Source: Octopus bimaculoides (Eukaryota). From it: DNA of 54,377 bases. Below are positions 1 to 54,377 of the stretch, in pieces; the first letter of the stretch is position 1; each line of letters begins with the position of its first letter. The stretch lies in NCBI RefSeq assembly GCF_001194135.2, contig NC_069004.1:298344-352720 (forward strand), written 5' to 3'. The position numbers and the translations under genes were made by a program. Under the pieces are notes generated by a model. That model was not told where the DNA came from. It searched no databases and saw nothing but the letters and a program-made list of their open reading frames with translations.

Positions 1-43
<43 letters not shown>

Positions 44-60
44 CACATATATTTATTTAT

Positions 61-415
61 CTTGTACTTGTTTCAGTCATTAAACAGCAGCCATGCTGGG
101 GCGCTACCTTGAAGAATTTTAGTTGAACAAATAGACCCAGTACTTTTTCTATTAGTCTTATTTGCTGAACTGCTAATTTATGAGAACATAAACACACCAA
201 CACTGGTTGCCAAGTGATGGTGGGGGACAAACACTGACACACACACACATATATATACACAACAGGCTTCTTTCAGTCTCCGTCAACTAAATGCACTCAC
301 AAAGATGTGGTTGGCCCAAAGCTAGAGTAGAAGACACTTGTCCAAAGTGAAATGCAGTAGGACTGAACCTGGAACTATGTGGTTGGGAAACAAGTTTCTT
401 ACCACACAGCCACAT
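61..415 (-). mobile_element. tRNA-derived CORE-like SINE (family A), near full length
   Basis: Reverse complement of head (tggctgtgtggtaag, ggttcagtcc), CORE-like ttgg(g)caagtgtcttcta, internal CA/TA microsatellite and tail gactgaaacaagta. About 20 copies in the window. Confidence 0.8.
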
Positions 416-499
416 ACATTATGTATACATAATATCACCATTATCCCCCTTCACTTCTGCATCCCACTTTTCTATGCCTGTATGAATTAGCAGGCCCTC

Positions 500-800
500 T
501 TCAAAGTAGATCCCACCATTTGCACATTCCTTTGTGAAACCCTTTATCACCTTCAGTATTCTGAGATCAGCTTTCACTACCCTTGTCCACAGTTCCACAG
601 AGATACCCCAACACTTCTTTGCCCAGTTGTCATCCTCTGTACCCATTACATATCCATACTAATGCGGTCATCTCTCCTGCACATTACATAGATTTCTTCT
701 TACATGTTTCTGCTTATACCCAGTTTTTATCTCAGCTTTTCTGTGCCATGTTTCTCATACACAACCTCACACATCCAGCAGAGCATACTTGCTTCATTTC
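500..800 (-). mobile_element. Degenerate RTE-clade LINE fragment (post-RT region)
   Basis: Translates to EASMLCWMC...YGYVMGTEDDNWAKKCW...TRVVKADLRIL with stops; homologous to the fragments at 36-39 kb. Confidence 0.65.
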
Positions 801-861
801 TTATTTCTTTACTACCCACAAGGGGCTACACACAGAGGGGACAAACAAAGACAGACAAATG

Positions 862-1030
862 GATTAAGTCAATTATATCAACCCCAGTGCGTAATTGGTA
901 CTTATTTAATCGACCCCGAAAGGATGAAAGGCAAAGTTGACAACGGCAGAATTTGATCTCAGAACGTAGGGGCAGCCGAAACACCGCTAAGCATTTCGCC
1001 CGGCGTGCTAACGTTTCTGCCAGCTCGCAG
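862..1030 (-). mobile_element. tRNA-derived SINE (family C)
   Basis: Head gagctggcagaaacgttagc and central ctttgcctttcatcctttcggggtcgat; same family as 2046-2259. Confidence 0.8.
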
Positions 1031-1057
1031 CCTTTGTTTCTTTTCTTCTTTGGAGCA

Positions 1058-1170
1058 ACTTGTAATGAAGTGTTTTGCTCAAGAACACAAAGAGTTGCCC
1101 GGTCCAGGAATCAAAATCACAATCTTACGATCATGATGCTGACACCCTAACCACTAAGCCACACGCCCCC
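1058..1170 (-). mobile_element. tRNA-derived SINE head (family D)
   Basis: ggcgtgtggcttagtggttagggtg...gattcctgg...tgtgttcttgagcaaaacacttca. Related copies at ~35400-35600, ~39520-39660 and ~45100-45610. Confidence 0.7.
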
Positions 1171-2045
1171 CACATTACTTGCCTCATTTTTTTTCAACCT
1201 AGACACATCTTCTGCATTCAATGATCGCAGCACAGTATGCACACAAGCATTGTGCAATCAACCCTTTACACAGAGAGAATAATCTTGTCGTCAGGTCAGC
1301 AGAAATAATAGCTCCCTGAACTTTCTCTCTCCCTCCCTATTCTTATTATGGCTATTATGAGATACTAAGGAAACCCAAATACCATCAGAGATAATTGGAT
1401 TGCCCCAGTGAGTTACCAAAGTAACAGAAGCTACCATTTGCATTCACAGAATATTCCAAGTATTGGGAAAAGTTTATCTTGCAGGTGCTCTGACTGCTAA
1501 CTACTCCTGCAAGCTGTCACATACAAACTCTTCATTCATGGCCAGCTAGACTATGATCCTAGTAAAACATTAGCATAACTTGTACAGATCACATCAAATA
1601 CATGTATGGAATTATTTTGGTCTTCCACTGTTCTGCAAAACTGAACACAGCTATTTTCCCTGATAACAACTGCATTTTCACCAAGCTTATTTTCAGTCAG
1701 GAAAGAAAGTTACTGTCCAAGGCCCTTTACAGGACCTCCAAGACTAGGGGAATCTACTCTCCAGCTAGAGATCTGACCCAATTACTTGCAACAAAGTGGA
1801 CTCCACTTAAGGCACCAAAAGCGCCTGGTAGTAATGTTAAATCAGGTGATAGATCTTTACCATCCAAATAAGCTATGGTGCAATTTGAACTCAGAACGCA
1901 ATTCACCAGAAGAAATACTGCAAGACTTTGATTTAACTTTCTTTCTGTTTTGTCATTCTACTGTCCTGGATCAATAGTTTTTGCCATCAGCTGTGAATGG
2001 ATGAAATGTAAAGTTTCCCTCAGAATGCAGAGTTTGAGGCATATT

Positions 2046-2259
2046 CTTTTCTACTCTGGGCACAAGGCCCGAAATTTTGGGGGAGGGGACTAGTTGATTA
2101 GATCGACCTCAGGACGTAACTGGTACTTAATTTATCGATCCCAAAAGGACGAAAGGCAAAGTCGACCTCGGCAGAATTTGAACTCAAAACGTAAAGACAG
2201 ACGAAATACCACTAAGCATTTCACCCGGCATGCTAACGTTTCTGCTAGCTCCCTGCCTT
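2046..2259 (-). mobile_element. Complete family C SINE with 16-bp target-site duplication
   Basis: TSD gagtttgaggcatatt at 2030-2045 and 2260-2275; A-box-like and B-box-like (gttcaaat) head. Confidence 0.9.
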
Positions 2260-2689
2260 GAGTTTGAGGCATATTATTATCTGACACTCCAATGACTGCG
2301 AACTTATTGTTTATTGCTTAACTCCAAGGTCTCTTCATTCTAGTTACTAATTCAGCATCTACAACTTCTCTACATCTTCCAAAGACACCACTTTGAGTAA
2401 TAGGTCATCAGCATCTTTGAGTCCTCATAGACCATCAATCTTGAACTCTTGTGTTACAGCTCAGAGAAGGGTAATAGGAAGAGCAAGTTTACAACTAAAC
2501 TGATAGTAAATTTTATTTCACTCAGACAAGACATTCATCCAAACCCAGTTTCCTAAGGGACCACCAGACCACAGCTTATTGTACTTGTCAAGGCCTTATC
2601 CATTTCTAAAAATGTTTAGTAGAGAAGCTTGCCCTTAGTAAAAAAAAATTGTACTTTAATTGCCCCCCCCCCCAATCATCAGTACCACT

Positions 2690-2900
2690 TAGAACTGGTA
2701 CAAACCCAAACTGCATCTCACCTTAGATGAGTTTCTTCATAATCAGTTACGCAATGATTGTACTTATTCACTTTCATAAGTTAGTCCATCATTTGGTACA
2801 TCTATAAGGTGCTTCTTTCTAGAACATTCACATTGCCTTTGTAGCAGTTGATAATGATGCTGCAATGTCAATCATTGGGAATGACACCTCCAAGTGTCAA
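2690..2900 (-). mobile_element. Old RTE LINE fragment (start of RT domain)
   Basis: Translates to GVIPND*HCSIIINCYKGNVNVLERS... with many stops; resembles the RTE GxIPxDWxxSxIxxxYKGKG segment. Confidence 0.55.
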
Positions 2901-3245
2901 GTAGTCGACAATGAGATTGAATAGCTTAAGTACTAACACACACATATGTGTAGATATACATAAACATACATAGATATGCACATGTGTGTGTGTATATATG
3001 TTTGTTCCTTGGCTGGCCAGCTCCATGTCAAACTGTCCAACCCATGCCAGCACGGAAAATGGATCTTAAATAATGATGAGGTGCACATTCTCCGTGTTTT
3101 TCTCCTTGTCTCCGTATTCTTTCTGTTGAAGAGCGTAGCTCGAAACGTCAAAGACTTTCCGTATTCCCGAGCGTCATACTAAGACATCCTTTTGTTATTT
3201 GCACCACCTGTCCTCGTCTGTTGTTGTTTTTTCGTATATTCTCCC

Positions 3246-3362
<117 letters not shown>

Positions 3363-4271
3363 CACACAGAGGTGTGGATAGGTGCAGGCATGAATATGCA
3401 CAGGTATCAGCAATAACCACAGGTATGCTATGTACTAAGAAATTTGCTTCAGTCTCACTATGGCCAAGTGTTTTCTGCTATAGCCTGGGACAAGCAAAGA
3501 CATGCGAGTGGATTTGGTAGATGGAAAGTGTAAGAAGCCCATCATGCATTTCTGTTTCCTTGCCTTGACAACAACCCAGGTGAAGGTTGGCAACATGAAG
3601 GATATCCAGCTGTAGAAAATCTGCTTCGATAAATTCTGTCCCGCTCATACAAGGATGGAAAACTGAATGACAAAACGATGATGATATATACATGCATATT
3701 CACACACACACATACATATAGACATGCATATATAAATATACACATGCATCATCATTATTATTTAATGTCTGCTTCCTTTGACAAGAACTGGCAAGCCAGA
3801 ACACTGTGCCAGCCTCTAGTGTTTACTTTGGCATAGTTTGTACAGATGGGTGCCCTTCCCAACACCAATCACTTTTGCAGTGTGTACTGGGTGCCTTTTA
3901 TGTGACACCAGCAAGGTCACCAAGTAAATCACAAGACAAAACTGAAGAGGCAATACTATTGAGCGGAGGGGTGGGGGTGACTGTGCCACATGATGAAAGG
4001 TTAGAGTATGATAGAGGGATAAAAACAGTGTTTTGCAGTAGAGGAAGAACATGGCTACTCCAGCTGGCAGGAGCGGGCAGAGAGAGAGAGAGAGAGAAGA
4101 TAGTAAAGAAAATTATCTGGGCATACATTCAAGTTACAAGGGGGGGGGGGTATATAAGTGATGTAATAGAAGGCAGGAAACAAACATTGCTTTTCTGGTG
4201 GTGATGTTCATTTACAACCATTATATATATATATATATATATATGAAATTAAGTAAATGACAGAGAAACAA

Positions 4272-4413
4272 GAAATTATGCAATGAACTTAATTAGCATA
4301 CAATGAAAGTACTTCATTTTCGAAGCTCTGAGAAAGATATAAGCTGATGCACATGCCCTGAATGCACGAAAGCAGAAACAGTTGTTTGCCAATTAAGTTC
4401 ATTGCATAATTTC
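4272..4413. repeat. Perfect 23-bp inverted repeat with 96-nt spacer (MITE-like)
   Basis: gaaattatgcaatgaacttaatt (4272-4294) and its exact reverse complement (4391-4413). Confidence 0.85.
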
Positions 4414-4701
4414 CTATATATATATAAATACATATGGATATGGTAACACATATCTGTCACCTTTAACTTCTTTTAGTCATTGGACTGCAGCCATACTGGG
4501 GTACCACCTTGATGAGTTTTATTAGATATAATCAACCCCAGTACTCATCAGTCTTTTTTGCTAAACTGCTAAATTATGGGTTGTAAACAAACGAACAATG
4601 GCTGTCAAGTGGTGGTGGTTGACTTCAGTGGTTTATTTAACTCATACCAATGAAGAAAATGGATGTTAAGTAATGATCATATAACTACATATACACAAAC
4701 A

Positions 4702-4739
<38 letters not shown>

Positions 4740-4774
4740 TATATTATATATATTCTTTTACCTGCTTCAGCCAC

Positions 4775-4956
4775 CTGACTGCAACCATGCTGGAGCACCC
4801 CCTTCAGTCAAACAACTCAACCCCAGGACTTATTGTTTGTAAGCCTAGTACTTATTCTATCAGTCTCTTTTGCTGAACTGCTAATTTAAGGGGACATAAA
4901 CGCACCAACATCAGTTGCCAAGTGATGATGGGGGAAAAACACAGGCACACAAATAT

Positions 4957-4987
<31 letters not shown>

Positions 4988-5212
4988 ATCCAAGAGAGTT
5001 AGGGATTGAGGATTCAACCCACTAAGGGATAGTATCTATCCAATATACTGCTGGGAGGGTAACTGGCTTCTTTCAGTTTCCATCTACCAAATCCACTCAT
5101 AAGGCTTCGGTTGGCCCGAGGCTATAGTAGAAGACACTTACCCAAGGTGCTATGCAGTGGAACTGAACCCAGAACTATGTAGCTGGTAAGCAAGCTACTT
5201 AACACAGCCATT
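4775..5212 (-). mobile_element. Family A SINE with ~80-bp foreign insert in its internal microsatellite
   Basis: Tail, CA/TA run and head all present. Extra sequence at ~4989-5065 is absent from other copies. Confidence 0.75.
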
Positions 5213-6441
5213 GTTTTACATTATATATACATTATCATCATCATCATCATCGTTTAGTGCTCATCTTCCATGCATGAATGGATAGGACGGCCAGGTAGAA
5301 AAACTACCCCAGGCTACTGTCTGTTTTGGCTGGGATTTCATGGCTGGAGGCCCTTCCTAACACCAACCACACAAACAAATATATACACACTTATATATGT
5401 ATATTCACACACACACACACACATATATATATATACACATATATATATATATACANNNNNNNNNNNNNNNNNNNNNNNNNNNNNNNNNNNNNNNNNNNNN
5501 NNNNNNNNNNNNNNNNNNNNNNNNNNNNNNNNNNNNNNNNNNNNNNNNNNNNNNNATTTATATATACATTTATATATACATTTATATATACATTTATATA
5601 TACATACATATATATATACATTTATATATACATTTATATATACATTTATATACACATATATACACATATATATACACATATATATATGAACCTAGCCAGT
5701 ACAATTTTAGTTCATCGTAGAAAGCTATTAAATTAATGAGTGTGCACAACAACTAAAGAGGTAGTAGGCGCAATGACTTTGTATATGTAAACAAATGGGA
5801 AAAATGGGTCACAAAGGAAACATGGAATAATTATATAAGTCACACAGATAGAACATCGATTTTCTAGAACCTTTGCTTCCAAAGCATTCCCGGATTACCG
5901 ATTTTCCGAATCAGGGATGGTCACCTTCGTCAATACACACTAAATCAAACATATCAATTTTCGTTAAGTAATTAAACAAAATACAGACATTAATATAAAT
6001 TAGTGTGGATTAAAAGAGATTCCGGACAATTAGCGTCCAGATTGGTCGTCCGTATTATATATGTGTGCGTGTTTACTCCTATATAAGCCCTGACTGAGGA
6101 GAAATCTATGATAAAAGACAACCCAACCATAATCATCCAGTCTTTTTCTCTTTCCAGACTTTGTGTGTAGCAGACTTCCTTAAGATGGTTGATTGTGACT
6201 TGATGGAGATTCGGGGTTTTGTGAGCCACTTCTTACAGGCTCTCACGTCGACTTGTGTGTGTGTAGATAGATACACAAGAATGGATATAGATAAATAGAT
6301 AGGTAGAGAGAGGTAGGTATATATTTAGACATCAACGTAAAGATTACACAATCCTGCGATCAGCAAGAATCACTGAGGTCGAAGTATATTAGAAAAGATT
6401 TCAATCAAGACACCTAAGACAAACGCATATCATTACATACA

Positions 6442-6444
<3 letters not shown>

Positions 6445-6510
<66 letters not shown>

Positions 6511-6520
6511 CACACACACA
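6445..6520. repeat. (TG)n/(TA)n/(CA)n compound microsatellite
   Basis: Direct. Confidence 0.97.
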
Positions 6521-6939
6521 CATAATCTGTACATACACGTAGAAACCTATACACTCATACACAGAGGTTACCAATGGCGGCGGGCAGGGCATCAAATCCT
6601 ACACACACAGAGAAAAGACAACAGCCGAGTGTTTTTTGGTGCAGTTTAAAATTAAACTAGCGATCGAACATCGGGGTTAGTGCATTACAGTTGTTATATA
6701 AAGTTGTAATTCATTAAAATGTAATTACTGTGAAAACTATATTTTATCTTACAGTAAACAGAACTTCTGTGGGATTTTTTTGTTCAGATAAAAACGACAC
6801 GCGTATACAAACACAATTGTGTGAGCAGTGTATGGGTAGTTGCCAGTGTATATACTGATATATAATTATTTATACTCATGTGTGTGTGTGTGTGTGTATG
6901 CATAATCATGTAAATACGTATACATTTAATCTTATATAC

Positions 6940-6989
<50 letters not shown>

Positions 6990-7002
6990 CATACATTTCA
7001 GG

Positions 7003-7038
<36 letters not shown>

Positions 7039-8477
7039 GTGTGTGTATACACACAAAAGGTAAATATCTGAATACATATATAACCTTATAAAATTGACAC
7101 ACACACACATATAGGTTTGCCCAAACGTGTGGTAAATGTCTTCAAATACTCACACGTACCACTACAGGGACACTTACACATTGTGCAAAAGCCATCAAAA
7201 GAAAATATACAGAAAACATTAGTCAAATAATAATATTTAACTAATAATAATATATATCCGAATAATAATAATAATATATACAGAGAGAGAGAGAGAGAGA
7301 GAAAAGGAGAGAGAATGAGTGAAAGGGAGGGAGAGAGAGAGAGAGAGAAACGCAGAAATTTTGATAGGAAGCTCTAGAAATAGAAATATAAACATTTATA
7401 TATATATGTAAGTAATAATATAAATGTATGTATAAAAAGAAATATACAGGCATCATGTGTGTGTGTGAATAAGGATGATAGGAGAAAATGTGTTGGAAAG
7501 AGCAATCGAAAGTCTTGATATTCTTATTCGAAAGGTTAGAGATGGAGATTGGTGGCAAAGACTTACCATTTTTGTTGTGTGAAAAGAAAAGGTATAAATG
7601 TAGAGATTTGTAAACTTCGCAAGTCAAATGCGCAGTTTAATAATCAATGAATTCTGCATGTAGATTCCCGTTACATTAATGATACACGAACGAACTAAAA
7701 GCTGGTGAAGTGTGTGTGTGCAGATGTATGAGTGTTATGGGGTCTTTATGTATGAGTGTGTATGGGTGAGACTGTTGTATGTGTGTGTATAGACACGTAC
7801 GGCTTTGTGTATGAGTGTATGAGTGAAAATGTGTATGTGTATGTAGGTGAAGTGTTTGATTCAGGGGGAGATAATTCGTAAGGAGAGGAAAAGAAAGAAA
7901 GGAAAATAGAAATCGAGTTGCAAAGTAAGTAGGAGGAGGAGGAGGAGGTAATTTAATGATAATTGTGGTGGTGTTTATGATGCTGATGACGAGGAGGAGC
8001 TGAAAGAAAGACGTAAAAAGAAAGCGAGGGAGGTTTATTTAGAGTGAGTGAAAGGTAATATAGTATGCTGAACAGGAAGAAAATAAAGGAAAGGTTTGTT
8101 TAGAAAGTGAGTGGAGAAGTAGTGTAATGATGAACGAGAGGTAAAAAAGCGAGAAGAAATGAAATAAAGAGAGAGGATGAGTGAATGGTAGTAGGAGGAT
8201 AAACGAGAGGAAAAGGAAGAGGGACAGCCGAATCAAAGAAGGAAGATGCTTACTAAGACTATGGTGGTAACAAGATGTGGTTGAGAGGAGAAGGAAGAGC
8301 GAAGAGAAGAAACAGAAAGAGACATATGGAATAATGAAGGGGAGGAAAAGTAAAGTTGAGAAAAGGGCAAGATTGGAAACTTGGTGTGTTACGTCACTCA
8401 AATATGTGTTGACGTTTGTGTCTACTCATTATTCGGAATCCACGAAAGGTTACGTTTGAGATGTCCCTGTGTATAGT

Positions 8478-8815
8478 CATTGTGTCTGTGTGCTAAGGGG
8501 TTTGTTCTGCAACGACATGGTTTTAGGTTTAGTCCCTGTGCATGGCATCTACTATAGCCTCGGGCCGACCAAAACCTTGTGTATGAATTTGGTGGGCGGA
8601 AACTGAGAGAAGCTGGTCGTGTATGTGTGTCCCACTGCCGCTTGATAACAGGTTTTGGTTTGTTTATGTCCTCATAATTTCACTGTTCGGCAAACTACAT
8701 TGATAGAATAGGTACCAGACTTAGAAGAAGAAAAAAGTACTAGGCTCGACCCGTTTCACCAAAAACTCTTGAAGGCGATGCCCCAACGTGGCTGTAGTCC
8801 GATGACTGAAACGAT
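8478..8815 (+). mobile_element. Family A SINE
   Basis: Head remnant, ctactatagcctcgggccgacc, tail ccccaacgtggctgtagtcc...gactgaaac. Confidence 0.75.
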
Positions 8816-9089
8816 AAAAAAAATAAAGAAACGCACCTCTTAAACGGCTTCCAGAAATCCGAGAATACTGTGCGATATCATGCAATATATTTTTTTACTA
8901 TGTATTTAGTAAACAAACCGTTTCTGAAGTTGGTTAATTTGAATACGGTGTGTTAAAATAACTTTATTCTTTCTAAAATAGATTGTTTAAAATTGAACAC
9001 ACTCTGCTTTACAATTGTATTAATTTGAATCTATTAAAAAAATTTAGTTCTTTACTTTTCGTAGTTTGTTTTATATTTGTAGATAACTA

Positions 9090-9730
9090 TGCAAAGTTGT
9101 GCTCCCCACCACATGGTTCCGAGTTCAATCTCACTGCGTGGCACATTGGGCAAGTGTCTCTTACTATTGACCCCGTCCGGTCAAAGTCTTACGAGTGATT
9201 TTGTCAGACGGAAACCCAAAGAAACCGTCGTGTGTGTATATATATATATATATATNNNNNNNNNNNNNNNNNNNNNNNNNNNNNNNNNNNNNNNNNNNNN
9301 NNNNNNNNNNNNNNNNNNNNNNNNNNNNNNNNNNNNNNNNNNNNNNNNNNNNNNNNNNNNNNNNNNNNNNNNNNNNNNNNNNNNNNNNNNNNNNNNNNNN
9401 NNNNNNNNNNNNNNNNNNNNNNNNNNNNNNNNNNNNNNNNNNNNNNNNNNNNNNNNNNNNNNNNNNNNNNNNNNNNNNNNNNNNNNNNNNNNNNNNNNNN
9501 NNCGTATATATGTATATACATATGTATGTGTTTGTGTGTCTGTGTTTGTCCCCCTAACATCGCTTGACAACCGATGCTGGTGTGTTTATGTCCCCGTAAC
9601 TTAGCGGTTCGGCAAAAGAGACCGATAGAATAAGTACTAGGCTTCTAAAGAATAAGTCCTGGGGTCGATTTGCTCGACTAAAGGTGGTGCTCCAGCATGG
9701 CCACAGTCAAAAGACTGAAACAAGTAAAAG
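9090..9730 (+). mobile_element. Family A SINE with expanded internal (TA)n running into an assembly gap
   Basis: Head 9090-9235, (TA)n plus N 9256-9502, tail 9530-9730. Confidence 0.85.
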
Positions 9731-9986
9731 AGTATATATATATGCGTGTGTGTGTGTATGTATCTTTGTGTTTGTCCCCCATCTCCGGTTTATAATCCTG
9801 TTACTTAAGGTTCGGCTAAAGACAGAATAAGTACTAGACTAGAAGAGAGAAAAAGGTACTGAGGTCGATTCGTTCGACTAAAATCCCAGCAGCAGTCGAA
9901 TGACCGAAATACGTAAAAGATATACAAAAACGAGATATTTAAAGTCTCCAAAAACAAATAAAAATTGGGAAATTCAGAAATCTGAA

Positions 9987-10079
9987 CACTTCCGGTTTCA
10001 AGCTTGCCGGTTTTTGGGGCCTGATACTGTTTCGGAACGGGAAAAGTTTTGCCAGCATTGAAAAGCTGTACGGATGTGG
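9987..10079 (+). promoter_or_regulatory. Candidate promoter / non-coding first exon
   Basis: ETS-type CACTTCCGGT at 9987-9996 in non-repeat, CpG-retaining sequence, followed by donor-like GG|GTGAGA at 10079/10080. Confidence 0.3.
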
Positions 10080-11189
10080 GTGAGAGAAAGGAAGATTAGA
10101 AATATTTTAAGATGTAGAAAACATAAAATAGATAAAGGAATGAGTTAATAATCATCGATTTATATGTTGTAGGTTTTTTTGGTTATAAAATTCTATAGGG
10201 ATGATTTTTTTAAGGTCAGTCTATATATCTACTTACATGCATACGTGGTGGTGACAGAATATGTACCAGACTTTAAAAAAGTACTGGGATCGATTTATTC
10301 GACAAAACTCTTCAAGGCAGTGTTCCAGTATGGCCGCAGTACAATGACTGAAATAAGTCAAAGATGGATAGATAAAGGAACGTATACATCTATATATACA
10401 TATATAGGATCTTTCCATATGGGATCTCTATGTGAATACACGCACACATACACACCTACATACATACATGTCAGTGTCATTATAGCAGTGATACACACAC
10501 AAATCTGTCAATTTACATATTTGTCAGCCAACATCGAAGCACACACACACATGCCACTGTGTATTATAAGTGTATAACAATCAGAAATAGGACAAATACT
10601 AAGAATTCCCTTTCGTTACTAAATTCAAGCCATGTAATTTATTATTAAAAAAAAAATCTATTTTCTGATTCCGTCCTGTTTCGGTTCCGGAATTTCTTTT
10701 GTTTTCGTTTTAAATAAATAAGTATTCTATACGCAATAACACTGATGTATCTAATGTGTGTGTGTGTGTGTGTGTATATGTTATGTCCTGTTATTATTTT
10801 CTTTGTATTTGTGTAACATTGTTCGTTTTTTTTTCCGTCCTTGTTTTTGTATATATTCACTGCTTTCTTCCAAGGAATCTGATGCTCTTAGCTTAGTTTT
10901 TCCTTGGGGCTGGCCAGATTGAAGCAATCTCGAGTATAACCAGCCGAAATTGCAAAGATAATCTGGAGCTCGACTGATGAAAGAAAATTCCGAATGACCT
11001 GTCCTTGTTTTTTTTTTTTTTTTGTATTGTCTATCTGGATGTTTTGTTGTCCCTTTCTTGCATCACCTAACTGTCTGGATGTTTTACGTTCTTGCTCCAT
11101 TTTGTATTATATAAATATACTTCTTCACGCAGCCCAAGAAACATTTTCATTCATTAACTCCACCAACAACGACAACATCCATGCGATAG

Positions 11190-11340
11190 CATTGACTTCA
11201 GTGCTCAATTGGTACTTTATCAACACTGAAACGACGAAAGGCAAAGTCGACCTTGGCGAAATTTGAATTCAGAACCTAAAGAGTTTGAAGAAATGTAACC
11301 AAGTATTTTGTCTGACTCGCTTACGATTCTACTAGCTCCA
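11190..11340 (-). mobile_element. Family C SINE, partial
   Basis: gaaaggcaaagtcgaccttggcgaaatttgaattcagaac. Confidence 0.7.
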
Positions 11341-12234
11341 CACATTAAATGTTCATTGCATTAATACAAATTTCCCGCACGACATACTTACCTTCAATCA
11401 CCTCAATATATTCAAAGAAAAACATTCTCTTGGTTTTATTTCATTGCTAAATTTAGCTTAGTTCTACCGAATATTATTTTGCTTTCATTTCATTATACCG
11501 ATCTTTGTCGACTTTAGCAGTTTCATCTTCTGGATTCCAAAGTAAAACAGCGCCGGTGAGGTGTCAACATTTTCGTCGTACAACTGCTTTCTAGTAGTAT
11601 AGCTACAGTGTATACTGCCAGGGTATCCCTTCAGTTTGTCTCCCACTCCGGACCCTTAAATCTATACAGGCTTATACAGCAGACTCAAAGGTGCCGCCCC
11701 CATAAAAGTGTCGCCTGGAATGGACCACATCCCTCTCCGATTCCTAACTACGTCACTTTTGCAACCCGGTCGTTGGCAGTTCGATAGCAATTGTGACTTT
11801 TGAACTTCGATAAATAATTTAGATAACTTCGATGTGTTTCAACCAAAGATTGGCTCACTTGATAGGGTCTTTCAAGTCATTTTTAAAACAAGTTTTGTGG
11901 TATCATGGCCCATTCGAACAGTGGGGTTGTTGATGACTGAGATGTATCCAGGTATAGGTAGCTTATCTGGTATTTCTTGAAAAAATTTGTCCTGATTTGT
12001 TTTGGAATAATGTTAAATAGAGCAGGGCCTGTTGAAAAGAAATTGTGTTGCAGGAAACTGCTATGTGTTTATTAAATACCTCTTTTTCGATGTAGTTGAC
12101 TAAACACGCACGCGCGCACACACACACGATGAGGTTATGTTTGGGTTGTAGTGATAGCATGGTTGATGGTTCGATAGTAAGGTGTTTGGTGATGAAGATG
12201 CTACTGCTGTAAATGTTTGTTTTTTTGTTGTTAA

Positions 12235-12460
12235 GGTGAGCTAGGAGAATCATTAGGGCGTTGGATGTAATGCTTAGCGGCATTTCTTGGGGCTCTCAAC
12301 GTTCTGAGTTCAAATTCTGCCGAGGTCAGTTTTGCCTTTCATCCTTTTGGTGGCGATAAAATAAAATACTAGCTGAGCAGTGGGATCGATGTAATCGAAT
12401 TGAATCCTTCCCCACCAAATTGATGGCATTGTACCTATTGTGGAAAGCATTATTATTGGA
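12235..12460 (+). mobile_element. Family C SINE
   Basis: gttctgagttcaaattctgccgaggtcagttttgcctttcatcc...gatgtaatcga. Confidence 0.75.
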
Positions 12461-13384
12461 TCAAAGACATTACTCTCCTAACCAGCCCGTGTCTTTTTTA
12501 TTTTCAGATGTAGCGTATCTAAACTACATTATCCAATGTACGTTCTCGATTTTATTTTTAATTGGTCGGTGATTTGGTTGCTATTTCGAGCAGGTTTTCT
12601 AATCACGTAAACGCTACAGCTTGTTGAAAGACTGACTAGGATGATTGTTTGATGGGTTTTGTTGTTATTGTTGTTGGTGTCATTACTGATGTTGCTGGAA
12701 GTGTAGGTGTGGGTGTTGATGCTTGTGTTGTGGTAGTGGTGATAGTGCGTGTGTGTGTGTGTGGGGGGGGGGAGTTCCTGTGACGTTGATGTTGATGTTA
12801 TTAATGTTGTTACAGTTGTTAGTGGTGGTGGCTGTGGCGATGATGGTGTTGTTGGTTGGGGTGATGATGTTGGTGGCGGTGGTGGTGCGGTTTGTGGCGT
12901 TGGTGATGGTGGTTGGTGGTGGTGAAGGTGGGATGGAGTTGGCGATTGGGATGCTTTATTATTAGCATTATTGCTCTTTCTCATAAACTCACTGTTATCT
13001 CTTTTTGTTTTCCACGAAAGAATGTCTCCCATCCTCTTAGTTCAGAGATCCGTGTTTATTTTGGATGACATTATTTTTGAAAACAAAACCGGATTGGGGA
13101 AACCAACAAATTAGTCAGAGTAAAAATAAACTCTCAGTCCACAGATAGGACGTTTTACAAGCAGCCTCGGGGATGCACTCCACCTCAGTCCTTAGGTTGA
13201 TTTTTTTCTTTCTTTCTAAAGTCTACTAATTATTTTATCGGTGTTTAGGCGAACCGCTAGGCTACGGGGATGTAAACAAAATAATAGCAGCTGTCAAGCG
13301 ATTGTGGAGACACACGCACATTCATATATATATAATATGTGTGTGTGTGTGTGTATGAACTTTTTCAGAATGAGATAAAAAAAA

Positions 13385-13712
13385 AACCAAGGCTGTGAAG
13401 AATTTAGAACATTTATAAATAGGTCTTACAGCTGTTTCCAGGATATTTATTATATCCCTTCATCGGAGATGGTGTGAGAAAATGATTAAGCAATGGTTAA
13501 TTTAGATAAGATATGAAATAGAGAGTGAAGTGGAGGAATGAAAATAGATGTGAGATATGCAGGGATATTGCATTTGTAGATCCATTATTTAGGCAGAATG
13601 GTATACATATAAGATTCCAATACCTTGTGAGTAAAATCCAACAGTATTTAAAAATTGGTCATTCCAAGTATAGAGTTTGTACACAGTGCTATTGAATCAA
13701 GGGTTTATTTAA
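13385..13712 (-). mobile_element. Probable Penelope-like element 3' / pseudo-LTR fragment with hammerhead-like motif
   Basis: The - strand reads ccgatga-stem II-gaaacagctgta at 13466-13427, the minimal hammerhead architecture typical of PLE pseudo-LTRs. No clear ORF. Confidence 0.45.
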
Positions 13713-14860
13713 AGTGACCTCAGCACAGATTCCATCCTTTCCAGGTGCCCTACCAAGATTCAAATTTACTTATTGATGTCATTACTTCCTCTATTGAGGG
13801 CGAAGAGTCTAAGGAGCCAATGATAGGTCTTTGTTGCATAGTATCAATCACTGTTTAATCCACAACTGACTCATGGTTTAGGAATTCAGAGAAGCGTTCG
13901 ATCCAGCGACCTGTGATTTCTGTTGATTTAGTAAACAGAGTGGAAGACTATTTGGAAAGCAAAGGAGCTGATGTGGAGCGCTTAGGTCCATAAGCTCGCT
14001 TCATAAGATGGTAAAGCTTCTTGCTGTCAATTGCATCAGCAGCAGCCTGAACATCACGAGCAAGAGCCTCCCACTAAGTGTTCTGCATCTTCCTAAGAGA
14101 TCGCTGCAGTAGTGATTTTACATTGTTATAGTGGGCAAGTGCTAGACTTCGCTGCACAGTAGACAGTTCTCTGTGTAGCAATACACTGTGAGCATGGCGC
14201 TTTACCACCAATAGTCGCTGAACTTCAGCATCATTTTCATCAAGCCAGTCTCTGTGTTTGGCAGTAACATATCCCTGTGTTTCTGCTGCACATTGTAGAA
14301 CGTGGTGTCCAAAATCCTCCCATGCTGCAGCAGTTTCAGTCCTGGACAAGCGAGTCTGAAGTTCTTTCCTAACCACAACATCATATACCTTGTGGACATT
14401 TAGACGGCGAGGAATGCTGACTGGTCCTCTTCTCTTTTTTACTCTAATTACCATTCAGAACTTTGCTCGCACCATTCTGTGGTCTGTCCAGCATTCCGAT
14501 CCATGAGAGGACATGACATTACAAATGTCATAGATGTCGCGCTTGCGGATGATGATACAATCCAGCAAGTGCCAAACTTTAGACCTTGGGTGCATCCACG
14601 TTGTTGTGTGATCACCTTTGTGCATAAAATGAGTGCTTGCAATGCAAAGTCCATGTTCTTCGCAAAGCTCCAGTAGCGTGAGACCATTGCTATTCGTTTT
14701 CCCCACTCCAAAACGTCCTAGAGAGCTCCATGTTTGCCATGGAGCAAACATGTTTTGAACAAGATCCCAGTCTGTTCCAAACCTGGCATTAAAATCCCCC
14801 AGTAGAATGACTTTATCAGAATTGGGGATTTTTCTAAGTATGGCTCTCAGCTGGGTATAA
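13712..14860 (-). mobile_element. RTE-clade LINE fragment: AP endonuclease + linker, frameshifted
   Basis: KVILLGDFNARFG, GVGKTNSNG..LLELCEEH, TWMHPRSKVWHLLDCII, WTDHRMVRAK, DWLDENDAEVQRLL, APGKDGI; several stops and frameshifts. Confidence 0.92.
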
Positions 14861-15397
14861 ATACCAGCGACAGGATAAATACCAGGTTTTACAAAACAGG
14901 TACTAAGGTCGATTTGTTCGAGTAAAACCCTGAAAGGTTGTACTCCAGCATAACCGCAGACCAATGGCTGAAACGAATAAAACAAAACTACATATTTCGA
15001 ATTGCCTCGGTATTACCCAAACAACCGTAATCCTCACTGCATTCAACATTTGCATTAAGATTTCGGATTTGTATTGTCTGCCCCATATTTTCTAACAAGA
15101 AAAGGTGGATCTATTTTAAAACGGGGGCCACATTTTTCATTAATGTTTTACGTAGTGTTTTTGGTACCGAAAGACTTTCAAACTTCGTATACTTATCTAT
15201 TTTGTGTTATAGAACAGAAAAATATTTTTGTATTCGAATTTATTTCATGTAAAAAATTGTCTTATTTCGATAATTTCAACCAATCACTGACAAGTATTCA
15301 GTTGTTTATATTTACTCCTTTGGCTGATTAAGCGATGTAAAGCGTATTTAATCTCCATACCTTCGTTTTATTTGCTTTTTTCATTTTAAATTTGCTT

Positions 15398-15458
15398 TAA
15401 CCCTAACCCTAACCCTAACCCTAGGGTTAGGGTTAGAGTTAGGGTTAGGGTTAGGGTT
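15398..15458. repeat. Interstitial telomeric-type repeats arranged as a palindrome (TAACCC)4-TA-(GGGTTA)6, running into an N gap
   Basis: Direct; centre ccctaggg at 15419-15426; gap 15459-15969. Confidence 0.9.
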
Positions 15459-15974
15459 NNNNNNNNNNNNNNNNNNNNNNNNNNNNNNNNNNNNNNNNNN
15501 NNNNNNNNNNNNNNNNNNNNNNNNNNNNNNNNNNNNNNNNNNNNNNNNNNNNNNNNNNNNNNNNNNNNNNNNNNNNNNNNNNNNNNNNNNNNNNNNNNNN
15601 NNNNNNNNNNNNNNNNNNNNNNNNNNNNNNNNNNNNNNNNNNNNNNNNNNNNNNNNNNNNNNNNNNNNNNNNNNNNNNNNNNNNNNNNNNNNNNNNNNNN
15701 NNNNNNNNNNNNNNNNNNNNNNNNNNNNNNNNNNNNNNNNNNNNNNNNNNNNNNNNNNNNNNNNNNNNNNNNNNNNNNNNNNNNNNNNNNNNNNNNNNNN
15801 NNNNNNNNNNNNNNNNNNNNNNNNNNNNNNNNNNNNNNNNNNNNNNNNNNNNNNNNNNNNNNNNNNNNNNNNNNNNNNNNNNNNNNNNNNNNNNNNNNNN
15901 NNNNNNNNNNNNNNNNNNNNNNNNNNNNNNNNNNNNNNNNNNNNNNNNNNNNNNNNNNNNNNNNNNNNNAAAGC

Positions 15975-16440
15975 AGTATTTCTTCTAGCTCTTTACTTTC
16001 TGAGTTCAAATTTCGCAGAGGTTGACTTTGCCTTTCATCCTTTCGGAGTCGATAAAATAAGAGCTGGCAGAATTGTTATCGCGCCTGACAAAATACGTAG
16101 AGGTATTTTCTCGATTTCACGTTCTGAGTTCAAAGGCCGCCGGGGTCAACTCTGCCTTTCATCCTCTTGGGGTTGATGAGACCGATGAAGTCGAATTACC
16201 ACTTCCTCGAAATTGCTGGCCTTGTGTCAAAATTTGAAACCAATATGGTGGCTTAGAATCGTTAGCATGCCGGGCAAAATGCTAAGCGGTATTTCGTCCG
16301 TCCTTACGTTCTGAGTTCAAATTCCGTCGAGGTCCTTTTGGGATCGATGAAATAACTACCAATTGAACACTGGAGTCGATGTAATCGATTTTGTCTTTTC
16401 CCCGAAATTGTCCTGTGCCGAAATTTGAAATCAATATGAA
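15975..16440 (+). mobile_element. Three tandem, partly truncated family C SINE copies
   Basis: ttctgagttcaaa occurs at ~15998, ~16102 and ~16310, each followed by the family C central segment. Confidence 0.75.
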
Positions 16441-16800
16441 AGAAATTTTGTTAAATTACTAAAGGGAAACTACTCGGTAAAATATACAGTTATGTCCCAT
16501 AACTAACAAATGCGCACCTATTTTCCCTGAAATTTTCTATTTAAATTACGTCCCATAACAAGCTTCACGCAGTCAACTCGATTCGGTACAATTCACGCAA
16601 GTGCCTCTGGCATTAGTATCTATAATCGATAGTTACTTATCGAGGGGAAGGCAACAGCCAAGTACTTGGCTGGTTTTTACTTTATCCCTTATAAAAATTT
16701 TCCACCACACCATAAGAGAAATTATTGTATTATGTGCAACAATACATAAATCATGTATATAATAAATAAATAAATAAATAAATAAATACTTAATGATCAT

Positions 16801-16955
16801 AGGCGTAGGAGTGGCTGTGTGGTAAGTAGCTTGCTTACGAACCATATGGTTCCGGGTTCAGTGACACCTTGGGCAAGTGTCTTCTACTATAGCCTTGGAC
16901 CAGCCAAAGCCTTGAGTGGATTTGGTAGACGGAAACTGAAAGAAGCCCGTCGTAT
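16801..16955 (+). mobile_element. Family A SINE head followed by (TA)n and gap
   Basis: ggcgtaggagtggctgtgtggtaagtagcttgc...ccttgggcaagtgtcttctactatagcc. Confidence 0.85.
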
Positions 16956-17294
16956 ATATGTATATATATATATATNNNNNNNNNNNNNNNNNNNNNNNNN
17001 NNNNNNNNNNNNNNNNNNNNNNNNNNNNNNNNNNNNNNNNNNNNNNNNNNNNNNNNNNNNNNNNNNNNNNNNNNNNNNNNNNNNNNNNNNNNNNNNNNNN
17101 NNNNNNNNNNNNNNNNNNNNNNNNNNNNNNNAGAACCTTTACTTTGTTTAAGTATGAAAAACTCAAAGATTACGCTATGTATGTAGCTATGTATGTATGT
17201 ACCTTTTATCTTTTACTTTTATCGGTTTTAGTTCAAAGCTGCGGCCATGCTGGGGCACCACTGTTTTGCTATTCTGTTATTATTGAGAGTCTCC

Positions 17295-17900
17295 TCTGAT
17301 ATGTGGCATTTGATGAATAAGGGAGTTTGATGTCACTGCCCTCATTTGCGCCTCCTGACTGGGACTCTCGACAGGAAGAGATCCAATTTTGTTTTGAAAA
17401 CATTGTTTTGATCTTTGGCACTGTGCAGTAGTGACTTGTTCTGGCATTTGTATAGCTTTCAATGCCAAAATTTGGCACAATCCCTTCCAGGATCTTCCAG
17501 ATTACTGCATATCTCTCCTGCCTTCACTCCAGGGAGTAGAGTCTTAGCTGTTTCAGCCTTTCCCAGTAGTTGAGCTGTTGCAATGAGATGATCTTTGTGA
17601 TGCTTCACTGGATTGCTTCAAGGTCCGCTGTTAATTTTACACCGTGGGGTGACCATAGTTGGGAGAAGTAGTCCAGGTGGTTGAGGACGAATGTCCTTCA
17701 GAAGATCATCATGGTTTCCTTCTCTCTGGTTCTGAAGGTTCTCAGGATCTAGCCTACCAGCCATTTACTCCTTGTCGTCATCTTGGTAATGCGGCACATC
17801 CATACCCATCATGTTTTCTGGTTTCTTTGAACTGTTGTTTTGTTGTATAAGAGGGTGTTACTAACGCCAAATTCAACTCTGTCATTTTCAAGAGAGGAAG
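17295..17900 (-). mobile_element. CR1-clade LINE fragment (RT C-terminal region), degenerate
   Basis: LRTFRTREKETMMIF*RTFVLNHLDYFSQLWSP...DLEAIQ...NYWERLKQLRLYSLE*RQERY. Confidence 0.85.
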
Positions 17901-18419
17901 GGTTCTCTGGAGCACTGTTACAACAAGACATGAAGAGAGAGGAGGAAGGGAGGAGGTGTCAGCACTGGTAGTGGTGGCAGCTTCAATTATAGTAAAGATT
18001 ACAATGATAGGAAAGGGTAGTGGTTTAAACAAGCAGTATTGGTACAGAGTTGAGAGATTGGCAGATGAATATACAGGCTGACAGATAAAAAGTATGACTG
18101 TACAGGTAGGTAGGCAGGTAGGTAGACAGACAGACAAACAAACTGACAGACAGGCAGAGATAGCTAGATGGACTGACATATAGGTCGGGAGCTAGACAGA
18201 CAGATAGATTGATAGACACACACTCTAAAATGCTTGGTGTTAGAAAGGACATCCAGCTGTAGAATCTATGCCAAAGCTCACATGGAGCAGGATGCTGCCC
18301 TGCATATTACTGTATCCTGTCGAATACTCCTATGATGATGATGAGGATGATGATGATGACAGGCAGATACACAGACAGGCATGCAAAGAGACAGAAAGAC
18401 TAACAGACAGCTAGCTAGC

Positions 18420-18515
18420 TAGCTAGCTAGACAGATAGATAGATAGATACATACATACATACATACATACATACATACATACATAGATACATACATAGAC
18501 AGACAGACAGACATA
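18420..18515. repeat. (GCTA)/(GATA)/(CATA)/(GACA) compound tetranucleotide microsatellite
   Basis: Direct. Confidence 0.95.
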
Positions 18516-19208
18516 CATAGTCCTTTCTAAGTTAAACCAAACTCTTTTTTTTTCTTGCTCAGTGAAAATATATTTAAAGCAAAAAAGATAAAAGAAACAC
18601 TGCAAGTGAGAAATTGCAAAAGTCTCAGCAAAGCAACCAATTTTGAAATAAACACATAAATACATATTTGAGGATAAATTTATGGGGCACTTGGTGTTTT
18701 TTTTTCCCCCTCTTGGTTGCCCTGTAGTTTGGCAGCCCAAATCTTCTTCTTTCACATGCAAGAATAAATCAGTTTAAAGCTAGTTGCTTATCTGCCTGTG
18801 TGTGTGTGCGTGCATTTGTGAAATGCACACATACACGCCATTTAAGGGAGGATTATATATCCTGTCATTGTGTGAGATGAAAAAATGGTTTTAAGAAACC
18901 TATTGTGTTCAGTTTGACATGAATCTCCAGCCACTGCCCCCACACACCACCACCACTACTCTTCTATGCTTGCTCAATGTTGCTGCTCAGTGCCTTTCAC
19001 CTTTCTTACGTGCCCAGAAGCAGGTTTATAACAGTTTTTGGTGATCTATTCCTTTCCCTTATTTTCATTGTTTTTTACTGTACCTACTCTACTCACTACC
19101 TCCACACTAACCGATGACTCCTTTCTCTTTTTCCTTCCATAACTACTTCACACCTATTCATACAGTCCCCCTCTCTCCTCTCTCTTGCTTTAGGTGTGTG
19201 TGCATGTG

Positions 19209-19251
<43 letters not shown>

Positions 19252-19273
19252 CATACTTATATACATATATATA

Positions 19274-20405
19274 TTAGGTTGTCAAGAAAGTTCTTGTGGT
19301 TTTTAACCTTTAAATTTAGATGCACATATCTCGGCTCAAACAAAACTTTATTCATCGAAATAAACACCATCAGAATCAACACACTTTTGCCAATGCGGAA
19401 CAAGTTTAATTATGCCAGTAGTGTAAAAATCCTGTGTTCTGTTGGCGATGAAGTCATTGAAGGCGTGTTTGGCATGGTTTTGTTTTTGAAACATTTCTCA
19501 TGCAGGAAGTTGTAGAGATGCTTGAAAAAGTGGAAGTTGGAAGGCGAGAGGTCTGGTGAGTATGGCAGATGAGGCAGAGTTTCATAGCCCAATTTGTTCA
19601 ACTTCTGCAGGGTCAGTTGTGCGACATGCGGCTGAGCGTTGTTGTGGAGAAGAATTGGTCCTTTTCTATTGACCAATGCTGGCTGTTGTTGTCGGAGTTT
19701 CTTTTGCATTTCATCCATTTGCTGATAATACTTTTCCGCTGTAACGGTTTCACCTGGATCCAAAAAGCTGTGATGGATGAGACCAGCTGCAGACCACCAA
19801 ACAGTCACCATGACCTTCTTTTGGTGCAACTTTGACTGAGCTGCACTTTGCCGGTTGTGGTAAAGAATCCACTTTTCATCGCAAGTCACAATCCGGTTGA
19901 GAAATGGGTTGTTCTTGTTGCGTAAAAGAAGGAAAGACGACACTTCAAAACAGCGTCTGATATGTTACTTTATTGTCCTAATCTGACTTGTCGTGTTACA
20001 TCATTGTATTACAGGTTGGCCCTGATTTGAATGTCATTCTGATTTGTTGCTGTGATACAAATGTATCATTTGTGCGGCACCCATTTCTCAATTATTTTTG
20101 TTTTTCCAATCTCTTTCAAGTGGTTAGAAATTGTCATATACGTTACGTCTAATTTAGAAGCAAGCTCTCGAGCAGTTGTGTGTGGATTGGCTTCGTCTAA
20201 AGCTCTTAGTTGATCACTGTCAATATCCGATGGCCGACCACTACACTTATCATCTTCAAGACTCCGCTATGAAATTTCTTGAACCACAATTGTGCTGTAC
20301 ATTCATTACTGGTTCCTGGGCCAAATGCATCGTTGATATCGCGATCTGTTTCAGCAGCTTTTTAGCCTAGCTTGAACTGGAATAAGAAAATTGTGCGAAG
20401 TTGGC
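19274..20405 (-). mobile_element. Inactive mariner (Hsmar1-like DD34D) transposon, one TIR retained
   Basis: TA + ttaggttgtcaagaaagtt TIR at 19272-19300. Transposase remnants LRTIFLFQFKLG*KAAET...SGRPS...WVPH, IVTCDEKW, HNNAQPH, YSPDLSPSNF, WQKCVDSDGVYFDE*. The 2nd and 3rd catalytic Asp are changed to Asn; stops and frameshifts present. Confidence 0.93.
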
Positions 20406-20570
20406 TTAATATGGTCACTAAATCTGCTAAAAATAGCAGCCAAATTGCCTCATATCACACTGTTACCATTTTAGAAAAAAGGAAAGGACACTTTAGGCAA
20501 TGTAAACCCCCTAAGAAGACAGTATGGTCATGGCTGGAATGTCTCTGATCAGGGAGGTTTATCTCGATTG
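20405..20570 (-). mobile_element. Short dispersed repeat (family E, probable SINE fragment)
   Basis: aaatagcagccaaat...ggacac...ggtcatggctggaatgtc. Related segments at ~12480-12600, ~23150-23240, ~26500-26700 and ~33650-33830. Confidence 0.55.
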
Positions 20571-20599
20571 ATGCAGTGGGTGGGGTGGATGTTAAACAT

Positions 20600-21450
20600 C
20601 ACCTTACTATCGTCATCATCATCGCCATGATCACCCCACTATCACCACCACCACCACTACTGTTACGACCACCGTCACTAACAACAACACTGCCACCACC
20701 ACCACCACCACCACCATCACCACCACCACCACCACAATCACCACCACCACCACCACCACCACTACCACTACCACTACCCCACTCCTCCACTGCCACCACC
20801 ATCGCTATTTCATCTTGCAGCCTAGCTTTTCAAGATTTATTTGATAAAAAATGATGGCAGGGCCCGGAGAAGTGTTACACCAGCATACTGATAATCCGTG
20901 TGTGTGTGTGTATCGCCACCACCACCACCATCCCCACTACCATCCTCTCACCACCACCACCATCTTCATAACCAGCACTGCTATCATCATCATTATTGTC
21001 ATAACACCATCATCCCCACTACCATCCTCCCACCACCACCACCTCTATTCCCACCATTCTTTCCAGTCTTACTACCACTGTCAGTATTATTTCTTGCTCA
21101 GCACTAATACTTGCACATCTACCACCACCACCACCACCACCACCACCACCACTACTTCTGCAATCTAGCACCTACTTCAAGTACTGTCACCACCACTACC
21201 ACCACAACCCTCATAACCATACTACTACTACTACTACTACTACTACTTTTACATCATGATGTTTCAGGAATGTGACTAACTCAATAAATGAGACCAGCAC
21301 CTCTACCATTTCTGCTATCTCCACCATTGCAACCCCATCAAGCACCACCACCTTCAGCAGTGCCACAACCTTAACAACAGTAACACCCACTACTACTGCA
21401 TGACTACCACTGCTGCTGACACCACCACCATTACTTCTGTAACCACCTGA
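20600..21450. repeat. Degenerate (CCA/ACC/ACT)n trinucleotide low-complexity tract
   Basis: Direct. It explains the Pro/Thr/His/Gly-run ORFs, and all frames carry stops over the full length. A similar tract lies at 12640-12960. Confidence 0.9.
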
Positions 21451-22048
21451 CACAATCACCTTCTCAAAAGCTAGCAATATGGGCAAGTACCCTGTTGGAT
21501 ATCACAGGTGGCGCTGTAATTATTGACTGGCTTACTTGGTATTGTTTATGGTTGTTGGTATTATTTTTTGTTGTAGTTGTCATTGTTGTGGTTGTTGCTG
21601 TTATTATTGTTGTTTTCGACACCACTGTTTTCTCTGCTTTTCTGGAGAATTACTGCACCAAGATTGAGGAATGAACCTTAGAAATTGCTGGTTAACATAA
21701 GGTAAGTGCGTCTAATATGTTACTTTATGGTCCTAATCTGACTTGTCGTGTTACATCATTGTATTACAGGTTGGCCCTGATTTGAATGTCGTTCTGATTT
21801 GTTGCTGTCATACAAATGTTGTGTTACATCATTGTCCTGATGGAAATGTTATTCTACTTCATTGTTTAGGTGCAAGCAAGGGTGGGTGGGTGGATGTGGT
21901 TCAGAAGCGTTCTTTGCAGCCATGTAATCTTGGGTTCAGTTCTACTGCATGGCACCCAGAGCAAAAGTCTTCTATAACCTCAAACTTACCAAAGTCTTGT
22001 GAGTGGATTTGGTAGATGGAAAGAGTGTGGAAATCTGCCATAAATGTG

Positions 22049-22108
<60 letters not shown>

Positions 22109-22688
22109 AACATGAGAGGGTGCTGAAAAGCTCTTGGCTTTAAGGGTATCGGGAAAGGTCCAACCTTCCNNNNNNNNNNNNNNNNNNNNNNNNNNNNNNN
22201 NNNNNNNNNNNNNNNNNNNNNNNNNNNNNNNNNNNNNNNNNNNNNNNNNNNNNNNNNNNNNNNNNNNNNNNNNNNNNNNNNNNNNNNNNNNNNNNNNNNN
22301 NNNNNNNNNNNNNNNNNNNNNNNNNNNNNNNNNNNNNNNNNNNNNNNNNNNNNNNNNNNNNNNNNNNNNNNNNNNNNNNNNNNNNNNNNNNNNNNNNNNN
22401 NNNNNNNNNNNNNNNNNNNNNNNNNNNNNNNNNNNNNNNNNNNNNNNNNNNNNNNNNNNNNNNNNNNNNNNNNNNNNNNNNNNNNNNNNNNNNNNNNNNN
22501 NNNNNNNNNNNNNNNNNNNNNNNNNNNNNNNNNNNNNNNNNNNNNNNNNNNNNNNNNNNNNNNNNNNNNNNNNNNNNNNNNNNNNNNNNNNNNNNNNNNN
22601 NNNNNNNCCAAGAAAAAGTAAAGCAATAAACCAAATTGAAAAATTTCACTTAATTTTAAAATTTCAAAATCTGTGACAGTGACTGAAA

Positions 22689-22691
<3 letters not shown>

Positions 22692-22741
<50 letters not shown>
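22692..22741. repeat. (TC)n microsatellite
   Basis: Direct. Confidence 0.97.
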
Positions 22742-22745
<4 letters not shown>

Positions 22746-22972
22746 GTTTATCTCTTTCATTTTCTCATGGCAAACTTTCTCATTCTATAAAAGTATAACA
22801 CTCACACTATGTGTGTGTATGTGTGTGTGTCTGTGTGCGCGAGTGTGCGTGTGCTTGTTAGTGTGTATGTATGCATGTGAGTAAAGAGTTTCATTAGGCC
22901 AACAGAGTGATTTAAAAAAGGTGTGTAATAGATAATTTATTTTAATTGCATACTTCGTATATATGCTTTTTT

Positions 22973-23016
<44 letters not shown>

Positions 23017-23307
23017 TATGCAGAGTGGGATTAAAGATTTAAATAAATGTTTTTGTTGTAGTTGCTTATATCCCAGCAATGGACCACTGCATCATCATTC
23101 CATAGAAAGTGTGTATGGGGAGAAAAATATTGCAAAATATCAATGCATGTTAGAGTGACAAAGAAACAAGGAAGGCACCAGGTGGTCTAGGATGTGCCAG
23201 AAACAACTGCTAAATCTCCTTTAAATCACATACTTTTACATCTGAAAATTATTTTGAAATAATATACAGAAACAAATTACAGATTCAGACTTCCTGTATT
23301 TTAAAAT

Positions 23308-23653
23308 TCATCATCATCATCATCATCGTTTAACGTCCGCTTTCCATGCTAGCATGGGTTGGACGATTTGACTGAGGACTGGTGCAACCGGATGGCTACA
23401 CCAGGCTCCAATCTAATTCGGCAGAGTTTCTACAGCTGGATGCCCTTCCTAACGCCAACCACTCAGAGAGTGTAGTGGGTGTTTTTACGTGTCACCCGCA
23501 CGAAAACGGCCACGCTCGAAATGGTGTCTTTTATGTGCCACCCGCACAAGAGCCAGTCCAGGGGCACTGGCAACGATCTCGCTCGAAAACCCTACAAGGC
23601 CAGTCAGGCGGTACTGGCAACGGTCACGCTCAGGATGGTACATCTTATGTGCC
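23308..23653 (-). mobile_element. Family B repeat (RTE 3' UTR-derived) with (GAT)n tail, young copy
   Basis: catcatcatcgtttaacgtccgc...ctacagctggatgcccttcctaacgccaaccac; CpGs intact. Confidence 0.8.
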
Positions 23654-24344
23654 NNNNNNNNNNNNNNNNNNNNNNNNNNNNNNNNNNNNNNNNNNNNNNN
23701 NNNNNNNNNNNNNNNNNNNNNNNNNNNNNNNNNNNNNNNNNNNNNNNNNNNNNNNNNNNNNNNNNNNNNNNNNNNNNNNNNNNNNNNNNNNNNNNNNNNN
23801 NNNNNNNNNNNNNNNNNNNNNNNNNNNNNNNNNNNNNNNNNNNNNNNNNNNNNNNNNNNNNNNNNNNNNNNNNNNNNNNNNNNNNNNNNNNNNNNNNNNN
23901 NNNNNNNNNNNNNNNNNNNNNNNNNNNNNNNNNNNNNNNNNNNNNNNNNNNNNNNNNNNNNNNNNNNNNNNNNNNNNNNNNNNNNNNNNNNNNNNNNNNN
24001 NNNNNNNNNNNNNNNNNNNNNNNNNNNNNNNNNNNNNNNNNNNNNNNNNNNNNNNNNNNNNNNNNNNATCATTTAGTAGTGTAAAAGAAAATTTGGCCCA
24101 AACAGTACTGAGTAGGAAGGTCGGGGAGGGATTGAAATAATTTACAAATTTTCAAAAATATTCCTTTTTTTAACCAAAAAGGCATCTCCCATTGTTTCTA
24201 AGTGTGTAGTGTAAAAAAAAAAAAAAATCTGAAAAATCCCTGTCAAAATGGAGAAAATCTAACTTATGTGAGCATGCTGTTCTGAAAGCCCACCAAGGCT
24301 TTCTATTGGAAAATTACCTGGCAATGATGGAACACTCATCATCA

Positions 24345-25275
24345 TCATCATCATCCAGTGTTTTAAATCTAGGTTTTGTCCCCATTAACAGGTGTGGCCG
24401 GATCTACCACAATGCCATAGCAACCGCCCTCACACCATCTTACCATCTTGTCCTGTTTTGGGCATTCTCCTTTCTCAAGCCAACCCTCCCAATCTCCTCT
24501 TCCACCTGTCCCTTCCATGTCTTCCTTGGTCTACCTCGCTTTCGCAGTCCATTTACCTCTAGCCTAAGTACCCTCCTCAGAACATGCTCCTCATCCCTCC
24601 TCAACACATGCCCATACCACCTCAATCCATTCACCCTCACTAGCCATTCCACTGATTCCTCCAACCCCAGCATCCCCATCAACACCTCAGTCTTCCTCTT
24701 ATCAAACAGCTTCACACCACACATTTCTTTCGCCATTGCTCTCTTGCTCTTTCTCAGACACTATGTCTCACTCAGACACTATGTCTCACTCAGACACTAT
24801 GTCTCACTCAGACACTATGTCTCACTCAGACACTATGTCTCTCCCTCAGACACTATGTCTCTCTGTCAGACACTATGTCTCACTCAGACACTATGTCTCT
24901 CCGTCAGACACTATGTCTCACTCCNNNNNNNNNNNNNNNNNNNNNNNNNNNNNNNNNNNNNNNNNNNNNNNNNNNNNNNNNNNNNNNNNNNNNNNNNNNN
25001 NNNNNNNNNNNNNNNNNNNNNNNNTGTCAGACACTATGTCTCACTCAGACACTATGTCTCTCCGTCAGACACTATGTCTCACTCAGACACTATGTCTCTC
25101 CGTCAGACACTATGTCTCACTCCCATACAGCATTGCAGCTCTCACGCAACTCTTATAGACCCTTCCTTTCATCTTTAATGAGAACCTTTTCCAATATAAC
25201 AATGTCCCACATTCCCTGAACGTCACCCAATCAAGTCTCGCTATTGCTGTCACAGCTGCTTCACATCCACCACTT
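24345..25275 (-). mobile_element. RTE-clade LINE 3' fragment interrupted by a minisatellite
   Basis: GGCEAAVTA..RLDWVTFREC...KMKGRVYKSCVRAAMLYG, [array], MCGVKLFDKRKT...LRWYGHVLRR...RGRPRKTW; (GAT)n tail. Confidence 0.92.
24755..25121. repeat. 18-20-bp minisatellite (cagacactatgtctcact)n
   Basis: Direct; about 15 visible units around a 100-N gap; variants end in ctcact, ctctccgt, ctctccct and ctctctgt. Confidence 0.97.
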
Positions 25276-25445
25276 TCAGTTTCTATACATGAGTGGTCCC
25301 TAGACTGAGACCCCTACCATGATTTTTAAGAAATGTGGTAGAAAATTAGCTAAGGAAGGTAGGGATGCTACTCCCTGAGACTCCTTTTGGAGCCCCCTAC
25401 CCCTTTCGGAGCCTCCCTACCCCTTTCAGATCCCCTTTACTCAGC

Positions 25446-25479
<34 letters not shown>

Positions 25480-25725
25480 GCTGGTGGCATGTAAAAAGCG
25501 CCATCCAAACGTGATCATTGCCAGGCCTGCCTTACTGGCTCCTGTGTTGGCGGCATGTAAAAAGCACCCACTACACTCTCAGAGTGGTTGGCATTAGGAA
25601 GGGCATCCAGCTGTAGAAACTCCGCCAGACCAGATTGGAGCCTGGTGCAGCTGCTGGCTCTCCAGACCTCAGTCAAACCATCCAACTCATGCCCGCATGC
25701 AAAACAGACATTAATCTATGATGAT
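25480..25725 (+). mobile_element. Family B repeat
   Basis: ggcatgtaaaaagcacccactacactctc...gaagggcatccagctgtagaaac...atgatgatgat. Further copies at ~3555-3960, ~5232-5375, ~18225-18355, ~41060-41225, ~42565-42790 and ~47465-47750. Confidence 0.8.
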
Positions 25726-26126
25726 GATATATATGTATATATAGTTATGAATGTATATGTGTATGTATATAAACAAGATAAAGGATAAGAGAAACAATAT
25801 ATTTTATTCACAATGTTTTGTTTCAGTCTAATGACAAACAATCCTTAATCTTTATCCTAGCTGGAAGGGAATTATTAGGTCTTAAGAAGAAATGTTATGA
25901 AGTAAACAGACTTAAGAAAAAAAGGTTGTAAAACAACAATAAAACAAAAATAAAACAACTGTATCATTGTATAGAAAGAGGAGCAGTATATAATAGTGAA
26001 ATACACTTACCTCACACACACACCTATACTTACACATACACACAAGCAGAGACATATGCATATATATATTTATATATCTAAACATATATACACCTATCAG
26101 TCTCTCTCTCTCTTTATATATATATA

Positions 26127-26215
<89 letters not shown>

Positions 26216-27564
26216 ATGTATGTATATATATATATATATGCATATATATATATATACATACACACATGCATATACACATGAAACCTGCATACATGCACGT
26301 ACACAGACATACACACACGCTTACATACTCTCATATACACACACACATGCACACATGCGCATGCTCACACACATCCAACATCTTTGTTACAAAAGATGAA
26401 CAATTACATTATATCTGACATGTTCAGCTGTTACTTGCTCAAAATTATAATTTTCCCCTCTGGGTTCAGCTTAACCTCAAATTATGAAATAATCTGGTTG
26501 TTGTAGATGTTGTTTAGCTCGAGGTCAACCTCAGCAGTGCAAGCCTATAACAAAGATTATTCTGTTCATGCACATCCTGCCTTTTCTCACTAGATATCTA
26601 GGGCTATATTATCCAATGTATCTTTTAAGATGTTTGGGTTTAGCTTTCAGGCAGATTTGGTCATTATTTCTAACCGGTCAAATGACTGCACAAAAGATCC
26701 TTGATTGATTCTTGAAAAATAAGGAAGTGTCTTTTTTTTTTTTTTTTTTTTTTTTTTTCACTTGTTGAGTCTGGTGGAAGAGGTATTGCTCATGATCTTT
26801 GTAGGTTCTCTGAGTCCAGTGTGATTGATGCCATTAATGTTTTGTTTAAACTGTTGTGGATCAACAACCCCACCGTAAGGTCCTGTCCTTGTTGCAGTGT
26901 GGTTGCTTATATGACCCTGAGAGTTGTGCCAGCAGAGTGCAAGCTCGTTGTAAGGCACCACTGCTCAATGGGTCAAAGGGTAGAGGTCAGACTAATGTGG
27001 ACCATATCTTTCCAGAATTAAAAAGGTATTTGCATAGTGCCAACATCCCTACTAGAAAAATAGCAAAGCTATAAAAGCATTGACAACAATTCAAAGCCAA
27101 CAAGACTCCAGAGAGGAAGGTCTTCCTTGAGGAGAAACATATGATATAGTGCAGCGAAACCTGCAAGCATGTCATAAAAATAGCTTAATGTGAGACACTG
27201 AAAAAGAACTGGAAAGGCAGGGATTTAACTGGAGAAAAGCAGGAAAGACAACCTAGGGTCAAGAATAGTGGAGAAAGATTGTTGGTAGCCCATAAGGAGT
27301 GAAGGGCTTAAGGAAATAAAACAAGATTAATAGTTGCAAGAAAAACATGAGGTGGGAAAAGATTCCAGAGGACCAATCTTTTGGAGTAAGGGGGACCAGG
27401 CTTAAAGGGTAGTGCAGAATGGAGGGGCTTGGATATACCATGAGTCAGGATGTTTATCTCCCATAAAGTGTGGTGGTGGTGAGAAGAGGAAAAAAAAACA
27501 ATGAGTGAGGGAGAGAGAGAGAGAGAGAGAAAGTGGGGAACTGAAGAGTATAAAATGTAAATAA

Positions 27565-27995
27565 CATCATCATCATCATCGTTCAACGTCTGCTTTCCAT
27601 GCTAGCATGGGTTGGACGATTTGACTGAGGACTGGCAAACCAGATGGCTACACCAGGCTCCAATCTGATTTGGCAGATTTTCTACAGCTGGATGCCCTTC
27701 CTAACGCTAACCACTCCGAGAGTGTAGTGGGTGCTTTTATATGCCACCAGCACGAAGGCCTGTCAGGCGGTACTGGCAATGGCCACACTCAAAATGGTGT
27801 ATTTTACGTGCCACCTGCATAGGAGCCCGTCCAGTGGCACTGGCAATGACCTCGCTCGAATGTCTTTTCACGTGCCACCAGCACAAGTGCCAGGAAGACG
27901 ACGCTGGTAACGATCACGCTCAAATGGTGCTATTTACATGCCACTGGCACGGAAGCCAGACAGCTGCTCTGGCAATGATCACGCTCGGATGGTTT
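27565..27995 (-). mobile_element. Family B repeat with repeated internal tggcacgtaaaa modules
   Basis: Near-identical to 23308-23480, then four ttt(t)a(c/t)(g/a)tgcca modules with variable spacers. Confidence 0.8.
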
Positions 27996-28414
27996 CACCT
28001 ATATTATATATATTTAATATACATATTGTATACATTTATACATGTTACATATTTGTTGTGTACATGTTGCAGACATGTACATGTGTTGTATACATGTTAT
28101 ATTTTGTGTATATGTTGTTCATATGTTAAATATATCATGTTTGTTGCTTAACAGTTTGGCTTCTCAATTTGCCTTCTATTCTGAAATTTCTCCACTGTTC
28201 TAGAATTCTGTTATTTACTGTAATTTAACAAAGATATCTAACATCATCTCTTAGGCACAAACTTTTGTGGTGGTGGTGGTGGTGGTGGGGAGCAGTTGAT
28301 TATATTCCCCCCACCCCTGCCACAGAAGACTAAGTTGTAAATCAGCATAATTAACGTAATTTAAACTAAGAATGTAAGCATATACTAATAAGTATCAAAA
28401 TATCACATATAGGT

Positions 28415-28860
28415 AGCACAAGTGTGGTGGAGTGGCAAGAAGTTTGTTTCCCAACCACATGGTTCTGGGTTTGGTCCCCTTGGCTGGAAGCTTACATAGG
28501 TGTCTTCTATTATAGCTCCAGACCAACCAAAGCCTTGTGAATGGATTTGCTTGATGAAAACTGAAAGAAGCCCCTTGTATATGAATATATTTATGTGTGT
28601 GTGTGTGAGGGTGTGTATGTATGTGTGTGTGTGTACCTTTGTATTTATATTTGTTCACCACCACCACCACCACCACCACTTGACAATCAGTGTTGTTTTG
28701 TTTACATCCCTGTAACTTGGTGGTTTAACAAAAACTGACTGATAGAATAAGTACCAGGATCAAAAAAATAAGTGCTACAGTTGATTTGTTCAACTATACC
28801 CTTCAAAGTGATGCCCCAACAAGGCCACAGTCTAATGACTGAAACAAGTAAAAGATAGAA
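28415..28860 (+). mobile_element. Family A SINE immediately upstream of the giant-exon acceptor
   Basis: Head, TG/CAC internal repeat and tail atgactgaaacaagtaaaaga. Confidence 0.8.
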
Positions 28861-28975
28861 TATAAAAGATAAGAGATAATAATTCACATAAAGTTTAAGA
28901 AAATAAGGAAAATCAATTATTTTAATTTTTTTTTTTTTTTGCTTTGTTTCTTTCAGAAAATCTATTATTGTGAAA

Positions 28976-31900
28976 ATGGGGCAGAATTTATCAACACTTC
29001 AGATAGTCCCTGTTCAGCCTGCTGGAAGAAGAAGGCATCCCATTTCAAGACAATATCATATTCCACATCAAATCCACAGCTTTCTGGTACCAGAAAACAA
29101 AGTTTTGCCGAAAGAAATTACTCACCGCAAACTTCGTCCAGTTTCTGTGCAGCTTGCAGCAAAAAATTCTGATTTTGCATCAATCTGGGGAAATCCGGTC
29201 ACGGTACTTGATGAACAAATTCGTTCAAGAATCGAAGGTTTGCAAAAAGGCTCTCCGGAAAATCACACTAAAAGTTTGGCAAACAAAACAAGGAATGAAA
29301 TAATTAACCATTCTCACTTAAGTGAGCAGGGTTGCAGTGGAGAGTCTTTATTAGATGCAAATGAAACAAATGATAATCCAAATATTAGTAAAAAAGAAAT
29401 ATTACCAGAAAATAGCCAGAAAAAAGAGACAGAAATGGATAATTTGAAAGAAGGGAATAACTTTCAATTATTTCAACCAATGAATCTGTACAAAATATCC
29501 AGAACACAAACAAAGAGTTCAGAAATGATGCCATCAGAGCAACAAATGAAATATTTACCTTCAAATGAAATTTCAAATCATTTACCATATTCAGATTATC
29601 AGACCAAGACATCATCAGTTTTTTATTCGACAGCTAACAATGTGAATAACCTGAAAAACAAGGCACCAATTGCTTCTTTGCCACAAAAGAGCAGTTTCCC
29701 AGTGGACCAATGTTATTCTCTTACATATGCACAGATGGCTGAAATTCGCCGACAGAAACATTCCAACATGCCTACACATGAGAATAATTCTATTTCTCCA
29801 AATCTTCAGCCTCAAGCAAAACCATTGAATGTATTAGGTTCTGAAAGTAATAATTGCAACAGGAATCGTCAAAAGAAACGTCAGGCTCCTCTCCCACCTC
29901 CACATGCAAATAAGTCTATTGGTCAACCAGTGAACTCACTGTTTACATCTGACACAGGAACCTGTGACAATAGTCAAAATGTCTCTTCAAAGTCTTCATG
30001 CCAGATTATCCCCTTTACAGCTAAAACTGATCATGAAAAGTGTACTTTTCAAACACAAAATCTTGGCATATCAAATCCATCAATGATATCTCAATTTAGC
30101 TGTAAACCCAAAGTAGAAGTTATATCTGAAACTAACAATTTCCAGTCAGCAGGAAAAAACTCAGATCAAAGCTTTTCTGAGACCAGAATTATTTCTGATA
30201 ATGTTATTTTAATGAAACAAACAAAAAGTAACTTTCATGAAAACTTGACTGACATGGACTCACCTGGTGATCGTTGTTTAAGTAAAACAAACCAACACAC
30301 TAACCAACAGCATATCTGGCAGAAAAGACTTAACTGTAAGGTTTCTAATGAGTTTAAATCAGCACCAGGTGTAACCAGGAGTGATTTCCACACCAGGTAC
30401 ATCAATTTCGGTTCCTCAAATCAACAAAATCAACATGATAATCACAGGAAGTCCCTACAGTCAGATAATGTTTACAATGTTCAACCATACTCAAGACCCT
30501 ATGTCCTAACCCCATCAGGTACCATGCTGACCTCTTGCCCAGTGGTCATAAATGATTCTTCCCAAACCAATCATGTTAATGCAACAAATGCACAGAGTAA
30601 GGCTGAAGTTCAGTTTTCTGAAAAAACTAAAAAAAAACAATATTTTTCTCCATGGAACAATAATTGCAATCTTCCTTCAAACAATCAGCATTACTCTTCA
30701 AATAATCTACAGGCGAATGATGAATCTTCGAGAGTAAGTGAGACTTCAGATAAAACATATCCTTCACTTTTAAAACTTTCTATATCAACATGCCATACAA
30801 CACCTAAATATTTTTCATCCAAAAGTGACCTGACTAATACAACAAATTCTATGGCATCTTTTGAACTTGATAGTGATACCTACCAAAGATATGGATCATT
30901 GGCATCTTCAGCTTCTTTGGATCGGTCAAAAGGCTTTAGTCTGGCCACTGCAGAAGAAATGAAAATGTCACAGACTTCGGAATATACACAAAATGTTTGT
31001 TCTGCTATACCTTGCAATCAACAAACAAGCGAGATAAAGACAAACAGGGAGGTAAGTCCAGATCACAATGTTCTTTCCTTTCCAAAGGTAGATTCTGGTA
31101 ATGGTGCTGAGAGATGTCAAGAAACTAGACAAATGGAATTTCGATTTGCACCTGAACTGAACCAAGCGTTCACAGAAAGAGATAGTTACATGAGAGAGAA
31201 TTGGCAGTTGAGAGAACCATTACAAACAGTCAATTCTCTTGTTGAAACCAACGCTATGGAATTCTCAAAGCCTAAATCAGCAGCTCCACCCCCACCCCCA
31301 CNNNNNNNNNNNNNNNNNNNNNNNNNNNNNNNNNNNNNNNNNNNNNNNNNNNNNNNNNNNNNNNNNNNNNNNNNNNNNNNNNNNNNNNNNNNNNNNNNNN
31401 NNNNNNNNNNNNNNNNNNNNNNNNNNNNNNNNNNCCACCACCACCACCACCATCATCATTAGGCAGAACATTAAATTACTGTCCCCCTCTTCAAAGAGAA
31501 TTAATAGACCAAAGCAGGCAAAATTCTCTCCCTAGCAGCATTTCTAAGACAACCATTTCATCCAACATTATGAAAGGACTAGAAGCAATCTTCAAAGAAG
31601 ACATCATAGAAGCTCGGAATAGCTTAAGATCAACGAAAAAGCAAGAGAACTCTGATTCTGTAAAACCTATGAAAAAAGATCTGCATGATGCCTTCTATTA
31701 TGAACTGACACAGACATGTTTGACCAGACAGAAAAGATGGCAGGAAGAAAAGTTTAGCAAATTACCAAACAGCAAAAACCAAATTTTGGGTAATGTTGTG
31801 GATAAAACCAAAAAACATACAGAAGACTTACTGGATAAAAATGCAGCAGAAAAATTTAATAAACTATCTGCAAACAATTCCTTCAACTCAAATTCTTCAG

Positions 31901-33506
31901 AAAATCTTAAAATCAATGGAGATTTTAAAAATCACACATCTTTAAACCAACCCAAGCAGCCTAATTTGAAAAGCGAAACGCAGAAAGGAACTGACTCTGC
32001 AAGATCAACAAATGACTGGACTCCAATGCAAGATCTTGAAGATTCAGAAAATTCTGATACAGAGAGTTCTGTGAAAAATTCTCAAAGAAACAGCACAACT
32101 GGTTTTAAATGTAGTCTTATTCCTGAAAATATAAAATATCTAAATAACACAAAGGAATTTTATAGCAGAAACTGTCCCAAGCCAGAATATGATGTCACAA
32201 AGCATTCTTTCACTTGGAAGAATGAACAAAGCTTCATTAAGTCAAATTCAAATAAATCCAAAAATGGTAAAGAACCCAACCCTAAAACATGTGAAGTATC
32301 TGAAAATATTGGTTGGGATAAATCGAGTGCAATGAAAAGTAATTCAAAATATAAAAATGGAATAGACTTTGATTATTTGGAAAAGAAAACTGGTAGAATG
32401 TCAGAGCAACATCATTTAGGCAGAGTTAAGCATGAGGGAGAGAAAGAAAAAGAAAATGATAGTCAAAGAGGATGGAATGTTTGGAAAAAGCAGAAGAAAT
32501 TTCCCAAAGAATCTACTGTAAATACGAATGAAAAGCAGCAACTTAAGGTGACAGAATCACAAATTAGCCAAAAGGAAGAAGATATGGAAAAAGAAAGACT
32601 GAATCAAATGGAAATAGAATCTGAATTCCTGAAGAAACGGTCAAATCAGAGATTGGTAATGGGTAATTGGAAGAATAAATTAACAAAAGTTACTAAACAG
32701 TCATTAGCAGGAATGTATGATTTGGAAGAGAATAGAAAGAACTACACTAATAATGATGAAAAAGAAGCTGGATTCAATGAAGACATTACAAAATGCAATA
32801 AGAACACAAGGAAAGAGAATGAGAAAGTAAATTCTAAGAATGAAGTGAACTTTGATAAAACAAGAGCTCAGCTTCAGGAAAACTCAACTTCACTGAACGG
32901 GAGTGCACAGAATCACACCCAATACAGTGAATCTGTAGTTTCTAATAATGAGGGACTAATAAATGATATTCTTTTGAAACCCCAAATTGAAAAACAAAAT
33001 GCAAGCATTTATTTCCCAAATTCTTTAGCACCAAATTATGTCCCAAATCCATTTTTAGGTATATCATCCAACTATTTTGGTACCTCCTATCTCAATGAAT
33101 ATCTGAAGTTAGTTGGTATTGGGCAACCATTTCTACCAATGAACCTTACATATCATAATATTCCTGGATATTTAGGAACTAGTTACAACATGATGCCACA
33201 GGCAACCGATATATATGAAGGTCCAAATTTTGTGAATCCTTTGCCATTTTTACCTTCAGTCTTCAATAATTTCTCAGCTATGAGTGAGTCAAAATCCAAA
33301 GATGTACAGAACCCAGTCTACACAAGTGACAGTGATGATGCTGATTCATTGTACCAATCTCCAGGAACCTATACAGACCAAATGAGTAACTGGAGTTCAG
33401 ACAATAGCAAGAGTATCCAAACAGAAGATCTAGACAATTCTGACAGTACGCAGTCTTCTGATGTTTACATGTTTCAAGCAAATAAAGAACGAGACGAGGG
33501 TTTTGA
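28976..33506 (+). CDS. Giant coding exon (exon from 28957) of an uncharacterised ~1,530-aa low-complexity N/S/K/E-rich protein
   Basis: Acceptor (T)n-gctttgtttctttcag ends at 28956. ATG at 28976 is in strong context (aaaATGg). The frame is open to the N gap 31302-31434 inside a CCA/CCC poly-Pro run. After the gap, the frame PPPPPPSSLGRTLNYCPPLQRELIDQ...SNI-MKGLEAIF joins ORF 31570-33510 with no stop, so only the estimated gap length shifts the frame. Donor GA|GTAAGT at 33506/33507. Confidence 0.85.
31302..31434. other. Assembly gap inside the poly-proline tract of the giant exon
   Basis: 133 N flanked by ccacccccac and ccaccacca. Other gaps: 5456-5556, 9256-9502, 15459-15969, 16976-17131, 22170-22608, 23654-24067, 24925-25024, 52962-53041 (approximate). 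Confidence 0.98.
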
Positions 33507-34933
33507 GTAAGTAGATTTCAATTGTTTTAGGAATGTTGGGTGGAGTGAGGTAGAAAGTATAGGTGGAAGTAAAAAGACAAAACAAAATTTCAGTAGGAGT
33601 CAGTCCAAATTAATTTCTTTAGTTATTATTTTTGGTGGGGGGGTGGGGGTTCGTTTCTTAGACTCAAGTCAACTCTGATGAAGTAAACTTAAAATCAGAA
33701 GAATTCAAGCCAGGATAATCCTATCTTTTTAGGGATTATCTAATATTACATTATCCAGTATGTCCTTTGTAGTTTTAGGGTGTCATTTAATGGAAATTTG
33801 TCTCCTATTTTTAGCAGTTTGAGCTACAACATACAAGGTCTTTCATTGGTCTGACTACCATCCAGAAATGGTTATAACTCAGAAAAGAAAAATGGAAAGC
33901 AGCTTCGTTTTATCCACTGGTTTCTTAAAATAAACTTTTTAATTGAATGACAAGAATATAATAATGATTAAACATTAATTATTTCTGCTTATTTTATCAA
34001 GATTCAAATTATATATTAATAGAATAAAGTCTTTCTTATTCTTTTTAAATGATGAAGATTTTCAATTGGTTTGATGCAGACAAAATCAATGTCTGTAAAA
34101 AGTTTACTTTCCAACCACACGGTTCTGGGCAAGTGTCTTCTGCTACATTCATTCATTTTTGTGGTTTTATTTATACTATCAACAATTGTAATGACTTCAT
34201 TTTTATTATTTAAAAAAAAATTATGTAATTTAAAAGAGTAAAATATTCTTTTTGCTATTCAAATACAGTTTGAATATTTAGTGATTATACAAATAGAGAT
34301 AATTAATGTTTAATCGCTAAGATATTCTTATCTTTAAACTAAGCGACACCTCTTTATATAAGATATTTAGAGGAGGAAGAGCAATGAGTGGGCTTCACCA
34401 TTTTAAAACCTCTCCCACTGCTCAGGTTCTGAATTACATCACCAACTGGAATGAGACGACTGGGCACAGCTGTTTGGATACTGGAGATTTGACATGGCTA
34501 ACTGGGAATTGAATCTGTTTTGGCAACAGTACTTTTTGGCACTAGAGGTAAACATACATGCACATGCATGCAGAAATATACAAAGACAATGCAAGAGAGA
34601 GAGAACGACAGAAACATTTAAACAAGAGAAACAAATAAAATCAATGTTGAACTAGCGGTGCCAAAATAGGTGGCACCACCTAAATAATTGAGCTAAAATG
34701 TTTAATTTTTATGAGTGCTGTGCTTTATAAGGTTAAATCGAACATTCCTCTGAAAAAGACTCCAGTCCATTGCAGAAGATGTTTAATACGTATCATCAAT
34801 TTCAGTAGGGATCCAAGAATTAGACACAAAAATTATCTTCTGAATTTTTTTATACATTTATTTACCATTTTCAATGTTTTAATTATTTCATTTATATATG
34901 TATTGTTGTTTATTAAACTACTGAATTATTTTT

Positions 34934-35002
34934 ATAATCTATTTCTTATATTTTTTATAATCTATTTCCTATATTTTTTATAATCTATTTCTTATATTTT
35001 TT
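34934..35002. repeat. Three tandem 23-bp units (ataatctatttcttatatttttt) directly upstream of the last-exon acceptor
   Basis: Units at 34934, 34957 and 34980, with one substitution in unit 2. Confidence 0.92.
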
Positions 35003-35017
35003 ACTTTACTGCAACAG

Positions 35018-35096
35018 TTCAGGAAATGCTTTCTCATCAGAATTTGAAACAATGACCTCTCAAATGAAGTACTCAAAACTGGAAGAACTAAGCTGA
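35018..35096 (+). CDS. Predicted terminal coding exon of the giant-exon gene: (D)SGNAFSSEFETMTSQMKYSKLEELS*
   Basis: Acceptor ttttttactttactgcaacag ends at 35017. The phase-2 join GA+T gives ...DEGFD-SGNAF. Open to TGA at 35094-35096. ATTAAA at 35312. Confidence 0.65.
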
Positions 35097-35952
35097 GCCA
35101 TTGTCAATCATCAGTCATAAGTTTTCATTAATCACCATCTTCACTGATTGTTGCTGTTGTCACATTTAAAATCTTCACCTCTAAACTTTTAAATATGGCA
35201 ATAACTGTTTTTTTAAATAATGCTATATATCACACAGTTGTATTTATAAATGTATATGTAAAATATAAATGTATCTTTATTCAACTTTTACAAGGAAAAG
35301 ATTGATAATGAATTAAAAGTTTTAGTTGGTTCATCTTTGTCAGGAAAAAAAGAAATCAGGATTCATAAAGCTATTTCCTGAGTCTTGTGAGGATGGGGGT
35401 CAGTTATCTGGATTCTGTGGTATATATATTCCTCCTGGGATAGAATGCCAGTTCATTGCAGAAATACTCATTTTTGCCAATTGATTGTACAATGAAATGA
35501 AGTGTTTTGCTCAAGAACACAACACATCGCCAAGTTCAGGAATTGAAACCACAATCTCACAATCATGAATCCAACACCCTAACCACTCAGCCATGCACCA
35601 TCACTTTGACAGTAATCCGTCAGTTTAATGCTAAATTGTTTTTATATAGAACCTGACATAAAACCAATATGTGTGGATGTGTGTCTTCATATGTGTCCTT
35701 GTGTGAAGTAAAGTGTGTGTGTGTGTATATGGTCATGTGTTTCAGTCTCCATTTGCGTATGTGTGCTTGTCTGTTCATATAACCTATGTACCTATCCGTC
35801 AGTATGTTGGTCTCTTTATTTTCATGTCCATATGCTTACATACGTGTGCATATACACATACATATATACATCCACCCACACACACACATACTTACATCTA
35901 TCTACACAACAGCCCACTAACTAAAGAATCTTGCAAACCTAATCCAAAAACG

Positions 35953-36068
<116 letters not shown>

Positions 36069-36199
36069 AAAGAAGAACACAAGTGGAGTTTGATACTCAC
36101 AACAGCTGCTTCATCAACGTTTTATTGATGCATGTTTAGATTACATCATGATGGAAGTTCAACAATGGGGATAAGCTTGAAAACGGGAGTAGAATATAG

Positions 36200-36229
<30 letters not shown>

Positions 36230-36231
<2 letters not shown>

Positions 36232-37341
36232 CATCATCATCATCATTTAGCATCCATTGTCCAGGAAAGGCTGTACAGTTTGACCAGCACTGGTAAGCTG
36301 AGGAGCTGCACCAGACACTAGTCTGGTTTTGCATGGTTTCCATGGCTGGATGCCAACCACCCTGAGGGTGTAATGGGTGCTTTTATGTGTCACCAGCACG
36401 GGTGTCAGTTGTGTGACACCCAGTATCTACCGTGACTACAGTTTCACTTGGCTTGATGAGTCTTCTACTCAAGAATGGCATATTGCCAAAGGTCTTGGTC
36501 ATTTGTCATTGCATCCATGAGGCCCAACACTCAAAAGGTACTTTTTACATGCCACCAGCATGAGTACAAGTAATGCAAGACCAGCATTGGCTTCTGTGAG
36601 GCCCAATAATCAAAAGGTACTTTTTACATGCCAATTACATTACACTGGCATTAGCCATGATTACGATTTCACATGACTTGACAGGTCTTCTCAAGCACGG
36701 CATCTCACCAAAGGTCTCAGTTATTAGTCATTGCTGCGATGAGGCCCAATGTTTGAAGATCATGCTTCACCACCTTGTCCCATGTCTACCTCTTCTATAG
36801 ATTCCCTCCATAGTTAGAGAACAGCACTTCTTTACACAGCAATCCTCATCTATATGTATCATGTGACCATTCCTGCACAGTCGTCTCCCTTTCACACCAA
36901 ATCTGATGCCTCTTATGCTCAGCTTTTCTTTCATGATGCTTACACTCTGTCCAGGGCCATCACATGACTTTTAGAGGGGCCCCTAAAACTTTTTGTTTTG
37001 AGGCCCCCATCTCTTCAATCAAAATTCATAATCTATGCACCTTTATTATCTGCAAAAATCAAACATAGTCCTTTACAGCTTGTTGTATTTTAGAATCATC
37101 ACAACAGACTCTGCTGTGAAGATTCTAAAATACAACACAAAAAACTAACGCTGTATCTTTTTTCTACCTCTCTGTACATAGATGGATCACACACATACAT
37201 ACACACACACCTTTTTTTGGTACAAAAAGAATTTTGTCTCCAGTTTTTATTGCCTTAGGAGGTCAAAGGCCACTGTTCTGAGTACAAAGTGACCAGCTTT
37301 TCAACATCAAATAACAACTGCCAAATATATATATAAATACT

Positions 37342-37374
<33 letters not shown>

Positions 37375-37935
37375 ATGAATAGAGACAGAGGGAGAGACTG
37401 AGAGACTGAGACGTGTGTATGTGTTTGGTACATGTCTCTCTCTTTCTCTCTGAGCTGGCCAAAGCCTTGTGAATGGACTTGGTAGACCGAAACAGATAAA
37501 AGCTAGAAGTGTATATGTGTGTGTATGTATGAATGTGTGTACATATGCCTGTGTGTGTAAGTTTGTATGTATGTATAAGTATACATCCCCACCTTTCATC
37601 ACCATTGCTTCTTTTTCTTGTCTTTTCTGTTGAAGTTGTTTATATTTTCATTGTTTTGGACTTCTTTCGATTTTCTAAGCTTTTTCATTTACTTTTTTCA
37701 TTTACTTTTTTCATTTACTTTTTTCATTTCTCGTATTTTTTTAACTCTTCTGACTTGAAATTTTCAGTTAACATCTTAATCCAAAGTAAATAGATGGCTC
37801 ATCTATGTAGTTTAATCTTAACATGAGGGCCCCTCAACTGTGGAGGTTCCCTGTGACCGCAGGGATTGCAGGGGCTTAGCGATGGCCCGGACTCTGTCGT
37901 ACAGGCACACTGACATTGTGCGTCCAGCGAAGCAT
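36230..37935 (-). mobile_element. 5'-truncated RTE LINE (ORF end + family B 3' UTR + GAT tail), split by a hAT-type insertion
   Basis: NMLRWTHNVSVPVRQS|VSIMKEKLSIRGIR...TWDKVVKHDLQTLGL reads through once 36952-37890 and one TSD are removed. Confidence 0.85.
36952..37890. mobile_element. Non-autonomous hAT-type DNA transposon with 8-bp TSD
   Basis: TSD actctgtc at 36944-36951 and 37891-37898. TIRs cagggccatcac / gcgatggcccgg (10 of 12 match). An 8-bp TSD with CAG-starting TIRs is typical of hAT. Confidence 0.88.
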
Positions 37936-38654
37936 GTTAGATTAATTTCCTACAAGCCTACAGACAGACAGACACACACAAAATATGAGAGAAAGGAAAT
38001 GCAATTCACAAAATTCTCTATTATTCACTATGATCAGTTTGATCCCTTGTGCACCAATGTCTTGTGGTTGAGATGCTGTCTCATCATGAAACTTGTCAAA
38101 AGGTACCTCATTTTTTAATCTCCATTTCGCTTATTTCTATTAGAATACATTTTGGTAGTTGTAGTGTGGCACTCATCTACATAAGGAACTAGTTTATAAA
38201 CTAGAATTCTTCTAATACAAGTAATAAGGTGACTTACAATGAATCAAAAAATAAATAAAAATATAAAAAATATGTAAATGAATCAAATATGTTATACCCA
38301 TTAAATGAAATCATAAAACCATGCAATTGGGATAGAACAAAAAGAACTGGACACTCAAATTGACCAAAGCTGACCTTTACATTTTCATGACACAAATAAT
38401 TCAGCAAATCCATTGTGTTAGTGTTACCACTGTCTATCTCCCTTCAAATGTTCTCCATTCTAAATAGTCTGGTATAGTTTTGACAAGGAGAGGATGGTGT
38501 TCAATTTCTCAATCTCTGTTGAATCTTAGTTGATCAATTATGGAGTTGATTAATATGCCTGATTAATATGTCACAGAACTATGTAATTTACCCATCTATC
38601 TGAGACATGCACATGTTGATTAAAAACGTATAATTCTCTCTTCTTTTGGGATTA

Positions 38655-39105
38655 TACATCATCATTATTCAATGTCTGTTGTCCAAGCTGGTTTGGGTTG
38701 GACAGTTTGACCAGAGCTGGCAAGCTTGGGAGCTGCACCAGACCAATTTGGCATAGTTTCTATGGTTGGATGCCTTCCTAATGCCAACCACTTTAGAGAG
38801 TGTGTTGGGTGCTTTTACATGGTACCACATGGGTGCATTTATGTGGCACCACCACAAGTGATTTTCACTACTAGAGGGACTGGTCTTAATACTTCTGCTG
38901 CAGAGTATGGATCTTCTTGAGTACAGCATGGTGCCAAGCATCTTGGTTCTTCGTCACCTTGCCTGAAAGGTTCAGTGTTATGAGGTCATTCTTCAGTATT
39001 TTATCCCATGTCTTCCTGGGTTTCCCACGTCCATATGTTCCATCTATTTTGAGAGATTGGCACTTCTTTATGGAGCTGTCAACCTCTATCCACATCGCAT
39101 GACCA
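38655..39105 (-). mobile_element. 5'-truncated RTE LINE (ORF end continuous with family B 3' UTR)
   Basis: DSSIKKCQSLKIDGTYGRGKPRKTWDKILKNDL...DAWHHAVLKK, then family B and a gatgatg tail on the same strand. Confidence 0.85.
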
Positions 39106-40040
39106 AATCAGTGCAGTCATCTCTCTTTCAGCTTTTGTCTACTAAACCCACTCACAAAACCTTGATCAGCCTTAGGCTACAGTAGAAAACACTTGCCTAA
39201 GGTACTGAACAGTGAGACTGAATGTGTTTGGGAAGCAAACTATTTACCACACTGTTATGCCTGCATCTACCAATGAGTGGTTTATTCACTGTTCCCAATA
39301 TATCATAGCACAAATTTCATTTAAACAGGTGACAACTGAGTACAAAGTGTTAATGAGCCTTGGCAAAGGCAGAATGCATCTTTCATTCTGGTGAATCAAT
39401 GCAGCTATGATGTTTGTCTGACCAACATGGCAGCGGCGGGTGATTTGTTCATAGGGATCAAATGTTTGTGCTGCATATGAGCTTACTCTCTTTATCAAAT
39501 GGACATTACCTGTACAGGTACACAGTGTGCCACACTTCAGATGTCAAAGTGAACAACAGGAAATGAAATGTTTTGCTCAAGAACACAATGCATCACCCAG
39601 TGCAAGAATTGAACTCATGGTTTTGTGATTGCGAATGCAACATACAAGCCATGTGGTCTAATGGTTAGTGCTACCATAAAACAGTGCTAAAACCCAGGTG
39701 TCCTCAAAAACAGGTCATCATGCATAGAAAACAACAAATCTTCATATTGGTTTCCAAGACCATTATTTGTTAAAGAGACTTAAATAGCTAAAGACGGCAA
39801 ACTGTCTTACAGATCAAGAGCACCACAAAGCCTGAGAAAACATTTGCACTATGATCCCTTTTCCAATTAAGTTGAGTTTTGATACATCAAAAAGAAAACA
39901 ACTCCTCCTCACTTAACTGAATCTCATTCCTCTCTAAGTGTTTACAAAAGCTTTATTTACTGCTGACAGACAATTTTTACAAACAAGTACACAGCATATA
40001 CAAAAATATATGAACAATAATGAAATATTACATCCTCACT

Positions 40041-40108
40041 TTTATTAATTTTATTTTCATTTTTGCAAAAAATAAAAAAAAAAAAGACTGTCTTTTCAAT
40101 CATTTATT
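40041..40108 (-). promoter_or_regulatory. Candidate polyadenylation signals of CFAP96
   Basis: AATAAA on the - strand at 40108-40103 and 40046-40041, 85-150 nt after the stop. Weak evidence in AT-rich DNA. Confidence 0.35.
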
Positions 40109-40191
40109 AAAAGAATTTACAATGCATTCTTTGAAAATAAGCTTTTCTTTTCGAAAGATTATTTGTGCCAAACTTTGTCGTGTTTCTTTCC

Positions 40192-40243
40192 TCAGTAAGA
40201 CATCACTGATTCAATAGTTTTATAGTTCTGACTATTCATTGCT
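40192..40243 (-). CDS. CFAP96: CFAP96 last coding exon: (K)AMNSQNYKTIESVMSY*
   Basis: Acceptor ttgttttcttgcag, phase 2, TGA at 40194-40192. Matches the family C-terminus ALNSKNYKT...SY as I recall it. Confidence 0.88.
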
Positions 40244-41385
40244 CTGCAAGAAAACAATATGTATCACAGGATTAATAAAGTTTACATTTTGCTAACATAT
40301 TAATTTTTTGTTTATGATTAACATAATTTTATTTCTGTAATTTTTGTTGTTGAAAATCTTAACATTAACCCATTAACTTTCAGATTACTCTGTCAAATGT
40401 AATGCTTATATATGTATATTGTTGTGAATTAATCACATATCTCATAGCTGTGAAATTTCAATGATGTAATTGTTCAAGTCTAGAATAACATTGTTAGGTA
40501 GGTGTGAGAGGTCAGATCTGGCCAGTTTGGACATAAAACAGATATAGCTGGTTAAGGCATGATGGCCACAACACACTGACTGGAAGCAGTGAAAGAGTAC
40601 AGACTAAATGATCATGAAGTCAAATACACACATGTGTATGCATTTATATATGCATACACAAATTGGAGTCACAACCAAACAGAAGATACCTGCCCAAAGT
40701 GTCATGCCGTGGGATCAAATCTGAAAGCATGTTGTTGCAAAATGAACTTCATAATTGTACAGCCATGCCTACAAGACATGATCACATCATTAAGAAACTC
40801 ACTTCCCAATCACATGATTTCAGGTTCAGTTCACCAGCATGGTACCTTGACCAAGTGTTTTCTACTATAACCTAGGCTAACTAAAGCTTAGTGACTGAAT
40901 TTGGTAGATAGAAACTGAAATAAGCCTGTTGTGAGTGTGTGTGCATGCATACGTGCATGCGCACATGTGTGTGTGTGTGTGTTTCCTTGTCGTTATACTG
41001 CATGGTAGTTGTAAACGAGTGTCATTCATTTCTAGTCTTCCATGAAAACATGTCTGGCCATGGAGAAATATTAATTTCTTAGAAAACAAACAGGGGTTAA
41101 TGAAAGGAAGGGTGTCCAGCTGTAGAAAATTTGCCTCAACAAATGCCATTTGGTTCATGCAAGCATGGAAAGATTGCATGTTAAAACAATGATGTGGGAG
41201 AGGTGACAGTGATGATGATGATGGTGTTAGAGATGTGGACTCTGCAGTTTGGAGTGCAGGCTGTAATTTCAAGAAAGAAACCAATACAAAGTAGAGACAA
41301 CTCTTTAGCCCTGCTCTAGACAATTTCTATGATGCAGGTGACACAATATAATGCCCACACTGGTGGTGCTGGCTGATCATTAAAT

Positions 41386-41652
41386 GCACCATCTGAACAT
41401 GGCGGATTCCACTGCCCCACGAACTGGCTCCCATGTTGCTGGCTCATCAAAAGCACCATCCGAACATGGCAGATTCCACTGCCCCACGAACTGGCTCCCA
41501 AGCTGCTGGCTCATGAAAAGCACCATCCGAACATGGCGGATTCCATTGCCCAACCAACTGGCTCTCCTGCTGGTGGCTCATGAAAAGCAACATCTGAACA
41601 TGGCAGATTCCACTGCCCCCTGAGCAGCTCCCATGCCTGTGGAATATAAAAA
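41386..41652 (+). repeat. 67-bp minisatellite, four units, inside a family B element (41340-41830)
   Basis: gcaccatc(c/t)gaacatggc(a/g)gattcc... starts at 41386, 41453, 41520 and 41587, then the normal family B body gcacccactacactc follows at 41653. Confidence 0.92.
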
Positions 41653-42819
41653 GCACCCACTACACTCTTGGAGTGTTTGGCATTAGGAAGGGTGTCCAGC
41701 TGTAGAAACCTTGCCATATGAGTGTAGTGCTTGGTGCAGCCTACTAGCTTGCTAGTCCTTAGTCAAACCATCCAACCTATGCCAGCATGGAAAATGGACG
41801 TTAAACGATGATGATGATGATGATGATGAAAGGATGAAAGTCAAAGTCTACGTTGGTGGCATTTGAACTCAGAATATATGAATGGACAAATGCCACTAAG
41901 CATTCTGTCTGGTATGTTAATGATTTTGCTAGCTCACTGGTTTACTAAGAACTAAGACTTCTAAGTTACTTTTTAGCCTTGCTGTAGACTGCACACTCTC
42001 TCTAGTTACCTTCAGTGATATGATAATATACACTAAATCAATGCAGTCAAGTGAAAGATATCTTTGAAGACTAATCCAAACTATACAATCATGGGCAAGA
42101 AAAAAATATGGTGGTGGTGGTCATTGTCGTCCTTGACAATGTTAAACAACCAATCGCAACCACTTGGGTTTTATAGTGCAGGTTGTACTACTCACTCTTT
42201 CAGTCTCTGAATACCAAATGTTGCTCGTGAGACCTCTGTATTTGGGTGATATTCCTGAGTCACCCTCTCCCCTTTGAGCACCAGTCCATTGTAAAGTGGA
42301 CTGGGTAAACCCACAATCATTGTGGGTTTACAAATAAACACCCGTGTCAAAACAAAGTGTATCTTATAGTATTTATTCTATGAGTGTCACATCTCTACAT
42401 GCAGTAAAAGGACCTAATCATTCAATAAATACAGCTCAATAAACATAATACCCAACAAAGAACAAGGATAGATATAATCGACTTCAAACAATTCCTTGAA
42501 GGTGTTTGCCCAAGCATGGCTACAGTCCAAAGACAATACTAGCAAAAGTAGTCCTCCTCTACTTCATCATCAACATCATTTAACATCTGTCTTCCACCCT
42601 GGCATGGGTTGGATGGTTTGACAGGAGCTGGCAAGCCAGAGGACTGCACCAAACTATACTGTCTCTTTTGGCATGATTTATATGGTTGGATGCTATTCTT
42701 AATACCAATCACTTTACAATGTGGACTGGTTGCTTTTTACATGGCACTAGTGAGATCTATTTTGGCATGGTTTGCATGGCTGGATAAAGATGTATAAAAG
42801 AATATTAGTTGTGACTTAC

Positions 42820-42998
42820 TTTAGTACATTTTGCTGTAAAATTGAAGTGGTTGGACGAGACTTTCCTTGCTTGAGAGGCACAAACACATTTCCTGATTTG
42901 TTGACAACATGTACAGGTCGACCTTCCTTCACTTTGACATATTCATTCACAGAATGTGTTGGGTAACGTTCAAATGTACCAGCCTTCATACCTCCATC
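42820..42998 (-). CDS. CFAP96: CFAP96 exon: DGGMKAGTFERYPTHSVNEYVKVKEGRPVHVVNKSGNVFVPLKQGKSRPTTSILQQNVL(K)
   Basis: Acceptor ctaatgcttccag, donor gtaagt, 179 bp (phase 0 to 2). Contains the GGMKAGTFxxYPxHS and KSRP motifs. Confidence 0.92.
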
Positions 42999-43134
42999 CT
43001 GGAAGCATTAGAACATCAAATATCAATACATCAAAATTTATTTCCTATAAAGAAACAGACTGTAAATGCACAACTGACCTCTAAGCAAGGTTCACACACA
43101 CACACACACATGCATGCATGAAAACATCTTTTAT

Positions 43135-43655
43135 CGCTTACTTGTCTCAGCCTTGTAGGGTTTAGGTGAACAAATTGATCTTAACACTCATTTTAAAGTT
43201 GGGTATTTATTCTCTTTTGCCAAACTGCTAAATTATGGGGATGTAAACACATTAACACCAGTTGTTAAGTGGTGATGGGACACACACACACACACACAAC
43301 AGTACTAGGATGAAACCCTACTGAGGACAAAATCCCCCAGCAGTTAATATCCTCTGGGATATTGTTCTTTCTTTACAATAAAAATATTTTAGAAAAGTGA
43401 AATTTTATGAAAAATTTTAAATATTTATTAGTTGACATTTTTGTTAAAATTTGTCCAGTGAGATTTTGTCCTCGGGAGATTTTGTCCTGATACCAACACA
43501 TACATACAATGGGCTTCTTTCAGCTTTTGTCTACCAAATCCACTCACAAGACTTTGGTTGGCCCAAGGCTATAGTAGAAAACACTTGCCCAAGGTGCTAC
43601 ACAGTGGGACTGAACCCAGAACTATGAGGTTGGGAAGCAAACAGCTCACCATGCA
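43135..43655 (-). mobile_element. Family A SINE interrupted by a MITE
   Basis: Tail 43135-43280, CA run, insert 43302-43493, head 43510-43655. Confidence 0.8.
43302..43493. mobile_element. 192-bp MITE-like element with imperfect ~36-bp TIRs
   Basis: Left gtactaggatgaaaccctactgaggacaaaatccccc versus reverse complement of right gtatcaggacaaaatctcccgaggacaaaatctcac. Flanking caaca duplicated (43297-43301, 43494-43498). Confidence 0.7.
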
Positions 43656-44199
43656 ACTATACCTGTACTGTTAGTTTACATTCTCACTAGGAAATGGGAC
43701 AGTTGGATCATTGTTAATACTAAAACCTTTCCTGGAGAGGAATATACAGCCTAACCTAGATTAGAGGCCAGTGAATTCAGAGTTAAAGCTCGGTACATCT
43801 AGAAACAGAAGATGATATGAAGAAGGAAGGTACGGAAGCTAAAAGACTACACATTTGGGAATAATCTTAGGAATATGACAGTTAGGAAGAGGATTTAGAT
43901 ACAAGGAGAAAAGATGACAACTAGGAATTTCTCTGAAATAACTTGCTTAGGGCTACCAATCCAACATTTGGCTGAGACTTTGGCCCAGCTAAACCAAAGG
44001 TGATGTGTTGGTGGAATGTCACCATTAATTGAGTAATAAAGATCTAAGAGGTAGGTTTGAATAATCTGTAAAGAAGGTGATAGTAGGGAGTGTTATCAAA
44101 AAGCAAGAAGGTCAGCTGGGCAAGGATATACTTGGCTATAGGTGAGGCAGAAGGGAAGGGATTTGTCCTGCAATTCAGAGGTGTGTAAAGGGTTCAGGA

Positions 44200-44350
44200 T
44201 TTTGAGATGCCATTGGAGAGATATATATTCAAAATGACGAAACATACTCAACACCACTGTGAAAGACAAGAAAGTGGCATAGGAGTGCTATTATGAGAGG
44301 CTATTGAAAATGAAGAAAGCATGATATAAAGAAGGACTACCACATGCTGA
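44200..44350 (+). mobile_element. Degenerate RTE LINE linker fragment
   Basis: KKVA*ECYYERLL...EGLPHADPTEG resembles the RTE AWxxxYERLLN...LPxxDPxEGP segment. Confidence 0.5.
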
Positions 44351-44602
44351 CCCTACTGAAGGTCAGTTTACAGGACTCAATAATATTCTCTTCAGCCCAT
44401 CTAACTTATTTCCATGGGGGGAAAACTCTTGTATTCCTCCTGTGTTCTAAGGGGCCCTCAATCACATCTTAAGCAGCTGCACCAAGGCACTGAGTGAGAT
44501 ATATCATCACACAGAAACATGATTAAGTCCTGAAGACCATCCTTGAGGCAATCAACTAGGGGATTAGCAACAGCAAAAATATCAGCACTACAGCCAGAAG
44601 TA

Positions 44603-44745
44603 CAGGACTGGGTAATGGAAGTTGATCAGGAGAAACAGTTGAAATGTTCAGCACATATCACACAGACGTTGCAGAGACCAGATATCATGCTGGTTTTTTA
44701 AGTAATAAAGCAGCTAGTGCTATTGGAGTTAACTATGTGAAAAGC
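44603..44745 (+). mobile_element. Hero-like (R2 superfamily) restriction-like endonuclease fragment
   Basis: QDWVMEVDQEKQLKCSAHITQTLQRPDIMLVF*VIKQLVLLELTM* matches the DW.L.VDL..QL.FP.HI..T.LRPD...LLELTVPWE pattern. Confidence 0.68.
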
Positions 44746-45648
44746 AGGGGTTGATGGAGGAGTGTCACAAGAATGGGTGAAGAGCAAGTTGTTTGTCAGT
44801 GAAGGTTAGCAGTTGATGGTTAGTAGGTTGTACTCTTAGTAGGAACTATAGCAAACTCCAGGCATTTCAGGAGCTTACAGAAGAACTATCAAGAACAATG
44901 TAAAGTTGACGAGAAAGAATCTAGATGGTTCTTGCTGCAAAGAGGTGACTGGTGGGATCAGCAGAATGCCACTTCAATACAGATCTAGGTTTGTTCAGCC
45001 TAGATTGAGTTACCTGGAAGAGGGTATGAGCTGTAAGACTTAAAACAACCAGTAATTCCATGATACAACACTGACAAAATGTCTAAGTATTGTACCTATA
45101 GATGCATGTTGAACTGAAATACATACATTTATTATAATGGCATGCCATTGGTTATGACAATGAGTCTTCCAGTTGATCTGATCAACAAAACAGCTAGCTT
45201 GTGAAATTGATATGCAGGTGGACGAGCATTCCACAGACATGCGTACCCTTCGCGTAGTTCTGAGGGAAATTCAATCTGACAAGAATGTGACAAGACTGGA
45301 CCCTTTGAATTACAGGTACAACTAATTTTTGCCAGCTGAGTGAACTAAAGCAACATGAAATAAAGAGTCTTGCTCAAGGTCACAATGTGCCACCAGGAAT
45401 CAAACTCTTGACCACGCATCATAAGCTGAATACCCTAACAACTAAGCTATGTTTCTACATACATAAGTATATACACATATACGAGGGGAAGCAGAAAATG
45501 AAGTGTTTTACTCAAGACAGCAACATACCACCTGGTCTGGGAATCAAAACCATGATCTCATGATTGTGAGTGTAAAACCCTAGTTACAAGGCCACATGCC
45601 TTCACAGGTTGATAGATAGAACAGAAGAAAAACTCAGGTTTAGGTTAC

Positions 45649-45843
45649 CTTGTACCCCACGTTGCTTGGAATAAAAGGTTTAAGGGGTTTCAAAGGCTTC
45701 CGCTTCTCATCAATGCTTTTGGGTTTTGATAGGGTAATACCTGATGGTACTTTAAAAGGGTTAACTGTAAAATACTCCTCTGGATGCATGTTTAACCTGA
45801 AAGGTCCATTCTTCATTAATGTCTTGTGATGCTTATATTCTTT
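45649..45843 (-). CDS. CFAP96: CFAP96 exon: KEYKHHKTLMKNGPFRLNMHPEEYFTVNPFKVPSGITLSKPKSIDEKRKPLKPLKPFIPSNVGYK
   Basis: Acceptor ttctctttcag, donor gtaacc, 195 bp (phase 0 to 0). Contains the PFxLNxHPxxYFxxNP motif. Confidence 0.9.
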
Positions 45844-47969
45844 CTGAAAGAGAATTAAAAAAATAGATAAATAAAAAGAACAATATTGAGCATCAAACTA
45901 TAATTAACTAATTTGAATTTATTTTAGATTTCTAATAAATTCTGTTTTGCATAAATAGTAATTATCTAATCATACAGTCAACAAATGTATTTTTAGTGTA
46001 TATTTAGCCCAGCTATTACAGCTAAGTCTACCTAGTCAGTCATTGGTTAGCATTTGTCACATGTATATCATTGTTTTGTTTGCCAATGTGTAGCTTGTAG
46101 CAAACACATACTTCATTGATAGAGTTTGCTCAGTCTCATCACTGACTGGCACAAGATGTATACCAGGTATCTTTAATTGGTTATTTGTTTCACTGTGCTT
46201 CCCTACCATTACTCTTTCTCTCTCTCTCTCTCTCTCTCTAATTACATTAGCAATGTAATAAGGGAGGGTATCATGTTGGAATTATGTGTATTAGATCCTT
46301 GCTTAACACCGACATTTTTGTATTGCTGACTATCACTCTTTTTTCCCCATTAAGCCATTCAATAGTGACATCCTCTTGCCATCACCCATCTTCAATGCTA
46401 TCCATCACTCTGTCATACTACTTCCTTCTCTATTATTCATTGTTGACAATCATCACTATCTCTCTCCCATAACACTCTTTACCATGCACCTTCTCACCAT
46501 CACTTTCTCTCATTTCCAGCACTGTGTCTTCTATCACCCAATCTCCCTATTATCACTCTCTTTACCCCTCATTACATAACTCATGCTATTTCCATTGAAT
46601 ATCCTTACCAGCAACTATTATGCAGCAGTCTATCACTGTCTCTCTTCCTTTATTCTCTCTCATGTCACCCTCTCACTCCTGTGTACCTCTGTGCAGTGGC
46701 AAACTGGCCAGGTTGCCAGCTTGCCCGATGGCATGTGGGCCCCTGCACCATTAGAATCCATATATATGGGAGCCCATGTTAGTATCTAAGGAGCCCATCC
46801 TTTCAAATTTGAGAATTTTTTATTCACTCCTGGAAGAATGCGTCAATTATGTCAGCTTGGCTGTGTTTATAAACAGTTGAAAAGAATACTTTTAACAAAA
46901 AAAAAAAGAAATTAACTGATAGCACTGTAGTTGTGGGTGAGCCCCCTTGTAGTCGCAGGTAGGATCCCCACACCCACACCCTATTTTTCTAACCAGGTCC
47001 AACACGCATATTCTTGTTACTTGTGAGTCTATCCTAGCACTACACCATCTCTCTTCTACTCTCTCTTACACTTTTGACACTACTCTCTCTCTCTCCTTTT
47101 CTTGTTTTTCTTCTGACTAGGTAACCAAGTATCACCTTTACATTAGCACACTTGTCTCTGGTCTCTTTCTTGTACCTTTCTCTTGCTCTCTATCTCTTCT
47201 CTCTCTCTCTCTCTCTCTCACTGGGTAACCATGTACCTCCTCTATAGCAAGACACCTATTTCTGTCTTTCTATTTGTCTGTTACACTTTTCATCATTTGA
47301 TACTGGTTCACCTACACTAATGCCCCCTTAGTTGTGGCAAGACACCTGCTTCTGTCTCTCTGTCACACTCTAACCTTTCATCTTCTGACACAAGTTTCCC
47401 TCCTCAAACGCCCCCTTCCCCTCTCATAATTTCTTGTCTTGTGATGAGTTACTTGGTTACCCTGTCAGTGCTGGTGTCACATTAAAAGCAGCCAGCCCAC
47501 ATTGTAAAGTGGTTGGCATTTGGAAGGGCATCCAGCTGCAATAATCATGCTAAAACTAACTTTGCCTGTGCTAGTGTTACATAAAATGCACTAACTGCAC
47601 TCTGTGGAGTGGTTGGTGTTAGAAAGGGTATCCAACCATAAAATCCCTGCCAAAATAGCCACAGTAGCCAAGGGTCGTTTTTCTACCTTGCCAGCTCCTG
47701 TTATCCATCCTACCCATGGAAGATAGATGTTAAACAATGATGATGATGATGTATATGTAGGTCATTTTTCAGTTTTATTTCAAGATTTCTTGCCAACAGA
47801 GCAGGAGTCGGTTTCTAACCTAGATCCAAGGCTCCTTCATTGGAATTTCAACATCAACAACAGAGTATTTTTGTATGCATGTATGTATACATGCAGATTT
47901 GTATGTTTTGTTTTATGTATATCTTCTCATGCATATATTTGCATATCTAGACGTGCATATATGCATACT

Positions 47970-48225
47970 TAAGTGATAAACTTCAAGAAAGTTTTACAGA
48001 TTTTAACAGTTCGAATGAGGGATTGGATCTGTAGTCTTCGAATCAACTTTCTCCTTTCTGGTTTTGGGAAGCCTAATTTCTCAAAAGTGGTATTTAAGCA
48101 GTGTGTTACATATCTTAGTGCCCCAATAATTACAGGTATAAACCTGAACTCGTAATCTGGATAGAATAACTGCAGATTTCTCAATAATTCAGCATAGGTA
48201 TTCTCTTTTTCACTGATCTTCAGAT
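47970..48225 (-). mobile_element. R4/Dong-type non-LTR element, C-terminal fragment
   Basis: KISEKENTYAELLRNLQLFYPDYEFRFIPVIIGALRYV...LIRTVKICKTF is the end of an RLE domain (K..KY..L, P++IGALG). Confidence 0.75.
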
Positions 48226-48600
48226 GTATGTATGTGTATGTATGCATGCATGTATTATGTATGTATGTATGCATGCATTCATTCATACATGCATGTATGT
48301 ATGTACGTAGGATAGGCTTCTTTCAGTTTCCACCTACCAAATTCACTCATAGGGTTTTGGTCAGCTCAGAACAATGGTAGAAGACACTTCCCTAGGGTCC
48401 CACACAAGAGATGGATGAGGAAGGGGGCTTTCTGTGTAAAAAAAACAAACAAACAGAAGATGAGAGTCTGGACTCTAAAAATCAATCTTGCTTGTTATTC
48501 TTTTTTTTTGATTTGAAAAGTTTTGAGAGTAAACCTGCTCTAAATAGGAATGTTCAACTGTTTATTTGTGTAGTATAACCAGATCACTTCCAATACTAAC

Positions 48601-48676
48601 CATATAGTCATCTTTACATTCTGAGATAGGATCAGACAAATACTTTGGATAAGGATTGAGTGTAACCTCAGCATAG
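48601..48676 (-). CDS. CFAP96: CFAP96 exon: YAEVTLNPYPKYLSDPISECKDDYM
   Basis: Acceptor ttttctcttttttag, donor gttagt, 76 bp (phase 2 to 0). Exactly bridges the phases of the flanking exons and continues GYG-YAxxT. Confidence 0.82.
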
Positions 48677-49902
48677 CTAAAAAAGAGAAAATATATGATA
48701 TATATTATATATATAAACTGACAGGAAGATACACACACACACACACACACATTTAAGCAAGATTATATATAAATAAAATAACAGAAATCAAACACCGAAG
48801 ATGCAAAGAGCAACTTGCCATCCCCCCTCCCCCAACCCTAACTCTCCCCTGATATAAATATTCCCAGCACTCTTCTACATCACCCTTGGCCTGAACAGCC
48901 ACCCTCAGGCACCAGCACCCTTCGCACTCATCTAGATGAAGAGGCTCAATCACTGGCTACAGATCTGCTACTTGAATACAAGTTAATGCCGACAATATAC
49001 CTAGAGTTCTTTTTATCATACTCACCTGATGAAATGCATCTGCCAGTATTGCTGAATAGTAGTAATTAACACACTTTGTTGTTTGTAATACATCCAATCA
49101 TGAACAGCTGATAGTGAGGTATCAAAACAATTGTAATAAAGTATGATCAATCCATTTTCTCTTTATAAACTCTATGAATATTTACAGATTTCCACATGTA
49201 CATCCAGTGAAAGGCTATCTCCAGAAAACTGGAAAATGCAGAAATCCAGGACACTTCTAGTTCCAAGCTCACTGGATAATTGGTCTAGCATTGTATTGGG
49301 TTGTCACATAAGTTTGTTTGTTTGTTTTTTTTCTATTTATTTTAATCCTTTCAAATGTTATTTAAATTACCATGAAAAATATTCTAACATAGTGTTTTAT
49401 GATCTTTTTTTAGCAGCTCTATTTTTCCCCATACAACTTTTGGTTATCATTTTTGAAATTTGAATAAATTTTACTTTATTTCAGAAATATGATCTGGGAT
49501 GTGAATAAGAAAAAAAGAATTGAAAGAATTTATCTGGCAATCCAGTGTATCTAAATTTGTAGAACTATGCAAGCCATTCAAGCAGAGATTAATAATTAAA
49601 TGAATATTTTCATTGTACTATTTTCTTTTTCTTTTTAGCACCATTCTTCCTCTAGAACTTTTATTTATCATTTTTGATATTTGAATAAGTTTTACCTTAT
49701 TGCAAAAATATGATGATAGGGTGTAAAAAGAAAACTTTATCTGTACAGTATAGTACAAGTTATTAATTAAATAAATTCAGAGGAATATTCCCCACTACCA
49801 ACGTACACAATCCCACACCATTAAGAAAACCAATAACCCTAAAACAACTCTCAGTTGAACAATCAATCATTCATTTAATTTAAAAAAATGCTTATAACTC
49901 AC

Positions 49903-50040
49903 CCATATCCTGTGCCTTTTTTGGGTGGATTCGTGAAAATATTTCTTGAAGATGGTTTGAAGGGTGGTGCAGGCTTTGGTGTTGGACTCAGAGCAGGAAT
50001 TGGACCACCAATTGTTCCATAGTAAGAACCAACTCCACAA
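49903..50040 (-). CDS. CFAP96: CFAP96 exon: CGVGSYYGTIGGPIPALSPTPKPAPPFKPSSRNIFTNPPKKGTGYG
   Basis: Acceptor tttgcttcag, donor gtgagt, 138 bp (phase 2 to 2). Contains the conserved CGxGSYYGTIGGP and TNPxKKGTGYG motifs. Confidence 0.92.
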
Positions 50041-50544
50041 CTGAAGCAAATGATATGTGGTAATAATAAACGTCTAATTAATAACAGAAACTGATCTAAG
50101 GGAAATTACTCTAGACAGCCAATATCGATTTCGAAAATTCAGGTTGGTAGTTAATAGAATTATTTCCATTGTTCCGTAAAATTTCCTAGTGTTGTGTAGA
50201 AAATAGCTTCACAACCAAATGGTTCTGGGTTCAGTACTACGATGTGATACCTTCAGCAAGCGTCTTCTACTATAACCCCGGCCTGACCAAAACTTTATGA
50301 GAGGATCTGATAAATAGATGCTGAAAGAAGCCTGTCCTATATATATAAAGAATGCAAAAAATGGGACAAGGACGTAACAGGTGGCAACAAAACATCCAGA
50401 CAGTTAGATGATACAAAAAGGGACAAGAAAATACAAGGACAGGTCATTTTTGTTGTGATGTTGAGAGATTAACAGAGAATGCAGGCAAGGAGGAGGAGGA
50501 AGTAAAGCACATTCTCAAAGTAACACAAATAAAATATTACTCAC

Positions 50545-50752
50545 GATGTTTTAAATCCACTACTTGGAATGAATTCCTTTCCCAGGTTTTTCTTAGACTC
50601 TTTCTGACTGTATTGGCGTGCCAACCTTACTGGATCACAATAAGCTTCCCCTTCCATGATACGGGAAAATGTATCCGTAAAATAACCAGCTTGTGTAGCA
50701 GATATTTTTTTCACACCAGGAACATAAAAATTTTTACCTTTTATGTGTGGAC
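50545..50752 (-). CDS. CFAP96: CFAP96/C4orf47 (UPF0602 family) internal exon: GPHIKGKNFYVPGVKKISATQAGYFTDTFSRIMEGEAYCDPVRLARQYSQKESKKNLGKEFIPSSGFKTS
   Basis: Acceptor ttttgtttcaaag, donor gtgagt, 208 bp (phase 1 to 2). QAGYF..F.RI.EGE.Y and KKNLGK.F.PS.G match human C4orf47 as I recall it. Confidence 0.88.
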
Positions 50753-50804
50753 CTTTGAAACAAAAGTAGGATAAAAACAATAATAATAACAATAATAATG
50801 ATGA

Positions 50805-51210
50805 TGATTTCAAATTTTGGCACAAGGTTAGCAGTTATGTGGGGAGAGGATTAGTCATTTGCATTGACCCCAATTCTCAAATAGTACTTATTTTTATCAA
50901 CATTGAAAGAAGAGATGCAAACTCAACCTTGGTGGAGTTTGAACTCAGAATGAGAAGAGTTGCAAGAAATACTGCTAAGCATTTTGTCTGACACACTAAC
51001 GATTTTGCCAGCTCTGCACCTAAATAATGATAATAATAATAATCCTTTCTACTATAGGAAAAAGACCTGAAAATTTTGTGGGATGGTGGGGGGAGGCTAA
51101 TTGGTTTATTTGACCCCAGTACTTAACTAGTACTTCCTTTACCAACTCCAAAGAAGAAATACCATTAAGCATTTTGTCTGGCATGCTAACAATTCTACCA
51201 GCTCACCACT
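50805..51210 (-). mobile_element. Two adjacent degenerate family C SINEs
   Basis: caaattttggcacaagg...gagtttgaactcagaa...ctaagcattttgtctg at 50805-51010 and a deleted copy at 51030-51210. Confidence 0.7.
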
Positions 51211-51269
51211 AATTAATATTAATATAATAACAACAACAACAATAATAATGTTGCTGTTGTGTTGAGGAA

Positions 51270-52220
51270 GAAACATGCCTAGGTACAAGGGAGGAAGAGG
51301 CTTCATAACATGAAAGATCTGTGCTGTGAATGAGAAAAACAGTCTGGGATGGTACGTTGAACAGCAGATTGAAGCCTTGCTTGTTGCATGTTTGAAATAG
51401 CAACATGATACCTACCAAAAATGTGACACATTCAAAGACATTTAAAAAAACAAGATGAAGAACAAAGATTAAATAACTGGAAAATGAAAACAATGCATAG
51501 GTAATACTTCAGATAAATTGAAGGTCATTGACAAGACCAACACTTGGAGGTGGCTAAGAAAAAGTGATCCGAAAGGATGCATTGAGGCATTGATATGCAG
51601 CACTCAGGAAGAAGCTCTGAGAACTAATTACACCAAACTCGAAATAGTTAAGAGCAGTGAATTTCCCCTTTGTAGGATGTGTGACAAGAAAAACGAAACA
51701 ATACCACATGTTGTGAGTGGGTGTAGCAAATTGGCCCCAAAAGAATACAAAAGGTGGCATAATAATGTGGCTAAGTTTGTTCACTGGAGGTTGTGTGAGA
51801 AATATAGTCTTTAGAAAAACACAGAAATGGTGTGAACATGAGCCAGAAGACATCACTAAGAATACTGAATATAATATCTTGTGGGATTTTACAATCCAAT
51901 GTGACTCTCTAATAGATGCTCAACGACCAGACATTGCTGTAGTAAATAAAAGGGAAAAGAAAACTAAGATTATAGATGTTGTTGTACCAGGGGATACAGA
52001 CGAGCTAGAAAAGGTGAAAAAATACAAGTTACTAAAAGATAAATTTACAAGACAGTGGGCAATGAAGAGAATAACTGTCATCCAGTAGTTGTAGGGGTAC
52101 TGACAGCACTAACAATGAAGTTTGAGAAATATGTCAGAGAAATTGGAATTGACATGATGGTAGAGCATGCTCAAAAAACTGCTCTACTCGGGACAGTGAA
52201 GATTTTGAGATTGATATTTA
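51270..52220 (+). mobile_element. R4/Dong-type non-LTR retrotransposon 3' fragment (CCHC knuckle + RLE), frameshifted
   Basis: PRYKGGRG; LICSTQEEALRTN; CRMCDKKNETIPHVVSGC; KRWHNNVAKFVHW; ILWDFTIQCD...RPDI.VV...IIDVVVP; QKTALLGTVKILR. Confidence 0.92.
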
Positions 52221-52915
52221 GGAGTTATATAAAAAATAGCTTCCTTCAGATGTGCCACCACAGCAACAAGTGCCTGAAAATGTAAACATATGGACTGCAA
52301 TGCCTCTATACAAGAACGGCAAACCTGTGAGTGAAATTTTGATCACATATTAATCACATATGCATTCATTCATATCTATACAAGTACTCTCTATATATGC
52401 ACATTGCTCTTTCTTCTTGGTCTCTCACTTAAACATCAATAATAATTATAAATACCCAAGAAACATCAGCACATGTCCATGGGCAGTGTTCAGTCAAAAA
52501 GAAAATGCTGTAACCCATCTCTTCATGTCACTGCCCAAACAAATAACAAAATAAAAAAAAAAAAGAACGATGGACAGATACTGTGAAATGGTTGATTTAT
52601 GATTTACACACACTACTATGCAACACTTCTCCCAAAAACATACGGGTATAAACTCATACAGTAAATACCCAATAAATTAAACAAAGCCCACAACATGCAC
52701 CATAGAAGTCTGATACCCAACAGAAGAAAAGAACCAGCACTGCACAAACAACACACAATACAAAAACTAATACAACAAAGGACTAAAACCAAACCCCACA
52801 ACATATATATGAATTCGATTAGAGGTTGTGTTAACCTCATGAAAGGATGGTTTCATCCAAGGAAATACTGGTTCACCACCTAGTATTTTGGGGGAATTAA
52901 TTTCCTAAAAATAAT

Positions 52916-52961
<46 letters not shown>

Positions 52962-53041
52962 NNNNNNNNNNNNNNNNNNNNNNNNNNNNNNNNNNNNNNN
53001 NNNNNNNNNNNNNNNNNNNNNNNNNNNNNNNNNNNNNNNNN

Positions 53042-53345
53042 GTGTCTTCTATTATAGCGTCGGGCCGACCAAAGCCTTGTGAGTGGATTTGGTAGACGGA
53101 AACTGAAAGAAGCCCGTCGTATATATGTATGTATATGTATGTGTGTGTTTGTGTGTCTGTGTTTGTCCCCCCTAGCATTGCTTGACAACCGATGGTGGTG
53201 TGCTTACGTCCCCCGTAACTTAGCGGTTTAGCAAAAGAGATCGATAGAATAAGTACTAGGCTTACAAAGAATAAGCCCTGGGGTCGATTTTCTAAAGGCG
53301 GTGCTCCAGCATGGCCGCAGTCAAATGACTGAAACAAGTAAAAGA
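53042..53345 (+). mobile_element. Young family A SINE (head 5' part in gap)
   Basis: CpG-intact gtcttctattatagcgtcgggccgacc...ggcggtgctccagcatggccgcagtcaaatgactgaaacaagtaaaaga. Confidence 0.88.
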
Positions 53346-53364
53346 GAGTAAAGAGAGTATACAT

Positions 53365-54377
53365 ACATACATGATGGCCATCCACTCGTGACCGAGGAAG
53401 ACCATTGCCGACCTTCAGGAACATTGTGCGCTCTAGTACTAACTTACATGAGCCCTGCTCTTGATAAGCACACACGACCGCAGACATTGCAGATTAAGCT
53501 TTCCCCATTCACTATACGAGCTGTGCACTTTCGCGCAGCTCGCTTGAGTTCTTCATGCTGGATACGTGCTCTCTCAAAAGTTTTGATCCCCTCCTTAACC
53601 TGCTTCCTCCATCTGTGGAGATGACAGGCATTGTTCTCCCAGTCAGTGTCCTGCATATCACAGGCCTTTAATGAGGACTTGACACAGTCCTTAAAGCGCA
53701 GCCTTGGCTTCTGCCGGAGTCTCCTTCCATTCACAAGTTCTCCATAGAGCATCTGCTTAGGAATCCTGCTATCCTTTATTCTAATAAAGTGTCCAGTCCA
53801 GAGTAACCGATGCTTGTGCACCATCACCTCAATACTCAGGATATCAGCTGTCCTCAGGATCTGTGTGTCTGGAATCCTTGAGGTCCAGCCAACATTGAGA
53901 ATGTGCCTGAGACATCTCTGATGAAAGCGTTCAAGGACCCTTACCTGACGTTTGTACAGAGTCCATGTTTCACACGAGTAGCGGAGCGACATTAGTACAC
54001 AAGCACGGTACACAGCAACTTTTGTTTGCCTTGTTATGCCATGCTGGGACCAGACACGAGACTGAAGAGACCGGAAGGAATTAGTTGCTCTCTGCAACCT
54101 GAAACATATTTCCTCATCCAGGGAGCAAGAATGGCTGAGTGTGCTACCCAGGTAGACAAACTTGTCTACTACCTTCAGAATTGTTCCTTCAACCAAGATA
54201 GCTGGTTTCACATATGGATTTCCTGGTGCAGGCTGGAACATTATAACAGTCTTGTCCAGGCTAATGCTAAGTCCAAATGCCTTGCAAGAAGCAGAAATAC
54301 AATTCATGAGTATTTGCATGTCATCCACTGTATGAGTGACCAAGTCACAGTCATCTGCATAAAGGAGGTCACGAATA
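53365..54377 (-). mobile_element. RTE-clade LINE 3' end: RT YADD motif to C-terminal Cys motif, 3' UTR and (TATG)n tail; runs off the window
   Basis: Uninterrupted frame IRDLLYADDCDLV...FGLSISLDKT...KFVYLGS...RYSCETWTLY...LLWTGHFIRI..SRIPKQMLYGEL...CNVCGRVCLSRAGL from 54376 to 53444. Confidence 0.95.

Follow-up and report, generated by a model that had tools for sequence, protein, structure and literature searches.

The window, a 54,377-nucleotide stretch of Octopus bimaculoides DNA (CM046624.1:298344-352720), carries two long open reading frames (ORFs) that are almost certainly one real O. bimaculoides gene. Sequence comparison reveals that positions 21570-45096 of the window are identical to CM046624.1:319913-343439. 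The segments 28957-33506 and 35018-35096 form one protein-coding gene, RefSeq LOC106881281, whose structure is well supported and whose function we can only infer. Its features are the following:

28955-28956, + strand: AG acceptor of the large exon, a T-rich tract followed by CAG/, with the exon running from 28957
28957-33506, + strand: large exon, 4,550 nt as written including a gap of 133 N; holds the coding sequence of RefSeq isoforms X1 and X2
28957-28975, + strand: probable 5'UTR
28976-28996, + strand: probable start codon (gtgaaaATGg) and MGQNLST; XP_014787096.1 uses the same start
29024-29038, + strand: basic cluster GRRRH, after MGQNLST
29879-29902, + strand: RQAPLPPP, a class I SH3-type motif (RxxPxxP)
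31052-31057, + strand: internal consensus donor GAG/GTAAGT; X1 joins 31051 to 35018 in another frame, with the tail FRKCFLIRI and a stop
31286-31452, + strand: gap-interrupted proline run, CCN x5 + C (31286-31301), N x133 (31302-31434), CCA x6 (31435-31452)
31570-31641, + strand: conserved island, MKGLEAIFKEDIIEARNSLRSTKK (in Sepia, MKGLQLIQRDDILAARSSLRSRKD), ~45 residues downstream of the proline run and including the X2 start Met
32011-32136, + strand: two conserved islands, N(D)WTPxQDLxD (32011-32043) and GFKxxLxPxNIK (32101-32136)
32482-32640, + strand: conserved basic patch and helix, W-K/R-x-KKK...STV..NE, then S.I...E..ME.ERL.Q...E.EF.K.R
33094-33459, + strand: C-terminal islands, aromatic/Pro/Asn-rich, then an acidic Ser-rich tail
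33094-33111, + strand: N-[DE]-YLKL island
33304-33360, + strand: VQNPxYTSD, acidic run and S-[LI]-Y-x-S, with an NPxY motif
33391-33459, + strand: WSSD...DLDNSxSTQSS island
33507-35017, + strand: intron, phase 2, donor TGA/GTAAGT, acceptor CAACAG/
35018-35096, + strand: coding part of the last exon, finishing an Asp (GA/T), then SGNAFSSEFETMTSQMKYSKLEELS and the stop TGA at 35094-35096

The N gap is flanked by two stop-free runs, 28907-31300 (798 codons) and 31435-33507 (691 codons); elsewhere in the six frames of the whole window the longest such run, a retrotransposon RT, has 310 codons. At the window's stop frequency of 5.2%, the probability of meeting no stop is ~1e-18 for the longer run and ~1e-16 for the shorter, and the remaining five frames of the same DNA contain 26-82 stops each. 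Codon-position bias is common to both halves (GC3 0.28 and 0.29), and no copies of interspersed repeats were found within 28957-33506. The ORF positions given in an earlier note on this DNA, and its claim of more than 4 kb free of stops and repeat insertions, are thus borne out.

LOC106881281 is an ordinary orphan gene, entered in RefSeq as an “uncharacterized protein” with the isoforms X1 (XP_014787096.1) and X2 (XP_014787098.1). X1 (701 aa) covers the N half from ATG 28976 (MGQNLS), and its residues 1-692 match the N half of the window ORF at 100%; the corresponding protein P0087 spans 89% of the N half at 100% identity. X2 (671 aa) comprises the C half and the last exon, and P0080 is 100% identical to residues 46-691 of the C half. 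The RefSeq models have the start codon, the donor 33506/33507 and the acceptor 35018 in common with the gene described here, but both are partial: X1 leaves the frame by jumping from 31051 to 35018, while X2 begins at an internal Met 45 codons past the gap. The protein had previously been called unassigned; it is indeed uncharacterized, but it was already annotated through these two partial isoforms. The joined ~1,500-aa product is absent from the protein collections searched, the 646-aa read-through ORF had no exact match in a look-up, and neither the gene and protein accessions nor ERR4030425 and SRR9969967 had a match in the literature.

Translation most likely begins at ATG 28976 within the large exon, so no coding exon is required upstream; no non-repeat ORF was seen upstream of this exon in the window. 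The strong acceptor and donor claimed for the exon are both present (the T-rich tract with CAG/ at 28957, and TGA/GTAAGT at 33507), and the phase-matched last exon with its stop also stands, since 35018-35096 is the same as in NCBI isoform X2 and the conserved residues DSGN...SE.E straddle the last junction in octopus and Sepia. Retention of the intron would terminate the product as ...DEGFE at the in-frame TAA 33508-33510. A tandem repeat of 23 nt in 3.3 copies (34929-35003) constitutes the pyrimidine tract of the intron, and the first canonical-type poly(A) signal is an ATTAAA at 35312, with AATAAA at 33929 and 34023 as candidate signals should the intron be retained. The predicted length of the product is ~1,491 residues plus the number of prolines in the gap.

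Phase logic and a cuttlefish relative support the reading of the N and C ORFs as probable halves of a single exon, joined via the proline run. The 5' flank of the gap reads CCA CCC CCA CCC CCA C/NN and on the 3' flank a codon starts at 31435, such that proline is read on both sides and in the two open frames only. The written gap of 133 is 3n+1 and therefore breaks the frame, whereas the frame is continuous if the real gap is 3n+2 long. The halves are thus put out of frame by an assembly gap within a (CCN)n tract, and the databases consequently have only partial products. We note that the newer assembly GCA_001194135.2 equals the window over 21570-45096, N gap included.

The Sepia material consists of Logan contigs from larval RNA-seq (SRR25097170, SRR25158142, SRR23936173 and SRR25158132) and the proteins P0081 and P0083-P0086. 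In 6/6 contigs the Sepia ORF is unbroken from the 5' end through P15-P18 into the MKGL..I...DI..AR.SLRS island. Four independent contigs (L001, L002, L006 and L007) also include coding sequence 5' of the proline run, with L003 and L004 starting in or just ahead of the run, and run length differs by whole codons. This read-through by Sepia of its own proline run supports the octopus join. The Sepia contigs are 5'-truncated, and the gene caller gave only 694 residues; L001 has at least 511 residues before the prolines, with a 1-nt correction needed in an A7 run. Some transcript assemblies of the cuttlefish are likewise interrupted at the proline-codon repeat.

That the two ORFs are instead translated separately, as separate genes or only as X1 and X2, with the gap hiding a stop, frameshift or intron, appears very unlikely. 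Databases do contain separate models only, the O. bimaculoides gap is an unread N stretch, the N half and the N part in Sepia are not significantly similar, and X1 uses a perfect internal donor at 31051/31052. However, both ORFs run into proline codons exactly at the gap; the X2 Met at 31570 is preceded by 45 stop-free codons (31435-31569), and P0082 begins PPPPPP right after the gap; and every Sepia contig that reaches the run is continuous across it. The internal donor is nothing special, since by a rough calculation the GTRAGT pattern, found three times in the exon, is expected ~2 times by chance. The earlier reading of the 830-aa and 646-aa ORFs as one frame cut by the size of the gap is upheld by these points, and both ORFs fall in one NCBI gene.

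The use of the donor at 31052 may stem from a model built so as to avoid the gap, or the splice may be real and truncate the product. In the latter case a full-length protein would exist alongside a truncated 701-aa isoform, i.e., a myristoylated N half devoid of the polyproline and of the conserved C half. The pairing of this consensus donor with acceptor 35018 in XP_014787096.1 speaks for such an isoform, but its tail is merely the last exon read out of frame and the model gets rid of the gap, as automated pipelines that avoid gaps typically do; we consider its existence doubtful. With the halves joined, the annotation is corrected to one reference gene, represented so far by two partial “isoforms” because the assembly has a gap within a run of proline codons. 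The ~1,500-aa model in its corrected form, including the start, the junctions and a relative, is directly usable.

Only two matches at E<=1e-3 were found among 1.84 billion (1.84e9) representative proteins, the protein itself and a Sepia esculenta larval transcript, in the one single-sequence HMMER search, with the C half as query, that forms the basis for the cephalopod restriction. The N half had no other match. A word-indexed search with the joined 1,491-aa query returned nothing, self proteins in the collection included, and this is a miss by the tool rather than evidence. The best reading of these comparisons is that the family may so far be confined to cephalopods (octopus and cuttlefish; coleoid). 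Sepia and the octopus C half are 31-32% identical (E = 2e-13; Smith-Waterman z = 30.5 vs shuffles), and collinear islands extend across the whole C half, namely the polyproline, the MKGL helix, the basic patch and helix, the NPxY, WSSD...STQSS and the C-terminal DSGN. The NPxY, the DSGN...S and the helix show no change from octopus to cuttlefish. Between the N halves the Smith-Waterman z is 2.1, with 11/300 shuffles reaching an equal score, so that these data do not establish homology for the N half; the part ahead of the prolines is also shorter in Sepia, with at least 511 residues vs 770 in octopus.

Between Sepia lineages, dN/dS is 0.16-0.21 (808-840 codons), and pairs within S. esculenta have 0-9 synonymous vs 0-4 nonsynonymous differences, most differences being synonymous. 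The purifying selection proposed in the earlier note is thereby supported, and its picture of a fast-evolving, possibly lineage-restricted protein agrees with a single non-self match of ~30% identity in 1.84 billion and with N halves that barely align. The same data bear on the idea of a transposon- or virus-derived ORF, or of a recently dead pseudogene that is still open, in place of a selected host gene. SINE-like repeats and fragments of LINE and mariner elements do saturate the surrounding window, but the exon is without repeat copies, terminal repeats or similarity to TE proteins, the gene is spliced at consensus sites, and cuttlefish larvae express a relative with dN/dS ~0.2; such an origin has next to no likelihood. 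We document an apparently taxonomically restricted disordered protein in which only short islands are conserved from octopus to cuttlefish, yet purifying selection is clear. Restricted genes of this kind are candidate contributors to cell biology peculiar to cephalopods; nothing here suggests a new mechanism or touches a long-standing question.

The protein is predicted to be almost entirely intrinsically disordered. Ser (12.7%), Asn (10.6%) and Lys (8.6%) together make up 32% of the joined protein. Single-sequence AlphaFold2 gave a mean pLDDT of 34.8 for the N half and 44.4 for the C half, with 750/775 and 514/691 residues, respectively, below 50, although running without an alignment by itself lowers this confidence. 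The only region with a pLDDT of 72-88 is the conserved basic patch/helix, the predicted helix spanning 32524-32895. Pfam searches of both halves, P0087 (X1) and the Sepia ORFs returned 0 families; six isolated conserved segments gave noise only (E >= 0.06), and the best Pfam match, Codanin-1_C (E = 0.062), was discarded as such. PDB sequence searches (single sequences and one profile) produced nothing below E = 0.77. The prior description of a disordered protein with no recognised folded domain is consistent with these results, and the protein, Pfam and PDB searches revealed no full-length match to a well-described family. The families of disordered proteins with large exons that were considered (NHS, GRIN_C/GPRIN, DUF4592/CRACD, Tankyrase_bdg_C) had no Pfam-A profile match.

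Functional motifs are short patterns that are frequent by chance. At the N-terminus, MGQNLST fits G-{EDRKHPFYW}-x(2)-[STAGCN]-{P} (PROSITE PS00008 logic), with a chance probability of 0.4-0.7% given the composition, and N-myristoylation of the protein is the best reading of this putative signal. Sepia has an APLPP similar to that in octopus RQAPLPPP, with homology of the two not established. We dropped the NPF (EH-domain) and SxIP (EB1) motifs of octopus, which either have no conserved counterpart in Sepia or are no commoner than chance would give, and by inspection RPEL, an AKAP RII-binding helix, a clathrin box, a PDZ ligand and PPxY are absent or ill-fitting.

Our best reading of the product is an N-myristoylated, coleoid-restricted disordered protein bearing SLiMs, which would act as a scaffold. 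The myristoyl-glycine and the nearby basic cluster would keep the N-terminus on the membrane, while the long disordered chain would present short linear motifs to partners. The RxxPxxP motif and the long polyproline could recruit SH3, profilin or EVH1-type binders, and the NPxY beside the acidic Ser-rich stretch could recruit PTB-type or phospho-dependent binders. The conserved basic patch and helix may serve self-association or partner binding, and the conserved C-terminal DSG(x)4S may control turnover in a phosphorylation-dependent manner. To the whole account, a single gene split by a gap and encoding a disordered, membrane-tethered docking scaffold, we assign a probability of about 0.7.

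MARCKS, BASP1 and AKAP12/gravin are myristoylated, natively unfolded membrane scaffolds, and AKAP12 has a very large coding exon, as does the octopus gene. The likeness to these three lies in architecture only: an N-terminal MG...S followed by basic residues, extreme disorder and function through short motifs. Contrary to this overall resemblance, the octopus protein has no sequence similarity to them, no Pfam match, and no detected effector domain or RII-binding helix.

The polyproline followed by the MKGL..I...DI..AR.SLRS helix 45 residues on could alternatively mark an actin-assembly factor of the “polyproline + WH2” kind, with profilin-actin on the proline run and G-actin on the helix. A similar arrangement and spacing are seen in modules of the WASP/WAVE, Ena/VASP and Cobl type; the end of the helix, L-R-S-[TR], is loosely LKKT/V-like, and 13 positions of the helix are invariant in octopus vs cuttlefish. 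However, the hydrophobic residues are not spaced as in the WH2 consensus, and at the Val/Thr/Ala position of WH2 the Sepia residue is Arg. The Pfam WH2 model (PF02205) had no match on the octopus halves at E<=1, and neither it nor any other actin-binding model matched the isolated segments of either species at E<=10. An actin-assembly factor is, on these grounds, improbable.

The docking scaffold could be taken further, if only as a speculative suggestion that we think unlikely to hold: a family invented in coleoids, providing a myristoyl-anchored polyproline/NPxY docking platform, e.g., at the cortex of neurons or other cephalopod-specialised cells. Its retention in coleoids would then have lasted roughly 250 million years. 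If this were true, binding motifs of a new kind would be found in conserved islands such as NWTPxQDL, GFKxxLxPxNIK and WSSD...STQSS.

The long open reading frames that the earlier note had read as coding are real. On the + strand, two runs without stops, 798 codons (28907-31300) and 691 codons (31435-33507) long, lie on either side of the N gap. Across all six frames of the 54-kb window, the next in length has 310 codons and belongs to a retrotransposon reverse transcriptase. At the window stop-codon frequency of 5.2%, the chance of the two runs is ~1e-18 and ~1e-16, and each of the remaining five frames is interrupted by 26-82 stops over the same DNA. AT-rich third positions (GC3 of 0.28 in the N half of the protein, before the gap, and 0.29 in the C half, after it) are a coding signature common to both, and no SINE-like repeat or microsatellite lies inside 28957-33506, though the window is full of both.

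The open frame 5' of the gap ends GCA GCT CCA CCC CCA CCC CCA C, and the second ORF resumes with the codon beginning at 31435 (six CCA, then TCA TCA TTA). These flank codons, CCA/CCC before and six CCA after the gap, therefore place proline at both flanks in the two open frames. The gap as written, 133 Ns, imposes a frame of eight His and a stop at 31460; the codon phase of both flanks bears out the earlier claim that a true length of 3n+2 would restore one frame. The window lies on O. bimaculoides chromosome CM046624.1, at about 298344-352720. Over the 23.5 kb compared, the newer assembly GCA_001194135.2 matches it exactly and contains the same gap.

The gene had been taken as unassigned; RefSeq already lists it as the uncharacterized locus LOC106881281. 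Exhaustive HMMER searching of 1.84 billion representative proteins, with the C half as query, returned only two, the first being XP_014787098.1 ("uncharacterized protein LOC106881281 isoform X2", 671 aa), which begins at Met 31570. The sole match of the N half in a word-indexed search was XP_014787096.1, isoform X1 of the same locus (701 aa), which begins MGQNLS, follows the N half to residue 692, and then passes from an internal donor, GAG/GTAAGT (31051/31052), to 35018 in another frame, with the tail FRKCFLIRI and a stop. A third database entry (716 aa) starts PPPPPP, immediately after the gap. With X1 on one side of the gap and X2 on the other, LOC106881281 is thus catalogued only as two partial products.

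The second C-half match (E = 2e-13) is a member of a cluster of Logan-assembled contigs; a paper on the larval transcriptomes of Sepia esculenta names two of the four run accessions behind this cluster. The gene caller gave the Sepia protein 694 residues; in each of the six contigs the frame is open from the 5' end onward, and that of contig L001 extends at least 511 residues upstream of the proline run, a figure that needs one frame change corrected in a 5'-proximal A7 homopolymer. We note that this frame change, at ~470-485, is probably an assembly error. Coding sequence flanks the proline run on both sides in four contigs (L001, L002, L006 and L007), and in the closest relative available the run is therefore enclosed by a single long ORF. 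Its length ranges from P15 to P18 across the contigs, in whole-codon steps, and ~50 residues beyond it lies MKGLQLIQRDDILAARSSLRS, which corresponds to octopus MKGLEAIFKEDIIEARNSLRS, located after the octopus gap. L003 and L004 begin within the run or shortly before it, and these two breaks suggest that the proline repeat is simply difficult to assemble. Taken together, the continuous Sepia ORF, the phase logic and the NCBI single-gene grouping favour the join: we consider it highly probable (about 0.9) that the two octopus halves form one ORF across the poly-Pro gap, as first proposed.

The resulting gene model has the following features:

28957, + strand: big-exon acceptor and exon start (T-rich tract, CAG/)
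28976, + strand: probable start codon ATG (context gtgaaaATGg)
33507, + strand: donor and intron start (TGA/GTAAGT, phase 2)
35018, + strand: last-exon acceptor (CAACAG/)
35312, + strand: candidate poly(A) signal ATTAAA

The start codon is placed inside the big exon, as in X1, which corrects the earlier reading. No stop interrupts the six codons between the acceptor and this ATG; an upstream coding exon is possible, yet none is needed. The proposed last exon, 35018-35096, is precisely that of X2. Were the intron retained, the product would end ...DEGFE at TAA 33508-33510, with AATAAA at 33929; conservation in Sepia of the post-junction residues D-SGN...S-E-x-E supports 35018 as the probable acceptor over this retention. 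The internal donor of X1 (31052-31057) is a perfect consensus within the coding exon, which contains three GTRAGT against ~2 expected by chance in a rough calculation; it could be a real truncating splice or just a gap-avoiding prediction. Immediately before the last-exon acceptor, 3.3 copies of a 23-nt unit, TTTTTATAATCTATTTCTTATAT, at 96% identity (34929-35003) provide its pyrimidine tract.

The octopus and Sepia C halves share 31-32% identity in a collinear alignment whose Smith-Waterman score stands at z = 30 relative to shuffles, with these invariant islands, from N to C:

1: polyproline run
2: MKGL..I...DI..AR.SLRS
3: NWTP.QDL.D
4: GFK..L.P.NIK
5: W.xKK....STV..NE, then the helix ME.ERL.Q...E.EF.K.R
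6: N.YLKL
7: VQNP.YTSD and an acidic run
8: WSSD...DLDNS.STQSS
9: DSGN...SE.E

Similarity between the N halves is marginal (z = 2.1, a score reached by 11 of 300 shuffles), and their best local match maps the Sepia contig start near octopus residue ~70. Between S. esculenta contigs and a contig of run ERR4030425, dN/dS is 0.16-0.21 (dS 0.063-0.076; 808-840 codons), and pairs within S. esculenta show 0-9 synonymous versus 0-4 nonsynonymous differences. These values indicate a functional coding gene family under purifying selection, in agreement with the earlier note; despite that selection, the family diverges fast over deep time.

The joined product comprises 1,491 residues plus the gap content, rich in Ser (12.7%), Asn (10.6%) and Lys (8.6%). 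Its description as disordered and free of folded domains is supported: Pfam gave no match for either half, X1 or the Sepia ORFs, and sequence and profile searches of the PDB gave no relative. AlphaFold2 predictions, to be read with the caveat that no alignment was used, average pLDDT 34.8 over the N half, where 750 of 775 residues fall below 50, and 44.4 over the C half. There the sole confident element is a helix (pLDDT 72-88) at C-half residues ~370-420, and it falls on a conserved island.

The family is an undescribed one of a well-known type, the lineage-restricted disordered proteins, its apparent cephalopod restriction being read from one single-sequence C-half search and one word-indexed N-half search. 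Word-indexed negatives need care and are unreliable for the low-complexity joined query, because a search with the joined 1,491-aa sequence found nothing, not even the two RefSeq isoforms present in the collection. Annotation status and start apart, the earlier interpretation is supported. New here are a corrected gene model with a single ORF, a relative in cuttlefish, the selection evidence and the conserved-island list. The outcome is a well-founded repair of the annotation plus an orphan gene that merits a line in a cephalopod gene catalogue, and not a surprising system.

The N-terminal MGQNLST conforms to the N-myristoylation pattern, as a random Met in a sequence of this composition would with a chance of 0.4-0.7%, and is followed by a GRRRH cluster. 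Along the chain lie RxxPxxP, the long polyproline run and a conserved NPxY beside acidic Ser-rich sequence; a basic patch with the helix and a C-terminal DSG(x)4S are also conserved. Together these have the architecture of a membrane-tethered scaffold displaying short motifs along its chain, resembling MARCKS, BASP1 and AKAP12 in design but not in sequence; tentatively, and with low confidence, the protein may work as one. An attractive but minor alternative, an actin-related combination of polyproline and WH2, draws on the proline run but failed a WH2 profile test.

The surroundings of the gene contain:

~40192-54000, - strand: CFAP96-like neighbour gene (Pfam PF15239; 18623-23527 of contig L005)
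53444-54343, 14074-14985 and 19410-19943, - strand: transposon remnants
265-404, 5065-5204, 28423-28606, 43512-43651 and 48315-48454: SINE-like repeats, group 1
23312-23382, 27565-27738 and 41649-41822: SINE-like repeats, group 2
28805-28871 and 53295-53361: SINE-like repeats, group 3

The CFAP96-like protein has 308 aa in the collection's gene call, with likely exon ORFs at 45640-45816 and 50541-50825. One remnant is a non-LTR reverse-transcriptase fragment whose best matches are 54-58% identical, with 87% identity to one Octopus vulgaris protein over 20% of the query; the others resemble, by eye, a LINE endonuclease/RT N-terminus and a mariner-type transposase fragment. The SINE-like short interspersed repeats belong to multiple families in both orientations, and one copy stops ~85 nt upstream of the big-exon acceptor. 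The window holds nine N gaps, mostly within microsatellites.
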